Of a stretch of DNA of 64,000 nt, positions 1 to 64,000 are shown piece by piece. Numbering within the stretch: the first letter of the stretch is position 1; every line of letters starts with the position of its first letter. A program made the translations under genes and the position numbers. The notes beneath the pieces were generated by a model. It was not told the origin of the DNA and ran no database searches. It was given only the letters and a program-made list of their open reading frames with translations. Source of the DNA: Clostridia bacterium. Lineage in GTDB: Bacteria > Bacillota > Clostridia > TANB77 > RGIG9151. The stretch is taken from contig JAGBIO010000024.1 of the NCBI GenBank assembly GCA_017934955.1, positions 14,550 to 78,549 of the forward strand. The letters are read 5' to 3'.

Positions 1-164
1 AAAATATGACCCCCGGCAAATAGCGTTTCAGTTCATGTTTCTCGTTTATTTCAGTCGTCTCGTCCGAATTTCTCGACCACACTTTCACCGCATGACCGTT
101 ATCAATTAAAAGTCCCGCCAAAGCAAGTCCCCAACTACCGGCACCAATTACTCCGATTTTCATA
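1..164 (-). CDS. gpsA: NAD(P)H-dependent glycerol-3-phosphate dehydrogenase, N-terminal part; the gene continues beyond the window
   Basis: The reverse complement of 1-164 translates to MKIGVIGAGSWGLALAGLLIDNGHAVKVWSRN..., the typical GpsA N-terminal Rossmann motif (GxGxxG). It sits immediately downstream of plsY, the conserved der-plsY-gpsA order. Confidence 0.75.
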
Positions 165-172
165 TGTACCTC

Positions 173-922
173 CTATTTTCCGATTTCCGCAATTCTCTTC
201 TCGTAATCTTCCTTCTTCTCGCCTAACTTTCTCTCAGTATTCTTCCAAAGACGAGCAATATTTCCGCGATGGCACCAAATCACCAAAACCGCCAAAATGC
301 CACCAAATACAAACCAGCCGTATCCGTTAATCGATTCAAAATAAGGACTGAGTCCCACCAATAAAAACGGAAAAGCAATCGCACAAAGAACCGAACCAAG
401 TGACACATATCTTGTCAATAATACCGTTACTACAAAAATAATCAAACAGCACAAACCAACTTGCCATTGCGTCATCATAATCACCGTAAAAGAAGTTAAC
501 ACACCTTTTCCGCCCTTAAACTGATAATATACCGGGAAAATATGACCCAAAACAACCGCAATTCCGGAAAGCTGAATCGCAAGCGTTGTAAGGATATCGG
601 TTACTTTTACCATTTCAAGAGTCGCTTCAAAATTCTGTGGCGTTCCCGCAATCAACTGTAACAGATACGGCGTCAAAAACTTCGCAATTAAAATGGCAAC
701 AACACCCTTTAAAATGTCGCCCAAAAGGACTAATCCTGCCGCATTCTTTCCCAACACACGAAGCGTATTCGTAAGTCCCGCATTTCCGCTTCCCTGTTCG
801 CGAATTTCAATGCCATGCAACCTTCCCACAATAATCGACGAATTAATACTTCCCAATAAATAAGCAATAACCGCTACAACACCAACCACCAAATAATTCA
901 ACAACGCCACTGCATTAACCAT
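173..922 (-). CDS. plsY: Glycerol-3-phosphate acyltransferase PlsY (acyl-phosphate:G3P acyltransferase), integral membrane
   Basis: 249-aa ORF with multiple transmembrane segments. It carries conserved PlsY motifs (GSGNAGLTN, FKGGKG-like region) and sits between der and gpsA. Confidence 0.85.
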   Translation of the reverse strand: MVNAVALLNYLVVGVVAVIAYLLGSINSSIIVGRLHGIEIREQGSGNAGLTNTLRVLGKNAAGLVLLGDILKGVVAILIAKFLTPYLLQLIAGTPQNFEATLEMVKVTDILTTLAIQLSGIAVVLGHIFPVYYQFKGGKGVLTSFTVIMMTQWQVGLCCLIIFVVTVLLTRYVSLGSVLCAIAFPFLLVGLSPYFESINGYGWFVFGGILAVLVIWCHRGNIARLWKNTERKLGEKKEDYEKRIAEIGK

Positions 923-944
923 TCCGACATCCTCCTCTTCTTTT

Positions 945-1080
945 GCCTATACGGACACAATAAATTGTGCCCCTGCGCCTGCTTTTACCTTAATCCTTCC
1001 GTACGGACACAATTTATTGTGTCCCTATATTGTTTGTGCCTCTATCCTTCTGTGCGGACAGCATTCATGCTGTCCTGCCT
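945..1080. repeat. Cluster of three REP-like GTAG-palindrome hairpins (stem families B and A)
   Basis: Two GGACACAAT-(AA/TT)-ATTGTG(T/C)CC palindromes and one GGACAGCAT-TC-ATGCTGTCC palindrome. Each is preceded by a (t)gt/atacg(g) leader. The spurious ORFs 965..1153 and 1017..1337 overlap them. Confidence 0.8.
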
Positions 1081-2400
1081 TTATTCTTCACCTTTCTCGC
1101 GCACCATCATCACAACCGGCGTTCCCTCTAAGCCGAAATTCTTCCGAATCTGATTCTCCAAATACCGCACATAAGAAAAATGCATCAATTTCTTACTATT
1201 TACAAACACCGCAAAGGTCGGCGGCTTCGTCGAAACCTGCGTCGCATAATACACTTTTAATCGTCTTCCCTTATCCGAAGGAGGTTGTACCATCGCAACC
1301 GCCTCATTTATCACATCATTCAATACGCCTGTCGTAATTCTCATCGCATTTTGATCCGCCACAAACGGAATCAATTCAAACAGCTTATCCACTCTTTGAC
1401 CGGTCAACGCCGAAATAAAAATTACCGGAGCGTAAGTCAAATATGCCAAATCTTGATAAACCTGCTCGCGATACTTCTCTAACGTCCCCGTCTCTTTTTC
1501 GTGAATGTCCCATTTGTTTACTACAATAATAATTCCTTTTCCGGCTTCATGAGCATATCCTGCCACCTTCGTGTCTTGTTCTGTCACACCTTCATTCGCA
1601 TCAACCAACAGCAGACAAACATCCGCTCTCTCAATCGCCGTAATTGTCCGCATCGCGCTATATTTTTCAATGCTCTCATCCACTTTATTCTTTTTCCGAA
1701 GTCCCGCCGTATCGATAAAGACAAATTTCTTGTCACCCTTCTCAAAGTACGTATCAATCGCATCTCTCGTCGTACCCGGCACATCGCTGACAATCACACG
1801 CTTTTCCCCTAAAATCTTATTCACCAAAGAGGATTTTCCCACATTCGGCTTCCCGATTAAAGCAACCTTAATAAAGGTATCGTCCTCCTCTTCCTCCGGA
1901 ATATCCTTAAACTTCTCATAAATCGCGTCCAACGCATCCCCGATTCCGAGCCCCTGCAAAGTAGAAATCGGGTAAGGATCTCCCATATCTAAATTATAAA
2001 ACTCATAAACTTCCGGCGGTGTATCCCCCACTTGATCAACTTTATTACAAATCAAAATCACCGGTTTATTGGTCTTTCGAAGCATCTTCGCCACTTCATA
2101 ATCCGACGCCGTCACGCCCTCTTTTCCATCCACCATAAACACAATCACATCCGCCGAATCCATCGCCAATTCCGCCTGATACTTCATCTGCTTCAAAATA
2201 TCATCATCCGCTTCCGGCTCAATTCCGCCGGTATCAATCATGGTAAACGTTCTTCCTCTCCAAGTCACGTCGGTATAAATCCGATCCCTCGTTACACCCG
2301 GAGTATCCTCCACGATCGCAATTCGCTTTCCCGAAATATAATTAAAAAACGATGATTTCCCCACATTCGGTCTCCCGATAACCGCCACAATTGGTTTCAT
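1081..2400 (-). CDS. der: Ribosome-associated GTPase Der/EngA (tandem GTPase domains plus KH-like C-terminal domain)
   Basis: 439 aa with two G-domains, each having a GxPNVGKSS P-loop and DTAG/DTGG motifs. The N-terminus is MKPIVAVIGRPNVGKSS. Confidence 0.9.
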   Translation of the reverse strand: MKPIVAVIGRPNVGKSSFFNYISGKRIAIVEDTPGVTRDRIYTDVTWRGRTFTMIDTGGIEPEADDDILKQMKYQAELAMDSADVIVFMVDGKEGVTASDYEVAKMLRKTNKPVILICNKVDQVGDTPPEVYEFYNLDMGDPYPISTLQGLGIGDALDAIYEKFKDIPEEEEDDTFIKVALIGKPNVGKSSLVNKILGEKRVIVSDVPGTTRDAIDTYFEKGDKKFVFIDTAGLRKKNKVDESIEKYSAMRTITAIERADVCLLLVDANEGVTEQDTKVAGYAHEAGKGIIIVVNKWDIHEKETGTLEKYREQVYQDLAYLTYAPVIFISALTGQRVDKLFELIPFVADQNAMRITTGVLNDVINEAVAMVQPPSDKGRRLKVYYATQVSTKPPTFAVFVNSKKLMHFSYVRYLENQIRKNFGLEGTPVVMMVREKGEE

Positions 2401-2429
2401 AAAAACAATCCTTTCTTCTCTTCATGGTT

Positions 2430-2630
2430 CGTGCCTGTTCCAAGGACAGCATTCATGCTGTCCATACATTGTCTGTGCCTTATTTTATGCTACTTCTGCA
2501 GAATTAGCTCTTTCCTTCTGTACGGACAGCATTCATGCTGTCCATATATTGTTCATGCCTTATTTTATGCTGCTCCTACGAGATTGGCTCTTTCCGTACG
2601 GACAGCTTTCATGCTGTCCTGCCTTTTCCC
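2430..2630. repeat. Cluster of three REP-like GGACAGCAT-TC-ATGCTGTCC hairpins
   Basis: Perfect 9-bp-stem palindromes at ~2441-2462, ~2527-2548 and ~2601-2622, each with a 5' (c)tgtacg(g)/aagg leader. They lie in the intergenic gap between der and glmU. Confidence 0.8.
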
Positions 2631-4003
2631 TACGGATTAACCTTCGTCTTGCCTTTTGCCCAGCCTTCTTTGATTTCCTGTCTGCATCTTCCGATGGCAA
2701 GTGCATTCTCCGGCACATCTTTTGTAATCGTCGTACCCGCCGCCGTATAAGCGCCCGTTCCTAATTTCACAGGTGCAATCAAATTCGTATTGCATCCGAT
2801 AAACGATTTATCTCCAATCGTTGTACGATTCTTATGAATTCCATCATAATTTACCGTCACCGTACCGCAACCAAAGTTCACTTCCGAACCCACGTCACTA
2901 TCTCCCACATAAGTAAGATGAGACACCTTCGTTTTATCTCCAATCGTTGAATTCTTCAATTCTACAAAATCTCCGATTCTTGCCTGCTTTCCGATATGCG
3001 TATTCGGACGAATATACGCAAACGGTCCGACATGTGTATAACTATCCACAGTCGAATCTGTCATCACAGAAGAAGTAATTTCCACATGGTCCGCCAAAGT
3101 GCTGTTCGTGATTCGATTATTTTGATTCAATACACACTCTTCCCCAATCACGGTAGTTCCCTCAAGAATATTGCCCGGATAAACAATCGAATCCCTTCCG
3201 ATGACAACATCTTCCTCAATATAAGTCGTCTCCGGGTCAATCAAAGTAACTCCGTTTCTCATATGCTTTTCATTGCATAATTTTCTAGCCATTTGATTTG
3301 CTTCCGCCAACTGAACTCGATCGTTGATTCCCATAATCTCATAATGATTTTTGAGCCGATACGTTCCGACAGAAAGCCCTGATTGAATCATAATCTCAAT
3401 CACGTCCGTTAAATAATATTCTCCCTGCACATTGTTATTAGTAATCTTTTTTAACGCATCACAAAGCGCCTTACTATCAAAACAATACATCGAAGAATTA
3501 ATTTCTTTAATCCTTCTTTGTTCCTCCGTCGCATCCTTATGTTCTACAATCCCGCAAACAGCTCCTTTTGCGTCTCTCACGATTCTTCCATATCCGTTAG
3601 GATCTTCAAACTCCGCCGTAAAAATAGTTGCATACTCTTGATTCCTTTCACACTGCAAAACGGCATTTTTAATCGTTTCTCCCGATATTAACGGTGCATC
3701 TCCCGACAAAATCACAACTCGCTTCGATTTTTCAATAAAATCCACTGCCTGCATCACCGCATGACCGGTCCCCAACTGTTCTTCCTGTACTGCATAAGAA
3801 ACCAAATCCTGCATTTCCTCTCTCACTTCATCCTGTCTGTGACCCACAACAATCACACATTCCTCTATTCCCGCCGCTTTTACCGCATTATATACTCGTC
3901 TGATAATTGATTTTCCCAAAACCTTATGTACTACCTTAGAATGTTCCGATTTCATTCTCTTCCCTTCACCGGCAGCTAATATAACAGCAATCGTATTCTC
4001 CAT
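2630..4003 (-). CDS. glmU: Bifunctional UDP-N-acetylglucosamine pyrophosphorylase / glucosamine-1-phosphate N-acetyltransferase GlmU
   Basis: The N-terminal nucleotidyltransferase motif (MENTIAVILAAGEGKRMKS) is followed by C-terminal left-handed beta-helix hexapeptide repeats. The start is placed at the second Met because a GAGGAGG RBS precedes it, so the ORF-track start at 4036 is probably too long. Confidence 0.9.
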   Translation of the reverse strand: MENTIAVILAAGEGKRMKSEHSKVVHKVLGKSIIRRVYNAVKAAGIEECVIVVGHRQDEVREEMQDLVSYAVQEEQLGTGHAVMQAVDFIEKSKRVVILSGDAPLISGETIKNAVLQCERNQEYATIFTAEFEDPNGYGRIVRDAKGAVCGIVEHKDATEEQRRIKEINSSMYCFDSKALCDALKKITNNNVQGEYYLTDVIEIMIQSGLSVGTYRLKNHYEIMGINDRVQLAEANQMARKLCNEKHMRNGVTLIDPETTYIEEDVVIGRDSIVYPGNILEGTTVIGEECVLNQNNRITNSTLADHVEITSSVMTDSTVDSYTHVGPFAYIRPNTHIGKQARIGDFVELKNSTIGDKTKVSHLTYVGDSDVGSEVNFGCGTVTVNYDGIHKNRTTIGDKSFIGCNTNLIAPVKLGTGAYTAAGTTITKDVPENALAIGRCRQEIKEGWAKGKTKVNP

Positions 4004-4127
4004 CTTAACTCCTCCTCTTGCTACAATATATTTCACAACATCACTATTTTAACACAAAACAAAAAAAATTACCACTTTCGCGGTAATTTTATTGCAATTC
4101 AGGTTCAACCCTATTTCTCAGTCTTTT

Positions 4128-4197
4128 GTAGGGACAGCATAAATGCTGTCCCTACAATCCATCTTCTGTACGGACAGCATTCATGCTGTCCTGCTTT
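4128..4197. repeat. REP-like doublet (family A)
   Basis: TGTAGGGACAGCATAAATGCTGTCCCTACA is fully symmetric, with GTAG on both sides. It is followed by cTGTACGGACAGCATTCATGCTGTCC. Confidence 0.8.
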
Positions 4198-4216
4198 CTG
4201 CCTATTTTCACTCCAC

Positions 4217-5617
4217 CTACAAAACATACTCTTCTCCCAAATCCTCTATCAAATAGCGCACCATATTATTCGTCATCGTCGCAATTTCTGCCTTCGTAAG
4301 CTGCTTCGTCGCCAAGGCATTGCCATACTCGTCTCCCTGCATCAACCCGATTTTATTCGCCATATACACATATTTCTCCGCCCACTTCGGAATAGACGCC
4401 GCATCATTAAACTGTAGTAACGGTAACGGCTCCGGCGCTTTATCTTCAAACCCTATCGCATTAATCATCATGGTAATCGCCTCAGCCCTGCTAATCACCG
4501 CATTCGGCTGAAATCTCGAATTTCCCGTTCCCGTCACAACGCCTTCCCGTGTCAAAGCCATAATATACTTATAATACGGATTTGTCTCCTGCACATCCTT
4601 ATAAACAATCGCTTCGCCTTCTGCTTTCTTCTCCAAATCCAGCTTCAACGCCAACGCCATAATCTTCGCAAACTCACCTCTGGTCACCGCTGTATTCGGC
4701 GTATCCGTAGCGTCCCATTCATCCATATACTCAAGTGCATATGCCTGCCGTAACGCCATTTCTCCCCAATGACCTTTGATTCCTTTTAGTAAATAATTAG
4801 GCAATCTTGTCCCTACCGGGAATGACTCAAATTTATAAGAACCCTCATCACTTACAATATAATCCAACACTTTTCCATTATACACTTCCGGCATCTCATA
4901 AGAATAACGCAAAGTAAACAAATTGCTTTCTGACAGCATATATCCGCCATCAAAACTAATCTCTGTCGGACGATTCGAAATATACGTCACCTTTTTCTGA
5001 TCCGTCTGTGAAGTAATCGTTTTATACTTTCCTGACCAAGCATAACCGGTATCAGGTTTGTTGGATAAAGTATACGTCATAGAAACCGTCTCATTCTTCG
5101 ACCACGCCGTATCGTATCCGTATATCGAACCGCTTCCCAATACCTTTACCGTCCCACCGTCATAAGAATACTGCTTCGAAAGATTAATATTTCCCGCAAA
5201 ATACCTTCCCACCGGTTTCACATCGTCCAATACGGTTTTAGAAAAATCATATTTCTCTAACGTATAGGTCTTGTCACCAATCACGACACTCTCACTAAAA
5301 TCCGTAAGCTCCCACACCTTCGAAACCTGCTTATTCGCCTTCTCATTTGCAGAAATTGAAAAGGTAAGATCCCTCGACACACTGTTTCCATTTTCATCCG
5401 ACAACTGATATTCATAGCTTTCCTTCGCCGTTTTTCCTTTTCCGGACTGTGAAATCGACAATGTTCCCGTTAAAGTAATCGGCTCTCCCGAAAGAAAAAT
5501 CGTTTCTTTGCAAGTCAAATCATCACTGTTATTTACCTTCTCATAAATCCCCGGCTCATATGCGTAAGCCGTTGAAAAAAGCAACCACACGCAAATCATC
5601 CCCATGAACTTCTTCAT
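4217..5617 (-). CDS. Secreted cell-envelope protein with C-terminal SLH (S-layer homology) domains
   Basis: Signal peptide MKKFMGMICVWLLFSTAYA. The C-terminal ~170 aa contain SLH-like modules (FKDV..ETNPYYKYIMALTREGVVTG..FQPNAVISRAEAITMMINAIG). It lies immediately downstream of a second SLH protein. Confidence 0.65.
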   Translation of the reverse strand: MKKFMGMICVWLLFSTAYAYEPGIYEKVNNSDDLTCKETIFLSGEPITLTGTLSISQSGKGKTAKESYEYQLSDENGNSVSRDLTFSISANEKANKQVSKVWELTDFSESVVIGDKTYTLEKYDFSKTVLDDVKPVGRYFAGNINLSKQYSYDGGTVKVLGSGSIYGYDTAWSKNETVSMTYTLSNKPDTGYAWSGKYKTITSQTDQKKVTYISNRPTEISFDGGYMLSESNLFTLRYSYEMPEVYNGKVLDYIVSDEGSYKFESFPVGTRLPNYLLKGIKGHWGEMALRQAYALEYMDEWDATDTPNTAVTRGEFAKIMALALKLDLEKKAEGEAIVYKDVQETNPYYKYIMALTREGVVTGTGNSRFQPNAVISRAEAITMMINAIGFEDKAPEPLPLLQFNDAASIPKWAEKYVYMANKIGLMQGDEYGNALATKQLTKAEIATMTNNMVRYLIEDLGEEYVL

Positions 5618-5634
5618 TCATCTTCATCCTTTCT

Positions 5635-8106
5635 TTAGTCGGTTAAAAGAATAATTGCCGCGTTAGACGTCTTATCCTTTTTCAATACCAACACTTCTTG
5701 TCCCTTTTCTATATCCTTCTGTCTTGCATATTCTCCATTCTTCACAACCACCGGAGATTCTCCTAACAACACCGTTGTCTTTCGAATTCCAAGCCAATCC
5801 TCTTCCTCAAAATCATAATACTCCGTTTCCGAAATCACAAACTCTGTCCCATTCACACTATTAATAACCCCTCGTAACAGATACGGCATTTCACCTGCAT
5901 CAATCGTAGAAAGTGTTACAATTTCATCTCCGACAGCCACAATAATTGCGTTACTGTCCTTGTAATTTGTCGCACCTTCATCCGTCAATTCCCGAATATT
6001 GATCGGACCGGATTCAGTAAAAATACGCGACGTTTTCGTCAATACGAAATTTGCCACTTTATTTCTCACGGAATACCACTCTTCTCCGTCAAACTTTCCA
6101 TTTAAACGAAGTGTTACTTCCTCCTCTTCCTCAATCGATTTAATCGTCCCGGAATACAACAACGGTTTCTCTTCTATCTTCTCTTCCTTTTTCGTTGCCA
6201 CAACCACTTTCGCTATATACTCTCCCTCTTCATAAACTGCCGTTACCGTCACTTCATCCCCGCCATCAAATTTCGGCAATTTAACAACTTTTCCGTCTAT
6301 GATAAATAAGGTATCCTCTGTCATACCATAACGTTCCGAGTCATTGTACAAACGAAGTTGTCCGGAAGAGGCAGAATAGCTTCTGTACTCACCCGAACGC
6401 GTTACTTCTTTCGAAAAACTACCAATTATCATTGATTTTACTTTCTCTAAAGTCTTCGTATCTTCTCTCGTCACAATATACGCATATTTCCCGACTTGTT
6501 TTTCACCAAGTTCCGCCATCGAAATTGCCTTACCGTCATAATGAATTTCCATCTCACTATCCAACGGAATCGAAATAAAACTTTCACTCAGCGACTTCCA
6601 CTTCGAATCTTCTAAACATGCCGTATCCCTTAAAATGATTCTCTCCTGTACTCTGTTTATATCGCTGATATAACCCTTATATATATGATATACCGTTCTG
6701 CTGTCCGGAACAATTTCGATTTTTATCAGCTCACTGGCGGATGAATAGATCTTTGCATACTCTCCCGTATGTACTTCACTTAATGCAATTTCTTCTCCGT
6801 TTTTGTAAATCGGCACCCGCGAAACAGAATACTTTTTGCTTTCGTATTGGTCGTTTTCTACTGTAATTACCCCACTTGTAAGATTGGTTATGGTGCCGTA
6901 AGTAATCACCGTATTGGTAACGCCACGAATCACAACCAAATCGCCTAACTCATCAAACTCCAAATAAACGGTATCTCCCTGTAAAATTTCCGAAGCCTTC
7001 GTCTCTTTTCCGTCTTTCCAAATACTCGTCCACTCACCATACGTATAACTTTCCGTCTCTCCCAATCGATTTTTCACGGAAATCTGATAAAAATACGGAC
7101 TGTTTCCTACCACAATTCCCTGCTTGGAAACCGTTTCAATTACACCGGAATCTCCCGTCTCGTCAATACCCTCATCAATCACTCGAATAAACAAAACGGA
7201 TTTATCTGTACCGATAAAATATTCGATTTCATCCGAAGCCCTTAAAGCCTCTTTTCCGCTAAGTTTCCCATTACGAAAAACCGGAATGTTCTTTCCCGCA
7301 AGATCAATTGCAATTTCATTTCCTTCATCATCTGTCATAGAAACAGAAGTATCGCTCACAGAATCAATAAAGCCCTGTTTTTTCACAAGTGACAAATCGT
7401 CTAACAATAGCGTTTCACAATTTTTAAAGATTTGCGCCAATTCCGCACGTTTTAATCCACTCTTCGGCTGAAACATCTTATCCTCTGTCCCAACCATAAT
7501 CTGATTGCTGGAAACCGCCTCTACGTAGTTTTTATATTTCTCATCAATCTGCGTTTTATCATAAAAATCAATTTTAGCCTCTTCCTTCGTATTCAAAGAA
7601 AAAGCACGACAGATTAATCCCGCCATCTCTTCTCTCGTAATCGGATAGTCTCGTATCAAAACGCCTTTCGCCTTCATCGCCTCTGCATTCCCCGAAATAT
7701 CCGACTTTTTCATGACAATTTTTTCAGTAATCAACCCCTGATTCATCGCATATTTAATATATTTATCCGACCAAGTATTCGCAATTCCCTTCATTTTTTG
7801 TACTTCATCGGCTTTTCCCAACGCATTTAACACAATTGTAATTGCCTGTTCATTCGTAACATAAGAATCCGGTGAAAAAACCGAAGAAGAAAATCCGTTC
7901 ATTACCGAAAGCGCCGTCATCTCATAAATCGCCGAAGCCGCCCAATAAGAACTTCCTTTCCCGCTCACATCTTGAAACTGAAGTGCATTTACTCTCGCAT
8001 CTCCCGCACTCATTCCGTAATAAGTAACATCCGCCGCAAAAGAAACCTGATTTAATAAAATTGTCATTCCTAACGCCACAAACAATTCTTTCCTCATTTT
8101 TTTCAC
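5635..8106 (-). CDS. Large secreted SLH-domain protein (N-terminal SLH triplet), probable S-layer-associated protein
   Basis: 823 aa with a signal peptide and N-terminal SLH modules (YWAASAIYEMTALSVMNGF...). The rest of the protein is beta-rich. Confidence 0.7.
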   Translation of the reverse strand: MKKMRKELFVALGMTILLNQVSFAADVTYYGMSAGDARVNALQFQDVSGKGSSYWAASAIYEMTALSVMNGFSSSVFSPDSYVTNEQAITIVLNALGKADEVQKMKGIANTWSDKYIKYAMNQGLITEKIVMKKSDISGNAEAMKAKGVLIRDYPITREEMAGLICRAFSLNTKEEAKIDFYDKTQIDEKYKNYVEAVSSNQIMVGTEDKMFQPKSGLKRAELAQIFKNCETLLLDDLSLVKKQGFIDSVSDTSVSMTDDEGNEIAIDLAGKNIPVFRNGKLSGKEALRASDEIEYFIGTDKSVLFIRVIDEGIDETGDSGVIETVSKQGIVVGNSPYFYQISVKNRLGETESYTYGEWTSIWKDGKETKASEILQGDTVYLEFDELGDLVVIRGVTNTVITYGTITNLTSGVITVENDQYESKKYSVSRVPIYKNGEEIALSEVHTGEYAKIYSSASELIKIEIVPDSRTVYHIYKGYISDINRVQERIILRDTACLEDSKWKSLSESFISIPLDSEMEIHYDGKAISMAELGEKQVGKYAYIVTREDTKTLEKVKSMIIGSFSKEVTRSGEYRSYSASSGQLRLYNDSERYGMTEDTLFIIDGKVVKLPKFDGGDEVTVTAVYEEGEYIAKVVVATKKEEKIEEKPLLYSGTIKSIEEEEEVTLRLNGKFDGEEWYSVRNKVANFVLTKTSRIFTESGPINIRELTDEGATNYKDSNAIIVAVGDEIVTLSTIDAGEMPYLLRGVINSVNGTEFVISETEYYDFEEEDWLGIRKTTVLLGESPVVVKNGEYARQKDIEKGQEVLVLKKDKTSNAAIILLTD

Positions 8107-8221
8107 CTACGTCCCTTTCTCACCCATTCTATCGTCAAAAAACATCATAGGATTAACAAAAATCCGCGTTATTTCTCCTATTTTTCAATATGTATATAGC
8201 GTAAATTTTTTCTATCATAAA

Positions 8222-8252
8222 CCATCGTAGGGGACGGCGTCCTCGACGTCCC
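8222..8252. repeat. REP-like hairpin, family C (GTAGGGGACGGCGTCCTCGACGTCCC)
   Basis: A GTAG leader plus a GC-rich palindrome (GGGACG...CGTCCC). It is followed by a T-run. Confidence 0.8.
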
Positions 8253-8295
8253 GTTTTCTCTATTTTGAATTATATCTTATTTATACTTTTGTTGT

Positions 8296-8450
8296 ATAGT
8301 TATTATTCAGACTATATCTCCTATAATACCGATACACCCATTGTAGGGACAGCATTCATGCTGTCCTGCTTTTTGCCTTTTCTGTGGACAGCATAAATGC
8401 TGTCCCTACACTATTTATGCTATTTCTATAAATTTAAGTCTGAATAGTAC
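8296..8450. mobile_element. MITE-like element: REPIN (inverted REP doublet) flanked by ~12-bp terminal inverted repeats TATTCAGACT...AGTCTGAATA
   Basis: Core TGTAGGGACAGCATTCATGCTGTCC...GGACAGCATAAATGCTGTCCCTACA with outer inverted repeats TATTCAGACTATA / TTAAGTCTGAATAGTA. The same architecture recurs at 12300-12460, 17330-17460, 17490-17630, 32935-33060 and 46130-46250. Confidence 0.7.
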
Positions 8451-8500
8451 CGTTATATAGGCAAAATCTTCAACTTTTCCTATATAAGAAAAAAAGGGCT

Positions 8501-8755
8501 TTAAGCCCTTTTTTCTTGTATTAGTTTTAACTTTTTCGCTAATTTCATATGTTTAATCGCATACTCCCGTTTCATTGCTTCTTCCTTCGTTGAAAATTCC
8601 TCAAAATAAAGCAACTTCACCGGGCCTCGTCCTTTTGTGTATTTCGCACCTTTTCCTTCATTATGAGCTTTTACCCGCGCTTCCACATCAGTAGTCCAAC
8701 CGGTATATAAACTCTTATCCTTACATTCTAAGATATACACAAAGTTTCCTTTCAT
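8501..8755 (-). CDS. GIY-YIG nuclease-domain protein (UPF0213/YazA-like, COG2827)
   Basis: 84 aa with YILECKDKSLYTGWTTDVEARVKAHNEGKGAKYTKGRGPVKLLYFEEF, the classic stand-alone GIY-YIG family signature. Confidence 0.8.
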   Translation of the reverse strand: MKGNFVYILECKDKSLYTGWTTDVEARVKAHNEGKGAKYTKGRGPVKLLYFEEFSTKEEAMKREYAIKHMKLAKKLKLIQEKRA

Positions 8756-9939
8756 ACTTTTAAACTCTCCGGCGAATACATCTCATCTACATCCTTACCG
8801 TAATCAATTCCGGCAATATCAAAACCGAATAACTTGTAAAATTCATGCCAATATCCGCTAATATCGGTATATTTTTCTAAATTATCATGCTCAAGTTCCT
8901 TCCAAATTCTTTCAATTTCCTGTTGAACATCTTCTCTCATCTCTAAATCATCGATTCGAATCCGATTTTCCGTATCTACCGGTACCGTTCCGTCCGCCCG
9001 ATACAATCTCTCTGCAAATAAACGCTGTATCTGCTCGATACATCCTTCATGAATCCCTTTTTCCTTCATTACTTTATATAAAATCGATATGTATAAAGGA
9101 ACAACCGGAATCGCCGCACTGGACTGTGTTACAAGTGCTTTGTTCACCGAAACGTATGCCTTTACATCAGAATACTTTTTATTTAATTCCTCTGCCGAAC
9201 GATACAAATCTGCCTTCGCACGACCAATGGTTCCATCAAAATAAACCGGATACGTCAACTTCGGTCCGATATAAGAATATGCAACCGTAACCGCATTTTC
9301 CTCCAAAACGTCAGCATCTTTTAAGGCTTTCATCCAATCTTTCCAATCTTCTCCGCCCATTACCTTTACCGTCGCTTCAATTTCCTCTTCATTTGCCGCT
9401 TCAATCGTAACTTCCGACAATTCCTTCGTTCTCAAATCAATCGTTTTATTGGTATAAGTATCCCCGGTTGTCTTTAATACGGAATTATATGTCGTTCCAT
9501 CCGCTGTCGTTCTTCTTGGAGAAGCCAAGCTGTAAACAACCAAATCAACCTTTCCCAAATCTTTTTTAATCAATTCTATCGTTTGATCTTTAATCTCTTT
9601 CGAAAAAGCATCTCCGTTAATCGTCTTTGCATAATATCCTTCTTTTTTCGCGAATTCTTCAAAAGCAGCAGTATTATACCAACCGGCAGTTGCCGTACGT
9701 TTTCCATCGGAAGGTTTATCAAAAATAACTCCGATTGTCGCCGCACCGGCACCAAAAGCCGCTGTTATTCGAGAAGCCAAGCCATATCCCATCGAAGCCC
9801 CGATTACCAATACTTTTTTTGCCCCATTTATTGTTCCTTTATTTTTTACATATTCAATTTGTTCTTTCACATATTCACGGCACCCTTCCGGATGTGCTGT
9901 CGTACAGATAAATCCTCTGATTTTGGGTTCTATTACCAT
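8752..9939 (-). CDS. fabV: Trans-2-enoyl-CoA/ACP reductase (NADH), FabV/TER family
   Basis: 395 aa, N-terminus MVIEPKIRGFICTTAHPEGC. It is collinear with Treponema TER/FabV, including the GASMGYGLASRI nucleotide motif and Y..K catalytic region. Confidence 0.9.
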   Translation of the reverse strand: MVIEPKIRGFICTTAHPEGCREYVKEQIEYVKNKGTINGAKKVLVIGASMGYGLASRITAAFGAGAATIGVIFDKPSDGKRTATAGWYNTAAFEEFAKKEGYYAKTINGDAFSKEIKDQTIELIKKDLGKVDLVVYSLASPRRTTADGTTYNSVLKTTGDTYTNKTIDLRTKELSEVTIEAANEEEIEATVKVMGGEDWKDWMKALKDADVLEENAVTVAYSYIGPKLTYPVYFDGTIGRAKADLYRSAEELNKKYSDVKAYVSVNKALVTQSSAAIPVVPLYISILYKVMKEKGIHEGCIEQIQRLFAERLYRADGTVPVDTENRIRIDDLEMREDVQQEIERIWKELEHDNLEKYTDISGYWHEFYKLFGFDIAGIDYGKDVDEMYSPESLKV

Positions 9940-9991
9940 ATTTCTTCCTCCTTATCTCTAAATAATCAATTCATTATAGCAGAAAAAAGCA

Positions 9992-10040
9992 CAAAAAAAA
10001 AGACAAAATTTGGATGTTCTTCTCCAACATTTTGTCTATC
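9992..10040 (-). terminator. Rho-independent terminator downstream of the 10045..10503 gene
   Basis: On the minus strand, hairpin AGACAAAATGTTGGAG...CTCCAAATTTTGTCT is followed by a T9 run. Confidence 0.5.
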
Positions 10041-10044
10041 TTTT

Positions 10045-10503
10045 TTAATTTGCATTCAATCTTACCTCATTATACGGCATTTTAAAGCTTATCAATCCGG
10101 TTGTATTATTCGTTAATATCATTCCCCAAGAAAGCCACTTAAAAGCATTCCCAAGCGTTGACCCGGCGCTTATCGTAACACTCGATTCTACCGGTTGATC
10201 ACTTTCGATAATAATATCATTCACGCTTGTGATGAGCGGATATTCCGTCGGAATAATCGCCTCTATAATCACATCTTCCGCCGGCATAATAAAACTATCT
10301 TCCGTAATTACAACATTTCCTTGATTTACTTTCCAACCAAGGCAATCGCTACGCAAAATATTTAACGTAACCGCTTCATTAGCATTTTTCTGAATGGTAA
10401 TGCTTTGCCCATCTACAATAACTTGAAGTGAATACGCATATCCTATATTAATTAAAAAAATAAAACTCATTAAAAAACAACTCATTAAAAATTTCCGAAT
10501 CAT
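10045..10503 (-). CDS. Small secreted protein of unknown function (signal peptide)
   Basis: ORF with an N-terminal hydrophobic signal MIRKFLMSCFLMSFIFLINIGYAYS. No recognisable domain. Confidence 0.5.
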   Translation of the reverse strand: MIRKFLMSCFLMSFIFLINIGYAYSLQVIVDGQSITIQKNANEAVTLNILRSDCLGWKVNQGNVVITEDSFIMPAEDVIIEAIIPTEYPLITSVNDIIIESDQPVESSVTISAGSTLGNAFKWLSWGMILTNNTTGLISFKMPYNEVRLNAN

Positions 10504-10697
10504 ATAAACCTCCTTGTTTACAGACATTCGATGATAAGACTCTTTAAATATATATCGGCTTATTTTTATTGAAAATAAAGGGGTATTTTTGTTCTTCTTA
10601 CTACTATTTTATCACATTACGTAAACTTTTGCAATTTTTCTTTTTTTTCGCATAAATTCATAAAAAACGAATAAACTACCTAAGAGGTGAAATATCA

Positions 10698-10901
10698 ATG
10701 GAAACAACTGTATTTAATGTCAATACTTTATCGGCCAATCAAGCATTAGAAGTAAAAAATTGGTTAACTTCCATGCCGGGAGTGGATGATGTCGCAGTCG
10801 ATGTCAGCGGAGCAACCATCACAATTGTATACGATCCCGCAACAACAGACAGAGGTTCTTTAAGAAGCTCCATGGCTGCAGTAGGCGTAAGATTAAACTA
10901 A
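10698..10901 (+). CDS. Small protein with a ferredoxin-like (HMA-like, Cys-less) fold, unknown function
   Basis: 67 aa with RBS AGAGGTG 7 nt upstream. The beta-alpha-beta-beta-alpha-beta pattern (V.V.GATITIVYD...) lacks the CxxC metal motif. Confidence 0.5.
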   Translation: METTVFNVNTLSANQALEVKNWLTSMPGVDDVAVDVSGATITIVYDPATTDRGSLRSSMAAVGVRLN

Positions 10902-10932
10902 TTTCACCCTATTATAATAAGGAGTGAAGAAT

Positions 10933-11082
10933 ATGGGAAAAAATAGAAATAGAGACTTTGATGCCGGTAAAACAACAAAAACAGGAGAGTTAATCCCTTC
11001 TATGTTTAACTGGACCGATCCGGATAAACAAAAGCAAATTACAGATAAATTAGCGAAAGTAACAGAAAAAAAATCTCATTAA
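10933..11082 (+). CDS. Small hypothetical protein (49 aa), Lys-rich
   Basis: ATG preceded by AAGGAGTG RBS, translating MGKNRNRDFDAGKTTKTGELIPSMFNWTDPDKQKQITDKLAKVTEKKSH. It is not in the ORF track because it is under 60 aa. Confidence 0.35.
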   Translation: MGKNRNRDFDAGKTTKTGELIPSMFNWTDPDKQKQITDKLAKVTEKKSH

Positions 11083-11117
11083 GAACAAAAGGGGTTGTAA
11101 AAAAAGTGTTCTGAAAA

Positions 11118-11150
11118 ATTGTAGGGGCGAGCATTGCTCGCCCGAATTTC
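11118..11150. repeat. REP-like hairpin, family D (TGTAGGGGCGAGCA-TT-GCTCGCCC)
   Basis: A GTAG leader plus a perfect 9-bp palindrome. A second copy lies at 40953-40985. Confidence 0.8.
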
Positions 11151-11168
11151 AAAACACCTTCCTACATA

Positions 11169-12104
11169 CTAAAACATTCTTCGTTTATACAAGAAGAAAA
11201 TCGGAACCACCGACACAACAAGCGCGATTCCCATAACAATATAAAACGCATAGGGATTATTTTGGAAAGGCAAATTGACATTCATACCGTAAATACTCGA
11301 AACCAACGTCGGAATCGTAATTAAAATCGTTACCGACGTTAAAAACTTCATAACGTTATTTACGTTATTCGAAATAATCGACGCAAAAGTATCCATCGTT
11401 CCGCTCAAAATACCGGTAAAAATATTCGTCATCTCAATTGCCTGCTTATTCTCGATGATCACATCTTCCAACAATTCCATATCATCCGGATACTGTTTTA
11501 AATATTCCAATTTCAGCATCTTCTCTAACACCAATTCATTTGACTTTAATGACGTTGAGAAATAAACCATACTTTTTTCCAACGCCAATAAATCCAACAG
11601 TTCATCATTTCCCATCGATTTATATAATTGTTTTTCCACACGCTCGGTAATTTTATCGATATGGCGCAAATATCTTACGAAAGTATAAGCCACCCGATAC
11701 AAAATCTGCAAAACAAAGCGATTTTTAAAATTCGTATAAAATCCTTTAATTCTTCCGCTTGAAAAATCATTAATAACCGAATTTTCTTCCGAACAAACTG
11801 TAATAATCGCATTCGGAAGCATAATAATACCAAGCGGAACTGTCGAATATACAATAACTTCCCCCTGCTTTTCAATCGAAGGAATATCAATCACAACCAA
11901 CGTCTGACCTTCATCGTTCACCTCAATTCGCGAGCGTTCCTCCTCATCGGTAACCGCCGTCAAATAGGTCGTTTCAATCTTAAATTTATCCTTTAATTGC
12001 TGGATTTCCTCTGTTGTCGGAGAAGTTACATTAATCCATGCACCATCTTCAAAATTTTCCAATTTTTTTACTTGATTATCTACTGTTTTATACATTTCTA
12101 CCAT
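11169..12104 (-). CDS. corA: Magnesium/cobalt transporter CorA
   Basis: 311 aa with a cytoplasmic N-domain and two C-terminal TM helices carrying the YGMNV (GMN) signature. Confidence 0.85.
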   Translation of the reverse strand: MVEMYKTVDNQVKKLENFEDGAWINVTSPTTEEIQQLKDKFKIETTYLTAVTDEEERSRIEVNDEGQTLVVIDIPSIEKQGEVIVYSTVPLGIIMLPNAIITVCSEENSVINDFSSGRIKGFYTNFKNRFVLQILYRVAYTFVRYLRHIDKITERVEKQLYKSMGNDELLDLLALEKSMVYFSTSLKSNELVLEKMLKLEYLKQYPDDMELLEDVIIENKQAIEMTNIFTGILSGTMDTFASIISNNVNNVMKFLTSVTILITIPTLVSSIYGMNVNLPFQNNPYAFYIVMGIALVVSVVPIFFLYKRRMF

Positions 12105-12299
12105 CTAAATCCGCCTCCATCCATTATTTTGCTGTATTGCGGAATCATAATTCCGCAACTAAGAGACGATGGGCAGAGGATCCTCATACTCTTCGCAAAT
12201 ACCCGTTATTAACAAAGCTATATTCATATCTCTCCCCCCTTTAGCCTATTCATTATACTATTAATATGTATTTTCTTCAAGCAATTGGTACAGATTTTA

Positions 12300-12460
12300 T
12301 AAAGAGATAGTTACTGATCAGACTTAACAACTTATTATTTTCGCTAAAGCCTTGTAGGGACAGCATTCATGCTGTCCTGCATTCCGCATTTTCTGTGGAC
12401 AGCATAAATGCTGTCCCTACACTATTTATGCTATTTCTATAAATTTAAGTCTGAATAGTA
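12300..12460. mobile_element. MITE-like REPIN element (family A) with AGTCTGA-type outer inverted repeats
   Basis: TGATCAGACTTAACAA...TTGTAGGGACAGCATTCATGCTGTCC...GGACAGCATAAATGCTGTCCCTACA...TTTAAGTCTGAATAGTA. Confidence 0.7.
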
Positions 12461-12469
12461 ACAAGAGAG

Positions 12470-12610
12470 AACAAAAGTGTTTTGCGCAGGCAAAACACCT
12501 GCGCCGAACGCGAGTTGCGTAGCAACATTCCTTTCGCGTGAGTGTGCTTCCCTGCGGAGCGTTTTTTGTTGTATAGGCAAAATCTTTGATTTTTCCTATA
12601 CAACAAAAAA
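12470..12610. repeat. ~140-bp composite structured repeat (family E), copy 1 of 3
   Basis: AAAAGTGTTTTGCGCAGGCAAAAC...GCGAGTTGCGTAGCAAC...TGTATAGGCAAAATCTTTGATTTTTCCTATACA with several internal hairpins. Near-identical copies lie at 40985-41125 (opposite orientation) and 46113-46128 plus 46255-46400. Confidence 0.75.
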
Positions 12611-12640
12611 ATCCTCCGGTATCTCTACCGAAGGATTTTG
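12604..12640 (-). terminator. Rho-independent terminator of the rpsF-ssb-rpsR operon
   Basis: On the minus strand, AAAATCCTTCGGTAGAGATACCGGAGGATTTTTTT is a hairpin plus T-run, immediately after the rpsR stop. Confidence 0.5.
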
Positions 12641-12645
12641 ATTTC

Positions 12646-12918
12646 TTATTCTAATGTATAAGGAAGTAACGCAATGTGTCTTGCTCTTTTAATAGCAATT
12701 GTCAATTCTCTTTGATGCTTTGCACACAATCCGGTTACTCTTCTTGGAAGAATCTTTCCTTTTTCAGAAACATATTTCTTGATTTTATCTACTTGCTTAA
12801 AATCAATTTCTAAGTTCTTGTCTGCACAGTAAGCACAAACTTTTCTCTTAGGCTTTCTGATTCTTACATTATCGTCATCATTGTTGTTTCTGTTATTCTT
12901 CTTGTAATTTCCAGCCAT
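12646..12918 (-). CDS. rpsR: 30S ribosomal protein S18
   Basis: Conserved S18 core ([62 protein letters not shown]). The start is placed at MAGNYKK. Confidence 0.9.
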
Positions 12919-12970
12919 TCTATTTCCCTCCCAACTAAAATTCATAGTGGTATGTCATTATTTCATACAC

Positions 12971-13411
12971 TTAAAACGGTAAATTGGAATCATCTTCGAT
13001 TGCCGTAAAACCGTCTGTTGAAGGAATATTGGATGCCTGCGTAGGTACATTAAATCCCGAATCAAAAGTATTTGCGCCGTCAGCCCTCTTACTGTCTGCG
13101 AAATGTGCCTCTTCCGCAATCACTTCCGTTACATATACTTTTTTACCATCTTTATCATCATAATTTCTGGTTTGTAATCTTCCGCAAATGGCTACTTGCT
13201 GACCTTTTACAAAGTACTTACTGCAAAATTCGCCTAATTTGCTCCATGCAACAACATTAATAAAATCAGCTTGTCTCTCTTCTCCGGCTCTAACTCTTCT
13301 GTCTACCGCCAAAGTAAAAGAACATACCAACGTATTATTCGTTGTCGTATATCTTACTTCAGGATCTCTTGTCAGTCTTCCCATTAACAATACCTTATTT
13401 AACATATCCAA
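12971..13411 (-). CDS. ssb: Single-stranded DNA-binding protein SSB
   Basis: OB-fold N-terminus (MLNKVLLMGRLTRDPEVRYT), an acidic tail ending DDSNLPF, and position between rpsF and rpsR. Confidence 0.9.
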   Translation of the reverse strand: MDMLNKVLLMGRLTRDPEVRYTTTNNTLVCSFTLAVDRRVRAGEERQADFINVVAWSKLGEFCSKYFVKGQQVAICGRLQTRNYDDKDGKKVYVTEVIAEEAHFADSKRADGANTFDSGFNVPTQASNIPSTDGFTAIEDDSNLPF

Positions 13412-13431
13412 TTCCTCCTAATATTTCATAA

Positions 13432-13722
13432 TTAGTCTTCTTTTTTAATTGTAATAAACTTCAATACGCTGTCTGTAATCTTGTAAACTCTTTCTAATTC
13501 GCTGATAAATTCAGGATTTGCTTCAAAGTTTACCAATACATAATAGCCTTGTTCAAACTTTTTAATCGGATAAGCAAGCTTTTTGAGGCCCCATTCTTGA
13601 GTCTCGGAAACCTTACCACCTTCCGTTTCAATCAAAGTATTGAATTTCTCAACGATTCCCTTCATTGCTTCTCCCTCTGTATTAGGATTTACAATGTAAA
13701 TTGATTCATATTTGTTGAGCAT
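13432..13722 (-). CDS. rpsF: 30S ribosomal protein S6
   Basis: 96 aa, MLNKYESIYIVNPN...EWGLKKLAYPI..., the classic S6. It is the first gene of the rpsF-ssb-rpsR operon. Confidence 0.9.
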   Translation of the reverse strand: MLNKYESIYIVNPNTEGEAMKGIVEKFNTLIETEGGKVSETQEWGLKKLAYPIKKFEQGYYVLVNFEANPEFISELERVYKITDSVLKFITIKKED

Positions 13723-13810
13723 TCATTTCACCTCCTTTTGGACTTCTTGACCCTGTCCTGCGACAGAGTAAGGAAAACTGCCTTATCATCATATCACAGG
13801 TTTACAAAAA
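13723..13810 (-). promoter_or_regulatory. rpsF promoter (TTGCAT-17-TATGAT) and a putative S6:S18-binding 5' leader
   Basis: On the minus strand, TTGCATtttttgtaaacctgtgaTATGAT is followed by a ~65-nt leader containing the CTGTC-GCAG-GACAG hairpin before the RBS GGAGGTG. S6:S18 autoregulatory leaders are known at this position. Confidence 0.4.
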
Positions 13811-13861
13811 ATGCAAGAACAAAACAAATTTTTTCTGTTTTCTCTTTCTGATTTCGCCCAA

Positions 13862-13893
13862 ACTGTAGGGGACGACGTCCTCGACGTCCCGCT
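13862..13893. repeat. REP-like hairpin, family C
   Basis: cTGTAGGGGACGACGTCCTCGACGTCCCGCTTT. Confidence 0.8.
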
Positions 13894-13971
13894 TTTTCTA
13901 CCGCCATTATATTCCATCTATTTCCAATTTTCAATCAAAATCATTCGACAAATTTCGCACATTGAAAAAGT

Positions 13972-14190
13972 AGCTGTAAAAAAACTGCCTCAGGAAAATA
14001 AAATTTTCAAAACAATGACGGAGAACCGGCAAGTACAAACGGATAAGGAATGGGTAAACTCAACACGAGGTTGAGTTTAGCTTACCCCTGCCATGGACGG
14101 CAGATGTAAGCGGCCCATTCCGTTTCATTTTGTACTCCGGTTTGTAGTCCCTGTTTTGAAAATTTTATTTTCCTGAGGCAGTTTTTTACA
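13972..14190. repeat. ~210-bp element bounded by 35-40-bp perfect terminal inverted repeats with a highly structured interior (candidate MITE or structured ncRNA)
   Basis: Left arm CTGTAAAAAAACTGCCTCAGGAAAATAAAATTTTCAAAACA (13972-14012) and right arm TGTTTTGAAAATTTTATTTTCCTGAGGCAGTTTTTTACA (14148-14190) are perfect reverse complements. The interior has nested helices CCGGCAAGTACAAA/TTTGTACTCCGG and AAGGAATGGG/CCCATTCC and hairpins GGTAAACTCAACACGAGGTTGAGTTTAGC and CTGCCATGGACGGCAG. Confidence 0.5.
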
Positions 14191-14200
14191 ACCACTTCTA

Positions 14201-14881
14201 TTAATTTAATCCTCTTACTCCGCTCACACCCGCAAACTGTGCCGTACTTAACACATACGCCTCCTTATGCGGTGCAAAATTGTGATAAACGGGATCGTTG
14301 GTAACGGTATTGCGGAATTGCTGTAAAAAATACTTATCCCCACGATTCACAAAAGTATGGGCAATCTCGTTAATATCGTTTCGATCCAAAATCGGCAAAT
14401 ACGTCGTCCGAAATTCATGTTGAATTCCGCTTTTCTTAATTACTTCAATGGATTTCTTCAAAACTTCCAAATCCACTTCTCTGCCAACCACTTTTCTATA
14501 CTTCTTCGGCGACGCCTTTATATCCATCGCAATATAATCAATCAATTTTTCCTGCAAAAGCTCCTCAATCACTTCCGGATGTGTCCCGTTGGTATCTAAC
14601 TTCACTTTGTACCCCAACGCCTTAATTTCCTTAATAAAATCCTTCAAATCAGGATTGCAAGTCGGTTCTCCACCGCTGATACAAACCGCATCCAACATAT
14701 CACGACGCAATTTCAAATATTCCATTACTTCCTTCTTTTCAATATAATTTCCATCGCCGGAAATCAGAGAAGGATTGTGACAATAACCACAATTAAAATT
14801 ACATCCCACCAAAAAAATCGAACAAGCCAATTCTCCCGGATAATCTACCGTCGAAAGTTTCTCATAACCGCCAATTCTCAT
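14201..14881 (-). CDS. nrdG: Anaerobic ribonucleoside-triphosphate reductase activating protein (radical SAM)
   Basis: 226 aa with a CNFNCGYC radical-SAM cluster motif near the N-terminus. It sits immediately downstream of nrdD. Confidence 0.85.
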   Translation of the reverse strand: MRIGGYEKLSTVDYPGELACSIFLVGCNFNCGYCHNPSLISGDGNYIEKKEVMEYLKLRRDMLDAVCISGGEPTCNPDLKDFIKEIKALGYKVKLDTNGTHPEVIEELLQEKLIDYIAMDIKASPKKYRKVVGREVDLEVLKKSIEVIKKSGIQHEFRTTYLPILDRNDINEIAHTFVNRGDKYFLQQFRNTVTNDPVYHNFAPHKEAYVLSTAQFAGVSGVRGLN

Positions 14882-14933
14882 TCGTACTCAGCCCCTTCAT
14901 CTGTTGCGGCTATTTTCCCAACCGAAAATGCCA

Positions 14934-17066
14934 TTAATTTAACGTCGTCTCACATTCACAATCCGTCAAATCTCCCAATTGCTCCTCACGAATCACATAC
15001 TTCTTGCGGTCGTTATATTCCTGTTTCTTTCCTAAATGGAAGTTTCCAACCGGACGAATAAAGCCAACCACTCTCGACCAAATCTCAGTATCGCCTCCGC
15101 AAGTCGGGCAACAGGATTGTTCACCCTTCAAATAACCATGCTCCGGACAAACACTAAACGTAGGAGTAATCGAGATATACGGTAATTTATGCGTTCCTAA
15201 CGCTTTTTGAATTAATTTCTTTGCTACCTTTGTATCTTCAATGCTTTCTCCTAAGTATAAATGCAATACTGTACCGCCGGTATATGTGCACTGTAAATCA
15301 TCTTGCAAATCCAACGTCTTAAAGATATCATCGGTAAACTTAACCGGAAGTTGTGTAGAATTCGTATAATAAGGAACTTCTCCACCTGCTGTAATAATAT
15401 CTTTTCCGTATTTCTCACGATCAATCTTCGCAAGTCTGTAAGAAACGCCTTCTGCCGGTGTCGCTTCCAAGTTGTAAACATGACCGGTTTCCTCTTGATA
15501 TCCGGTAATAATATCTCTTAAATAATTCATCACATCTAAAGCAATCTTTTGACCGTCTTCTGTCGTTAAATCCTTTCCGATTAAGTTCAAAAGTGCTTCA
15601 TTCATACCGATTACACCGATGGTGCTAAAATGATTGTGCCAGTAATCACCGAATCTCTCTTTCGCACCCTTTAAATATCTTGCACAATAAGGATATAGTC
15701 CCTTTTCTGTTTCCTCTTCAATCACTTTTCTCTTAATTTCCAAAGACTGTTTTGCCTTATCCGCAACATCCTTTATCATTGCCTTGAATTCCTCTACACT
15801 CTTTGCTTCAAAACCAAGACGAGGCAAGTTAATCGTTACAACACCAATGGAACCGGTAAGCGGGTTAGAGCCAAATAGTCCGCCGCCTCTTTTTCTAAGT
15901 TCCTTCAAATTCAATCTCAAACGACAACACATCGAAAGTGCATCATCCGGTGATAAGTCCGAATTAACATAGTTTGCAAAATACGGCGTTCCATACTTAC
16001 AAGTAATCTTCATATAATCTTCAATTACCTCAGAATCCCAATTCAAATCCTTCGTAATATTTAACGTCGGAATCGGGAAAGTAAAGGTTCTGCCATGCGC
16101 GTCTCCCTCATACATTACCTCGCAGAATGCCTTATTAATCATATCGCTTTCCTTTTGGAATTCGCCATAAGTTTTATCCATATATTGACCGCCGATAATC
16201 ACCGGTTCATTCTTTAAATTCTCCGGAATTGTCACATTCATCGTCAAATTAGAAAACGGACATTGGAATCCCACTCTTGTCGGCACATTCATATTAAAAA
16301 TAAACTCTTGAATCGCCTGCTTTACCTGAGGATAATCTAAATTATCGTAATATACAAACGGCGCGCAGAAAGTATCAAATCCAGACCAAGCCTGTGCTCC
16401 TGCTGTTTCCCCTTGTGTCGTAAATGTAGAATTTACAATTTGGCCTAAGAAGGATCTTAAATGTTTCGCCGGCTTACTATCCACTTTTCCCGGAACGCCG
16501 CCGAATCCTTCGGTAAGAAGCTGTCTTAAATCCCATCCGGTACAATATGCGCCGAAAAATCCCAAATCATGAAGATGCATTTCTCCCGATTCATGCGCTT
16601 TACGAATATTCTCCGGATAAACCTCATTTAACCAATACATTTTGGTAAATGCTTCTCTAACATAATTGTTTAAGCCGTTAATACTCTTTTGCATATTAGA
16701 GTTTTCCTTAATCAGCCAATCCTTATCCCCAAGATATTTCGAGAACATATCAATCGTACCGCCGATTAAAGCGTTCGTTTCTCTCGCACCCTTCCGCTTT
16801 TCTCTATATAAAATATAAGCCTTGGCTGTTTTGGCATGACCATTCTCAATCAAAACCTTTTCAACAATATCCTGCACATCCTCCACATTCGGAACTTTAT
16901 CCGCAAACTGCTTCTCGACAATCTTCATTACTTCATTCGACAAAGCCTCCGCCTTGCTGTAGTCCTCTCCACCACAAGCATGTGCCGCCTTAAAAATCGC
17001 CCTTGTGATTTTCTCCTGATGAAATTCCACAACTTCACCGTTTCTCTTACGAATTTTTGTGATCAT
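14934..17066 (-). CDS. nrdD: Anaerobic ribonucleoside-triphosphate reductase (class III RNR) NrdD
   Basis: 710 aa with an N-terminal ATP-cone (MITKIRKRNGEVVEF..). The C-terminal Zn-ribbon (CPEHGY..CCPTCGG) sits next to the glycyl-radical region (SRVVGFIRPV). Confidence 0.9.
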   Translation of the reverse strand: MITKIRKRNGEVVEFHQEKITRAIFKAAHACGGEDYSKAEALSNEVMKIVEKQFADKVPNVEDVQDIVEKVLIENGHAKTAKAYILYREKRKGARETNALIGGTIDMFSKYLGDKDWLIKENSNMQKSINGLNNYVREAFTKMYWLNEVYPENIRKAHESGEMHLHDLGFFGAYCTGWDLRQLLTEGFGGVPGKVDSKPAKHLRSFLGQIVNSTFTTQGETAGAQAWSGFDTFCAPFVYYDNLDYPQVKQAIQEFIFNMNVPTRVGFQCPFSNLTMNVTIPENLKNEPVIIGGQYMDKTYGEFQKESDMINKAFCEVMYEGDAHGRTFTFPIPTLNITKDLNWDSEVIEDYMKITCKYGTPYFANYVNSDLSPDDALSMCCRLRLNLKELRKRGGGLFGSNPLTGSIGVVTINLPRLGFEAKSVEEFKAMIKDVADKAKQSLEIKRKVIEEETEKGLYPYCARYLKGAKERFGDYWHNHFSTIGVIGMNEALLNLIGKDLTTEDGQKIALDVMNYLRDIITGYQEETGHVYNLEATPAEGVSYRLAKIDREKYGKDIITAGGEVPYYTNSTQLPVKFTDDIFKTLDLQDDLQCTYTGGTVLHLYLGESIEDTKVAKKLIQKALGTHKLPYISITPTFSVCPEHGYLKGEQSCCPTCGGDTEIWSRVVGFIRPVGNFHLGKKQEYNDRKKYVIREEQLGDLTDCECETTLN

Positions 17067-17122
17067 TCTGCTCTCCTCCTATGTTTCTTCATAATTTATC
17101 CAGAGACTATATCGTCATTCTG

Positions 17123-17170
17123 CACACAAGATTTAGTGGTTTTTTAAAAATATATAACAATATCTTGTGT
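17123..17170. promoter_or_regulatory. Putative tandem NrdR boxes upstream of nrdDG
   Basis: ACACAAGATTTAGTGG at 17123-17138, and AACAATATCTTGTGTT at 17156-17171 whose reverse complement is ACACAAGATATTGT. Both fit the NrdR box consensus acaCwAtATaTwGtgt, with centres ~32 bp apart (three helical turns), the typical NrdR arrangement. Confidence 0.45.
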
Positions 17171-17329
17171 TTTATTCTTCTTCCACTATATAGTTTAAAA
17201 ACAGAGAAAACAAGATTTAAATATCTTATTTTCTCTGTTTTTCTTCCATATTCTCGCTATTATAAAACTTAGGACTAAAGTACCGATTGTCAAGTTAACG
17301 AAAGAAGATTGTTTCTCACTCTGCTAAAC

Positions 17330-26323: not shown

Positions 26324-28330
26324 CTACTCTTCCTCCGCCGTCGTCTTATTCAACTCGATAAAGAACGTCGTACCCTTTCCATCCTCTGACTCAAATCGCA
26401 TATCCCCGTTAAACTTCCCTTTAATCGTAGAGTAGCACATATACAATCCCAAACCGGTTCCGTTCTTACCCTTCGACGTAACCATTTCCTTAAACAATTT
26501 ATCCTTCACATGCGGTGCAATTCCGCCGGCATAATCCTGTACTTCGATATACACTTTTTTCTCATCTTCCCGCACTCTCACATCAATATCTCCGCCTTCA
26601 TGATAAGCATCCATTGCATTAATAATCAAGTTATCCATTACCTGCACAATTGCGCTGATTTCACCCTTAATATAAGAATCCTTATTAATCTGCAAATCCA
26701 AATTCAAGTTACAATGGCGACGTTTTAACTCATTTTTCATCAAAATCTGTGTCCGAACAATCAACTCCTCCGCACTAAACTTTCCAACCGTCGAAGCATT
26801 CATCGAAACCGCTTGTCCTTTTACCGCATCAATTACCTCCGTCATATAGCTCAAGTACGGACGTATCTTCTCAATCCACTCCTTCATCTCCTGCGCAATT
26901 TGATGATGGTCTTCCTTCGTCACCTCGGAATCTTCAATCGACTCATCGTATTCCTTCACTAAATCCGTTACCCCCTCCAAAGCACCGGAAATCGACATAA
27001 TCGGAGTTTTTAAATTATGTGCAATTCCTCCGATTAATTGACCCAACGAAGACAAACGTTCCTGTTCCACCAAAATTTCCTGGTTTCGTTCTATTTTCTC
27101 TATATTATTCTTCTCCAAATCCAAAATCTTATTAAACGCCACAACCAACTCGCCGATTTCATCATTCGACGTCACAACTAACTTTTTATCGTAATCAATC
27201 GCTACTTGTTCCGAAATATTCGTCAATTTATCCGCAATCTCTGTAATATCCGAAGACATATCTTCCGCAAAGTAATACAAGATAAAAATCGCGATAGCAA
27301 ACATCAAGAAAATACTTCCAAAGAATAAGAAGACCATATTTTCCGAAGACAAATCATAACGTATTCCAATAATATACTCATCTTCCCCTAATTGAATATA
27401 CTCTGCCGTCGCCTGAATATCCGAAGCATAATAGTCATACAAATGCCCGCTATATCGTTCTCCCACCAAAAGAGCATATTTTAACAAAAACTCACTTAAA
27501 GGCTCGCCTTCGTTAAAAATCTCTTTTCCATTTTTAATCACGAAAGCAGTATCCTTCTCACTGATTTTATCAATCTTCCCAATTGCCGCAATAATGTCAC
27601 TTTCCGAATCAATCCCACTTGAAACCAGATTTGTTAAGCGAATATTATATTCATCAAATCGCATAACACCCTTTTCATGAACCAAACGCGCATACCCCAC
27701 TAACGCCAAAAACACCGAAGTTACCAAGAAAAGAGGCAAAATTTGCAGGAAAATTCTACTTTTCAAATTAAACTGCAAAAACCCTTTTTTAGCTTCCAAA
27801 TTGTTGGTTCGAATCAGTAATTTTTTCATCAATTTTTTAGTAAACACATAGGTAGTAACAGACAATAACGCCATAAAAACGAACGCCAATGCCGAAATTT
27901 TAATAATTAGGCTAAATTCCGTTTTTGTTATGTACAATACCAACGCGATAACCAACGGAACCACAAACAGCTGACAAAGATACAACACATAAGGAATCCG
28001 AAAACATCTGCCCTGCAACTGCTCAATCTCTTTCCGACTTTCCTCATCCTTCTTTTCCAATAGTCTTCCAATCTTATTAAAATCCTTTATTTGAAACCAC
28101 ACAAACAAATCCACCAGTGCCATAATTACAAGCACAATCGCAATATACTGCTTATAATAGGTCGCTCCCGCATCAATCTGTGTTTCAAAATAACTGTTAA
28201 TTACCTCCGGTCCGTAATTTAAAACGGCAGGAATTAAAAAGTAGAACCCGATTCCCAATAACAAAACAATAATGTTATAAACTTTAATCAAACCCAGTGC
28301 CTCTTTATTCTTTTTCCTCATTGGTATCAT
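26324..28330 (-). CDS. Sensor histidine kinase (multi-TM sensor, HAMP, HisKA, HATPase_c)
   Basis: 668 aa with an N-terminal multi-TM sensor region and a HAMP-like segment. H-box is LSSLGQLIGGIAHNLKTP, N/G boxes are NLIINAMDAY and GTGLGLYMCYS. Its start overlaps the NRPS stop by ~25 nt. Confidence 0.85.
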   Translation of the reverse strand: MIPMRKKNKEALGLIKVYNIIVLLLGIGFYFLIPAVLNYGPEVINSYFETQIDAGATYYKQYIAIVLVIMALVDLFVWFQIKDFNKIGRLLEKKDEESRKEIEQLQGRCFRIPYVLYLCQLFVVPLVIALVLYITKTEFSLIIKISALAFVFMALLSVTTYVFTKKLMKKLLIRTNNLEAKKGFLQFNLKSRIFLQILPLFLVTSVFLALVGYARLVHEKGVMRFDEYNIRLTNLVSSGIDSESDIIAAIGKIDKISEKDTAFVIKNGKEIFNEGEPLSEFLLKYALLVGERYSGHLYDYYASDIQATAEYIQLGEDEYIIGIRYDLSSENMVFLFFGSIFLMFAIAIFILYYFAEDMSSDITEIADKLTNISEQVAIDYDKKLVVTSNDEIGELVVAFNKILDLEKNNIEKIERNQEILVEQERLSSLGQLIGGIAHNLKTPIMSISGALEGVTDLVKEYDESIEDSEVTKEDHHQIAQEMKEWIEKIRPYLSYMTEVIDAVKGQAVSMNASTVGKFSAEELIVRTQILMKNELKRRHCNLNLDLQINKDSYIKGEISAIVQVMDNLIINAMDAYHEGGDIDVRVREDEKKVYIEVQDYAGGIAPHVKDKLFKEMVTSKGKNGTGLGLYMCYSTIKGKFNGDMRFESEDGKGTTFFIELNKTTAEEE

Positions 28331-31300
28331 CCCTTTTTACAATATAAATACTCTTTATCATATAGCAAATGATTTTCTGAATATACTCTTTATCCATCTT
28401 CGGCCATTCAAAACCGGCTAATTCCAAAAAGTGTTTCGTAATATCGCTTTCCACTAAAATATCACTGCTGTAATTAAGGTTTCCCTCTTCTCCAAGATAG
28501 ATTTGACCAACCAGCCGGTCCTTATTTCCAACATACCGAAAATCCAAATTTCCCGCTTTCACCAATTCCAAGAACCGTTTTACCGTAATCATATTGTGAT
28601 TGGTAATATGAAAAATCCTTCCCGTCGCTTCCGGAATATCAAAAGTCTTCACAATCGCTTCCGCTGACAAATCAATCGGAGAAAATTCAATCTCCTTCTC
28701 CAACAACTCATCCGAAACCTTGTTTCCTTCCAAAACCAACCGAATCGTCGCATAAAAAGCGTTTTCCTCAATATTTTTCTGGAAAACCCCATCGGAATAT
28801 CGTCCTGTCAGGTTCCCCATCCGATAAATCGTCGCCTTTAATCCCTTCTTCATTTCCGCCAAAATCAAATTCTCACTCTCAAACTTGCTTCGCACATAAA
28901 TATTATCTTGATAAGCCTGTCCGATATAAAGATCCTTCTCAGAAAAAGTTTCCTTGGTACAACGATTATCCACCAAATACTCCCCTACAACCGTAATGGT
29001 AGAAACATAATTCATCTTAATATGAAATTGCTTTGCAAATTCAACAATATTCTGTGTCCCAACCACATTTATATTTCGAATATCTTCATAATCACCGTAG
29101 TACTTCACAATCGCAGCTGAATGAATAATATTATCAATCTTTTTCCCCATTTCCTCATATAATTCATTCGAGAAACCAAGTTTTTCAAAAGAAATATTAC
29201 CATCCACCACAAAAATTCTTTTATCCAACAAATCCTTATATTTCCCATCGAAATAGAAATCCAACGTATCTTCCAAACGATGTCTCGCCTTCTGCGCCTT
29301 ATTACTCCGAACCAAACAATAAATCTTACTATCCGAATTTCTCTCTATCAGAGCCTGTAAAATATGACTTCCCAAAAATCCGGTAGAACCGGTCAATAAA
29401 ACATTTTCCGACTTTTCACGCTTTCCGGAAAGCACTTTACACTCTTCAAATTCCGGAACTTCCTGTATCTCAACTTCATCCTTTTCTTTATTCGCAAGAT
29501 TTCCCGTTATCTTATCACTTAATTCTTGAATGGTAGGATACTGATAAAAATCCTGCACTCCAATATTCCATTGATACTTCAACAAACTCGTCAGCGCCCC
29601 GATAACCTTCAATGAATCTGCACCAAGTTCAAAAATATTCTGATTAATTCCGATTTCCTTTAAATTCAATACTTTTCGGAATGTCTCTGCCAATATTTTT
29701 TGCTCCTGCGTTTGCGGTAAAATGAGTTCAACCTCCTCATCTTCCTGCACAATCTCCGGCAACTGCTTCCGATCTAACTTTCCATTCGCCGAAAGTGGCA
29801 TAGCCGGAAGCTGCATATAATAACTCGGCACCATATATTCCGGCATTTTAAGCATCAAAGACTTCTTCAATTCCTTCACATCAATCGACTTCTTCGCCAC
29901 AAAATAAGCGCACAAATTCTTAATACCGGTATTTTTATCTTCCCGTACAATAACAACCGCTTCATTAATTCCGTTAAAATCCTTAATCCGCGTCTCAATT
30001 TCCCCAATTTCAATTCGGAATCCCCGAATTTTAATTTGAAAATCAATACGTCCCATGTACTCAATATCGCCTTTCGGCATATAACGCGCCAAATCTCCCG
30101 TTTTGTACATCTTTGTTCCCGGTACAAACGGATTATCTACAAACTTCTCATCCGTCAAAGTTGGATTATTCACATAGCCTCTTGCCAAACCGTCGCCCGC
30201 AATATACAACTCTCCGATAATTCCAACCGGAAGAAGATTTTTATTACGATCCAGCACATATAACTGAATATTATCAATCGGCTTTCCAATCGGAATAATC
30301 CCGTTTGCCGGCGTCGGAGAACAATTAAAATAGGAAACATCCACCGTCGCCTCTGTCGGACCGTACAAATTCACTAGCTGCGCACCCGATTTGGTATAAA
30401 TCAAATTATTAAACTTTTTCACCTGATCCAATGTTAAAGCTTCGCCACTTGCAAACACCCATCGTAACGACGTTAGAGACTGAATATCTTTCGAAACATC
30501 CACATACTCTAAAAAAGCATTTAGCATGGAAGGCACAAAATGCATCACTGTCACATGATGTTCCTTCACCGCAGAAATAATTTTATCCGGATACTTCTGC
30601 GCCCCCGGCTCCAACATACACACTTTCGCCCCGACAAAATACCACCAAACAAGCTCCCATACCGAAACATCAAAGGTATAAGGCGTCTTCTGCAAAATAA
30701 CATCCTTCTCCGTGAGCGGATAACTTTTTTGCATCCAATGAATTCGATTAACCGCAGAATAATGCTCAATCATTGCACCCTTCGGCTTTCCGGTAGAACC
30801 CGATGTATAAATTACGTACGCCAAATTTCTTGAATGGTGCAATTTTTCTGCCTTTCGATAAGGCTCCTCTTTCAAAGCATCATTATTTACCTCAACTCTT
30901 TGAACCCCTTCTACCGTCGTTTTCACCGGTTCATGCGATAAAAAGAGCTTTGCACCGCTGTTTTCCAACATATAATTCACACGATCCATCGGGTAATCCG
31001 GATCCATCGGCATATACGCCGCACCCGCCTTATGAATCGCCAAAATTCCGATAATCATCTCTACCGAACGATACATTAACACACCAATAATATCATCCGG
31101 CTTTACTCCCAAATCTCTTAATCTCGCCGCTAATTTATCTGCCCTGTCATTTAACTCCTCATAAGTAAGCGATTTTCCCTCTGCCATCACTGCAACATTC
31201 TTCGGCGTTTTCCTCACCTGTTGCTCGAAAATCCGATCCAAAGTCATCTCCTTCGGGTACTCACAAGCCGTATCGTTAAACCCTAAAAGAATTCGATCCT

Positions 31301-32606
31301 TTTCCTTCTGCGAAACCATCTCCAAACTGCACAATTTCTTTTCGGGATTATCCAACGCATGCCACAGAAGTCGAATAATATGATCATGCAAAAACTCAAT
31401 TTCCTTCGCATAAAACATATCCTCCAAATAATCGTAGCTAACAATTAACGTTCCCTCGTTATCCCTATCATTCAAATCAATCGTCAAACTATGCGTCTGA
31501 TGTCCGTTAAAATGCCATCTCGTTGTATAAGGAACTTCCTCATCACTCGCAAACTTAGAATTTTGATACGACAAAATAATATCAAACAAAGCATCCTCCG
31601 TATCAAATTTTTCACGCAATTCTTTCTTCAAAACGTCATATGGATACTTTTGATTCCGCAAAATTCCCATCAATTCCGCTGAGAATTTTTTTGAAAAAGA
31701 TACCAGATTATCCTCCGGCTTAATTTCTGCCTTTATCGTAACGGTATTCGCAAACATCCCAATCATTTTCTTCTCACTCTGATTTCCACGATTCAAAATC
31801 AAAGTACCGAAATTAAAGCTTTCCTTCCCAATTGCACGATAAATATACATTGAAATCGCCGTCGAAAAAATAGAAAACACCGAAATATTGGTTTCTTCCG
31901 AATACTCTTTTAACTTCTTACATAATTTTTCCGGCAGAACATAGCTTTTTCGCTTCGCCGCCGTAGAAATCGTATTCGTCTTTCTCAATTTTAATTTCGC
32001 CGCCTCAAAGCCCTCCGAAAACTTATCCAACCAGTATTTTTGCGAACGCTCGTACTTTTTCGAATGATTATACTCCTCTTCCGTCTGAATATACTCCAAA
32101 TAGGACGGCGTCTCTAAATGAATCTCCTTTCCATGCAACATCGCTTTATAGCAATCAATAATCTCATTCACTGCCGTCACCATCGTCCAACCATCCGAAA
32201 TCAAATGATGCATTTTGATATAAAAAGAAATTTTTTCCTCTCTCTTCATAATCGCAAAATAAAAAAGATTATTTTCATAGATGTCAAAAGGAACCCTCGC
32301 TTGGGTTTCTTCCCATGAAAAATAATCTTCCTGTGTCTTTCCGGAAAAATCAATTACCTCGATGTCATAGTATTGATACGGCACCACAAACTGCATGGTC
32401 TCCCCATCTGCTTCCTTAAAATGAAGTCGAAAACCATCGTTTAACTCAATCACTTTATTAATTGCTTTTTTTAAAATTTCTATATCAATATCCTTCTCCA
32501 CAAAATTTACACTTCCGGCAATTACGCCCAAACTTGTTCCCGGATTAAATTTCTCCATAAAAAGCAAATTTCTCTGCGGATGCGTTAAAGAATACAATTT
32601 TTCCAT
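28305..32606 (-). CDS. Single-module nonribosomal peptide synthetase with C-A-T-R architecture (condensation, adenylation, thiolation, terminal NAD(P)H thioester reductase)
   Basis: 1433 aa. The C domain has HHLISDGWT, the A domain has YTSGSTGKPKG and YKTGDLARY plus GRIDFQIKIRGFRIEIGEIE, the PCP has FELGADSLK, and the R domain has LLTGSTGFLGSHIL (Rossmann) plus a YxxxK region. Confidence 0.9.
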   Translation of the reverse strand: MEKLYSLTHPQRNLLFMEKFNPGTSLGVIAGSVNFVEKDIDIEILKKAINKVIELNDGFRLHFKEADGETMQFVVPYQYYDIEVIDFSGKTQEDYFSWEETQARVPFDIYENNLFYFAIMKREEKISFYIKMHHLISDGWTMVTAVNEIIDCYKAMLHGKEIHLETPSYLEYIQTEEEYNHSKKYERSQKYWLDKFSEGFEAAKLKLRKTNTISTAAKRKSYVLPEKLCKKLKEYSEETNISVFSIFSTAISMYIYRAIGKESFNFGTLILNRGNQSEKKMIGMFANTVTIKAEIKPEDNLVSFSKKFSAELMGILRNQKYPYDVLKKELREKFDTEDALFDIILSYQNSKFASDEEVPYTTRWHFNGHQTHSLTIDLNDRDNEGTLIVSYDYLEDMFYAKEIEFLHDHIIRLLWHALDNPEKKLCSLEMVSQKEKDRILLGFNDTACEYPKEMTLDRIFEQQVRKTPKNVAVMAEGKSLTYEELNDRADKLAARLRDLGVKPDDIIGVLMYRSVEMIIGILAIHKAGAAYMPMDPDYPMDRVNYMLENSGAKLFLSHEPVKTTVEGVQRVEVNNDALKEEPYRKAEKLHHSRNLAYVIYTSGSTGKPKGAMIEHYSAVNRIHWMQKSYPLTEKDVILQKTPYTFDVSVWELVWWYFVGAKVCMLEPGAQKYPDKIISAVKEHHVTVMHFVPSMLNAFLEYVDVSKDIQSLTSLRWVFASGEALTLDQVKKFNNLIYTKSGAQLVNLYGPTEATVDVSYFNCSPTPANGIIPIGKPIDNIQLYVLDRNKNLLPVGIIGELYIAGDGLARGYVNNPTLTDEKFVDNPFVPGTKMYKTGDLARYMPKGDIEYMGRIDFQIKIRGFRIEIGEIETRIKDFNGINEAVVIVREDKNTGIKNLCAYFVAKKSIDVKELKKSLMLKMPEYMVPSYYMQLPAMPLSANGKLDRKQLPEIVQEDEEVELILPQTQEQKILAETFRKVLNLKEIGINQNIFELGADSLKVIGALTSLLKYQWNIGVQDFYQYPTIQELSDKITGNLANKEKDEVEIQEVPEFEECKVLSGKREKSENVLLTGSTGFLGSHILQALIERNSDSKIYCLVRSNKAQKARHRLEDTLDFYFDGKYKDLLDKRIFVVDGNISFEKLGFSNELYEEMGKKIDNIIHSAAIVKYYGDYEDIRNINVVGTQNIVEFAKQFHIKMNYVSTITVVGEYLVDNRCTKETFSEKDLYIGQAYQDNIYVRSKFESENLILAEMKKGLKATIYRMGNLTGRYSDGVFQKNIEENAFYATIRLVLEGNKVSDELLEKEIEFSPIDLSAEAIVKTFDIPEATGRIFHITNHNMITVKRFLELVKAGNLDFRYVGNKDRLVGQIYLGEEGNLNYSSDILVESDITKHFLELAGFEWPKMDKEYIQKIICYMIKSIYIVKRDDTNEEKE

Positions 32607-32742
32607 ATCTTACTACCTCCATTATGCCATCGTCCAACCAATTTCTAATTTCCTCTACATTTTATCATACTACTCCCTAAAAATCAAAAGAATATTACAT
32701 AAAAAACAGGACAAACTAAAAAAGAAAGAGAGGGGATTTAAA

Positions 32743-32904
32743 ATGGCAACTCCGAATAAATTAACCGTACACTGTTCGGTAGACACATGCGGATACTGGA
32801 ACAATCACTTCTGTTCCGCAAAAGAATTATTAGTGAACAACATGACAGGAAAAGCAAAAACATCCGACGGAACTTGTTGCGAAACATTTATTCCAAAGGA
32901 CTAA
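32743..32904 (+). CDS. DUF1540-family small Cys-rich protein (53 aa)
   Basis: MATPNKLTVHCSVDTCGYWNNHFCSAKELLVNNMTGKAKTSDGTCCETFIPKD has the C..C.Y......C......V.......T..C.TF pattern of Firmicute DUF1540 proteins. An RBS AGAGAGGGG lies upstream. Confidence 0.55.
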   Translation: MATPNKLTVHCSVDTCGYWNNHFCSAKELLVNNMTGKAKTSDGTCCETFIPKD

Positions 32905-32934
32905 AAGAAACGTTACTGTTCAAACTTAAAATTA

Positions 32935-33060
32935 TAAAAATGGCACAAACACTGTAGGGACAGCATTCATGCTGTCCTGCATTCCGCATTTTCTGCGGAC
33001 AGCATGAATGCTGTCCCTACAAGGCTTTAGTGCAAATAATAAGTTGTTAAGTCTAACCAG
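32935..33060. mobile_element. MITE-like REPIN element (family A)
   Basis: CTGTAGGGACAGCATTCATGCTGTCC...GCGGACAGCATGAATGCTGTCCCTACAAGG...TTAAGTCTAACCAGTAAC. Confidence 0.7.
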
Positions 33061-33065
33061 TAACA

Positions 33066-33130
33066 AAGGGGCTGTAAAAAACACCTCGGGAAAATAAAAT
33101 TTTTCCGAGGTGTTTTTTACAGCCCCTTTC
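33066..33130. terminator. Bidirectional rho-independent terminator between convergent genes
   Basis: Perfect 24-bp stem AAAGGGGCTGTAAAAAACACCTCGG / CCGAGGTGTTTTTTACAGCCCCTT around an A/T loop, with T-runs on both strands. Confidence 0.6.
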
Positions 33131-33140
33131 TTTTTACTCT

Positions 33141-34247
33141 CTAAGCACCTTTTACGACAATCGTATAATCCCCCTCTGTTACCAACGTCTCATCACTCTC
33201 GTTAATCACAAAAGTATTCATATCTCCGTCACTCACATAACGCTCTTCCGGATGTTCCTCAAAATATTTCACCCAATACTCAAAATCCTTATCTAACTTC
33301 GACTTACCGGCAACCCGTATTCTCGGAATTCTCTTCAAATTCAATTCCTTATCAATAGGAGATCGCGCCGGCGACGAACCAAACAACAAAACAACACCTT
33401 TATTCTCATAATGGTAGCCTTCATAAGTTCCCTCATAAACATAATTTGCAAAATTCTTTGTCATGCTTCCTCCCGGAATCGAAAAAGAAGTAATTTTATA
33501 GCCCGGTAAATAACTGTCAATCAGCTTCGCCAAACCACCAACTTCTTCCATTACCTTATCTGCTGACTCCACATTTTGAAGCGGCATATGATTCATTGTC
33601 TGATTTCCGATTTCAAAACCAAGTGACACCAAATACTCTAATCGTTCCCCCATCTTACCGGTAGATCCGAAAAAGCTCGTTCCTGTCAAATAAAAAGTTC
33701 CCTTCATCGGAAAATCCGGATGTTCCTCATGAAATTTTTGATAAATCGCAACCGCCGTCTTCTCCTTCGGCACTAACACTCCATCCACTCTCTCAAAGCT
33801 AAGCTGTCCTGCTGTACCATCATCAAACGTCAACACAACCGGGGTCTTACCGTAGGGAACGTCCATTTTTCCCTCTATATACTCACTCATATTCACCGGA
33901 TAATAATTCTTCTCATACAGCAATTCCAAATCCTTTCGGAAATTCGAAAAAGACCTTGTCCAATCGTCCGTCTGAGAATCTGCGAACTTATGATAAAGTA
34001 AAACCATAATTCTGCCGTTTTCATTACAAATACTCACATCTTGAGACAGCTTTACCGGTACCTCCGGTATTTCTTCCGCCGGCTCATTTTTCACAACATC
34101 CGGTTCGCTCTTCGGCTCATTCTTCACCAACGTTTTCTCCTCCGAAAATTCTCCCACAGGAACATGGCTGTAATAAAACTTTACAGACACAGCAATAATC
34201 ACAACAAAAATAATTCCTATCACTACATTCTTCTTCAATCTTTTCAC
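33141..34247 (-). CDS. Polysaccharide deacetylase family protein (NodB homology domain), membrane-anchored
   Basis: 368 aa with an N-terminal TM helix, then a NodB-type TFDDG motif (VVLTFDDGTAGQ) and His-containing motifs. Confidence 0.75.
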   Translation of the reverse strand: MKRLKKNVVIGIIFVVIIAVSVKFYYSHVPVGEFSEEKTLVKNEPKSEPDVVKNEPAEEIPEVPVKLSQDVSICNENGRIMVLLYHKFADSQTDDWTRSFSNFRKDLELLYEKNYYPVNMSEYIEGKMDVPYGKTPVVLTFDDGTAGQLSFERVDGVLVPKEKTAVAIYQKFHEEHPDFPMKGTFYLTGTSFFGSTGKMGERLEYLVSLGFEIGNQTMNHMPLQNVESADKVMEEVGGLAKLIDSYLPGYKITSFSIPGGSMTKNFANYVYEGTYEGYHYENKGVVLLFGSSPARSPIDKELNLKRIPRIRVAGKSKLDKDFEYWVKYFEEHPEERYVSDGDMNTFVINESDETLVTEGDYTIVVKGA

Positions 34248-34252
34248 CTCTA

Positions 34253-34981
34253 TTAAACAAACAGTTCCTGAAATTCCTCGCTCTTAAACACATCAAGCGG
34301 TTTTCCCACGCATTTAATTGTCTTATCCAGTAAAACAACTTTATCCGCATACTTCTTCACAAACTCAAAATCATGCGAAATAACGATAATCGTTAAATCG
34401 TACTTCTTCCTCATTCCTGAAACAATATCATAAAAGATTTTCAAGCCCCGATGATCCACTCCCGACACCGGTTCGTCCAACAATAAAATATCCGGCATCG
34501 GCGTAATTGCCAAAGCAAGCATCACTCGTTGTAATTCTCCGCCGGACAACAAACCAAGCTTTTTATCCAGTAACGAACTCGCCTCAACCTTCTCTAACGC
34601 CTCTTTCGCAATTTCCTCCGAAGAACGACTTCTTTTCAACCACAACGGAACATTCGAATACGTGACATTAAACAAATCCCGCACCGTCACAGGCGAAGTT
34701 TTATCAAAATCCAGCATTTGGGGAACATAACCGATATTCGGTTTTCTTGTAAGACGATCCTTCTCATCGGTAAAAGATAAACTCCCCTCGTGGTGTATTT
34801 CCCCTAAAATTGCTTTTAGTAAAGTACTCTTCCCCGCACCGTTCGGACCAATAACCGCCGTTAAATCGCCGCAATGCAAATGCAGATTAATATTCTCTAA
34901 AATAACTTGATTTCCCCTTTTCACTGAAAAATTCTTAATTTCCGTGCAACAAAGTTTGCACTTTTTAAGCGTCAACTTCAT
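34253..34981 (-). CDS. Metal (Zn/Mn-type) ABC transporter ATP-binding protein, ZnuC-like
   Basis: Walker A GPNGAGKST, signature LSGGELQRV and Walker B LLLDEP, typical of the ZnuC/MntB subfamily. The gene overlaps the upstream substrate-binding-protein gene. Confidence 0.75.
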   Translation of the reverse strand: MKLTLKKCKLCCTEIKNFSVKRGNQVILENINLHLHCGDLTAVIGPNGAGKSTLLKAILGEIHHEGSLSFTDEKDRLTRKPNIGYVPQMLDFDKTSPVTVRDLFNVTYSNVPLWLKRSRSSEEIAKEALEKVEASSLLDKKLGLLSGGELQRVMLALAITPMPDILLLDEPVSGVDHRGLKIFYDIVSGMRKKYDLTIIVISHDFEFVKKYADKVVLLDKTIKCVGKPLDVFKSEEFQELFV

Positions 34982-35861
34982 AATAAGATTTCACGCTCTC
35001 CTTTATCCTCTTAATATTTTCCTGCATTTTCTTCTCATAACTCTCCAAATCCGCCTCTCCCGAAGTAATAGAATCTAAAGTATATACTTTAATTCCCGTT
35101 TCATCCGAAACCATTTTGGAGAGTTTGTCTGATGCATCTTGCTCCGCAAAAATACCCACTACCGAGCTCTCCTTTAATCCCGCAATCAATTCACTCATTT
35201 CCTTTGGTGTCGGAGAAACATCTTCTCCACGTTCAATCACATCAAAAATCTCAATTCCGAAATCCTTTGCAAAGTAAGAAAAAGCGTCATGTGACGTCAC
35301 AATCTCAATATTCTCATACCCATACAACTCTTGCCGCAAATCATTGCGTAACGCCTTCAATTTATCGATATACGCTTGCATATTCTCCCGGTACTGCTGT
35401 TCATGCGCGGGATCTCGAGCAATTAAACCATTTCCGATTGCCTCAACCTGCAAGATTGCATTACTGATACTAAGCCAAATATGCTCATTATATCCGTCAT
35501 AAAATCGATTTTCAAGCAACTCTATATGTTCGCCGGAATCCAAAACATCAATTTCTTCCTTCTCAAGGATTTTATCCATAAACCCCTCTAAACCGGCACC
35601 GTTAATAATAAATACGTCCGAATTCTCAATTTGTTTCATATTCGCCGTAGAAAGTTGATAATCATGAATACAACCGGCTTGATTCTCTGTAATATTATAA
35701 ACATTCACATCCGGAATCCCCTCGGTAATATTTCGCGTAAAAATATAAACCGGATAAAAAGACGTCACAATGTCAAACGACGCTTCCTCCGATACCGAAG
35801 TATTCCCGCGACAGCCTGTACACAAAAGCACAAAAAGTAATACGATATATCTCCACTTCAT
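34965..35861 (-). CDS. Metal ABC transporter substrate-binding lipoprotein, ZnuA/TroA-like
   Basis: Lipoprotein signal MKWRYIVLLFVLLCTGC, plus TroA-fold motifs (VVTSFYPVY..., HDYQLS, HIWLS, VTSHDAFSYFAKDFGIEI). The start is placed after the REP-overlapping N-terminal extension of the ORF-track call. Confidence 0.75.
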   Translation of the reverse strand: MKWRYIVLLFVLLCTGCRGNTSVSEEASFDIVTSFYPVYIFTRNITEGIPDVNVYNITENQAGCIHDYQLSTANMKQIENSDVFIINGAGLEGFMDKILEKEEIDVLDSGEHIELLENRFYDGYNEHIWLSISNAILQVEAIGNGLIARDPAHEQQYRENMQAYIDKLKALRNDLRQELYGYENIEIVTSHDAFSYFAKDFGIEIFDVIERGEDVSPTPKEMSELIAGLKESSVVGIFAEQDASDKLSKMVSDETGIKVYTLDSITSGEADLESYEKKMQENIKRIKESVKSYYEVDA

Positions 35862-35929
35862 AATCTCATCTCCCTCCTTGTTACAATTTAGATTATAAAT
35901 TATAAAAATGGCACAATCTCTGTACGGAC

Positions 35930-36100
35930 ACAATTCATTGTGTCCTAATTCTAATGTCTACCTATTTTCCGGCCATAAAAATGGCACAAACACTGTAGGG
36001 ACACAATTCATTGTGTCCTAATTCTAATGCCTACCTATTTGGGCATAATAATGACACAATCATTGTAGGGACAGCATTTATGCTGTCCTTTCTATCTATT
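35930..36100. repeat. Three tandem REP-like hairpins (two family B, one family A) in direct orientation
   Basis: CTGTACGGACACAATTCATTGTGTCC, CTGTAGGGACACAATTCATTGTGTCC and ATTGTAGGGACAGCATTTATGCTGTCC, each followed by a similar ~35-bp tail (TAATTCTAATG.CTACCTATTT..GGCCATAA). Confidence 0.8.
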
Positions 36101-36107
36101 TTTCCCA

Positions 36108-36836
36108 TTATAATCTCGTTACAAAAATTCCCGCCAAAAAGCCAACCATATAACACATCACCGGCATTCTTCCTCTATAAAGCCGATTCGACTCCGGCAG
36201 TAATTCGCCACTCACCACATACATCATTGCACCTCCCGCAAAACCAAGAGAAAGCGCAATCATTTCTGCTGAAATATTGCCCAACACACTCCCCATCACA
36301 GCACCTATACCGGTCGGCAATCCCGACAAAAACGCCAATGCAACAGCCTTTCCGAAACCCATTCCCGACTTTCGCAAAGGAAGTGTAATCGCAATTCCCT
36401 CCGGTACATCATGTAGGGCAATCACTAATGCCAAGGTCAACCCCAATTTCACCGAACTTCCAAATCCCGCTCCAATGGCAAGCCCTTCCGGCAAATTGTG
36501 TAGCATAATCCCAATAAAAACAAGGAACCCTGTCTTCGCTAACCTTGACTCCGCAAACCTTCTTGAAAAACACTTCATCACTGTTTCCGTCACACATAAT
36601 AACACCACACCAAGCATAAAGCCCGCAAGCGTCATCTGAATTCCCGAAAGAAAAAAGCCCTCCGGTAACAAATCAAAACACACCACAGCCGTCATAATTC
36701 CGGCAGCCAACTCCAAGAATATACTCGAAAGTTTATTGGAAGATTCCTTCATAAAACACCCCAATAAACCTCCCAATGTAGTTCCAAAAACACCTGTCAA
36801 AGTTCCAAAAACAGCAATAAACGTAAAATTCTCCAT
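36108..36836 (-). CDS. ZIP-family (ZupT-like) divalent metal/zinc permease
   Basis: Multi-TM protein with ZIP signature motifs HNLPEGLAIGAGF and HDVPEGIAI. The start is placed at MENFTF, downstream of a REP hairpin. Confidence 0.75.
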   Translation of the reverse strand: MENFTFIAVFGTLTGVFGTTLGGLLGCFMKESSNKLSSIFLELAAGIMTAVVCFDLLPEGFFLSGIQMTLAGFMLGVVLLCVTETVMKCFSRRFAESRLAKTGFLVFIGIMLHNLPEGLAIGAGFGSSVKLGLTLALVIALHDVPEGIAITLPLRKSGMGFGKAVALAFLSGLPTGIGAVMGSVLGNISAEMIALSLGFAGGAMMYVVSGELLPESNRLYRGRMPVMCYMVGFLAGIFVTRL

Positions 36837-36867
36837 TCGCAACTCTTTTCTCGAAATTGCTATCCAA

Positions 36868-36900
36868 AACATCCGTACGGACACAATTTATTGTGTCCTG
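36868..36900. repeat. REP-like hairpin, family B
   Basis: CCGTACGGACACAATTTATTGTGTCC. Confidence 0.8.
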
Positions 36901-36978
36901 TCTTTCTATCACGCTTTCCGTATTCCGCAATTTCATTAAATTCTCATCATTATACCTATGAGAATTTAATAAAAATTA

Positions 36979-38043
36979 TTACGAATTACTGCTATTCGAC
37001 AATTTAATCGCTCTATCCGCCGTAATCAAAGCATCAATCATCTCGTCCAAATCACCATCGGTAAAATTCTCCAACTGATAAATACTGTAATTAATTCTAT
37101 GATCCGTAATTCTTCCCTGCGGATAATTGTAGGTACGAATTTTCTCACTTCTGTCTCCCGTTCCCACCTGCATCTTTCTGTCATTTGCCATCTTCCGCAT
37201 ACGCTCTTCTTCCTGTTGTTCAAATAACTTCGCACGAAGCATCGTCATCGCACGCTCTCTGTTTTGAATCTGAGAACGCTCTTCCTGACAAGCCACCACA
37301 ATTCCCGTCGGAATATGCGTAATACGAATTGCCGACTCCGTCTTGTTAACATGCTGTCCACCCGCACCACTCGAACGATACGTATCCACCTTCAAATCTG
37401 CCGGATTAATCTGAATATCCACATCCTCCAACTCCGGTAAAACTGCAACCGTAACGGTAGAAGTATGAATTCTTCCGTTTGTCTCCGTCTCCGGCACACG
37501 CTGTACTCTATGTACACCGCTTTCAAACTTCAAACGGCTGTACGCACCCTTTCCGGTAATCATAAAGCTAACTTCTTTATATCCTCCAAGACCGGTCGGA
37601 TTCTCATTCAAGATTTCAACCTTCCATCTCTTTCGTTCTGCATATCTTGAAAACATACGGAATAAAGTACCCGCAAATAAAGCCGCCTCTTCTCCGCCGG
37701 CACCCCCTCTGATTTCTACGATAATGTTCTTATCATCGTTCGGATCCTTCGGAAGAAGTAAAATCTTCAAATCCTCCTCAATTGCCAAAAGTTTCTCTTC
37801 TCCCGTCACAATCTCCATCTGTGCAAGTTCATGCAATTCCTTATCATTTAGCATTTCCTTTGCACTTTCAATATCCGCGCTCACTTTCTTAAACTCTCTG
37901 TATTTATTCACAACATCCTCAATATCCGCTCTTTCCTTCATCAGCTTCTGCCAAACCTCTTGATTTGCAATCACTTCCGGCTTGCTGATTTCCTCCGTAA
38001 GCTCATTAAAACGATCCTCCACCGCTTTCAATTTACTAAACAT
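36979..38043 (-). CDS. prfA: Peptide chain release factor 1
   Basis: GGQ motif ([16 protein letters not shown]). The PET tripeptide ([14 protein letters not shown]) is RF1-type PxT rather than RF2 SPF, and the N-terminus is [15 protein letters not shown]. Confidence 0.85.
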
Positions 38044-38164
38044 TCTATCCATCCTTTCCAATCATATTCCAATACATTATTTTATCACAAAAGCCAACAC
38101 ATTTCCACACTTCTACATAAAATTTTAACAATAAGTGTTACAGGTCAAAATTAAAATCGCCACA

Positions 38165-38402
38165 AATATATTGTAGGGTCACAATTCATGCTATCCTGCC
38201 TTTCTGTCTTTTCTGTGGACAGCATAAATGCTGTCCCTACACCATTTGTGCCATTTTCTACATTTGAAAAATACAGGCGTACGGACAGCATTCATGCTGT
38301 CCTATTTTCCAACATTCGCTCATTTCCCGGACACAATGAATTGTGTCCCTACGGCGATTGTGCCATTATTGTAGGGGACGGCGTCCTCGACGTCCCGATA
38401 TA
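38165..38402. repeat. Cluster of five REP-like hairpins mixing stem families A, B, C and a hybrid
   Basis: ATTGTAGGGTCACAATTCATGCTATCC (a decayed A/B hybrid), GGACAGCATAAATGCTGTCCCTACA, CGTACGGACAGCATTCATGCTGTCC, CGGACACAATGAATTGTGTCCCTACGG and TTGTAGGGGACGGCGTCCTCGACGTCCCG. Confidence 0.8.
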
Positions 38403-38433
38403 TTTGCACCAATTTAAATTGAATATACATCCC

Positions 38434-40254
38434 TTACTCAATCCACATTTTATGCGCCTTCCGAATCTCTAATCCCCGCATCTGTAAAAATTCCTGTATC
38501 TTCTTCTCCTCTAACGCCCGCTTCACCTTCAGCGTCGTCGTCTTTATCAATTCATTTTTACTAAATAACACATACCGTATAATCTTGTACTTCGGAATCG
38601 TCTCGTTCATATGCCGAATCGCCTCTTCCACAGCCTCTGCTTTCGAAGCCTCCTCTAAAACAAGCTCTGCACAAATCTGCACATCATTATCCTTCGTCTT
38701 ATACCCCCAAACAAACGACTCCTTCACCCCCGGAATCGCATTAATCAACTCCTCGTACTCCTCCGGAAACGCCTTTTTCCCGTTATATAACACAATCATC
38801 GACTTCTCACGACCGGTAATTTTCAAATTTCCGGTTTCATCAATCACACCCAAATCTCCCGTCTTAAACCAACCATCCTCGGTAAACGCTTCCTTTGTCT
38901 CCTCCGGCGAATCAAAATATCCCTTTGTCACGTTTTTTCCCTTCACATAAATCTCACCGATACCCTCTTGATCCGGTGAATCAATCGTAATCTCTACATC
39001 CTTCACAGGACAGCCAACCGTCCCCGCCGGATTCTTTCCCGGGACTGTCGCACAAATCAACGGAGAAGTTTCTGTCAAACCATACCCCTGCAAAAACAAG
39101 ATTCCCAAACTCTCAAAATACTCAATAATCTCCTTCCGTATCGGTGCCGCACCGCTCGCCATCAACCGCAACTTCGGAGAAATTTTCTTACGCACCGGCG
39201 CCATAATCCACCTTCTCAAATCCAAATGCAACCTCAAGAAAAACGATGACAATGCCATCAACCGATTCACACTGTTCTCTTTTCCAGACTTCTTAATCTC
39301 CGTCCGAATTCGATTATATAACGTCTCAAAAATCGCCGGTACCGCCACCAATACACTCACTTGGAACTCTTTCATGTTATCCGAAATATGTTTAATTCCC
39401 TCACAATAAGAAATACACACGCCGGAATAAAACATAAATAAAAATCCTAACGTATTCTCAAACGTATGATGAAGCGGTAACAAAGACAAATGAACATCCT
39501 TTTCCTTCGCACGAATCAAAGCAGAACACGAAAACAAATTCGACAAAATATTTCTTTGCGAAAGCAAAACTCCCTTTGAACGTTTCGTCGTACCCGAAGT
39601 AAACAGCAAAACACTCGTCTCCTCCGGATTTACCTCCGCTTTAAGAAACGTTTTATGCCCTGCCTCCAAGCGAGCCTTCCCCTTCTCCATATACTCTTTT
39701 AACACCTTAATCTTAGAATTTTTCTCTGTCTCAATCTCATCAAAACAAATATATTGTTTTAACTTCGTATTTGTTCCCGCCATTTTCTCCATAATCTCTT
39801 TATAATTCTTACTAAAGAAAATCGCCTCACAACCGCTTCTCTCAATTAAATTGGTAATCTCCCCCTCCGGAAGATGCTTATCCAAAGGAACCACAACCCC
39901 CGTTCCGGCAGTTACCGCCATATAAGCCAAACTCCACTCGTAACGATTTTCACTGATAATCGCTATTTTTTTATTTTTTAAATCATTCGCACAAAGTTCC
40001 GTCCCCAAACAATCCACATCTTCCGCAAAATCCGAATAACTCTTTCGAATTGTTTTTCGATTTCGTTTATACAAAAACGCCGTCTTTTCTTGATACTTAT
40101 TTTGGGCATAACGAATTAGGGATTTAAAATCCTTAATTTTCTCCGGAATCTTTACTTCAAGATCTCCCAAACCTCTAATAATCTTTCTTCCGTTCTCCTG
40201 ATAAATTTCTGCATTTTTTCTCATAACGAACCTCCGTTCAATATTCTCTGCCAA
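38434..40254 (-). CDS. Long-chain fatty-acid--CoA ligase (AMP-dependent synthetase/ligase, FadD/LcfA-like)
   Basis: 606 aa with AMP-binding motifs LLFTSGTTKRSKGVLLS, GYGLTETS and WFKTGDLGVIDETGNLKITGREKS. Confidence 0.8.
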   Translation of the reverse strand: MAENIERRFVMRKNAEIYQENGRKIIRGLGDLEVKIPEKIKDFKSLIRYAQNKYQEKTAFLYKRNRKTIRKSYSDFAEDVDCLGTELCANDLKNKKIAIISENRYEWSLAYMAVTAGTGVVVPLDKHLPEGEITNLIERSGCEAIFFSKNYKEIMEKMAGTNTKLKQYICFDEIETEKNSKIKVLKEYMEKGKARLEAGHKTFLKAEVNPEETSVLLFTSGTTKRSKGVLLSQRNILSNLFSCSALIRAKEKDVHLSLLPLHHTFENTLGFLFMFYSGVCISYCEGIKHISDNMKEFQVSVLVAVPAIFETLYNRIRTEIKKSGKENSVNRLMALSSFFLRLHLDLRRWIMAPVRKKISPKLRLMASGAAPIRKEIIEYFESLGILFLQGYGLTETSPLICATVPGKNPAGTVGCPVKDVEITIDSPDQEGIGEIYVKGKNVTKGYFDSPEETKEAFTEDGWFKTGDLGVIDETGNLKITGREKSMIVLYNGKKAFPEEYEELINAIPGVKESFVWGYKTKDNDVQICAELVLEEASKAEAVEEAIRHMNETIPKYKIIRYVLFSKNELIKTTTLKVKRALEEKKIQEFLQMRGLEIRKAHKMWIE

Positions 40255-40320
40255 TATTCAAAATTAATGTATTTTTTATAAAAACTTGGCAATAATCAAA
40301 ATTAAAGGAGAGTTTTACAA

Positions 40321-40926
40321 ATGTTAAAAAAATATATCGTGATTCCCATCCTCTGTATTGCCATCCTCGCAATCTATTTAATCAACGGAATCTTCCTACA
40401 AAAATCCATTGCCAAAAAAGTCGTCAGACTTCATATTATCGCTAACAGTAATTCAGCTTTTGACCAAAACTTAAAGCTGCAGGTACGCGATAAAATCGTC
40501 GAATACCTTGCCCCGAAATTAATCAACAGTAATTCCATCGAAGAATCTAAAATCATTATAGCAGATAATACAGAAAATATAAAACAAATTACAAAAGAAA
40601 TTACTTCCCAGTATTCCGACTATGAAATCAACGTTTCTTTAGGAAGTTCAAAATTTCCAACGAAAAGCTATGAAAATTACTCCTTTCCCGCAGGTACCTA
40701 CGACGCCTTAAAGATTACCATCGGAGAAGGTGCAGGAAACAACTGGTGGTGCGTCATGTTTCCGCCACTCTGTTTTACAAATTCTTCGATAGGTGCCTTT
40801 TCTAAAGAATCCGAAGAACTATTGGAAAGTTCCCTTTCAAAAGAAGAGTTAAATACGATAAAACATTCCGAAAAACCGGAAGTCCAAATCAAGTTTAAAT
40901 TCTTAGAATGGTGGAATTCTAAATAA
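40321..40926 (+). CDS. spoIIR: Stage II sporulation protein R (forespore signal for pro-sigma-E processing)
   Basis: 201 aa with an N-terminal signal/TM, VRLHIIANSNSAFDQNLKLQVRDKIVEYL and GAGNNWWCVMFPPLCF, both hallmarks of SpoIIR. Confidence 0.8.
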   Translation: MLKKYIVIPILCIAILAIYLINGIFLQKSIAKKVVRLHIIANSNSAFDQNLKLQVRDKIVEYLAPKLINSNSIEESKIIIADNTENIKQITKEITSQYSDYEINVSLGSSKFPTKSYENYSFPAGTYDALKITIGEGAGNNWWCVMFPPLCFTNSSIGAFSKESEELLESSLSKEELNTIKHSEKPEVQIKFKFLEWWNSK

Positions 40927-40952
40927 ATCTGTGTTACAATATGACTATCTTA

Positions 40953-41125
40953 ATGTAGGGGCGAGCACTGCTCGCCCGTTTTTCGGTGTATAGGCAAAAT
41001 CTTTGATTTTGCCTATACACCGAAAAACGCTCCGCGAGGATGCACACTCGTGCGCAAGGAAAGTTGCTACGCAACTCGCACTCGGCGCAGGTGCTTTGCC
41101 TACGCAAAGCACTTTTGTTCCACAA
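40953..41125. repeat. Family-D REP hairpin fused to copy 2 of the ~140-bp composite repeat (family E, inverted relative to copy 1)
   Basis: ATGTAGGGGCGAGCACTGCTCGCCC is followed by TTTTTCGGTGTATAGGCAAAATCTTTGATTTTGCCTATACACCGAAAAA...GTTGCTACGCAACTCGC...GCCTACGCAAAGCACTTTTGTTCC, the reverse complement of the 12470-12610 element at ~85-90% identity. Confidence 0.75.
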
Positions 41126-41149
41126 ATTTCATTGTAAAGGAGAATTTTC

Positions 41150-42814
41150 ATGCCATACGACGGACTTGTCACAAGAAAAATCAAAGAAGAATTAGAAGAA
41201 AAATTAATATACGCAAAAGTAGATAAAATCATACAACCCACAAAAGACGAACTGATTCTCTCTTTTCGCGCACAAAAAGAAACCTTACGACTTCTTTTGT
41301 CCGCGAATGCTGAAACTGCCAGAACGCATTTAACAAAATATTCTTTATATAAAAATCCGGCAAAACCATTTAACTTCTGCATGATTCTACGCAAATACCT
41401 CTCCGGAGCAAAACTCTTACATATTTCTCAACCGAATAACGACAGAATCTTAGCCTTCTCTTTCGAAAACAGCAACGAATTGGGAGACAAAGAAAATCGA
41501 ACGCTTCTCATCGAAATGATGGGGAAATACAGTAACATTATTCTACTAAACGCCTCCGATACCATCATCGACTCCTTAAAACACGTTGACTTCGAAATCA
41601 GTCGCGTTCGCGAAGTCATGCCGGGAAGAAAATACACTCTCCCGCTAAACGCAGAAAAGAAAGACCCTTTTGCCGTTACGAATCAAGAATATACTTCTCT
41701 CTTGGCAAAACACCAAGAAAACTTTTTAGCAACCGCATTTATCGGAATTTGTACTCCTGCCGCGAAATACTTTACCGAAAGCACCGATTCCTCTTATTCC
41801 GCTTTTTCTCAATTTATTCATCAAAAAACACAAGCCATGGTATTCACCAAAAACGGACAACCGCATGACTTTTATTTTTGTGCTTGCCCTGTTTTAGGGA
41901 TTTCTGCTCAACCGACGACTACCCTATCGGAAGCCATCGATGAAGTGTATCGTCACAAGATTACGCAAAAACAATTGCTTTCTGCGAAAAACAGCCTCTC
42001 AGAAAATGTTTCACACTTGATTGCCAAGACAAAAAAGAAATTAGATATTATTGATTCTAAGTTAGAAACAACAAAAGACATGGAAGAGTTAAAAATAAAA
42101 GGCGAATTGCTCTCCGCCAATCTATATCAAATTAAACCTTATACTGCGGAAGTAAAAGTATGCGATTACTATCATGCAAACTCCGAATTAAATATTGCCT
42201 TAGACCCCAATTTATCGCCTTCCCAAAATGTTCAAAAAATATTTAAAAAGTACAACAAATTAAAAAATACCGTTACCGCTTGTTCGGCGCAAAAAGAAGA
42301 GTTAACCTCCGATCTTGCTTATTACGAATCCTTACTTTTTGAAATACAAAATCAAGAGTATATAGAAGACTTAGAGGAAATCAAAGAGGAATTATTAGCA
42401 CAAAAATTAATTCACTCTCAAAAAACCGAAAAGAAAACCACACAAAAAAACTACCTCACCTACACCTACGAAAATTTCGAAATTCTTGTCGGTAAAAATA
42501 ACCTGCAAAATGACCAATTAACCTTTAAAATTGCGCACAAAAACGACCTCTGGTTCCACGTCAAAAACGCCCCCGGATCCCACACCATACTACGTACAAA
42601 CGCTCAAGATGTTTCACGTGAAACGTTAGAATTCGCAGCCTCTCTCGCAGCCTCTCACTCCAAATTAAAAAACTCACCGAAAGTAGAAGTAGACTATACT
42701 GAAATAAAAAACGTCAAAAAAATTCCGGGTGCAAAACCCGGAATGGTAATATATGTAAATTATAAAACGATTTATATTGCACCTAATGACCACTCATCTT
42801 CTTTCCAAGGATAA
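41150..42814 (+). CDS. rqcH: RqcH (NFACT family; formerly fibronectin-binding protein A-like), ribosome-associated quality control
   Basis: 554 aa with an NFACT-N domain (MPYDGLVTRKIKEEL...KIIQPTKDELILSFR), a central coiled coil, and a C-terminal NFACT-R/DUF814 domain (DLWFHVKNAPGSHTILR). Confidence 0.8.
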   Translation: MPYDGLVTRKIKEELEEKLIYAKVDKIIQPTKDELILSFRAQKETLRLLLSANAETARTHLTKYSLYKNPAKPFNFCMILRKYLSGAKLLHISQPNNDRILAFSFENSNELGDKENRTLLIEMMGKYSNIILLNASDTIIDSLKHVDFEISRVREVMPGRKYTLPLNAEKKDPFAVTNQEYTSLLAKHQENFLATAFIGICTPAAKYFTESTDSSYSAFSQFIHQKTQAMVFTKNGQPHDFYFCACPVLGISAQPTTTLSEAIDEVYRHKITQKQLLSAKNSLSENVSHLIAKTKKKLDIIDSKLETTKDMEELKIKGELLSANLYQIKPYTAEVKVCDYYHANSELNIALDPNLSPSQNVQKIFKKYNKLKNTVTACSAQKEELTSDLAYYESLLFEIQNQEYIEDLEEIKEELLAQKLIHSQKTEKKTTQKNYLTYTYENFEILVGKNNLQNDQLTFKIAHKNDLWFHVKNAPGSHTILRTNAQDVSRETLEFAASLAASHSKLKNSPKVEVDYTEIKNVKKIPGAKPGMVIYVNYKTIYIAPNDHSSSFQG

Positions 42815-45800
42815 ACAAAGCTAATAATCCAAGTGCTCCGACACCTGCAATGGTACCTCCCACTACGCCGCCTGAATGACTTCCGCCACCGGAATTGCCG
42901 GAACCGCCGGAGCTGCCTCCACTCGAGCCACCGGAACCACCTCCGCTCGAACCGCCGCCATTCACCGGCGTATAGGTAATCTTGTTAAATACACTCATGT
43001 GCGCATCTACATGTCTGGTCTGCACAAAATCTTCAACCTCTTCTCCGTTACTATCAATATAACGACCTTTCAGAGTTGCAACAACAATTGCCGAACCCGG
43101 TTGGTTTGCAGTCGCCTTGACCTTTATATCATAATAAATAAACCCTTCTTCATCTGTCTTCTCTTGAAGCCCTACCACTTCTGCAGAAGAAATCGCATTA
43201 ACGATATTTCCTGCCTCATCCTTTGAAGTATCGTTAATTGCTATATTGATATCTTCTTTTTTCACAGTAAATTTTCCTAATTTAGCTTGGTCCAAATTTT
43301 TAAAATCTAAAATCTCCTCCTCGGAAGAATTTCCATACAGATAACTTGTTCTTGCACGTATGGTATATTCTTTCGTCTCTCCGGGATTAAATCCAAAATC
43401 TGTCGGATATAAAATATTCACTTGGAATCTTGCCCGTTCATCTCCGCCTTTTATAATTCGAATTTTAGCATAATCGATTTGCCCGTTTATATTTTCAACT
43501 TTAATAGTAACATCATCTGAAAAATACTTTGACGATTTCTTTCCACTCTCTGTCAAACCGATTTCTAATTTCTCGTTTTCTAAATTCTTAAGATAAAAGA
43601 AATGACTGCTATCTCCGGAGCCGCTGTTATTGGAAAAATAGTCATAATTTGGATATAAAGACTGACTGGTTGCTGTAATCTTTTTAATCTCACTGTTACA
43701 AATAATATCCATCTCCGTCTCAATCGGGCGATATTCGTAATATTGGCTTCCTTCCGGACCAACAAGTACTTTATCGATATAAAACTCAGTTTGATAAACA
43801 TTTATCCGAAGTTCATAATCCAAATTTAAATTTCCGGTCTTTCGATTATAATGACAAATTGAACAAACATCATTTACAAAAGTATGCGGCTTTTCACCAT
43901 ACTTATCACCACATACCGGACACTCATACCAGTGCGTATCCGGTCCGCTTACTAAATTCTGCATCCGACCCGGATGTTGGCACCCTTCCGGTTGAGTAAC
44001 ATCACATCCTGCAAGCGAACACTTTCCATTTACAAAAGTATGACTTTCCAAAATACTTTGACCGCAAAGATCACAAGTTTTTCTGTGTTGTGTAAGTGTA
44101 CTCATTACTTTGCGCCACACATGACTACACGTTCCATCTTGTGTGTATCCGCAAACCAAACATTTGCTTCTCGTAGAATCAAAGCTATGATTTGCTCGAT
44201 CTACCTCTCCGCAAACGGAGCATTCCCGATAATGCTGCGTTGAGCCCCATTTCCAAGGACCTACACTGTGATTTTGGTAAACCGTACCGCAAACAGTACA
44301 CTTTCCTCCGTTTTGATGTGTGCCTCCGGTATGATTCTTACACACAAATTGATGACCACATTTGTCGCATTTATCATCTTTATCTTTATCCTCATGGTTT
44401 TCCGTATATGTCTTTGAACAACCGGAAGCAATACAATTAGCAGAGTGCGTCGAATCATCTACTTTTGTCCAATTATTCGCCGGACCATGTTCTTCATAGG
44501 CATACTTACATTTTGTACATATTCCTCCGTTACTATGCGTCGCACCGGTATGGGAACCTTCGTTAAAATGTAAATCACAACCGGAACAGGTTTGCCAATG
44601 CTTTGTATCATCCCAGTCCCACTCAGAAGAAGCCGTATGATCTTGGTATTGCTCGCCGCAAAGTGTACAAGTTCCTTTGTTTTCATGCGTTCCGCCACTG
44701 TGTTCACCTTCTCTGCAATTTACTTTTACATAAATTGTCTTTGAACCTTTCCCCTGTAAAGTAACGATAATTTTTGCTTTCTCTAAAGAAGGCATTAAAC
44801 CGGTAATAAAACCATCCACCACCTTTAACGAGGTGCCTTCTGCCGTCCAACTCAGTACACTGTAATCCATTTTATAATCACTTGCATTAATCGCTATACC
44901 GCCATTTCGAAAAGTAGGCGTTAACGCAACACTTTCTCCCACTCGAATCGTTTCTGGTCCGATTAATCCGCTTAAAGTAATATCTTCTCCTACATAAACC
45001 GCACATTCCGCTTTTACTCCGTTAATTGCCGTCGCGGTAATAATCGTTGTTCCTAACGTTTCAAGAACCGTAACATTCCCGTTTTCATCCACCGTTGCAA
45101 CAGAAGGATTGCTCGAAGTCCATGTAAAAGTTTGTGTAACCGTATCCTGCGGTTTCTTATTCTTTATTGTTAAAGTAAATGATTTATTAAAATCGGAAGT
45201 CGTATAGGTAGACTGACTTAATTCAAAGGATTTTACCTGCTTATCGTCATACGGCACTCCTTCTGTTCGACAAATCTCACAGGTATTCCCCTGATCCGGT
45301 GTATGCGCTGTTTTTCCTAACGGATACATACAAGTCGTACAATATTGCCAGTGATACGAATTATCCGATTTAAAATCCGTACTTGATTCATGTAGCGCTC
45401 CTCCAAATTCCATTTGACATACGACACATTTATACCAGTGACGATAATCATTCACCTGAATCGCACCTTTTACGTGCTCTTGATAAGATTTATAGGTACA
45501 TCCTGCAAAACTGCAATTGCTCCAATGATATTCTTCATTATACCCTTGTTCCGTTGTACTATTCTCATGTGTCTGATAGTTTGCCTGACACACCTCACAA
45601 GTACCTTTGTTTTCATGCGTTCCACCGGTATGATACGCCGATTTTATCGCAAAACAATTCGGATCGGAACAATACTGCCAATGCTTTCCCTTCAACTCCG
45701 GTTGATTCTTAAAAAATTTTTCACACTTTTCACAACTGCACCCGAATTTATGATACGGTTGATTGGTAAAATAGTGCCTCGTACGAAAAACCTTCGCACA

Positions 45801-45986
45801 AACTATGTTTGTTGTATTATACTTATTACATTTATAGTAATGATAATTTTCGTCACTGCCCGCAAAAACATTTGATGTTATATGTCCTTCATTCAACTCT
45901 GCAGTAGTATGTAAAGTAAAATCCGCTGCATTTGAAAAATGAATTAAAAAACAGAACGAAATAAGTAACAACCAAAATTTCTTCAT
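42783..45986 (-). CDS. Large cell-surface protein with two blocks of tandem Cys/His-rich (HWxxCxxC...H / HTGGTHxNGGxCTxC) repeats, a Big_2 Ig-like domain, a Gly/Ser linker and a C-terminal TM anchor
   Basis: 1067 aa with a signal peptide. It has at least 15 repeats of the type [HY]W..C..C-x(8-14)-H(T/S/E) plus four near-identical H(T/S)GGTHxN(K/G)G(T/K/I)C(T/E)(V/L)C units. There is a Big_2-like segment (TWTSSNPSVATVDENGNVTVLETLGTTIITATA), a GGGSSGGGSGGSSGGSSGGSGNSGGGS linker and a terminal hydrophobic helix ending in KKMSGH. Confidence 0.6.
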   Translation of the reverse strand: MKKFWLLLISFCFLIHFSNAADFTLHTTAELNEGHITSNVFAGSDENYHYYKCNKYNTTNIVCAKVFRTRHYFTNQPYHKFGCSCEKCEKFFKNQPELKGKHWQYCSDPNCFAIKSAYHTGGTHENKGTCEVCQANYQTHENSTTEQGYNEEYHWSNCSFAGCTYKSYQEHVKGAIQVNDYRHWYKCVVCQMEFGGALHESSTDFKSDNSYHWQYCTTCMYPLGKTAHTPDQGNTCEICRTEGVPYDDKQVKSFELSQSTYTTSDFNKSFTLTIKNKKPQDTVTQTFTWTSSNPSVATVDENGNVTVLETLGTTIITATAINGVKAECAVYVGEDITLSGLIGPETIRVGESVALTPTFRNGGIAINASDYKMDYSVLSWTAEGTSLKVVDGFITGLMPSLEKAKIIVTLQGKGSKTIYVKVNCREGEHSGGTHENKGTCTLCGEQYQDHTASSEWDWDDTKHWQTCSGCDLHFNEGSHTGATHSNGGICTKCKYAYEEHGPANNWTKVDDSTHSANCIASGCSKTYTENHEDKDKDDKCDKCGHQFVCKNHTGGTHQNGGKCTVCGTVYQNHSVGPWKWGSTQHYRECSVCGEVDRANHSFDSTRSKCLVCGYTQDGTCSHVWRKVMSTLTQHRKTCDLCGQSILESHTFVNGKCSLAGCDVTQPEGCQHPGRMQNLVSGPDTHWYECPVCGDKYGEKPHTFVNDVCSICHYNRKTGNLNLDYELRINVYQTEFYIDKVLVGPEGSQYYEYRPIETEMDIICNSEIKKITATSQSLYPNYDYFSNNSGSGDSSHFFYLKNLENEKLEIGLTESGKKSSKYFSDDVTIKVENINGQIDYAKIRIIKGGDERARFQVNILYPTDFGFNPGETKEYTIRARTSYLYGNSSEEEILDFKNLDQAKLGKFTVKKEDINIAINDTSKDEAGNIVNAISSAEVVGLQEKTDEEGFIYYDIKVKATANQPGSAIVVATLKGRYIDSNGEEVEDFVQTRHVDAHMSVFNKITYTPVNGGGSSGGGSGGSSGGSSGGSGNSGGGSHSGGVVGGTIAGVGALGLLALFILGKKMSGH

Positions 45987-46112
45987 CTAACCACCTCATC
46001 TTTTATGTTATCGGCAAAAAATATTTCAAAATAATAGCTTTTTCTTCTTGCGACTCAATCGTATACAGATATAATTATTTTACCACTTTTTTATGTAAAT
46101 TTAAATACATTT

Positions 46113-46400
46113 TAAAGAAAAGTGTTTTGCGTAGGTTACAGGTCAGACTCAACCTTTATATGTACCTTAAATGTTTCTCAATCTATTGTAGGGACAGCAT
46201 TTATGCTGTCCTGCTTTTCCGCCTTTTCTGCGGACAGCATGGCACTCAAAGCTTCCCAAGAACGTAGTGATTGGCTGGTTTCGACTGCGCCGCGAGTTGC
46301 GTAGCAACATTCCTTTCGCGTGAGTGTGCTTCCCCGCAGAGCGTTTTTAGTTGTATAGGAAAATCAAAGATTTTGCCTATATAACTAAAAACACTGTCAA
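46113..46400. repeat. Copy 3 of the ~140-bp composite repeat (family E), interrupted by a degenerate MITE-like family-A REPIN
   Basis: AAAAGTGTTTTGCG at 46113-46126 and TGCGCCGCGAGTTGCGTAGCAACATTCC...TGTATAGGAAAATCAAAGATTTTGCCTATATAAC at 46290-46400 match the ends of copy 1. Between them lies TAGGTTACAGGTCAGACTCAACC...ATTGTAGGGACAGCATTTATGCTGTCC...GCGGACAGCATG|GCACTC, a MITE left end plus a truncated second hairpin. Confidence 0.7.
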
Positions 46401-46428
46401 AACTTTTGTTCCAACAGTGTTCTTCCTC

Positions 46429-47796
46429 TTACTTCCTCGAAAAGAAAAATCCACGTTTCTTCGGCTTCTCTTCCTGTCCTCGTGTCGTCACCATATCCGC
46501 AAAAGAAACCAGCGTCAAATCCTCTCTCTCTAAAGCAATTCTCTTCAATTCCTCCGTAAAACCGGTTCGGGAAAATAAATAATAATATCGATCAATCAAA
46601 TCCACATGTTCTGCTTTTTTCACCAACTTTTCAAACTCTTCTCTTCCCACCGGTTCATTTTTCCAGAAGCAATCGCCGACAATTGCTTCCAAACCGTTTC
46701 CTGCTACGATATCAATCAGATAATCTTTATCCCACCAAACATTGTTTTCCTTGATTTCCGTCTTTATTGTTCCCTCTTCCTTTTGCTTTTGAATATACTC
46801 ACGACAAAAACCGGGAAATTTTAATTGTAAATAACGATACAACTCACCGTATACCTTTGTATCATATACCCATTCCCCTTTATCCAAAACAATTTCCGTC
46901 ATATTCTCCGGCACAAAACAATACCAAAAATCTATTACCGGATTGGTAATCGCATACCGACTTTTTCTCGTATCCTTCCCAAACGTCGGTTTTATTTTTC
47001 TTAAAATATTTAATGATAATAACACTGTAGTATATTTATTACAAACGCCCGTAGGCAAAGCAACCTTCTCTGCAATCTCGTTTAATGTTGTATATCCCTT
47101 TGCAATCGCCTCTAAAATCAAATTATATACTTGTACTTCTCTAAGCTCATTTTTCAGAATTCTCTTCGGTTCCTCTAACAACTTTCCTTCCGCCGAGAAA
47201 AAATTTTCAATTAAATTTTGCTTCAAATCCTTTGAAAAATCCAGTCCGTCAATATACTTATCTCGCGTACCGAAAATCGCATAATACTTAAATTTATCTT
47301 CCGAAGGTAATGTTTTTTCATTCCATATAGAATAAAATCCAACAGATTTCGAAGAATGCCAAATATACTTTTCCAACTTACTTTCCGCTATTTTGCTTTC
47401 ATAAGAAGCACTCGAAGAAATACAAATCATAAGATTATTCGTATTCTTCAAGGCTTTTATAAGCTTCTCCAACTCTGTAAAATCATCCGCCTCAAATAAA
47501 AACTCGGAATGATAAAAAATCCAAACAATCTTTTCTGAAACCGCCTGTTTTTCTATATATTCTAAAACCGTCTCGATGGTAACTTCCTGCACATCCTCTT
47601 TCTTATTTTCAAAAAACAGCACTAATTCCTTATACAATCTTATCCAATTATTCTTTTTTCCAAACTCTGTCGCCGAAAAGAAAAAAGCTCTTTTATTCGC
47701 AATAAAAGTTTTCACTTTAGCAATTAAATTTTCCCCTGCCTCTTCCTTACAAAAAAGAAAAGAAAAAGCATCTGCATCATACTCTTTCTGAAACAT
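46429..47796 (-). CDS. DUF234-type (archaeal-ATPase-like) protein with a degenerate or absent Walker A
   Basis: 455 aa. The C-terminal region (NEIAEKVALPTGVCNKYTTVLLSLNILRKIKPTFGKDTRKSRYAITNPVIDFWYCFV) matches the DUF234 wHTH and FW motif. The N-terminal half is the right size for the AAA domain but lacks the GxxxxGKT P-loop. Confidence 0.5.
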   Translation of the reverse strand: MFQKEYDADAFSFLFCKEEAGENLIAKVKTFIANKRAFFFSATEFGKKNNWIRLYKELVLFFENKKEDVQEVTIETVLEYIEKQAVSEKIVWIFYHSEFLFEADDFTELEKLIKALKNTNNLMICISSSASYESKIAESKLEKYIWHSSKSVGFYSIWNEKTLPSEDKFKYYAIFGTRDKYIDGLDFSKDLKQNLIENFFSAEGKLLEEPKRILKNELREVQVYNLILEAIAKGYTTLNEIAEKVALPTGVCNKYTTVLLSLNILRKIKPTFGKDTRKSRYAITNPVIDFWYCFVPENMTEIVLDKGEWVYDTKVYGELYRYLQLKFPGFCREYIQKQKEEGTIKTEIKENNVWWDKDYLIDIVAGNGLEAIVGDCFWKNEPVGREEFEKLVKKAEHVDLIDRYYYLFSRTGFTEELKRIALEREDLTLVSFADMVTTRGQEEKPKKRGFFFSRK

Positions 47797-47927
47797 ATTT
47801 TTCTCCTCCGTTTAATAAACTTTCAAGTATATTCTATTAAATTATTCTGATATTGTCAATCTTGCCATTTATTCTATACTATGTTAAGATTTCATTAACG
47901 ATTTATCATTAATAGGAGGTAATTAAT

Positions 47928-49064
47928 ATGCCATTCAATACTAAAAGCGAAATACCAAAAAAATTTTTTCAACAAATATTACTACTCATCACCTTCACTG
48001 CCATACTTGTATTCGCACTTTTTCACCTCGCCCCGATTTTCTCCGCCATTACAGCATTTTTTCAATTAATCAGTCCCGTTTTAATTGGCTTTGCCATTGC
48101 TTTTGTACTCAATTTGTTAGTAAAATTTTTTGAAAATAAAGTATTTGTTTCAAAGAAAACAAAAAAGACCTTTATCAAACGCCCGCTTTCTATCTTACTG
48201 GCGATTATGGTAATCTTAGTAATTATTACGATTTTAGTCTTTCTCCTCTACCCGCAAATTAAAAGTTCCGTACTTCTCTTCACAACAAATGCACCAAATT
48301 ACATTAATACCTTGTATAGTAAAATAAACGGATTTTTAGAAGGTTTTCCTACCGCTAAAACCATTTTCTCCGAAAATTGGGATAAATTCTTACTAAACTC
48401 TGCCACATTTTTAACAAACTTGATTTCCTCCTTATTCACCATGACCATCCATCTTACTTCCGGCATTATCACGGTCTTTATCAGTATCATTTTTTCTATT
48501 TATCTTTTAGCCGGAAAAGAAAAACTGATCGTGTCCTTAAAAAAATGTTTATTTGCATTCCTCTCTGAAGAAAAAGCAGAGAAGATAATTTATGTAGGGT
48601 CTCTAATCAACGATACCTTCTCAAAATTTGTATCGGGACAAATCATAGAAGCGGTTATTCTCGGATCGCTTTGTTTCATCGGAATGTTACTATTCCGCTT
48701 TGACTATGCAATATTAATCAGTACCATCATCGGATTAACAGCCTTAATTCCGATTTTCGGAGCTTTTATCGGTGCCGGAATCGGTGCCTTTATCCTGCTT
48801 CTGATCTCACCGTTATCCAGTCTCTGCTTTTTAATCTTCATCATCGTCCTGCAGCAAATTGAAGGAAATGTCATTTATCCGAAAGTAGTCGGAACCTCTA
48901 TCGGTCTATCCGGCTTCTGGGTACTGATTGCCATCACCGTTTTTGGTGGCTTGTACGGCATCCCCGGTATCCTACTTGGCATTCCGCTGTTTTCTGTTTT
49001 TTCCACATTATTCACAAGAGCTGTGGATAAAAAAATCCAATCAAAGAATATAAATATCCACTAA
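47928..49064 (+). CDS. AI-2E family transporter (UPF0118 / PerM-YtvI-like permease)
   Basis: 378 aa with 8 predicted TM helices and the conserved IEGNVIYPKVVG loop motif. Confidence 0.7.
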   Translation: MPFNTKSEIPKKFFQQILLLITFTAILVFALFHLAPIFSAITAFFQLISPVLIGFAIAFVLNLLVKFFENKVFVSKKTKKTFIKRPLSILLAIMVILVIITILVFLLYPQIKSSVLLFTTNAPNYINTLYSKINGFLEGFPTAKTIFSENWDKFLLNSATFLTNLISSLFTMTIHLTSGIITVFISIIFSIYLLAGKEKLIVSLKKCLFAFLSEEKAEKIIYVGSLINDTFSKFVSGQIIEAVILGSLCFIGMLLFRFDYAILISTIIGLTALIPIFGAFIGAGIGAFILLLISPLSSLCFLIFIIVLQQIEGNVIYPKVVGTSIGLSGFWVLIAITVFGGLYGIPGILLGIPLFSVFSTLFTRAVDKKIQSKNINIH

Positions 49065-49158
49065 CTATCAACATCTTAACAACATTTTATCCACAGTTTT
49101 TGTGTATAACTCACAAAAAACTGTGGATAACTTTAGTTTTACCCTAAATTTATCCACA
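49022..49158. promoter_or_regulatory. DnaA-box cluster with four perfect TTATCCACA 9-mers, ~10 kb from dnaA
   Basis: TGTGGATAA at 49022-49030 (inside the 3' end of the transporter gene), TTATCCACA at 49087-49095, TGTGGATAA at 49122-49130 and TTATCCACA at 49150-49158, plus ATATCCACT at 49053-49061. It lies between the convergent 3' ends of two genes. Confidence 0.75.
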
Positions 49159-49230
49159 AGCGATTTTCCCCAATATTCAAACTCCAAGGAAATTTCCACA
49201 GTTCGAAAATCCGTTCTGTTGCAACAATAT

Positions 49231-50316
49231 TCACACTTTTTCACTTAACAAAACCTTTACTTCCATCAATTCTTCTCCACGCTTTACTTGAAACGTTACA
49301 ATCTCTCCGATTTCTCTTGCAAACAGAAGTTCTCTTAATTTGCACAATGTATTAATTTCTTGCTCATTCATTGTCAATAAAATATCCCCGCTTTTTATGC
49401 CGCTTTTTTCCGCAGGACTGTTTTTATCCACAGAGTCCACATAAATTCCCTTAGCAACATAAATCTCCGACGCCATATTCGCCGTCATCTCTCTATCATA
49501 TCCTGCAATTCCGAAATAAGGTTCTTTAAAGCTTCCGTTTTCTATAATCTTCGCAATAATCGGTTTAATCTGATTGATTGGAATCGCAAATCCCATTCCC
49601 TCCGCCGATTCTACCTTAATTGTATTAATCCCTATCAATTCACCCTTTCCGTTAAATAACGGTCCTCCGCTATTTCCGGTATTAATACTCGCATCTGTTT
49701 GAATCAAATCCTCCATAAAGATACCATTCGAGGAAACGGTACGATTCAAACCACTAATCACACCGGCTGTCACCGTTCGCTGAAACTCAAAACCCAACGG
49801 ATTTCCAACTGCAATTGCCCGTTCTCCGACACGAACTGCGTCCGAATCCCCAAGCGTCATACTCGGAAGTCCCGCCACAGGAATTTTAATCACAGCCAAA
49901 TCCAACTCAGGACTTTCCCAAATCATTTTTCCGGTTACTACATCTCCGCCATACAGCGTCACATAAATCTCATCCGTCTCTCTTCCGATTACGTGATAAT
50001 TTGTCACAATGTATCCTCTCGAATTCAGGATACATCCGCTTCCTACGCTCCAAATATTATCCAAAACCGCCGCTAATTTACTCCCCGAATTTTGTTTCAC
50101 CGCAATCCCGACAACAGAAGCAGTAGAAATAACCGTATTTCCAGGATTCTCTCCTTCAACTTCAATCTGCGAAAGTTGCTTCGTCTCCCCCGACAACTGT
50201 GTCAAATCCGAATCCACCTTTGGCTGCACCGGTTTAATCCAACTATCCACACCAACCAAAATCAAAAACATCATAACAACCGTCGTAATTGCTGAAATCA
50301 AAACATTTTTCCCCAT
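49231..50316 (-). CDS. htrA: HtrA/DegP-family serine protease with a C-terminal PDZ domain, membrane-anchored
   Basis: N-terminal TM helix and catalytic triad motifs (TNYHVIG, DLAVIKI, GNSGGPLFN), with a PDZ-like C-terminus. The start is placed at the Met with the AAGGATGG RBS, because the longer ORF-track call runs into REP hairpins. Confidence 0.85.
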   Translation of the reverse strand: MGKNVLISAITTVVMMFLILVGVDSWIKPVQPKVDSDLTQLSGETKQLSQIEVEGENPGNTVISTASVVGIAVKQNSGSKLAAVLDNIWSVGSGCILNSRGYIVTNYHVIGRETDEIYVTLYGGDVVTGKMIWESPELDLAVIKIPVAGLPSMTLGDSDAVRVGERAIAVGNPLGFEFQRTVTAGVISGLNRTVSSNGIFMEDLIQTDASINTGNSGGPLFNGKGELIGINTIKVESAEGMGFAIPINQIKPIIAKIIENGSFKEPYFGIAGYDREMTANMASEIYVAKGIYVDSVDKNSPAEKSGIKSGDILLTMNEQEINTLCKLRELLFAREIGEIVTFQVKRGEELMEVKVLLSEKV

Positions 50317-50339
50317 ACGCACCATCCTTATTAAATTCG

Positions 50340-50476
50340 CAGAATGTGGTTTGTAGGGACACAATTTATTGTGTCCTAATTCTAAGCATCTGCCTATTTC
50401 CGGACACAATAAATTGTGTCCCTACAGTGTTTGTGCCGTCATTGTAGGGGACGGTGTCCTCGACGTCCCGATATAT
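50340..50476. repeat. Family-B REPIN (inverted doublet) plus a family-C REP hairpin
   Basis: TTGTAGGGACACAATTTATTGTGTCC (50351-50376) and CGGACACAATAAATTGTGTCCCTACAG (50401-50427) are in inverted orientation, followed by ATTGTAGGGGACGGTGTCCTCGACGTCCCG (50441-50470). Confidence 0.8.
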
Positions 50477-50597
50477 TTGCAACAATTTTAGACTGCCTAA
50501 TATCACTTATTCCACGAAATCACAAATTAGTATGGCTTTTTTTCAAAAAATAATGTATACTATAGATATCTATATTGTGAAAGGGCGTTGATAAAAA

Positions 50598-50693
50598 ATG
50601 AACACAGCCTTAATCAAAAAAATTCTGATGTACCTTGCCTACTTTGCTTTACTCTATTTTCCGATTAAGATATTTATCTCTTTATTTGTATAA
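50598..50693 (+). CDS. Candidate small hydrophobic peptide (31 aa)
   Basis: ATG then MNTALIKKILMYLAYFALLYFPIKIFISLFV, a single predicted TM helix with a Lys-rich N-terminus. A strong terminator follows 13 nt downstream. It is not in the ORF track because it is under 60 aa. Confidence 0.3.
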   Translation: MNTALIKKILMYLAYFALLYFPIKIFISLFV

Positions 50694-50705
50694 TTTATTT
50701 GAAAA

Positions 50706-50748
50706 CAAAATGAAACGCAGATGTATCCTGCGTTTCATTTTTTATCTT
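50706..50748. terminator. Rho-independent terminator (bidirectional: A-run / hairpin / T-run)
   Basis: AAAATGAAACGCAGgatgtatcCTGCGTTTCATTTTTT, an 11-bp perfect stem. Confidence 0.55.
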
Positions 50749-50758
50749 TTTCTTTACA

Positions 50759-50965
50759 TTAACACCGAAAACGTTCATATCGATTCACACAAGAGCAACA
50801 ACGACAACACCTCGTCATATCCCGCAACAACCAAAACAATAACGGAGTCACCATATCACAACAATCATTTCCGCAACAACAGGAATTACAACACCTGTTA
50901 CAACCGCGACAACAACAATTTCCGCATCCTCTGCAACAACAAGAATTCCAACAACGATTCCACAT
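50759..50965 (-). CDS. Candidate Cys-rich small ORF (68 aa, 23 Cys) within a CAA/AAC low-complexity region; possibly not a real gene
   Basis: Minus-strand translation is MWNRCWNSCCCRGCGNCCCRGCNRCCNSCCCGNDCCDMVTPLLFWLLRDMTRCCRCCSCVNRYERFRC. Frames on both strands are open because of the (CAACAA)n-like composition, so the coding call is weak. Confidence 0.2.
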   Translation of the reverse strand: MWNRCWNSCCCRGCGNCCCRGCNRCCNSCCCGNDCCDMVTPLLFWLLRDMTRCCRCCSCVNRYERFRC

Positions 50966-50993
50966 AAACTCGCCCCTACACCATAATATGTAA

Positions 50994-51128
50994 AAAGGTC
51001 ATAAAAGGTTCTAACTATCAGGCCATAAAAGGTTCTAACTATCAGGCCATAAAAGGTTCTAACTATCAGGCCATAAAAGGTTCTAACTATCAGGCCATAA
51101 AAGGTTCTAACTATCAGGCCATAAAAGT
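50994..51128. repeat. Perfect 24-bp tandem repeat, 5 full copies plus partial units (unit CCATAAAAGGTTCTAACTATCAGG)
   Basis: Five identical 24-mers start at 51006, 51030, 51054, 51078 and 51102, with partial units at both ends. The array is immediately followed by the hydrogenase operon terminator hairpin. Confidence 0.9.
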
Positions 51129-51153
51129 GCGGACCTTTTTCAAGGTCCGCACT
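51119..51153 (-). terminator. Rho-independent terminator of the hydCBA operon
   Basis: On the minus strand, AGTGCGGACCTTGAAAAAGGTCCGCACT is followed by TTTTAT, 8 nt after the hydA stop. Confidence 0.55.
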
Positions 51154-51160
51154 CCAAACT

Positions 51161-52888
51161 CTATCGTTCCGTATAATGCGTATGCAACAAATGATGTGCC
51201 TTCTCACTACCCGGCTTTTCCAAATATTCTTCATAAACCTGTTTCACGTAAGGATTTTGATGCGATTTACGATGAGGAAGTCTCTTATCCTCATTATAAA
51301 GAGCCTTTCTTCTCTCTCCCCTAACATCAATTCCCGCTTTCTCTTTTACAATCTTTCTCGGCTGACCGCCACCCATAATACAACCACCCGGGCAAGCCAT
51401 CACCTCAATAAATTGATAATCAACCTTTCCGTCTCTCACAAGTTCCATCAACTTTCTCGCATTTCCGAGACCGCTTACAACCGCAATCTTCACTTTCTGT
51501 CCGGCAATGGAAAGTTCCGCCTCTTTAATCGTCTCATTTCCTCTAACTTCTTCATACTCAATCTTATCAATTGACTTATTCTCTAAAACTTCTGTAACGG
51601 TACGAATTGCCGCTTCCATAACACCTCCGGAAGTACCGAAAATCGTCGCCGCACCACTTGCTTCTCCAAAAGGTTCATCAAACATTTCGTCTTCCAAATT
51701 CTCAAACATGATACCCGACTGCTTAATCATCTTCGCAAGCTCAACCGTCGTAATAACCGCGTCTATATCCGGATACCCTGTTGCACTTAACTCCGGACGC
51801 TCGCACTCAAACTTCTTCGCCGTACAAGGCATCACTGCCACAACAAAAATCTTAGAAGGATCGATATTATTCTTCTTTGCGTAGTAGCTCTTAAGCAAAG
51901 CCCCATACATCGACATCGGAGATTTCGCCGAAGACAAATTCGGAATCAATTCCGGGAAATTATGCTCGGCAAACTTTACCCATCCCGGACTGCAAGAAGT
52001 AATCAAAGGTAAATTTTTACCGGATTTTAATCTCTCGATAAACTCCGTACCTTCCTCCATAATAGTAAAATCAGCCCCGGTATTCGTATCAAACACTTTA
52101 TCAAAGCCCATTCTTCTTAATGCTGCCACCATCTTTCCGGTAACTGCTTCTCCCATCGGTAATCCAAACTCTTCTCCCAAAGCCGCTCTTACGGCAGGAG
52201 CCGTCTGCACAACAACGTGCATTTCCTCGTTATTAATCGCATCCCAAACACGATCAATATTATACTTAATGGTAAGTGCTCCAACCGGACAAACCGCAAC
52301 ACACTGACCACAATTAATACAATTACTTTCTCCAAGCGATTTATTAAACGCCGGCGTAATCTTAGAATTCATTCCGCGATAAGCCACATCAATCGCACCA
52401 ACCGTCTGTACATTCTTACAAACCGCAACACATCTTCTGCAAAGAACACATTTTGAATTATCTCTTACAATCGAAGTAGACAAATCATCAATTTCATCCT
52501 CCGCCGTTCCTTCATATACCACATCGCCGACACCCATACGATCCGCCAAAGCTTGTAACTCACAATCGGTATTTCTCGAACAACTCAAACAATTCTTCTT
52601 ATGATTCGATAAAATCAACTCTAATGTCGAACGCCTTGCATCCATAATCTCCTTGGTATTGGTTCTTACCACAAGACCTTCCGAAACAGGATAAGAACAA
52701 GCCGCCTGAAGTCCACGCGCCCCTTTCACTTCAACCAAACAAATACGGCAAGCGCCAATCTTATTAATCTTCTTCAAATAACACAAAGTCGGTATATCAA
52801 TATTCGCTTGTTTCGCAGCTTCCAACACCGTTAAATTATCTTCCGCTTCTATATTTACACCATCAATCGTAATATTCACTTTTCCCAT
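51161..52888 (-). CDS. hydA: [FeFe]-hydrogenase catalytic subunit HydA (bifurcating type, with N-terminal 2Fe-2S and 4Fe-4S accessory clusters)
   Basis: 575 aa with H-cluster motifs L1 TSCSPGW, L2 MPCTAKKFE and L3 EVMACPGGCIMGGGQP. The N-terminus has a plant-type ferredoxin fold plus two 4Fe-4S CxxCxxCxxxCP motifs. Confidence 0.9.
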   Translation of the reverse strand: MGKVNITIDGVNIEAEDNLTVLEAAKQANIDIPTLCYLKKINKIGACRICLVEVKGARGLQAACSYPVSEGLVVRTNTKEIMDARRSTLELILSNHKKNCLSCSRNTDCELQALADRMGVGDVVYEGTAEDEIDDLSTSIVRDNSKCVLCRRCVAVCKNVQTVGAIDVAYRGMNSKITPAFNKSLGESNCINCGQCVAVCPVGALTIKYNIDRVWDAINNEEMHVVVQTAPAVRAALGEEFGLPMGEAVTGKMVAALRRMGFDKVFDTNTGADFTIMEEGTEFIERLKSGKNLPLITSCSPGWVKFAEHNFPELIPNLSSAKSPMSMYGALLKSYYAKKNNIDPSKIFVVAVMPCTAKKFECERPELSATGYPDIDAVITTVELAKMIKQSGIMFENLEDEMFDEPFGEASGAATIFGTSGGVMEAAIRTVTEVLENKSIDKIEYEEVRGNETIKEAELSIAGQKVKIAVVSGLGNARKLMELVRDGKVDYQFIEVMACPGGCIMGGGQPRKIVKEKAGIDVRGERRKALYNEDKRLPHRKSHQNPYVKQVYEEYLEKPGSEKAHHLLHTHYTER

Positions 52889-52902
52889 TCTTTTTCCCCC
52901 CT

Positions 52903-54780
52903 TTATTTCTTTTCTATCGCTTTAAACGGACACTTCTGCATACACAATCCGCACTTAATACACTTCTGAGGATCAATCTTAAACGGTGATTTTACTTCAC
53001 CCGAAATAGCAGAAACCGGACAATTTCTTGCACACATACTGCAACCCTTACATTTTTCTTCGTTAATTTTATACTGTACGAGATTCTTACAAGCACCGGC
53101 AGGACATCTCTTCTCCTTAATATGTGCCTCATATTCCTCTCTAAAGTACTTAATAGTGCTCAACACCGGATTTGGAGCAGTTTGACCCAATCCGCATAAC
53201 GCTGATTTCTTAATATTTTGCGCTAATTCCTCTAATTTTTCAATATCCCCTTCTTCACCCAATCCTTTTGTAATGCGATCTAAGATATCATACATCTTCT
53301 TCGTTCCGATTCGGCAAGGAGGGCATTTTCCGCAAGACTCACTAATGGTAAACTCCAGGAAGAATTTTGCGATATCAACCATACAGTTATCTTCATCCAT
53401 AACAATTAGTCCACCGGACCCCATCATAGAGCCGATTTGCATCAAAGAATCATAATCAATCGGCGTATCCAAGTGACTCGCCGGAATACATCCGCCGGAA
53501 GGTCCGCCTGTCTGAGCCGCCTTAAACGCTTTCCCGTTCGGAATTCCGCCACCGATGTCATATACGATTTCTCTTAACGTAATTCCCATCGGAACTTCCA
53601 CTAAACCGGTATTATTGATTTTTCCGCCAACCGCAAACACCTTTGTACCGGTACTCTTCTCCGTACCAATGGAAGAAAACCACTCTGCACCCTTCAAAAT
53701 AATTTCCGGAATATTTGCTAACGTTTCTACGTTATTCAAAATTGTCGGTTTTCCAAAAAGTCCCTTCACCGCAGGGAACGGCGGTCTTGTACGAGGTTCT
53801 CCTCTTTTTCCTTCAATCGAAGTCATTAAAGCGGTTTCCTCTCCACAAACAAACGCTCCCGCCCCTAAACGAATATCAATATTAAACTCAAAATCCGTAC
53901 CGAAAATATTACTTCCCAACACACCATATTCTTTTGCCTGTGCAATCGCAATTTTTAAACGGTTTACAGCAATCGGATATTCTGCTCTAACATAGATGTA
54001 TCCTTGATTTGAGCCAATCGCATATCCCGCAATTGCCATCGCTTCCAATACCGAATGCGGATCTCCTTCCAAGACACTACGATCCATAAACGCTCCCGGA
54101 TCGCCTTCGTCTGCATTACAGCAAACATATTTTTGATCCGCTTCCACATTTGCCGCAAAAGCCCACTTTCTTCCCGTCGGGAATCCGGCGCCTCCTCTTC
54201 CTCTAATACCGGACTTCAAAACGGTATCAATAACCTCACTTGGTGTCATCTCTAACAAAACTTTCTCTAAAGCTTTATAACCGTCAAACGCCAAATATTC
54301 ATCAATATTCTCCGGATTAATTCTTCCGCAATTGCGAAGTGCCAAACGATGTTGTTTCTTATAAAATCCAAGTTCATGTAACGTATGTGCCAAAGTTTCC
54401 GTCTCGATATCCTTCGCCAATAAACGTTCTACCACATTTCCCTTTTCAATATCCTCCGTTAAGATTTCCTCTACATCCTCCGGTTTCACCATTGTATAAA
54501 AGGTTTCTCTCGGATAAATAATCATAATCGGACCCTTCGCACAAAGACCGAAACAACCGGTTTTGATAACTTCCGCTTTATCCTCTAAATGTCTTTCACG
54601 AATTCCTTTTTCCAATTCTTCTACAATTTTCGGAGATTTCGAAGAAGTACATCCCGTACCGCCACAAACCAAAATACTCTTTTTCTCTGTTTTTGATTCC
54701 ACTCCCACACGCGTTTTTACTTTCTCATATACGCTTTTTCGAATTTCATCCAATTCTTTTATCGTTTTCAAATCTCTCAA
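52903..54780 (-). CDS. hydB: Hydrogenase NAD(P)H/FMN-binding subunit HydB (NuoF-like 51 kDa, with N-terminal thioredoxin-like 2Fe-2S and C-terminal 2x[4Fe-4S])
   Basis: 625 aa with a NuoF FMN/NADH core (GAGAFVCGEETAL, SCGKCPPCR) and C-terminal ferredoxin motifs (CKGCSMCARNCP, CIKCGLCMQKCP). Confidence 0.85.
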   Translation of the reverse strand: MRDLKTIKELDEIRKSVYEKVKTRVGVESKTEKKSILVCGGTGCTSSKSPKIVEELEKGIRERHLEDKAEVIKTGCFGLCAKGPIMIIYPRETFYTMVKPEDVEEILTEDIEKGNVVERLLAKDIETETLAHTLHELGFYKKQHRLALRNCGRINPENIDEYLAFDGYKALEKVLLEMTPSEVIDTVLKSGIRGRGGAGFPTGRKWAFAANVEADQKYVCCNADEGDPGAFMDRSVLEGDPHSVLEAMAIAGYAIGSNQGYIYVRAEYPIAVNRLKIAIAQAKEYGVLGSNIFGTDFEFNIDIRLGAGAFVCGEETALMTSIEGKRGEPRTRPPFPAVKGLFGKPTILNNVETLANIPEIILKGAEWFSSIGTEKSTGTKVFAVGGKINNTGLVEVPMGITLREIVYDIGGGIPNGKAFKAAQTGGPSGGCIPASHLDTPIDYDSLMQIGSMMGSGGLIVMDEDNCMVDIAKFFLEFTISESCGKCPPCRIGTKKMYDILDRITKGLGEEGDIEKLEELAQNIKKSALCGLGQTAPNPVLSTIKYFREEYEAHIKEKRCPAGACKNLVQYKINEEKCKGCSMCARNCPVSAISGEVKSPFKIDPQKCIKCGLCMQKCPFKAIEKK

Positions 54781-54796
54781 CTCCTTCTTTTCTCGA

Positions 54797-55288
54797 TTAA
54801 TTGTATTTCGCCAAAATGCCTTCTACCATATCCGGCGTCATCTTTCCGTAAACTTCATCATTAATCACCATAACCGGTGCAAGTCCGCAAGCACCGACAC
54901 ATCTGGTATCCTGAATGGAAAACTTACCATCCTCCGTCGTTTGTCCTGCTTTAATGCCAAGCAACTGTTCCAATTTTTCCAAAACCTTATCTGCCCCTTT
55001 TACATAGCAAGCGGTACCTAAACAAACCTGAATATTGTACTTTCCCTTCGGTTCCAATGTAAATCTTGAATAAAATGTCGCAACCCCAAAAACTTCCGCT
55101 AAGCTGCAACCAAGACCTGTTGCAATTTTCTGCTGAACTTGTTCCGGCAAATACCCGAATAGCTCTTGTGCTTCATGAAGAACCGGAATCAAAGCACCTT
55201 CCATCGTTTTGTGTTCTTCGATAATCTGATCCAATCTTTTCAACTTTTCCGAGTTTAACTCACAACAACAACACTTTTTCTCTGCCAT
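54797..55288 (-). CDS. hydC: Hydrogenase [2Fe-2S] subunit HydC (NuoE-like 24 kDa)
   Basis: 163 aa with the thioredoxin-like 2Fe-2S motifs CLGTACYVKGADKV and CVGACGLAPVMVIN. It is the first gene of the hydCBA operon. Confidence 0.85.
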   Translation of the reverse strand: MAEKKCCCCELNSEKLKRLDQIIEEHKTMEGALIPVLHEAQELFGYLPEQVQQKIATGLGCSLAEVFGVATFYSRFTLEPKGKYNIQVCLGTACYVKGADKVLEKLEQLLGIKAGQTTEDGKFSIQDTRCVGACGLAPVMVINDEVYGKMTPDMVEGILAKYN

Positions 55289-55500
55289 TTTTACGCCTCC
55301 TAATTCCCTAAAATCAAACCATTTCCATTATAACAAAGGGAAAAGCAATATTCAACAAAAAATATATAATTCTAACATTTTCCCCATATAGAAAAAATAT
55401 GTCTGAACGGTACCTGCAAATTCTCAAAATTCGGAAACAATTTTCTTCCCTTTGCATACTATGGTTTATGTATCATAACTATTAACCGGGAGGAATCTCT

Positions 55501-55773
55501 ATGACTGACAAAATGATAAAAAATCTATCGGCAATGCTTTCTAAAATGCCAAAAAAAGAATTAAACGAAAATCTTGAAAAAGCAAAGGAAATCTTAAAAA
55601 CAAAGGATAAAGACGCTCTCAAAAAAATGCTTGATAACGAAAAAGTAGCCAAACTGGTAGGGCAGGATACCGCAAAAATCAAAAGCGCCATCGATAAATT
55701 AAATCTCGACAAAATAAATACCCAAGAAATCGATAAACAAATTTCAAATTTTGAAAAAAATAACAGGCGGTGA
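55501..55773 (+). CDS. Hypothetical Lys/Glu-rich small protein (90 aa)
   Basis: RBS GGGAGGAA. The ORF is MTDKMIKNLSAMLSKMPKKELNENLEKAKEILKTKDKDALKKMLDNEKVAKLVGQDTAKIK..., predicted all-helical. Confidence 0.45.
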   Translation: MTDKMIKNLSAMLSKMPKKELNENLEKAKEILKTKDKDALKKMLDNEKVAKLVGQDTAKIKSAIDKLNLDKINTQEIDKQISNFEKNNRR

Positions 55774-56021
55774 GAAAAGTGGATGAACCGGAACAAGAAA
55801 ATAATTCGCAAGAAAATGATTTTTCCGAAATTTTTTCTCTCTTTTCCGATATCACAAATTCCTCAGAAGACTCCAAAGATACCTCATTACTCAATTCGTT
55901 AAAACCTTACCTTAACGAAAAACGACAGAAAAAAATCGATCAATGTGAAAAAATCATGATGATGATTAATGCATTTAAACTATTTAATGCACTAAACGAA
56001 ACGGAAGACAATGAAAGTTAG
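55770..56021 (+). CDS. Hypothetical acidic small protein (~83 aa)
   Basis: GTG start overlapping the previous stop. The ORF is ..DEPEQENNSQENDFSEIFSLFSDITNSSEDSKDTSLLNSLKPYLNEKRQKKIDQCEKIMMMINAFKLF. Confidence 0.4.
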   Translation: MRKVDEPEQENNSQENDFSEIFSLFSDITNSSEDSKDTSLLNSLKPYLNEKRQKKIDQCEKIMMMINAFKLFNALNETEDNES

Positions 56022-56032
56022 GAGGTCTCGTA

Positions 56033-56383
56033 ATGAATTACTACTCGCACTATCAATCCAACCCGATTTTTCCCTATAAAAAAACACTACATAGACCAAA
56101 CTCTGCTTCATCTGCGCCTTCTAAAGAGATAACACCTCAGGTAGCGACACCTCCTCCGCATCATTCACAAGAAAAAAACAATAGACAGGACAAGAAAAAT
56201 GCTTTTTTTGACAAAACACTTCGTTCCCTATCTACTGTATTGGAACCGATTGAAAAAATCTTAGGCAGAAAGATTGAATTTGACGACATTCTTCTCGTCG
56301 TTCTAATTTACATTATTTTTACCGAAAAAGAAGGAGAAAATAATACGTTACTTTGCTGCCTAATCTTCGTATTACTCGGCTGA
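56033..56383 (+). CDS. Hypothetical protein (116 aa) with a C-terminal hydrophobic segment
   Basis: RBS AGGAGGTCTCGTA then ATG. It has an N-terminal Pro/Ser-rich region and a C-terminal LLVVLIYIIFTEKEGENNTLLCCLIFVLLG. Confidence 0.45.
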   Translation: MNYYSHYQSNPIFPYKKTLHRPNSASSAPSKEITPQVATPPPHHSQEKNNRQDKKNAFFDKTLRSLSTVLEPIEKILGRKIEFDDILLVVLIYIIFTEKEGENNTLLCCLIFVLLG

Positions 56384-56402
56384 AATATTGATGTATCCTG
56401 CC

Positions 56403-57461
56403 TTACACTTCCTTCTCTATATAGAAACTTTTTACCTCTTTCCCGATCAATTCATCCGTACAGGTAATCAACACCTGACAGTTTTTTAGCTTTTCATATA
56501 AAAATTCTCTTCTTTCTCGATCTAACTCTGACATGACATCATCCAATAATAAAACCGGCATTTCTCCCTTTTCTTGAAAAACCAAATCTTTTTCTGCCAA
56601 TTTTAATGCCAACACAGCCGTCCGAATCTGCCCCTGCGAACCAAAGTTTCCTAACGGCATCTCATTAATGCTCATCAAATAGTCATCCCGATGAATCCCC
56701 ACCGATGTAAAACCACGAAAAATATCCTTTTCCCTTTTCGATTTTATTAACGCCAAACATTCCTCTTCGCGATCCGGAATCTGCGTCTTATAGACAAGCT
56801 GTACATCCTCTTTCTTTTCCGACATTTGTAAATGATAATCTTGAAACAGCGGAGAAATTTTTTGAATATTCTCCTCACGAATTTTTTTAATTCTTATATT
56901 CGCCATCGCCAACTTCTCATCCCAAATATCCGCTTCTAAAGACGGAAGGTGTTCCCTTTTTGTTTTTAATAAATTATTTTTCTGTTCCAAAATTTTATAA
57001 TATTCCTGTAAAACGTAGATGTATCCCGGGTTTAACTGACTAATTAAAAGATCAAAATTCTTTCTTCTCTCCCCCGGATCCCCTTTCACAAAATTCAAAG
57101 TTTCCGGAGAAAACAAAACAATCAATATATTTCCAAACAAAGCACTTAGCTTCTGTTGCTTAATATCGTTAATTTTTACTTGTTTCTTTCCATTCTCGGA
57201 AAGAACGATATTCACTCGTTTTTTGCGATCTTTCAGCGAAGCTTCTACCGTAACCGAAGCAAACTCCTGCCCCTTTTTTACTAATTCCGAGTCTTTTCTG
57301 GTACGAAAAGAACGGCCTATTGCAGATAAATAGACCGCTTCTAATATATTTGTCTTTCCTTGTGCATTATTTCCCCAGAAAACATTCGTTTTAGGAGACA
57401 ATTCCATTCTTTTTTCCGAATAACTTCTGTAATTTTTTAATTCAATTGTATCAATAATCAC
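56403..57461 (-). CDS. recF: DNA replication and repair protein RecF
   Basis: 352 aa with Walker A GNNAQGKTN (MIIDTIELKNYRSY...) and a C-terminal ABC-type signature/Walker B region. It is positioned after dnaN. Confidence 0.9.
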   Translation of the reverse strand: MIIDTIELKNYRSYSEKRMELSPKTNVFWGNNAQGKTNILEAVYLSAIGRSFRTRKDSELVKKGQEFASVTVEASLKDRKKRVNIVLSENGKKQVKINDIKQQKLSALFGNILIVLFSPETLNFVKGDPGERRKNFDLLISQLNPGYIYVLQEYYKILEQKNNLLKTKREHLPSLEADIWDEKLAMANIRIKKIREENIQKISPLFQDYHLQMSEKKEDVQLVYKTQIPDREEECLALIKSKREKDIFRGFTSVGIHRDDYLMSINEMPLGNFGSQGQIRTAVLALKLAEKDLVFQEKGEMPVLLLDDVMSELDRERREFLYEKLKNCQVLITCTDELIGKEVKSFYIEKEV

Positions 57462-57514
57462 AAAAAGATACCTCCATCAAATTCGCGATACATCAACGTT
57501 TGCAGTAAAAGGTA

Positions 57515-58615
57515 CTAAATTCTTACCGGCAAAATCATATAAGTATATTCTTCCCCTTCCAACGGACGCATAATACAAGGAGAAATGGAAGAACCGAAAT
57601 CCAAGCTAATCGTTTTATCATCAATTGCCTTTACCGCTTCAATTAAATACTTCGGATTAAAGCCGATTTCCAAATTCTTTCCGATGCTTTCTACTACAAC
57701 TTCCTCTCGAACATCTCCTGATTGAACCGCACATTGAATTACCATTAAAGAATCCGCAATGGTAATTTTAATCGGGAATTGCTTATCATCTCGTGACATA
57801 ACAGCCGCTCTTTCCAAAGAACTTAACAATACATTACGATCTACCGTTACACGTAATTCCTTCTCCTTCGGAATCGCTTGTCTGTAATCCAAAAATTCAC
57901 CTTCCAAGACACGTGTTACTGCCTTACAATTTGACATTTCAAACAAACCTTGATTCTTTTCCACACCGATCGTAATAGGCTCATCCGAATCTTGTAGAAT
58001 CTTGGAAATCTCCGTTAAGGTTCTTCCCGGAATAATTGCCTTAAAATCAGCTGTACTTTCTTCTTCCAAGTGTTTGGTTTGTAATGCAAGACGAAATCCG
58101 TCCAACGCAACCATATTTAAAACATTTCCGTTTTTCTCAATTAAACACCCAGTAAAAACCGGTCTGGTTTCATCAATTCCAACCGCAAAAATCGTTTTAC
58201 GAATCATATCTTTTAAAATATTTTGACTGATTTTTAACGATTGTTCCGCATTAATTTCCGGTAAAACAGGAAAATCTCCGCTATCTACCGTAACCACCTT
58301 AAATAATGAACCTTCACACTCTATAATCAGTAAATTTTGCTCATTCGTTGAAATCTCAATACTGCTATCCGGCAATTTTCGAATAATCTCAGAAAACATC
58401 TTGGCATCCACTGTAGCTTCTCCTACTTCACTGATTTCCGCATCTAAATAATACTCAATTCCCAAATCCAAATCCGTTGCGGTTATAATCACCATACTTT
58501 CTTTTGCTTCTAAATGAAAGCACTCCAACATCGGCATAGTAGTTTTTCCTGCTACTGCCTTTTGTGCTGCATTAATACCAACCAATAGTTTCTCTTTTTC
58601 CACTGAAAACTTCAT
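57515..58615 (-). CDS. dnaN: DNA polymerase III beta sliding clamp
   Basis: 366 aa with the three-domain clamp fold (MKFSVEKEKLLVGINAAQKAV...). It lies immediately downstream of dnaA. Confidence 0.9.
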   Translation of the reverse strand: MKFSVEKEKLLVGINAAQKAVAGKTTMPMLECFHLEAKESMVIITATDLDLGIEYYLDAEISEVGEATVDAKMFSEIIRKLPDSSIEISTNEQNLLIIECEGSLFKVVTVDSGDFPVLPEINAEQSLKISQNILKDMIRKTIFAVGIDETRPVFTGCLIEKNGNVLNMVALDGFRLALQTKHLEEESTADFKAIIPGRTLTEISKILQDSDEPITIGVEKNQGLFEMSNCKAVTRVLEGEFLDYRQAIPKEKELRVTVDRNVLLSSLERAAVMSRDDKQFPIKITIADSLMVIQCAVQSGDVREEVVVESIGKNLEIGFNPKYLIEAVKAIDDKTISLDFGSSISPCIMRPLEGEEYTYMILPVRI

Positions 58616-58682
58616 AATATACCTCCTGTTTTATATAAATTCTTTTATTAGAACTATTATTGATAGGCTGCATTAAATATTT

Positions 58683-58752
58683 TTGTAGGGTCAGCATTCA
58701 TGCTGTCCTGCTTTCTGCCTATTCTGTGGACAGCATAAATGCTGTCCCTACA
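58683..58752. repeat. Family-A REPIN inside the dnaA-dnaN intergenic (oriC) region
   Basis: TTGTAGGGTCAGCATTCATGCTGTCC...TGTGGACAGCATAAATGCTGTCCCTACACC. Confidence 0.8.
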
Positions 58753-58789
58753 CCAATATTTGATTTTTAGGTTTACTCTTTTGTTCTAA

Positions 58790-59100
58790 ATTGAAAAAAT
58801 CTTCTTTTTTTATTTTAAATAAATATTATTAAGTATTAATAGTATTAGTAATGTGAATTATGTGGATAACTGCAATTTTCCAACCTATCAGCAAAATTTG
58901 AACGTGGAAAAAATGAGAATAACTTTTCAAAATTTATCCACAAAGAATTTTAACATTGTGAAAAACTTTTTATTAACAAGTTTTCAACTCCCCATTCACA
59001 CCCAAATGTGGATAACCTGAAAATCAAATTATTCGCAGTTTACAGATTGCAGGAACCGCATAAAATCACGTTTTTTGCTATTGTGGAAACTGTGGATAAA
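58790..59100. other. oriC (dnaA-dnaN intergenic part): AT-rich DNA-unwinding element plus at least 4 DnaA boxes
   Basis: An AT-rich ~60-bp tract at 58795-58855 (TTTTTTTATTTTAAATAAATATTATTAAGTATTAATAGTATTAGTAATG). DnaA boxes TGTGGATAA at 58862, TTATCCACA at 58935, TGTGGATAA at 59007, TGTGGAAAC and TGTGGATAA at 59082-59099. Confidence 0.8.
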
Positions 59101-59107
59101 AATCCTC

Positions 59108-60442
59108 TTAATACAATAAGTTCTTTTTTATTTCATCAATGGTATTTTTTAATTCTTTTTTCTCGTTAATATCCTTTGAAATCTTATTGCAAGCGTGGAT
59201 TACCGTTGTATGATCTCTTTTGCCGAATTCAAATCCGATTTTCGGTAAAGATAAGTTTGCCACTTCTCGGCAAAGATACATGGCAATTTGTCTTGGATAG
59301 GCAATATCCGCGTTTCTCTTTACTCCTTTTAAATCTTCCACTTTGATATTAAAGTATTTTGCAACGACATCTTGAATCAAATCAATCGTAATGTTCTTAG
59401 TTTTTATATTTGTAATATCTTTTAATGCTTGCATCGCAATCTCTAACGTAACCGGTTCATTATTTAAATGTGCCAACGCTAAAATTTTATTTAACGCACC
59501 TTCCAATTCACGAATATTGGTATCGATTCTCTCTGCGATAAATGCGTTAATTTCATCCGGCACTTCAATACGATCCAACTGTGCTTTCTTTCTTAAAATT
59601 GCAATTCGAGTTTCGTAATCCGGCGTTTGAACGTCAGCTGTTAAGCCCCATTCAAAACGAGAACGTAAACGATCTTCCAACGGTTCAATATCCTTTGGCG
59701 GACGATCGCTGGAGATAATAATCTGTTTATTGGCTTCATAAAGAGCATTAAAGGTGTGGAAAAATTCTTCCTGTGTTCCCTCTTTTCCTGCAATAAATTG
59801 AATATCATCCACCAATAGTACATCTACATTACGATACCGATTTCGAAACGCGTTATTTCCTTCCGTCGCTTGTTCCTTAATGGCGTTGATAAAATCATTC
59901 GTAAATTTTTCAGATGTGATATAAAGAATCTTTTGACTTGGGTTTTGTTGTAAAATGTAGTGTCCGATTGCGTGCATCAAATGGGTTTTGCCAAGTCCCA
60001 CACCGCCATATAAGAACAGCGGGTTGTACGCTTTTGCAGGTGCTTCCGCTACCGCTAAAGAAGCTGCATGTGCAAAGCGGTTGTTATTACCTACCACAAA
60101 ATTTTCAAATATGTAACGCGGGTTTAATCCGGTAGAACTTTGGTCGGCCGGTTTCACACCCGGCATTTTTGTTTCAACTTCTTTTTTTGCTTCATCCGGA
60201 ATGAGATATTTTATTTCATAATCCTGATTGGTAACAAATTTAACGGTATTTTTCAATAAGTCATGAAATCTTGACTGAATGTTTGTCCTATGAAAATCAG
60301 ACGGAACTTGAATAAAAAATGAATTATTTTCCACATAAAGCGGTTTCAAATCCGCAATCCAAGTATTAAAGCTGATTGCCGTTACTTCTCCTTTTAAACA
60401 GTCTAATATTTTTTCCCAATCGGATTGTAAAATTTGTGACAT
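59108..60442 (-). CDS. dnaA: Chromosomal replication initiator protein DnaA
   Basis: 444 aa with AAA+ Walker A GGVGLGKTHL and a C-terminal DnaA-box-binding HTH. It is flanked by DnaA-box clusters. Confidence 0.95.
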   Translation of the reverse strand: MSQILQSDWEKILDCLKGEVTAISFNTWIADLKPLYVENNSFFIQVPSDFHRTNIQSRFHDLLKNTVKFVTNQDYEIKYLIPDEAKKEVETKMPGVKPADQSSTGLNPRYIFENFVVGNNNRFAHAASLAVAEAPAKAYNPLFLYGGVGLGKTHLMHAIGHYILQQNPSQKILYITSEKFTNDFINAIKEQATEGNNAFRNRYRNVDVLLVDDIQFIAGKEGTQEEFFHTFNALYEANKQIIISSDRPPKDIEPLEDRLRSRFEWGLTADVQTPDYETRIAILRKKAQLDRIEVPDEINAFIAERIDTNIRELEGALNKILALAHLNNEPVTLEIAMQALKDITNIKTKNITIDLIQDVVAKYFNIKVEDLKGVKRNADIAYPRQIAMYLCREVANLSLPKIGFEFGKRDHTTVIHACNKISKDINEKKELKNTIDEIKKNLLY

Positions 60443-60544
60443 TTTAATCCCCTTCCAAAAAAAAGTTTAAATATTAAAAATTTTTACAATAAAAAAACTT
60501 CAAAGCCTTATTATGAATAAATTGCATCGATATTGGAAAAACTA

Positions 60545-60750
60545 TTAAGTTATCCACAATTTTATCCACAAGTGTTGATAACGCATAAACAAAAGCTTTG
60601 AAATTTTATCTTTCGTGAAATATAGTATTAGACGTTGTTAATTAAATGTTGATAAAATCAATTAAATACTAAGCAAATACAATATATCAGAAAATTTACG
60701 GGTTTTCAATATAAATGTGGATAAAAATTTAAATATCCACAGAACTTTTG
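60545..60750. promoter_or_regulatory. oriC / dnaA promoter region: upstream DnaA-box cluster
   Basis: TTATCCACA at 60553 and 60566, TGTTGATAA at 60579, TGTGGATAA at 60716 and ATATCCACA at 60737. Confidence 0.8.
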
Positions 60751-60892
60751 TTCGAACACTATTGACGACTAAACAATTATGATATAAAATCCGATATAGC
60801 GGAAGCCGAATAATATTTGAATAATAATTATGATGTAAAAAATTATGTTATATAAGATTATTATTACTATTTTGGACTTTGTCGAAGGTTAA

Positions 60893-60922
60893 TTGTAGGG
60901 GGCGGCGTCCTCGACGCCCCGA
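60893..60922. repeat. REP-like hairpin, family C variant (GTAGGGGGCGGCGTCCTCGACGCCCC)
   Basis: Compared with GGGACG...CGTCCC elsewhere, the outer stem carries compensatory changes (GGGGCG...CGCCCC). Confidence 0.8.
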
Positions 60923-60979
60923 AATTGAGCCATAATCTAATTCGTAAATAAATACAAATACAGAAAGGAAACAAAGAAG

Positions 60980-63235
60980 ATGATTGATTTTGAGAATTTA
61001 AACGCACCACAAAAGGAAGCAGTACAAACAACAGAAGGTCCTCTTCTTGTAATTGCCGGAGCAGGTTCCGGAAAAACAAGAGTTCTTACCTATCGAATTG
61101 CTTATTTGATTTCGGAAAAGCAAGTAAAGCCTTATAACATTTTAGCGATTACCTTTACCAATAAAGCAGCAAAAGAAATGAAAGAACGTGTTACTTCCCT
61201 ACTTGGAAAAACGGCGGAAGAAACATGGATCAGCACCTTCCACTCTTTGTGTGTAAAAATTCTACGCTATGATATCGATAAAATTCAATATGACAAGAAT
61301 TTTGTCATTTTAGATGCCGCTGACCAAAAAACATTGATAAAAGAATGTCAAAAAGAATTAAACATTGATGATAAAAATTATCCGCAAGGATATTTGTTAA
61401 GCGAAATCAGTCGTGCCAAAAACAATTTGTTATCGCCGGAGGAATACACAAAACGTTATCAGGCCGATTTTCGTCTCTCTAAGGTAGCATTAGTATATGA
61501 GTTATATCAAAAGAAGCTAAAAAACGAAAATGCGCTTGATTTTGATGATTTAATTATGCAAACGATTCGCCTGTTTATGGAAAACCCTGAGGTACTTTCT
61601 TTTTATCAGAATAAATTTCGGTATATTTTAATTGATGAGTATCAGGATACCAATCCGGCACAGTTTACTTTAGTAAGTATGTTAGCGGCCGGTTTCGGCA
61701 ATATTTGTGCGGTTGGTGATGATGACCAGAGTATTTATGCGTTCCGCGGTGCGGATATGAGAAATATTTTGGAATTCGAACAAACCTTTCCGGGAGCCAA
61801 AGTCATTAAACTAGAGCAAAATTACCGTTCTACGGCAAATATTTTAAATGCTGCGAACGAGGTAATTAAGAATAATGTCGGAAGAAAATCCAAAAAGTTG
61901 TGGACAGAAAACGGTTCCGGATCGAAAATTCAGTTTAATCGTGCGGAAAACGAAAGAGAAGAAGCAAGATATATTATCGATCAGATTAAATATTTGCATG
62001 AAAAAGAACAGCGTGATTATCGCTCGTTTGGTGTACTTTATCGAATTAATGCGCAATCTCGAATCATTGAAGATTATTTAATGAGTGAAGCACTACCGTA
62101 CAAAGTAGTCGGCGGAATGAAATTCTATGATAGAAAGGAAATTAAAGATATTATCGCTTATTTGCGTTTTATTTATAATCCTGCTGATTTTGTCAGCTTA
62201 AAACGTATTATCAATGAGCCAAAAAGAGGAATCGGAAAGACGTCGATGGACAATATTCAGAAATATATGAATCAAAATGAGGTAAACTGTTGGTATGTGT
62301 TAGATCATATTCAGGATATCCCTGACATTTCCCGTTCGGTGGCAGCCATTCGAGAATTTACGGAATCGATAAAAGAGTTTTCGTTACTGGCAAACGACGG
62401 AGAACATTTGGTATCGGAACTAATCAAAACAATCCTCGAAAAGACAGGATACATCAATGTTCTAAGGAATGAAGAGTCGATAGAGAATCAGACAAGAATT
62501 GAAAATATCATGGAATTTATTGCGGTAGCGGAAGAATATGAAAGAGAAGCGGAAACACCAAACTTATCGGATTTCTTAGAGAATATTGCCTTGGTAACCG
62601 ATATGGATGAAAACAGCGAAGATAGTGATTATATCACGCTTATGACTATTCATAGTGCAAAAGGTTTAGAGTTTCCGGTTGTCTTTATTCCCGGAATGGA
62701 AGAGGGGGTTTTCCCGGGATATCGTTCTATCGGAAGTGATGAGGATATTGAAGAAGAACGACGTCTTTGTTATGTGGGAATCACAAGAGCACGAGAGAAG
62801 CTGTACATCAGCTGTTCGCGAATGAGAACGTTATTTGGAAACACCTCTTGCAATGCACCTTCTCGATTTATTGAAGAAATACCGGAAGAGTTAATGGAAG
62901 GGTATCAAAAGTATGAGAAATTAAGTTCGGACTTTGAAGAAGCAAACCATTATGCGTTAAATCATATTGGATATATGCCGCAAAAGTCGCAAGTGACTCG
63001 TCCTGTTGCTGCGTCAAATTATTTAGATCGTATCGGAGGACATAAAATTTCTGCAACGCAGGTAAATAACGATTTATCGGTATTTGAGAAAGGAAAATTT
63101 GTTATGCATAAACGTTTCGGAGCGGGTGTTATTACGAATATTACGCCGGAAAACGATGACCTAATGTTGGAAATTATGTTTGAAAATGCCGGAATGAAAC
63201 GCTTAATGGCGAAATACGCCCAATTGGAAGTGTAG
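60980..63235 (+). CDS. pcrA: ATP-dependent DNA helicase PcrA (UvrD/Rep superfamily 1)
   Basis: 751 aa with Walker A AGAGSGKTRVLT and helicase motifs through to the C-terminal Tudor-like tail. The N-terminus is MIDFENLNAPQKEAV. Confidence 0.9.
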   Translation: MIDFENLNAPQKEAVQTTEGPLLVIAGAGSGKTRVLTYRIAYLISEKQVKPYNILAITFTNKAAKEMKERVTSLLGKTAEETWISTFHSLCVKILRYDIDKIQYDKNFVILDAADQKTLIKECQKELNIDDKNYPQGYLLSEISRAKNNLLSPEEYTKRYQADFRLSKVALVYELYQKKLKNENALDFDDLIMQTIRLFMENPEVLSFYQNKFRYILIDEYQDTNPAQFTLVSMLAAGFGNICAVGDDDQSIYAFRGADMRNILEFEQTFPGAKVIKLEQNYRSTANILNAANEVIKNNVGRKSKKLWTENGSGSKIQFNRAENEREEARYIIDQIKYLHEKEQRDYRSFGVLYRINAQSRIIEDYLMSEALPYKVVGGMKFYDRKEIKDIIAYLRFIYNPADFVSLKRIINEPKRGIGKTSMDNIQKYMNQNEVNCWYVLDHIQDIPDISRSVAAIREFTESIKEFSLLANDGEHLVSELIKTILEKTGYINVLRNEESIENQTRIENIMEFIAVAEEYEREAETPNLSDFLENIALVTDMDENSEDSDYITLMTIHSAKGLEFPVVFIPGMEEGVFPGYRSIGSDEDIEEERRLCYVGITRAREKLYISCSRMRTLFGNTSCNAPSRFIEEIPEELMEGYQKYEKLSSDFEEANHYALNHIGYMPQKSQVTRPVAASNYLDRIGGHKISATQVNNDLSVFEKGKFVMHKRFGAGVITNITPENDDLMLEIMFENAGMKRLMAKYAQLEV

Positions 63236-63251
63236 AAAAGGGGGTTTTCCT

Positions 63252-63839
63252 ATTATTACAATAAAAAAAGAAGGAAAAGCGGAGGTTGTAGAGAAGAAAT
63301 CTCGCTTTATTGCGAGCGTATTTCCGGTACATTCCAAAGAAGAAGCGGAAGAAATATTAAATAAAGTACGAAAAGAGTTCTGGGATGCAACGCATAATGT
63401 ATATGCGTATCGCATCAACGGTAATTTCAACAAGTTTAGTGATGACGGTGAACCGCAGGGTACATCAGGATTTCCCGTTTTTAACGTCTTGGAAAGGAAG
63501 AAGTTAATTGATGTGCTGATTGTTGTAACACGTTATTTTGGAGGGATTCTTTTAGGAAAAGGCGGGCTGGTACGTGCTTATACCAAAGCAGCACTTGCCG
63601 GATTGGAAGAAGCGGAAATTATCGAAATAAAGGAAACAATGAAATTTGAAATTTGTTGCGATTATGCACAAAAAGATAAACTTCTTCATTTTTTAGAAAA
63701 AAATGAAAGAAAAACAGAGATTGTGTTTTCCGATAGGGTAAAAGTGGTTGTGGAAATCCCTGTGGAAGAAAAAGAAAAATTTGAAGAAGATATGGATAAA
63801 TTATCAAACGGACAACTTATTATGAATATTTTGTCGTAA
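63252..63839 (+). CDS. yigZ: IMPACT/YigZ-family protein (UPF0029)
   Basis: The frame reads ..IKKEGKAEVVEKKSRFIASVFPVHSKEEAEEILNKVRKEFWDATHNVYAYRI...GEPQGTSGFPVFNVL...YFGGILLGKGGLVRAY, matching YigZ throughout. No in-frame ATG/GTG/TTG lies near the expected start, and an AAAGGGGG RBS precedes an ATT codon at 63252. The ORF-track call (63489..) covers only the C-terminal half. Confidence 0.65.
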   Translation: MITIKKEGKAEVVEKKSRFIASVFPVHSKEEAEEILNKVRKEFWDATHNVYAYRINGNFNKFSDDGEPQGTSGFPVFNVLERKKLIDVLIVVTRYFGGILLGKGGLVRAYTKAALAGLEEAEIIEIKETMKFEICCDYAQKDKLLHFLEKNERKTEIVFSDRVKVVVEIPVEEKEKFEEDMDKLSNGQLIMNILS

Positions 63840-63949
63840 AAAAGCGACGAAAAGATTGTTATTGTGCTATTTTCACTATTGATTTTATCTATTTCCCTTT
63901 TATATAATAGAAACGTGTTTTGGCGAAAAAAAATGAGGGGGAATTTGTT

Positions 63950-64000: not shown

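Follow-up and report, generated by a model that had tools for sequence, protein, structure and literature searches.

The 64,000-nucleotide stretch of DNA analysed here (the window) encodes a 1067-aa surface protein in which two blocks of a tandem Cys/His repeat are set among Ig-like domains. On balance we favour the view that this extracellular repeat, hitherto undescribed, has structural sites for a metal, most likely zinc, and that its arrays act as a stalk or scaffold. To our knowledge, disulfides or calcium stabilise nearly all small extracellular modules, and zinc-finger-like arrays are regarded as intracellular devices. If our reading is correct, secreted, wall- or membrane-anchored proteins of uncultured gut and rumen Clostridia would carry dozens of His2Cys2 knuckles. 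They would reveal a way for strict anaerobes to keep thin surface structures stable in the absence of oxidative folding, and the make-up of the cell surface would be tied to how much zinc the gut offers. It would also supply a new stalk or scaffold module for annotating the surface proteins of gut microbes, where these repeats now carry no annotation.

The host is an uncultured, spore-forming gut Clostridia bacterium; SpoIIR and Fe-hydrogenase genes in the neighbourhood indicate an anaerobic member of the Clostridia. The ORF has exactly the coordinates at which the first-pass annotation had placed a Cys/His-repeat surface protein, although 'giant', the word used there, overstates a length of 1067 aa. 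The gene and the protein are laid out as follows, all features being on the minus strand:

42783..45986, minus strand: whole gene of the 1067-aa surface protein, stop codon included, ATG start (ORF list)
45991..45997, minus strand: Shine-Dalgarno sequence GAGGTGG, 5 nt 5' of the ATG (read from sequence)
45927..45986, minus strand: signal peptide, aa 1-20, MKKFWLLLISFCFLIHFSNA followed by AD, predicted cleavage after SNA (sequence)
45270..45911, minus strand: N-terminal Cys/His block, aa 26-239, 8 knuckles (motifs, ortholog conservation)
45474..45632, minus strand: double-knuckle unit with the top score in the N block, aa 119-171 (unit HMM 66.2 bits, i-E 1.5e-22)
44721..45239, minus strand: two Ig-like beta-sandwich domains, aa ~250-422 (Pfam, model strands, Foldseek)
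45006-45161, minus strand: Big_2 match, aa 276-327, the first Ig-like domain (Pfam E 1.6e-7)
43854..44717, minus strand: C-terminal Cys/His block, aa 424-711, 12 knuckles (motifs, shuffles, two-unit model)
42987..43823, minus strand: three predicted beta-sandwich (Ig-like) domains, aa ~722-1000 (full-length model, Foldseek)
42867..42965, minus strand: Gly/Ser-rich linker, aa ~1008-1040 (sequence; disordered in model)
42786..42866, minus strand: C-terminal TM helix, aa 1041-1061, and basic tail KKMSGH (sequence; model helix 1052-1065)
42722..42744, minus strand: terminator-like hairpin with a trailing T7 run, 39 nt beyond the stop codon, inside the convergent rqcH/NFACT ORF at its 3' end

Big_2 (PF02368; 31.6 bits against a gathering score of 22.8) is the sole Pfam family in the protein, and it covers the Ig-like domain only, not the Cys/His repeats; NCBIfam returned no family at E<=1. 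Foldseek matches to the region aa ~250-422 are multi-Ig surface proteins. The region aa ~722-1000, which has no family match and is modelled with pLDDT mostly 60-89, matched S-layer proteins, cadherins and PrgB Ig-like domains, bringing the Ig-like domains of the protein to five, one of them Big_2.

The protein contains 48 Cys (4.5%) and 44 His (4.1%). Leaving aside the signal peptide, every Cys except C328 and C763 lies within aa 53-239 or aa 424-711. The 20 knuckles comprise 15 CxxC and 5 Cx4C motifs, compared with means of 2.1 and 2.1 (~4 together) in 2000 whole-protein shuffles. Longer motifs are further still from chance: H-x3-C-x(2-4)-C-x(6-9)-H occurs 9 times (0.04 in shuffles) and H-x4-H-x5-CxxC-x6-H 4 times (0.00), and the excess remains when shuffling is restricted to the Cys-rich blocks. 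The two module types proposed earlier are real, with nine copies of the pattern H[WYSR]xxC(x2/x4)C...H and four of H(T/S)G(G/A)THxNxGxCxxC, at aa 119, 429, 479 and 552 (the last three in the C block). A further class of five H-x6-8-CxxC knuckles had not been distinguished. Each knuckle takes up ~25 aa and each double unit ~52 aa, with paired knuckles 22-25 residues apart. In both blocks the conserved ligands come to exactly four per knuckle: 17 Cys and 15 His, or 32 ligands, for the 8 knuckles of the N block, and 28 Cys and 20 conserved His, or 48 ligands, for the 12 knuckles of the C block.

The repeat extends well beyond this protein. The identical sequence is present on 5 metagenome contigs; three full-length homologs have 45-49% identity, and the rest of the full-length search consisted mostly of Big_2 matches. 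A profile of the double unit (A2), H-x-G-G-T-H-x-N-x-G-x-C-x2-C-x3-Y-x2-H-x~13-H-x3-C-x2-4-C-x7-H, describes a ~52-aa unit found in tandem in secreted proteins; in the 1067-aa protein it detects four full units, at 56-68 bits each, plus 11 partial matches. Among 1.84e9 sequences it retrieved 240 proteins (clusters) at E<=1e-3, so that the arrays, earlier singled out as unusual, are indeed rare but not unique to one protein. A scan of GTDB contigs with the back-translated pattern GGTHxNGGxCxxC gave 8 loci, 7 of them real, and many of the proteins from these seven end in LPQTG or IPNTG. No locus was found in the contig scan with the ortholog alignment, and a word-indexed search with the unit alignment gave no match, a word index being ill-suited to short profiles. 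The first-pass annotation had named a match to a characterised Cys-rich repeat family as the result that would speak against it; none was found in Pfam, NCBIfam or PDB-sequence profile searches. Cys-rich repeat families of NCBIfam/TIGRFAM (e.g. the Myxococcus cysteine-rich repeat and the CxxC-x17-CxxC domain) did not match, no NCBIfam model covers the repeats of seven relatives, and we found no description of the His/Cys double-knuckle repeat in the literature searched. By sequence, then, it appears to be a rare, undescribed family.

Conservation falls on the putative ligands. In the three orthologs the knuckle ligands are invariant, barring His-to-Cys swaps such as H685 to Cys in ortholog P0003. 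In an alignment of 263 units drawn from 150 proteins, conservation is 100% for C12 and C15, 99.6% for C40, 99% for H36, 98.5% for C45 and 92% for H22. Position 6 is His in 210 units and Cys in 30, position 1 His in 236 and Cys in 17, and Gly follows the second Cys in 132/263 units, giving a CxxCG knuckle signature. Such interchange of His and Cys suits metal ligands, not disulfides, and the earlier suggestion that the Cys pairs and their flanking His may bind metal is supported. We propose that a tetrahedral structural site, most likely for Zn(II), would be formed by each CxxC (or CxC, or Cx4C) knuckle and a pair of conserved His/Cys residues, with ~20 such sites in the protein. In modules too small for a hydrophobic core, and in an anaerobe without oxidative folding, the metal would take the part played elsewhere by disulfides.

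The surface location proposed earlier is likewise supported. The N-terminal signal peptide, modelled as a helix over residues 2-15 in the full-length prediction, and the C-terminal TM helix would make this a type-I protein anchored in the membrane at the cell surface, the Gly/Ser linker being presumably a wall-spanning spacer. A lipoprotein was rejected from the sequence. A regex search for an LPXTG-like motif in the 1067-aa protein found none, the G/S linker, TM helix and KK standing in its place; the protein therefore falls outside the sortase-anchored LPXTG class, to which the signals of many relatives correspond. Among 152 family members, 119 have a hydrophobic N-terminus, 62 a C-terminal TM segment and 32 an LPXTG-like motif, and the repeats are combined with LPXTG anchors and with choline-binding, Big_2, BspA-LRR, dockerin, lectin and papain domains.

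From this architecture and the promiscuous choice of partners, a stalk is the most likely function of the arrays: as rigid elements they would, along with the five Ig-like domains, carry the protein across the wall and out past it, and the distal N-terminal array may double as a binding surface. No adhesive tip domain was identified in the protein, and the functional part may therefore be the repeats. Taken further, they could be the ligand-binding portion of an adhesin, metal-stabilised but serving chiefly to bind, in multivalent fashion, a surface ligand of host, plant-fibre or microbial origin, with the N array as the tip. The N block is indeed distal in a protein anchored at its C-terminus, many family members are nearly all repeats plus anchor with no further domain, and dockerin, LRR and lectin partners are typical of binding proteins. 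However, we identified no ligand, binding groove or variable surface, conservation is centred on ligand and Gly residues and not on a surface patch, and the association of one repeat with many unrelated partners is what is seen in stalk modules. We therefore consider it unlikely that binding is what the repeats are for, and an adhesin role is a guess.

Three zinc-transport genes lie 6-9 kb away from the gene:

36108-36884: ZIP
34965-35933: ZnuA
34253-34981: ZnuC

This raises a second alternative, in which the protein would be a surface zinc store or capture device supplying the ZIP and ZnuABC importers encoded close by, in the manner of two known kinds of protein. Pneumococcal histidine-triad (Pht) proteins are surface zinc-binding proteins with repeated HxxHxH motifs. 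In C. diphtheriae, ZnuE/F/G are Gram-positive surface proteins with predicted zinc sites, and surface zinc-binding proteins linked to znu loci thus exist (PMC12445094). Like both of these, our protein is a Gram-positive surface protein with several predicted zinc sites and with zinc-uptake genes nearby; it has ~20 potential sites per molecule, and ZnuA lies near the gene on an ortholog's contig too. The motifs differ, however, HxxHxH and HxD/HxH being devoid of Cys, and a Pht-type triad protein was rejected since the 1067-aa protein contains no HxxHxH. Moreover, four genes in other orientations separate the gene from the transporters, leaving no operon link; other family members occur in unrelated contexts; and zinc that is bound in very small domains by complete tetrahedral Cys2His2 sites is typically structural and does not exchange. 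A comparison of the regions upstream of the gene and of ZIP/ZnuA found no shared regulator site; the one upstream sequence that they share is a REP-like palindrome, genome-wide and with 27 copies across the window, and so gives no evidence of co-regulation by zinc. We accordingly give little credence to zinc storage.

Extracellular Cys-rich repeats elsewhere are usually disulfide-bonded, and with four Cys per double unit, an even number, these repeats could in principle be metal-free and held in the same way. That is very improbable here, since disulfides would leave four equally conserved His per unit unexplained, His/Cys interchange produces odd Cys counts in many units (and a total of 17 Cys in the N block), the CxxCG signature of the knuckles is indicative of metal, and the anaerobic host lives in a reducing habitat. 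Disulfides had been named at the outset as a sign against metal sites; nothing in the analysis points to them.

Redox-active iron, in rubredoxin-like Cys4 sites formed by two knuckles or in mixed His/Cys sites, as an extracellular electron conduit is scarcely credible: the knuckle spacing is that of rubredoxin or zinc ribbons, one family member exceeds the gathering score of the Pfam PknG rubredoxin model through its repeats, and the habitat is anoxic and iron-rich, but the conserved His would go without explanation, metals that recur only once in every ~25 residues of extended beta structure would probably stand too far apart for efficient hopping, and no electron-transfer partners are encoded nearby. 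The only CXXCH (aa 708-712) has a His that is not conserved in orthologs, by which a multihaem c-type cytochrome was rejected, as was a Rieske or Fe-S protein, no such motif being present; the earlier idea of a redox-active surface module thus finds no support.

As to which residues would share a structural metal, the full-length model is weak in the Cys blocks (pLDDT 20-60). An AlphaFold2 model of aa 425-539 built with 56 aligned unit pairs is confident (pLDDT 90.6), and in it each unit consists of a knuckle loop and a meander of three strands, the turn between b2 and b3 bearing the second knuckle. The predicted topology sets H22 opposite the C40-C45 knuckle and brings H36 next to H53 at the other end of the hairpin, ~13 A from C40 along the strand. 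The array ends, counted in 161 arrays, are asymmetric: at least 2 His/Cys occur in the 24 aa before the first knuckle in 96/131 cases, and the 24 aa past the last knuckle are free of His and Cys in 97/142. The same holds in our protein, where two invariant pairs that would otherwise go unexplained, H26/H35 and C424/H429, stand ahead of the first knuckle in the N block and the C block respectively, and the block-final knuckles C236/C239 and C708/C711 have no conserved ligand downstream. Spare ligands at the start, a bare knuckle at the end and the strand topology together suggest cross-braced sites that link successive hairpins. Each knuckle probably draws its two other ligands from upstream, judging by ligand book-keeping and modelled secondary structure, and the predicted pairing is {H6, H22 + C40, C45} and {H36, H53 + C12', C15'}. 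The finger-like repeats of the first-pass annotation would therefore stand as flanked Cys pairs, but probably not as self-contained H..CxxC..H modules. The upstream rule is incomplete for some members, e.g. P0123, which has a bare knuckle straight after its signal peptide.

With partner ligands supplied by the preceding hairpin, consecutive sites would be cross-braced and a block would form one continuous metal-stitched rod, not beads on a string. Carried through whole blocks, this would yield poly-zinc rods, each zinc joining a hairpin, by its Cys knuckle, to the pair of His in the hairpin before it, with 8-12 sites interlocked into a single metal-dependent fibre; we put this forward tentatively, as a possibility that we would not yet back. 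Were it true, it would represent a new fold principle, a zinc-for-disulfide solution for thin, rigid extracellular stalks in strict anaerobes, and the zinc present in the surroundings would directly govern the architecture of the surface and perhaps adhesion as well. The wiring, if right, would in itself be a new way of chaining metal sites. Being compact, modular and predicted with high confidence, the repeat could also serve as an engineering scaffold.

Several known systems share parts of this design. Zinc-ribbon and rubredoxin knuckles (Rpb9, NrdR, the PknG rubredoxin domain), reportedly a fold group in a 2003 classification by Krishna, Majumdar and Grishin, likewise place CxxC(G) knuckles at beta-hairpin turns of very small all-beta units, two knuckles being 22-25 residues apart. 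Foldseek matches to Rpb9/A12.2, NrdR and ZPR1 were weak, with no significant fold match, and no zinc-ribbon model of Pfam or NCBIfam matched the 1067-aa protein; the conserved His and the array-end asymmetry argue, at the level of sequence, for His2Cys2 sites over Cys4. Eukaryotic C2H2 arrays (zf-C2H2) are similarly tandem, with one Cys2His2 site per ~25-28 residues, and the best profile match in PDB sequences was Gfi-1 (E 0.089, not significant). Unlike these nuclear nucleic-acid binders, our protein is secreted and anchored and lacks the alpha-helix that bears the His; a classical C2H2 finger was rejected because C-x2-4-C-x12-H-x3-5-H is absent (regex), Pfam gave no match at E<=1 and the modelled units contain no helix. 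The interleaving of ligand pairs of neighbouring sites along the sequence recalls the cross-braced RING, PHD and FYVE domains, and one relative has a weak FYVE match. Those domains are closed, two-zinc and intracellular, whereas the interleaving proposed here would run on through 8-12 sites.

Also close in architecture are the stalk repeats of Gram-positive fibrillar adhesins (Big_2, SpaA, Cna_B, Rib, G5-E). These too stand in tandem, with a signal peptide on one side and an anchor in the wall or membrane on the other, and they occur alongside Ig-like domains and promiscuous partners. Their stalk domains are beta-sandwiches of 70-100 aa (Monzon et al. 2021, PMC8286594), and neither zinc nor cysteine is mentioned in the survey of 82 such families (PMC8286594). 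The modules described here, by contrast, measure ~25 aa and are defined by their ligands.

The surface protein encoded by the ORF at 42783..45986 on the minus strand, a position that the first-pass annotation had given exactly, belongs to an undescribed, rare and Clostridia-restricted family of extracellular repeats, which is probably built from cross-braced, knuckle-type metal sites, judging from sequence (a knuckle being a CxxC, CxC or Cx4C Cys pair). The ORF begins with an ATG, 5 nt downstream of a Shine-Dalgarno sequence (GAGGTGG), and encodes 1067 aa, a length for which the earlier term 'giant' was inflated. Its parts are:

Domain anatomy of the 1067-aa surface protein
aa 1-20, Sec-type signal peptide
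aa 26-239, N-terminal Cys/His block (8 knuckles)
aa ~250-422, a pair of Ig-like domains (Big_2 match in the first)
aa 424-711, C-terminal Cys/His block (12 knuckles)
aa ~722-1000, three more beta-sandwich domains (full-length model, pLDDT 60-89 in this region)
aa ~1008-1040, Gly/Ser linker
aa 1041-1061, TM helix, then KKMSGH

The N-terminus is predicted to face outward and the C-terminus to be anchored in the membrane, so that the N-terminal Cys/His block would be the distal part. Foldseek matches to aa ~722-1000 are multi-Ig surface proteins, e.g. S-layer EA1/SbsB/Sap, PrgB and cadherins. A pattern search found no LPXTG motif in the protein. Its C-terminus (aa 1041-1067, window 42786-42866) resembles those of other LPXTG-less members (the full-length orthologs P0001-P0003 and the relatives P0139, P0160, P0165, P0170 and P0177) in having a G/S- or N-rich linker followed by a Gly-rich TM segment, 'G..G(A/L)(L/I)GLL....(G/S)(K/S)KM..'; this may serve simply as a TM anchor, or it may be a sorting signal not yet recognised.

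The Cys/His array reported by the first-pass annotation is real, and both of its module types (HW-x2-C-x2-C-x(8-14)-H and the GGTH-containing units) are present. Among 48 Cys and 44 His, the protein has 15 CxxC and 5 Cx4C pairs (about 2 of each in shuffles), nine H-x3-C-x(2-4)-C-x(6-9)-H motifs (0.04 in shuffles) and four 'HxGGTH...CxxC...H' patterns (0 in shuffles). Aligning its units with those of relatives defined the repeat as a ~52-aa double knuckle, H1-x-G-G-T-H6-x-N-x-G-x-C12-x2-C15-x3-Y19-x2-H22-x~13-H36-x3-C40-x(2-4)-C45-x7-H53, where H53 doubles as H1 of the following unit. A local HMM detects four full units (56-68 bits each) and 11 partial matches. In the C block's latter half, the first knuckle takes a variant form, H-x6-8-CxxC-x7-C-x-H, which lacks H6 and carries an extra Cys and His past the knuckle.

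No characterised Cys-rich family was matched in Pfam, NCBIfam or a profile search of PDB sequences. No Pfam or NCBIfam model covers the repeat in this protein or in the 77 relatives scanned; NCBIfam gives no match at all in the protein and Pfam only Big_2 (aa 276-327), while the PDB search yielded nothing better than E 0.089 (the C2H2 protein Gfi-1). The repeat is not described in the literature searched. The family is akin to zinc-knuckle mini-domains in its predicted metal sites and to Gram-positive surface-protein stalks in its tandem repeats; zinc and cysteine go unmentioned in a survey of 82 stalk-domain families (PMC8286594).

Only three full-length homologs were found among 5.8 billion clusters (45-49% identity), one of them syntenic, with NFACT, SpoIIR, an AMP-binding enzyme and RF-1 as flanks. 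Essentially all Cys and His of both blocks are invariant across the three; P0003 has Cys in place of H685, and knuckles 609 and 656 switch among CxC, CxxC and Cx4C. The hairpin H434, C440, C443, H450 (aa 429-450, window 44637-44702) is shared with P0003 and cleanly missing from P0001 and P0002, a sequence comparison showing that single modules can be gained or lost with the rest of the array undisturbed.

An exhaustive unit-profile search of 1.84 billion representatives recovered 240 proteins with E<=1e-3, of which 90 reach E<=1e-10 and 29 reach E<=1e-30, with up to 44 matched stretches per protein. Such names as they carry, given for Clostridia bacterium MAGs, are no more than 'hypothetical protein' or 'LPXTG cell wall anchor domain-containing protein'. 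Scanning GTDB species genomes with a DNA pattern yielded eight loci. Members of the family are encoded at seven of them, each in a MAG of uncultured Clostridia or Clostridiaceae from sheep omasum or human gut; many of these proteins terminate in LPQTG, IPNTG or FPKTG sorting signals. On contig L011 (uncultured Clostridium sp. UMGS1640), three adjacent paralogues from the repeat family form a tandem cluster on the minus strand (ORFs at ~2660, ~4964 and ~7275), two of them ending in IPNTG signals. Among aligned unit pairs of relatives (alignment A3), P0181, P0189, P0193, P0214, P0231 and P0244 carry a sister variant, 'HxGGTATCxxxAxCxxCGxxYG....HxW', in which Cys replaces His6. This variant is probably more widespread in Clostridia surface proteins, and the superfamily as a whole may extend far beyond the 240 clusters reached with the 'GGTH' profile.

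As is established for zinc-knuckle folds, structural metal sites are marked by conserved His equal in number to Cys, by His/Cys interchange and by a CxxCG knuckle signature. In 263 near-complete units, drawn from 150 proteins, conservation reaches 100% at C12 and C15, 99.6% at C40, 99% at H36, 98.5% at C45 and 92% at H22; position 6 is His in 210, Cys in 30 and Ala in 15, position 1 is His in 236 and Cys in 17, and Gly follows C15 in half. With conserved His matching Cys in number, the best-supported reading, as the first-pass annotation had proposed, is that these residues are structural metal ligands. Zinc is the default metal for knuckle-type sites and the likeliest one here, with iron possible on sequence. 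Were the repeats instead held by disulfides, the conserved His would be left unexplained, and odd Cys counts (e.g. 17 in the N block) and the reducing habitat also speak against this. Haem, Rieske, Pht-type and classical C2H2 readings were rejected, as their patterns are absent from the protein; the redox-active module suggested earlier is thus unsupported.

As for how the predicted metal sites are wired, the N block offers 32 conserved ligands (17 Cys, 15 His) for 8 knuckles and the C block 48 (28 Cys, 20 conserved His) for 12, exactly four to a knuckle in both. Self-contained H-CxxC-H fingers would leave two invariant pairs unused, H26/H35 ahead of the first knuckle of the N block and C424/H429 ahead of that of the C block, and no conserved ligand would follow the last knuckles, C236/C239 and C708/C711. 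The asymmetry is family-wide: counting 24 residues either side of 161 arrays, we found at least two His/Cys ahead of the first knuckle in 96 of 131 arrays and none past the last knuckle in 97 of 142. Each knuckle therefore appears, on these sequence counts, to take two partner ligands from upstream; some relatives open with a bare knuckle, which this rule leaves incomplete.

In an AlphaFold2 model of aa 425-539 (pLDDT 90.6, 56-sequence alignment), each unit opens with a knuckle loop and continues as a three-stranded meander. Immediately ahead of b1 lies H22, which faces the C40-C45 knuckle where b2 turns into b3. At the far end, H36 (where b2 begins) and H53 (immediately past b3) are cross-strand neighbours; they lie about 13 A from C40 along the strand, a distance too great for a shared metal. 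Our hypothesis, drawn from ligand counts and model strand topology, is that site 1 would comprise {H6, H22, C40, C45} and site 2 {H36, H53, C12', C15'} (prime, next unit), with C22'/H24' standing in for H6/H22 in variant units. Every site would then join the base of one hairpin to the tip of the next in a running cross-brace.

The repeat accompanies Big_2, BspA-type LRR, dockerin, FGE-sulfatase, lectin-like, papain, choline-binding and SpaA domains, and in some relatives stands alone between signal peptide and anchor. Such a spread of unrelated partners, together with repeat-only proteins, is typical of structural stalk or spacer modules, and from this domain architecture we favour a role for the repeat as a metal-stiffened stalk or scaffold. 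The main alternative is that the distal array binds directly, and the protein may be an adhesin. We give low weight to zinc acquisition, which is suggested by three genes 6-9 kb from the repeat gene:

34253-34981, minus strand, ZnuC
34965-35933, minus strand, ZnuA
36108-36884, minus strand, ZIP transporter

ZnuA also lies near the ortholog on contig L004. However, four genes intervene, and comparison of upstream regions within the window found no regulatory link, the sole common element being a widespread REP-like palindrome with 27 intergenic copies.

The surface-protein gene looks monocistronic, with a convergent NFACT/RqcH neighbour and a 442-nt gap to the upstream DUF234 gene. Within 42722-42814, its ORF overlaps the 3' end of the NFACT/RqcH gene by 32 nt, and a hairpin with a T-run lies 39 nt beyond its stop; this terminator-like hairpin sits within the RqcH coding sequence. 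On L004, too, the two orthologous ORFs overlap, there by 20 nt. SpoIIR and Fe-hydrogenase genes nearby on the metagenome contig indicate a spore-forming anaerobe as host.

The REP-like palindrome, (A)GGACAGCATRAATGCTGTCC(S)TACA with the compensated variant GGACACAATRAATTGTGTCC, occupies nearly all intergenic regions of the window (e.g. 1005-1024, 4132-4151, 8347-8405, 17372-17588, 35926-36088, 38217-38348, 46192-46211 and 58728-58747), often as inverted pairs ~40 nt apart, and its pattern matches 58 times where 0.09 matches would be expected; one of the copies is found ~206 nt upstream of the surface-protein gene. The only Rfam match within the window is a TwoAYGGAY RNA motif at 14016-14150 on the plus strand (50.6 bits; gathering score 43).

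Follow-up and report, generated by a model that had tools for sequence, protein, structure and literature searches.

A MITE within a family-E repeat

In the 64-kb stretch of DNA analysed here, from this point on the window, a copy of a small repeat designated family E holds a member of a MITE family between its two parts, and comparison with the other copies of both repeats supports a nested insertion. The split copy, E3, is the third of its family and spans 46118-46391, comprising the first 18 nt of the repeat, a gap of 149 nt and the last 107 nt (Table 1). An interrupted repeat of this kind shows which of two insertions came first and marks the invader as mobile in the lineage. A first-pass annotation of this DNA had recognised both parts of the copy, putting the second at ~110 nt; the stub, which it gave as 14 nt, and the gap, which it gave as ~130 bp, are both longer. 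It also had E resume directly where the MITE breaks off, overlooking a 43-nt stretch, designated X, that intervenes.

Table 1. Coordinates of family-E and MITE copies in the window, with the features that border the split copy
Feature	Position	Strand	Basis
E1, intact family-E copy	12470-12610	+	E profile (model 1-141), 165 bits
E2, intact family-E copy	40979-41119	-	E profile (model 1-141), 167 bits
E3, E 5' stub AAAAGTGTTTTGCGTAGG	46118-46135	+	E consensus match; E profile positions 2-22
E3, left 63% of a MITE, starting GTTACAGGTCAGACT	46135-46241	+	nhmmer, model 1-97 of 153, 77.4 bits, E=1e-25
E3, 43-nt filler X GCACTCAAAGCTTCCCAAGAACGTAGTGATTGGCTGGTTTCGA	46242-46284	+	no match in the sequences searched, the same site apart
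E3, E 3' part (model 30-141)	46285-46391	+	E profile, 101.1 bits
Terminator-like hairpin and T-run of the DUF234 gene (46429-47796, -)	46392-46428	-	read from sequence
Promoter-like site TTTACA/TTTAAA-17-TAAAAT of the 1067-aa gene (42783-45986, -)	46071-46105	-	promoter scan
Full MITE in an H4-like palindrome	8299-8451	+	profile
Full MITE, 7 nt before E1; flanks AAGAGATA / AAGAGAGA (7/8)	12310-12462	+	profile
Tandem MITE pair	17325-17463 (without right terminal repeat), 17480-17631	+	profile
Full MITE; flanks AAAGAAAC / AAAGGGGC (5/8)	32912-33064	+	profile
MITE without right terminal repeat (model 1-138)	38137-38266	+	profile

Family E, a structured repeat next to terminators

The family-E unit is 141 nt long and forms four hairpins (H1-H4). 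Both of the intact ~140-bp copies proposed in the first-pass annotation are real, the first with exact coordinates and the second displaced by a few nucleotides (40985-41125 in place of 40979-41119). E1 and E2 are 85% identical. H1, GTGYTTTGC-GYAG-GCAAARCAC, is complete in both and differs between them by a compensatory change of a T-A pair to a C-G pair; across the four hairpins and three copies, five pairs are altered on both sides, as compared with none in all of the slid controls. H4, a 23-bp palindrome with a T-run on one side and an A-run on the other, resembles a bidirectional terminator and forms the terminator-proximal end of all three copies.

Every copy (3/3) lies directly after a terminator hairpin and T-run, in constant orientation relative to the upstream gene. 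E1 adjoins the rpsR terminator (12639-12608, -) and abuts its T-run, E2 is flanked by the spoIIR terminator, which is of REP type, and by the ribosome-binding site of rqcH, and the E and MITE composite at E3 starts directly past the T-run of the DUF234 terminator. On its other side, the promoter-like site of the 1067-aa gene begins 13 nt past the E 5' end. A consensus scan of E returned no promoter able to drive downstream genes, and the sole ORF over the E3 region is a mechanical 60-aa frame. The protein encoded by the adjoining gene (42783-45986, -) is secreted; it contains many Cys/His-rich repeats (H-x-GGTH-x-N-x-G-x-C-x-x-C) and, at its C terminus, a Gly/Ser-rich anchor region. No Pfam match is on record for it, and the 1046-aa orthologue in a relative has weak Ig-like matches only.

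Family E has no Rfam match at gathering thresholds, and in E-value mode its matches are far below threshold, the strongest being miRNA-precursor models placed on the long palindrome. (The only Rfam match in the window is a TwoAYGGAY RNA at 14016-14150, +, with 50.6 bits against a gathering score of 43.) An E core pattern, GAGTTGCGTAGCAACNTTCC, has one match among GTDB genomes, in a cyanobacterial MAG with unrelated flanks, and three in JGI metagenomes that have one unrelated flank in common; we regard all of these as chance. A near-identical pattern, GTTGCGTAGCAACNTTCCTT, has no match in IMG/VR. The GTDB, JGI and IMG/VR scans thus added no further copies of E, and blastn with the whole E3 site found nothing in plasmids or phages. 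Family E may be an undescribed small structured insertion element that favours the 3' side of terminators, as three copies and two empty sites (see below) would indicate.

The interruption falls in the loop of H1

The E 5' stub consists of the 5' arm of H1 and its GTAG loop, the final G being common to the end of the MITE. A degenerate form of the E 5' consensus, AAAAGTGYTTTGCGYAGG, occurs with zero mismatches at three places in the window, all of them E copies and one of them the stub at 46118-46135, and does not occur in shuffled sequences. On the far side of the insert, E restarts exactly at the 3' foot of H1 (CTGCGCCG, then CGAGTTGCGTAGCAAC ... CTAAAAA) and continues through H2/H3 to H4 (the 23-bp palindrome, 46344-46391), with 90% identity to E1 and 85% to E2. 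What E3 lacks is GCAAAACAC, 9 nt that are exactly the 3' arm of H1, along with another 3-4 nt.

As the first-pass annotation proposed, the insert opens with the left end of a MITE. The boundary has to be moved, since the 'TAGG' included there belongs to E (consensus GCGYAGG) and the MITE starts with (G)TTAC at 46135/46136. The left terminal inverted repeat (GTTACAGGTCAGACTCAA, 46135-46152) is followed by REP1 (GTAG and hairpin, 46188-46211), a spacer and the 5' arm of REP2 (GGACAGCATG, 46232-46241), where homology ends in the REP2 loop. One complete REP hairpin and a break in the second had likewise been described, correctly. The blastn matches of this 107-nt MITE part to every other copy end at 46240/46241. 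The exact string TAGGTTACAGGTCAGACTCAACC has a single occurrence in the window, even at a tolerance of 3 mismatches; the portion common to other copies is GTTACnGnTCAGACT.

Nesting was tested as in Croucher et al. 2011 (PMC3049150), by rescoring a profile after excision of the insert; the E profile was built from E1 and E2. At the intact E3 site, this profile matches in two pieces of 5.8 and 101.1 bits. Excising 46136-46284 yields a single match of 115.6 bits, and excising only the MITE-homologous part yields 108.8 bits. E1 and E2 are continuous across the junction position, and E3 is interrupted in the loop of H1. Because H1 is complete in E1 and E2, where it also carries the compensatory change, and because of the rescoring result, we infer that the copy of E was there first and that the MITE inserted into the GTAG loop of its H1. 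Had E instead inserted into a MITE, the order would be MITE-E-MITE, an arrangement that is not seen.

One could also suppose that the insert is ancestral, E3 being a longer E variant and E1 and E2 deletion derivatives, as the first-pass annotation itself had anticipated. The sample of three E copies, with no others in the collections scanned, leaves this idea some room. Nevertheless, a separate family, present at several sites where E is absent, accounts for 107 of the 149 nt; H1 is complete in E1 and E2, and its compensatory change lies just where E3 is broken; and E3 is without the 9-nt arm. On these grounds an ancestral insert is extremely improbable. No allele with an intact E and without the MITE was found for the E3 site, the databases holding one strain of this organism, and the relatives described below have neither element; 'direct evidence' of mobility, the wording of the first-pass annotation, is therefore too strong.

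The MITE family and its REP core

The MITE profile was made from four full copies in the window and a fifth that lies ~4 kb to the right of it, in the locus L014. The profile has seven matches that cover most of the model in the window (E3 and six other places) and one in L014, and their flanks differ. Full copies are 153-154 bp long and have no coding capacity. Their ends are 18-bp terminal inverted repeats, GTTACTGnTCAGACTTAA ... TTAAGTCTGAnTAGTAAC (12310-12462, 8299-8451, 32912-33064 and L014), of which the E3 copy has the left one only. The core, in all full copies, is a pair of inverted REP hairpins ~20 nt apart, GTAG-GGACAGCAT-nnn-ATGCTGTCC, and the unit reaches ~45 nt beyond each REP, out to the terminal inverted repeats. 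Full MITEs are flanked by in-register 8-bp direct repeats that agree at 7/8, 7/8 and 5/8 positions; the flanks of the L014 copy agree at 6/6 in register, or at 8/8 if the right flank is read 2 nt inside the terminal repeat. The E3 copy has lost its right junction, which leaves that insertion without a readable target duplication.

In the tandem pair (17325-17631) the MITE recurs with a period of 157 nt. By coordinate arithmetic, ENA scaffold_409 ends at this pair, near 17.5 kb, which indicates that the tandem repeat breaks assemblies. The genome could be followed leftward past the window in short Logan contigs only. To the right, L014 has at 16437-16695 a MITE that sits in the left terminal repeat of a second MITE-like element, whose arms are similar but whose REP core is different (GGGACGTCGAGGACGCCGTCCC). 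It seems that arms and REP cores are modules that can be combined. An apparent second junction of E stub and MITE in L014 proved to be merely a blast extension into unrelated flank.

REP-like hairpins headed by GTAGG(G) occur throughout the window, with at least four sequence families and about 40 hairpins in 64 kb (for instance 8225-8262, 13863-13900, 35918-36020, 40955-40977, 50354-50479 and 60893-60930). The last of these lies in the intergenic region of a putative origin: recF, dnaN and dnaA, all on the - strand, and then pcrA occupy 56331-63235 and L014, rpmH-rnpA-yidC-jag-trmE-gidA follow just past the window end, and the probable place of the chromosomal origin of replication is around 60.5-61 kb. 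A repeat of another type, with about 6-7 tandem units of 24 nt (AGGCCATAAAAGGTTCTAACTATC), is present at 50972-51151. The alignment of the window to ENA assemblies has an offset at 51055-51068, which suggests a copy-number difference or a collapsed repeat.

A second MITE in an E-type palindrome

A cleaner, independent nested insertion of the same MITE family is found at 8299-8459. Here the MITE (region 8291-8494) sits within a solitary palindrome that resembles H4 of family E, and both junctions are intact. The flanking duplication, GTTGTATA / GTTATATA at 8291-8298 and 8452-8459, agrees at 7/8 positions; the wider flanks are TTTTGTTGTATA to the left and GTTATATAGGCAAAATC... to the right. If the MITE is taken out together with one duplicate, a 48-nt palindrome is restored that is identical to H4 of E1 at 43/48 positions, and the E-profile score for the region rises from 15.2 to 21.4 bits.

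Of the four E-type modules in the window, three (E3, this palindrome and E1) contain or adjoin a MITE. An estimate of ~0.003 for the chance occurrence of such an association, from ~9.3 kb of intergenic DNA and seven insertions, is rough and post hoc. Either the two elements share the places where insertions are tolerated or the MITE prefers hairpin DNA, two possibilities that these data do not distinguish. A target preference for hairpins is suggested by no more than three to four cases.

The likely mode of MITE movement

Classical MITEs moved by a DDE-type transposase are recognised by terminal inverted repeats together with ~8-bp duplications. In the IS200/IS605-type view, a REP doublet moves in single-stranded form, has no terminal inverted repeats and leaves no target duplications. 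The terminal inverted repeats and flanking ~8-bp duplications of the MITE make a DDE-type transposase, acting in trans and generating target duplications of ~8 bp, the most likely agent of its movement. This reading predicts an insertion sequence with ends matching GTTACnGnTCAGACTTAA and with 8-bp duplications. Insertion 3' of GTAG, as at an IS200/IS605-type target, was considered and set aside, because the left flanks elsewhere end in TATA, GATA, AAAC and GTCA.

The 'REPIN-type' mobility of the first-pass annotation fits the core of the MITE only. As in a REPIN, REP1 and REP2 are two inverted REPs within 130 bp, and GTAG stands 5' of the palindrome foot (GTAGGGACAGCAT...). The doublet itself is not the mobile unit, that of the MITE being larger, and the 18-bp terminal inverted repeats and 8-bp flanking repeats differ from what REPIN/RAYT transposition produces. 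Among the called genes of the 64-kb window there is neither a DDE nor a Y1 transposase gene, nor any PF01797 member that would be a RAYT, and tblastn with a RayT probe gave no match; the portion of the genome covered amounts to the window plus about 10 kb.

Empty sites in relatives

The E3 site was compared with the contigs of three relatives whose DUF234 proteins are 84%, 78% and 73% identical and whose gene order is the same. In each of them (3/3) the T-run of the DUF234 terminator is followed within about 15-35 nt by the promoter block, and both E and the MITE are absent. The block itself, tttaaattKacataaaaaagtgRta, is conserved in all three (L005, L006 and L008). To illustrate, L005 has a homologous DUF234 hairpin and T-run with the promoter directly after it (2190-2260), and in the window about 280 nt of E and MITE lie exactly between the DUF234 T-run and the promoter block. 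The E2 site is likewise empty in L008 (6380-6500), where the spoIIR T-run is joined directly to the rqcH ribosome-binding site.

Neither E nor the MITE occurs anywhere in the 19 kb of the relatives' fragments. Hairpins headed by GTAG or GTACG number 40 in the window (0.6 per kb), as against 0-1 in those 19 kb. From their absence at the relatives' sites and in the fragments, we take both families to be recent, lineage-specific arrivals. The lineage is an uncultured one of the Clostridia that has recently gained GTAG-REP hairpins, a REP-doublet MITE and a terminator-associated repeat, its relatives at 73-84% protein identity being without all three in the fragments available. The genome, a rarely sampled Clostridia MAG, carries spoIIR, spo0A and dnaA-dnaN-recF.

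History of the E3 site

We consider it likely that E3 arose in three steps, E landing after a terminator, the MITE entering E and a rearrangement following, so that two unrelated small non-coding elements became stacked. In the first step, a family-E copy would have landed directly past the T-run of the DUF234 terminator. In the second, a 153-bp MITE would have integrated in the GTAG loop of H1, between ...TTGCGTAG and GCAAAACAC. In the third, 43 unmatched nt would have taken the place of the final 56 nt of the MITE, of the TTGCGTAG duplicate to be expected there and of the 9-nt H1 arm. The first-pass annotation had the insertion 'followed by partial deletion', an event that cannot create 43 unmatched nt. 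The break points are the loop of H1, the loop of REP2 (a hairpin tip) and the foot of H1, and the position of all three at hairpin features suggests hairpin processing or template switching in the third step rather than a plain deletion.

These same break points could be taken to mean that no transposition occurred and that an E copy and a neighbouring MITE-plus-E arrangement gave rise to the site through ectopic recombination or a template switch at hairpins; one such arrangement is 12310-12610, where a MITE stands 7 nt upstream of E1 in the same relative orientation. We think this quite improbable. A junction of E 5' end and MITE left end is not derivable by simple exchange between the arrangements observed, the MITE of E3 is of a different subfamily from the one adjacent to E1 (its nearest relative is the L014 copy), and the same family has inserted cleanly, leaving a target duplication, at 8299-8459.

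X has no match in the window, in the loci compared from other organisms, in plasmids, in phages or in viral contigs, and is found only in L001 and L002, at the same site. A search for a relic of the target duplicate and hairpin arm within X gave borderline alignments that vary with the reference copy, and a CGTAG pentamer in X (46262-46266) is not significant. Another account has the MITE nearly complete, with X as its heavily mutated right half and a deletion of ~38 nt that removed the right terminal repeat, the duplicate and the H1 arm. The similarity of X to MITE right arms is weak and depends on the reference, with 0.45%, 2.3% or 18% of shuffles scoring equally; it exceeds the shuffles for two of three reference copies (0.45% and 2.3%), and the 18% belongs to the closest copy, that of L014. 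In favour of the same account, AAAGCT-TCCC in X resembles AATGCTGTCCC given a 6-nt insertion offset, and two other copies are also without the right terminal repeat (model ends 138 and 139). Against it, the profile alignment halts at 46241 and does not reach into X, and decay would have been uneven, the left 107 nt being 75-82% identical to other copies and X about 55%. On balance, a mutated right half is unlikely, and we retain replacement by unmatched sequence as the third step.

An assembly artefact, in the form of a chimeric join via REP and E repeats, deserves mention in a region so dense in repeats, where ENA scaffold_409 ends near 17.5 kb and a Logan contig breaks inside the E core at 46308. 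The stop at 46308 is expected, since the assembly graph branches at a repeat. Moreover, L001 and L002, which are ENA assemblies of two different samples, carry an identical 601-nt stretch that includes the E3 site; they come from one project (record prefix XIEF21-1) and are thus not fully independent. X is unique, whereas chimeric joins normally fall in shared repeat and not at a hairpin tip and unique sequence, and the flanking genes and their order agree with the relatives. An artefact is accordingly very improbable.

The composite of E and MITE, placed between a terminator and a retained promoter, is probably neutral, and E3, with its H1 destroyed, is probably dead.

Comparison with known systems

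A broader reading joins the two families in one lineage-specific repeat ecosystem, with E as a mobile element that targets terminator T-runs in fixed orientation and the MITE as a hybrid of REPIN-like and terminal-repeat element, served by a transposase that prefers hairpins. We offer it tentatively and consider it more doubtful than the history of E3 given above; within it, the four hairpins of E may have been kept by compensatory changes.

Repeats that insert into one another are known from the pneumococcal BOX, RUP and SPRITE elements, where they were detected by HMM rescoring after excision (Croucher et al. 2011, PMC3049150). The present case is alike in having a repeat inside a repeat, revealed by the same rescoring test. 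It differs in coming from an uncultured Clostridia MAG, in the unrelated sequences of its two families, both undescribed, and in the truncation of the insertion with filler.

REPINs are defined by two inverted REPs within 130 bp, with GTAG 5' of the palindrome foot (Bertels & Rainey 2011, PMC3116915; RAREFAN, 10.1101/2022.05.22.493013; Ton-Hoang et al., PMC3333891), and in the REPIN/RAYT system the gene for RAYT, a Y1 transposase, is usually flanked by REPs. The MITE core agrees with this in being an inverted REP doublet, ~20 nt apart and headed by GTAG(G), and departs from it in that the doublet is embedded in ~45-nt arms with 18-bp terminal inverted repeats and ~8-bp direct repeats. The REP/RAYT papers compared name Proteobacteria and do not mention Firmicutes or Clostridia. 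With classical MITEs such as Correia elements and Nezha (PMC3049150), the family has in common a length of ~150 bp, the lack of coding capacity, terminal inverted repeats, strong folding, several intergenic copies and, around copies other than that in E3, flanking repeats of target-duplication type; what sets it apart is an interior made of a REP doublet. This hints that elements having terminal inverted repeats and target duplications can serve as carriers of REP doublets.

Lastly, insertion sequences such as IS1397 target REP or palindromic units, according to Tobes & Pareja 2006 (PMC1525189). The likeness is that of a mobile element inside the hairpin of another repeat, here the H1 loop of E, an H4-type arm and a MITE terminal repeat, and the difference is that the invader is a MITE and not a full insertion sequence. 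The type of event, repeats inside repeats, is thus already known, and both of the repeat families that take part in it here are new.

What the first reader, a model, noticed from the sequence alone, without database searches (positions are those of the whole stretch)
49022..49158. Isolated high-density DnaA-box cluster ~10 kb from dnaA, at the convergent 3' ends of two genes
Four perfect TTATCCACA 9-mers and one single-mismatch box lie within 140 bp. A perfect 9-mer is expected roughly once per 130 kb per strand, so this is far from chance. It is not part of the oriC flanking dnaA, which lies at 58.8-60.8 kb. In Bacillus subtilis, non-origin DnaA-box clusters titrate DnaA and tune initiation timing, and one of them lies near an htrA-like gene close to the origin. 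This looks like the equivalent element, or a second origin-proximal DnaA-binding module such as an oriC2-like site.
Basis: partly seen in the sequence, partly recalled or inferred. Interest (0 to 1): 0.6.

Follow-up and report, generated by a model that had tools for sequence, protein, structure and literature searches.

The report
Conserved DnaA-box cluster near the origin
A 200-bp stretch 10 kb from the replication origin of an uncultured Clostridia bacterium carries about eleven binding sites for the initiator DnaA, kept intact in related species; it is most likely a non-origin DnaA "sink" that tunes replication timing, a kind of element already known from Bacillus subtilis and E. coli.

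Summary
Four perfect TTATCCACA boxes lie at 49022, 49087, 49122 and 49150. With weaker boxes the cluster spans 48999-49200 and holds about 11 boxes. Outside oriC and this cluster, 61 kb of the window has no perfect box.

It is not an origin. The GC skew flips at about 60.5 kb, and the only DnaA-trio plus AT-rich unwinding element lies in the dnaA-dnaN spacer (about 58.8 kb).

The cluster is under selection. Four related lineages (HtrA 81-87% identical, four-fold sites near saturation at 36-57% identity) keep the core at 89-98% identity. Substitutions fall in spacers (45/108 columns) rather than boxes (4/99), and spacer lengths never change. The cluster stays attached to the htrA 3' end although the gene on its other side differs: AI-2E inserted, DUF234 direct, or DUF234 inverted.

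More distant relatives with the same dnaA...htrA-DUF234 synteny lack it. It is therefore a clade-specific, analogous element, not an orthologue of a B. subtilis cluster.

Its layout has two parts: one perfect box followed by three weak boxes at exact 2-bp spacing, and a "box-N5-inverted box-N2-box" unit laid out like the E. coli DARS core.

Best reading: an origin-proximal DnaA-binding regulatory cluster of the DBC/datA type. It is a new member of a known kind, of moderate interest.

The parts
48999..49200 (.). Whole DnaA-box cluster: about 11 boxes in 202 bp, directly downstream of htrA
48999..49007 (+). Box i, TTTTCCACA (1 mismatch). Lies inside the AI-2E ORF tail here but is non-coding in relative L084
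49008..49016 (+). Box h, TTATTCACA (1 mismatch). Abuts box i and forms a box-N5-inverted-box pair with g
49022..49030 (-). Box g, perfect TTATCCACA. Conserved in window, L211 and L084; lost in L083 by rearrangement
49054..49095 (+). Direct array of four same-orientation 9-mers, each separated by exactly 2 bp (11-bp period). The 9-mers are f ATATCCACT (49054-62), e3 CTATCAACA (49065-73), e2 TTAACAACA (49076-84) and e, perfect TTATCCACA (49087-95). It is the only such array in the window and is nearly invariant in 4 lineages. It also contains an IHF-core-like match at 49066-49078.
49101..49109 (-). Box d, TTATACACA (1 mismatch; TTATTCACA in two relatives). It faces box e across a 5-bp spacer. 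The d-e-e2 unit has the same layout as E. coli DARS core boxes I-II-III
49122..49130 (-). Box c, perfect TTATCCACA, invariant in 4 lineages
49087..49130 (.). Imperfect 18-bp palindrome (boxes e and c plus T/A runs). As RNA it folds at about -22 kcal/mol on either strand, so it could act as a bidirectional terminator. The two arm changes seen in relatives are uncompensated
49150..49158 (+). Box b, perfect TTATCCACA, invariant in all 5 lineages
49192..49200 (+). Box a, ATTTCCACA (2 mismatches here; TTTTCCACA in three relatives)
49424..49432 (+). Outlying perfect box inside the htrA coding region. It sits at the same position in L084 and is a 1-mismatch variant in L083, which has another perfect in-gene box nearer its stop codon
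47928..49064 (+). AI-2E family transporter gene. It is inserted between the cluster and the DUF234 promoter in this lineage and in L211. Its last 21 codons are cluster DNA
49231..50316 (-). HtrA-like S1C serine protease (trypsin_2 + PDZ). The cluster is always 75-85 bp past its stop codon
58795..58869 (-). Context: the true unwinding module of oriC. It comprises tandem boxes (58852-58869), a DnaA-trio-like run TTACTAATACTATTAATA (58834-58851) and an AT-rich DUE, all in the dnaA-dnaN spacer
   Evidence: PMC7561715
60550..60741 (.). Context: oriC1 box cluster upstream of dnaA. The GC skew changes sign here

Best explanation
The region is a non-origin DnaA-box cluster, a DBC in B. subtilis terms and functionally of the datA/DBC class. 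It arose in the htrA-DUF234 spacer of the ancestor of a small clade of uncultured Clostridia.

Proposed mechanism:
- DnaA, encoded 10 kb away, binds the four perfect boxes (b, c, e, g) with high affinity.
- From anchor e, DnaA extends cooperatively over three weak boxes spaced exactly 2 bp apart on one helical face. From anchor g it extends over h and i. The 200-bp element would then hold roughly ten DnaA protomers.
- The cluster lies 9.7 kb from the unwinding element, so it is copied within seconds of initiation.
- Copying doubles this local sink, lowers the DnaA available to oriC, and so disfavours premature re-initiation.

Shown: the sites, their arrangement, their non-origin nature, purifying selection on boxes and spacing, and independence from the neighbouring genes.

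Inferred: DnaA occupancy, cooperative filling, and the effect on initiation timing.
For: - Box density is far beyond chance and is unique outside oriC within -60 to +12 kb of the origin.
- No comparable cluster exists in 1.36 Mb around other htrA genes.
- It is not an origin. The GC skew minimum is at about 60.5 kb with no inflection at 49 kb. The only long DnaA-trio-like run lies at 58834-58851 next to tandem boxes and an AT-rich tract, as in C. difficile oriC2 (PMC7561715).
- The core is conserved at 89-98% identity among four lineages. Their htrA four-fold sites are only 36-57% identical, and the adjacent non-coding DNA is 49-78% identical.
- Variable columns are 2/63 in boxes against 14/48 in spacers (p=1.7e-4). 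Over the extended region they are 4/99 against 45/108 (p=2.5e-11).
- Spacer lengths of 19, 12, 5, 2, 2 and 2 bp are invariant.
- The cluster persists through three different distal gene arrangements, and boxes g-i are kept whether coding or non-coding.
- The array of one perfect plus three weak boxes at 2-bp spacing is unique in the window, with a chance estimate of about 1e-8 to 1e-7. It matches the rule for cooperative DnaA loading at E. coli oriC (PMC4451416).
- Precedent: deleting the six B. subtilis DBCs causes early initiation, and rescue depends on origin proximity and dosage (PMC3245932). One B. subtilis DBC lies downstream of both gcp and ydiF (PMC4447404). The same paper states that DBCs near oriC are common in Firmicutes and Actinobacteria.
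Against: - There is no binding or physiological data for this organism.
- The cluster is absent from relatives with DnaA 82-84% identical and the same synteny, so it is not essential to the replication cycle of the wider group.
- In B. subtilis, single DBC deletions have little effect, and reviews question how large the role of DBCs is (PMC5295017).
- The weak boxes e2, e3 and f were recognised only after seeing the alignment.
- The invariant 49060-49086 stretch could instead be a site for another protein, since it contains an IHF-core-like match.
- Only 4-5 lineages are sampled, all from metagenomes.
Confidence: 0.6

Rival explanations
1. It is a transcription element. The 18-bp palindrome formed by boxes c and e acts as a bidirectional terminator for htrA and the convergent gene. 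DnaA bound to the cluster may also act as a transcription factor or roadblock that controls read-through from htrA into DUF234, which was the ancestral downstream gene, or controls the DUF234 promoter. This is not exclusive of the sink role.
For: - The hairpin folds at -21 to -22 kcal/mol (z about -4.3 to -5.7) on both strands and in three lineages.
- It is the only strong hairpin between the two stop codons, and no canonical terminator was found there.
- On the + strand it is followed by the U-rich tail CUUUAGUUUUA.
- In L084 the cluster sits about 110 bp upstream of the conserved DUF234 promoter.
- Several B. subtilis DBCs do regulate neighbouring genes (PMC3245932).
Against: - Most conserved boxes (a, b, f, g, h, i) lie outside the hairpin.
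- The two substitutions in hairpin arms (L084 G>A, L083 T>C) are uncompensated.
- No U-tract follows the hairpin on the htrA strand.
- No promoter-like hexamer pair lies inside the cluster.
- The cluster stays conserved when DUF234 is moved 1.2 kb away by the AI-2E insertion, and when DUF234 is inverted.
Confidence: 0.2
2. It is a DARS-like DnaA-reactivating (nucleotide-exchange) element, or another element that changes the DnaA nucleotide state, rather than a passive sink.
For: - Boxes d-e-e2 read TTATACACA-N5-TGTGGATAA-N2-TGTTGTTAA.
- E. coli DARS1 reads TTATCCACT-N5-TGTGGATAA-N3-TGTGTATTA, and DARS2 reads TTATTCACC-N5-TGTGGATAG-N3-TGTGAAGAA.
- All three share the same orientation, the 5-bp gap and a weak third box. 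The middle box is a perfect consensus here and in DARS1, and has one mismatch in DARS2. These are the features described for the DARS core (PMC6868365).
- A second box-N5-inverted-box unit is formed by g and h.
Against: - The box-N5-inverted-box layout is not DARS-specific. It was the commonest spacing (54/121) among metagenomic hits to a three-box pattern, about a third of them from loci that also encode DnaA.
- E. coli DnaA Gln208, required for DARS activity, corresponds to Asn in this DnaA.
- No DARS has been described in Firmicutes, where control is thought to act on DnaA oligomerisation rather than nucleotide state (PMC5295017, PMC4447404).
- The box II-III gap is 2 bp, not 3 bp.
Confidence: 0.08
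3. It is a third, auxiliary module of the replication origin that loops to oriC1/oriC2, or a latent second origin.
For: - Box density equals that of the oriC modules.
- Bipartite origins loop between box clusters (PMC7561715, PMC3479198).
Against: - There is no DnaA-trio run or AT-rich DUE, and no GC-skew change at 49 kb.
- Relatives replicate without it.
- It is separated from oriC by 9.7 kb that includes recF and a hydrogenase operon.
Confidence: 0.05
4. It is an incidental, non-functional remnant, for example a copied oriC fragment or mobile-element debris.
For: - It is restricted to one small clade.
- It lies at a rearrangement-prone junction.
Against: - Purifying selection is box-specific and spacer lengths are fixed, although neutral sites are near saturation.
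- There is no extended similarity to the organism's own oriC and no other copy.
- Lineages have gained extra boxes independently.
Confidence: 0.03

Closest known systems
[quoted passage not shown]
   Same: - It is a dense cluster of consensus TTATCCACA boxes in a short spacer outside oriC, in a Firmicute with a bipartite dnaA-flanking origin.
- It is origin-proximal.
- One B. subtilis DBC (gcp-ydiF) likewise lies downstream of both flanking genes (PMC3245932, PMC4447404).
   Different: - It is not orthologous to any of the six. The flanking genes differ, and the jag-trmE spacer of this organism has no boxes.
- It arose recently, within a clade whose sister lineages lack it.
- It is much closer to oriC (about 10 kb).
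- Binding and phenotype are untested.
Escherichia coli datA
   Same: It is a non-coding DnaA-box cluster near oriC. Early duplication of datA is thought to repress re-initiation, and datA combines high- and low-affinity boxes (PMC5742627).
   Different: - The essential datA boxes share one orientation and need an IHF site between boxes 2 and 3 to stimulate DnaA-ATP hydrolysis.
- Here the orientations are mixed.
- Only a weak IHF-core match overlaps two weak boxes, and it is unknown whether the organism has IHF.
Escherichia coli DARS1/DARS2 core
   Same: Both have the layout box I -> N5 <- box II, then a short gap, then a weak box III in the same direction as box II. Box II is a perfect consensus in the cluster and in DARS1, and has one mismatch in DARS2 (PMC6868365).
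   Different: - The gap between boxes II and III is 2 bp here and 3 bp in DARS.
- The array continues for two more weak boxes.
- The Gln208 equivalent is Asn.
- The layout is common in oriC regions generally.
- Function is untested.
Low-affinity DnaA site arrays of E. coli oriC (R5M-tau2-I1-I2; C3-C2-I3-C1)
   Same: Same-direction 9-mers are separated by exactly 2 bp and nucleated from an adjacent high-affinity box (PMC4451416). The array here is e, e2, e3, f.
   Different: The array is outside the origin and has no adjacent DUE. A preference for ATP-DnaA is unknown.
Streptomyces coelicolor oriC-proximal DnaA-box cluster
   Same: It is an origin-proximal non-oriC cluster that negatively regulates replication in a Gram-positive (as cited in PMC3245932 and PMC5742627).
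   Different: The phylum and box consensus context differ. No sequence comparison was made here.

Membership tests
Non-oriC DnaA-box cluster (DBC, B. subtilis sense) | Several consensus or near-consensus DnaA boxes clustered within a few hundred bp | tested here: met
   There are 4 perfect, 3 one-mismatch and 4 two-mismatch boxes in 202 bp.
Non-oriC DnaA-box cluster (DBC, B. subtilis sense) | Located outside the replication origin (no unwinding module) | tested here: met
   No DnaA-trio run or DUE is present. The skew minimum is at 60.5 kb, and the true DUE and trio lie at 58.8 kb.
Non-oriC DnaA-box cluster (DBC, B. subtilis sense) | Stable DnaA occupancy in vivo (ChIP) | not testable with these tools
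   The organism is uncultured and no ChIP data exist.
Non-oriC DnaA-box cluster (DBC, B. subtilis sense) | Removal advances replication initiation, and the effect depends on origin proximity or dosage | not testable with these tools
   Only the position (9.7 kb from the DUE) could be measured.
Non-oriC DnaA-box cluster (DBC, B. subtilis sense) | Orthology with one of the six B. subtilis DBC loci | tested here: not met
   The flanking genes are htrA, AI-2E and DUF234. The jag-trmE spacer has no boxes. The cluster is absent in sister lineages.
datA (DDAH element) | Essential boxes in one orientation with an IHF-binding site between them | tested here: inconclusive
   A same-orientation array exists (49054-49095). 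One WATCAANNNNTTR match at 49066-49078 overlaps the weak boxes. Whether the organism has IHF is unknown.
datA (DDAH element) | [quoted passage not shown] | not testable with these tools
   This requires a biochemical assay.
DARS (DnaA-reactivating sequence) | Core of three boxes: I and II oppositely oriented with a 5-bp gap, and III in the same direction as II | tested here: met
   The d-e-e2 unit was compared with DARS1 and DARS2 sequences read from MG1655. The II-III gap is 2 bp here and 3 bp in DARS.
DARS (DnaA-reactivating sequence) | DnaA residue Gln208 (E. coli numbering) mediates the head-to-head contact | tested here: inconclusive
   The aligned residue is Asn. Phe239, Lys243 and Leu290 are conserved.
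DARS (DnaA-reactivating sequence) | Promotes ADP release from ADP-DnaA | not testable with these tools
   This requires a biochemical assay.
Chromosomal origin module (oriC2-like / basal unwinding system) | Tandem boxes followed by DnaA-trios and an AT-rich DUE, with a GC-skew switch | tested here: not met
   Runs of at least 4 NTA triplets occur only at 12.2, 25.7, 58.8 and 60.9 kb. The skew is uniformly negative across 44-58 kb.
Intrinsic terminator | GC-containing hairpin followed by a U-tract | tested here: inconclusive
   A hairpin of -22 kcal/mol is present. The tail is U-rich only on the + strand. The consensus scan did not call it.

The most novel reading that the evidence does not exclude
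The cluster may not be a passive sink. It could be a recently evolved element that changes the activity state of DnaA, making it a Gram-positive counterpart of E. coli DARS or datA. It would be built from a head-to-head box pair with a 5-bp gap, plus a 2-bp-spaced weak-box array that assembles an ATP-dependent DnaA filament. Sister lineages with identical synteny lack it, so the clade would offer a natural with/without comparison showing how such regulators are born.
Probability: 0.1. Interest if true: 0.7.

Novelty: new member of a known kind. Interest (0 to 1): 0.36.

Why it matters
Non-origin DnaA-box clusters are one of the few known cis-acting controls of replication timing in bacteria that lack SeqA and Hda. 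They have been tested only in B. subtilis, Streptomyces and E. coli.

This example extends the class to an uncultured Clostridia lineage. It shows clear box-level purifying selection, and its origin can be dated. It is present in one clade and absent in syntenic sister lineages, so it documents how such elements arise and then persist through local gene rearrangements.

Its internal layout combines a strong anchor with a 2-bp-spaced weak array and a DARS-like head-to-head unit. This gives concrete, testable predictions about how DnaA assembles on regulatory DNA outside origins.

Tried and rejected
It gave no close relatives and was used only as a background control.
Of the hit loci, about 45 of 120 also encode a DnaA homologue, so many hits are probably oriC regions of unrelated bacteria. 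It found no new htrA-linked relatives.
3. Rfam returned only sub-threshold miRNA-family hits caused by the palindrome. No RNA family matches.
4. The promoter and terminator consensus scan found nothing inside the cluster.
5. The idea that the cluster was copied from the organism's own oriC was rejected. blastn found no similarity beyond the boxes.
6. The second-origin idea was rejected on trio, DUE and skew evidence.
7. The mobile-element (MITE) idea was rejected. There is no second copy in the window or in any fetched locus. The abundant GGACAGCAT..ATGCTGTCC palindromes are a different family and are absent from the cluster.
8. A general link between htrA and DnaA-box clusters was rejected.
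9. The 58-aa ORF called over the cluster in L082 is not supported, because relatives have indels there.
Full report
**Observation**

Perfect TTATCCACA 9-mers lie at 49022(-), 49087(+), 49122(-) and 49150(+). A one-mismatch box, TTATACACA, lies at 49101(-). The 64-kb window holds 12 perfect boxes against 0.6 expected, and none of 100 shuffles reaches 12. Seven are in oriC, four are in this cluster, and one is inside htrA at 49424. With oriC and the cluster masked, the remaining 61 kb has no perfect box on either strand. A further 10 kb on the other side of the origin also has none. In 1.36 Mb around 80 other htrA homologues there are 21 perfect boxes and no cluster with at least 3 perfect boxes, or at least 5 boxes with one mismatch or fewer, per 200 bp. 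It is understated, because the cluster really spans 48999-49200.

**Context**

Pfam assigns the following genes:
- 47928-49064(+): AI-2E transporter.
- 49231-50316(-): S1C/HtrA-like protease (trypsin_2 + PDZ).
- 51161-55288(-): a three-gene [FeFe]-hydrogenase operon.
- 56403-57461(-): recF.
- 57515-58615(-): dnaN.
- 59108-60442(-): dnaA.
- 60980-63235(+): a PcrA/UvrD helicase.

GC skew is about -0.3 to -0.4 up to 58 kb and changes sign near 60.5 kb. There is no inflection at 49 kb.

The dnaA-dnaN spacer contains four perfect boxes. The last of these forms a tandem pair (TTATCCACA TAATTCACA) that is followed directly by TTACTAATACTATTAATA and an AT-rich tract. That stretch is the longest run of NTA triplets in the window. 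It resembles the C. difficile DnaA-trio 5'-CACCTACTACTATTACTACTATGA-3', which lies upstream of the experimentally mapped DUE in oriC2 (PMC7561715).

The organism, an uncultured Clostridia MAG, therefore has an ordinary bipartite Firmicute origin. The cluster is a third, separate DnaA-binding region 9.7 kb from the unwinding site.

**Anatomy**

Read on the + strand, the cluster is:

i TTTTCCACA (48999), h TTATTCACA (49008), N5, g inverted perfect (49022), then 23 bp, then f ATATCCACT (49054), N2, e3 CTATCAACA (49065), N2, e2 TTAACAACA (49076), N2, e perfect (49087), N5, d inverted TTATACACA (49101), N12, c inverted perfect (49122), N19, b perfect (49150), N33, a ATTTCCACA (49192).

Two motifs stand out.

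1. Boxes f-e3-e2-e form four same-direction 9-mers with exactly 2 bp between neighbours.
   - This is the only such array in the window, oriC included.
   - The chance that three 9-mers with at most two mismatches follow a perfect box at that spacing is about 1e-8, or about 2e-7 after a generous correction for alternative arrangements.
   - The same rule holds for the low-affinity arrays of E. coli oriC: the sites face one direction, are separated by exactly two base pairs, and are filled cooperatively from an adjacent high-affinity site (PMC4451416).

2. Read on the other strand, d-e-e2 is TTATACACA-N5-TGTGGATAA-N2-TGTTGTTAA.
   - I read the E. coli DARS cores from MG1655. DARS1 is TTATCCACT-N5-TGTGGATAA-N3-TGTGTATTA and DARS2 is TTATTCACC-N5-TGTGGATAG-N3-TGTGAAGAA.
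   - All three share the layout described for the DARS core: boxes I and II are opposed with a 5-bp space, and box III follows in the same direction as box II. Box II is a full consensus in DARS1 and in the cluster (PMC6868365).
   - Boxes g-h-i repeat the box-N5-inverted-box theme.

Boxes c and e, together with flanking T/A runs, form an 18-bp imperfect palindrome. As RNA it folds at about -22 kcal/mol on either strand.

**Relatives**

Contigs that encode HtrA homologues were fetched.

- Four lineages besides the window's own species carry the cluster directly after the htrA stop codon. They are L084 (HtrA 87% identical), L211 (85%), L212 (84%, contig ends inside the cluster) and L083 (81%).
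- The gene on the far side differs among them.
  - L084 has DUF234 co-directional with htrA. This is the ancestral order, as in the outgroups.
  - The window and L211 have an AI-2E gene inserted between the cluster and the conserved DUF234 promoter.
  - L083 has DUF234 inverted, with boxes g-i lost.
- In the window, homology with L084 runs through box i and stops there. The last 21 codons of the AI-2E ORF are therefore cluster DNA.
- Three more distant lineages keep the full dnaA-dnaN-recF-hydABC-htrA-DUF234 synteny. They are L085/86, L087/88 and L089/90 (HtrA 57-59% identical; DnaA 82-84% where the locus includes dnaA, in L087, L089 and L090).
- These lineages have htrA-DUF234 spacers of 83, 95 and 390 bp with no boxes.
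- The cluster was therefore born in the htrA-DUF234 spacer of the ancestor of one small clade.

**Selection**

- Between the cluster-bearing lineages, htrA four-fold degenerate sites are 36-57% identical, which is near saturation.
- The 73 non-coding columns between the stop codon and box b are 49-78% identical. The 111-bp core from b to f is 89-98% identical.
- Within the core, 2 of 63 box columns vary against 14 of 48 spacer columns (Fisher p=1.7e-4).
- Over 100-306 alignment columns in the three lineages that have all boxes, 4 of 99 box columns vary against 45 of 108 spacer columns (p=2.5e-11).
- The two box changes swap one tolerated variant for another (TTATACACA/TTATTCACA; TGTTGATAG/TGTTGATAA).
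- The spacer lengths of 19, 12, 5, 2, 2 and 2 bp are invariant.
- The two substitutions in the palindrome arms are not compensated. Selection therefore acts on the 9-mers and their phasing, not primarily on a hairpin.
- Lineages also carry extra perfect boxes at different places in the htrA 3' coding region. This suggests box turnover under selection for box number.
- Caveat: boxes e2, e3 and f were defined after seeing the alignment. The lineages are few and all come from metagenomes.

**Interpretation**

The sequence evidence strongly supports a functional multi-site DnaA-binding element that is not an origin. The closest known class is the non-oriC DnaA-box cluster.

- B. subtilis has six such clusters. 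Removing all six advances initiation, and a single cluster rescues best when placed near oriC, an effect attributed to dosage (PMC3245932).
- One B. subtilis cluster lies downstream of both of its flanking genes (PMC4447404).
- The authors of PMC3245932 note that oriC-proximal clusters are common in Firmicutes and Actinobacteria.
- E. coli datA is the Gram-negative analogue. Its early duplication is considered important (PMC5742627).

I therefore commit to an origin-proximal DnaA sink or regulator. High-affinity boxes anchor DnaA, and weak arrays are filled cooperatively. The element is duplicated seconds after initiation, which transiently lowers the DnaA available to oriC. Occupancy, cooperativity and the effect on timing are inferred, not shown.

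**Rivals**

- Transcription role. A terminator, or DnaA-dependent control of htrA read-through or of DUF234, is plausible as an additional function. It cannot explain conservation of the boxes outside the hairpin. It also cannot explain why the cluster persists after DUF234 was displaced or inverted.
- DARS-like nucleotide-exchange role. This is suggested by the layout, but the layout is not specific. In a metagenome scan for a three-box pattern, the 5-bp inverted spacing was the commonest (54/121). About a third of the hit loci also encode DnaA. In addition, E. coli Gln208 aligns with Asn in this DnaA.
- Second-origin or oriC-module role. This fails on trio, DUE and skew evidence.
- Neutral relic. 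This fails on the selection tests, and the cluster shows no similarity to the organism's own oriC beyond the boxes.

**Comparison and novelty**

Functionally the element belongs with the DBC/datA class. It is not orthologous to any B. subtilis DBC, and the jag-trmE spacer here has no boxes. The link to htrA is a lineage accident, not a rule.

It is a new member of a known kind. Two features go a little beyond the ordinary: a datable, recent origin with syntenic with/without sister lineages, and an internal architecture that combines an oriC-type 2-bp array with a DARS-type head-to-head unit.

Noticed in passing
window ~1056, 2444, 2524, 2600, 4132/4172, 8347/8386, 12358/12397, 17372-17585, 32958/32997, 36069, 38217/38283, 46192, 58689/58728; also L216 16570-16640: A dispersed palindromic repeat family, GGACAGCATnnATGCTGTCC, has 22 units in 64 kb against 0.04 expected. 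The units usually occur in pairs about 40 bp apart. The two copies read in full (dnaA-dnaN spacer and upstream of rpmH) are bracketed by TGTAGGG...CCCTACA. One pair sits in the dnaA-dnaN spacer between the DUE and the dnaN start, and another lies upstream of rpmH. The family is REP/MITE-like and was not characterised further.
   Followed up: partly
window 58795-58869 (- strand): This is the true unwinding module of oriC. Tandem boxes TTATCCACA+TAATTCACA are followed by the DnaA-trio-like run TTACTAATACTATTAATA and an AT-rich tract in the dnaA-dnaN spacer. It matches the B. subtilis/C. difficile oriC2 design.
   Followed up: yes
window 42610-42625: A parS-like palindrome, TGTTTCACGTGAAACG, has one mismatch to TGTTNCACGTGAAACA (0.06 expected). 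It lies about 16 kb from oriC.
   Followed up: no
window 60443-63235 and L216 12257-22256: dnaA is not preceded by rpmH. A divergent PcrA/UvrD helicase, an Impact_N protein, a Spo0A-like regulator, PBP5 and comEA (about 6 kb in all) separate dnaA from rpmH-rnpA-yidD-yidC-jag-trmE-gidA. Downstream, recF is followed by three small ORFs and a hydrogenase operon instead of gyrB/gyrA.
   Followed up: partly
window 48999-49064: The last 21 codons of the AI-2E transporter ORF are encoded by DnaA-box cluster DNA. Homology to the AI-2E-less relative L084 runs through them, so the transporter's C-terminal tail was created by insertion next to the cluster.
   Followed up: yes
L091-L210 (metagenome hits): Among 121 matches to TTATCCACA-N8-16-TTATNCACA-N3-7-TGTGGATAA, the spacings (11,5) and (12,5/6) dominate. 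About 45 of the 120 hit loci also encode a DnaA homologue, so box-N5-inverted-box may be a widespread oriC module.
   Followed up: partly
window 58861-59099 vs L087 1610-1849 and L089 1667-1906: The cluster-bearing clade also has more perfect boxes in oriC2 (3-4) than the sister lineages without the cluster (0-2). This hints at co-evolution between box number or affinity and DnaA supply.
   Followed up: no
window 62726-62823 (+): There is a sub-threshold Rfam match (49 bits; gathering score 65.2; E=1e-5) to n00280, a C. difficile sRNA annotated inside a helicase gene. Here it lies inside the pcrA/uvrD gene.
   Followed up: no
window 60900-60930: A GC-rich hairpin (GGGGCGTCGAGGACGCCGCCCC) lies in the dnaA-pcrA spacer. 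A similar unit lies upstream of rpmH in L216. It may belong to a second short repeat family.
   Followed up: no
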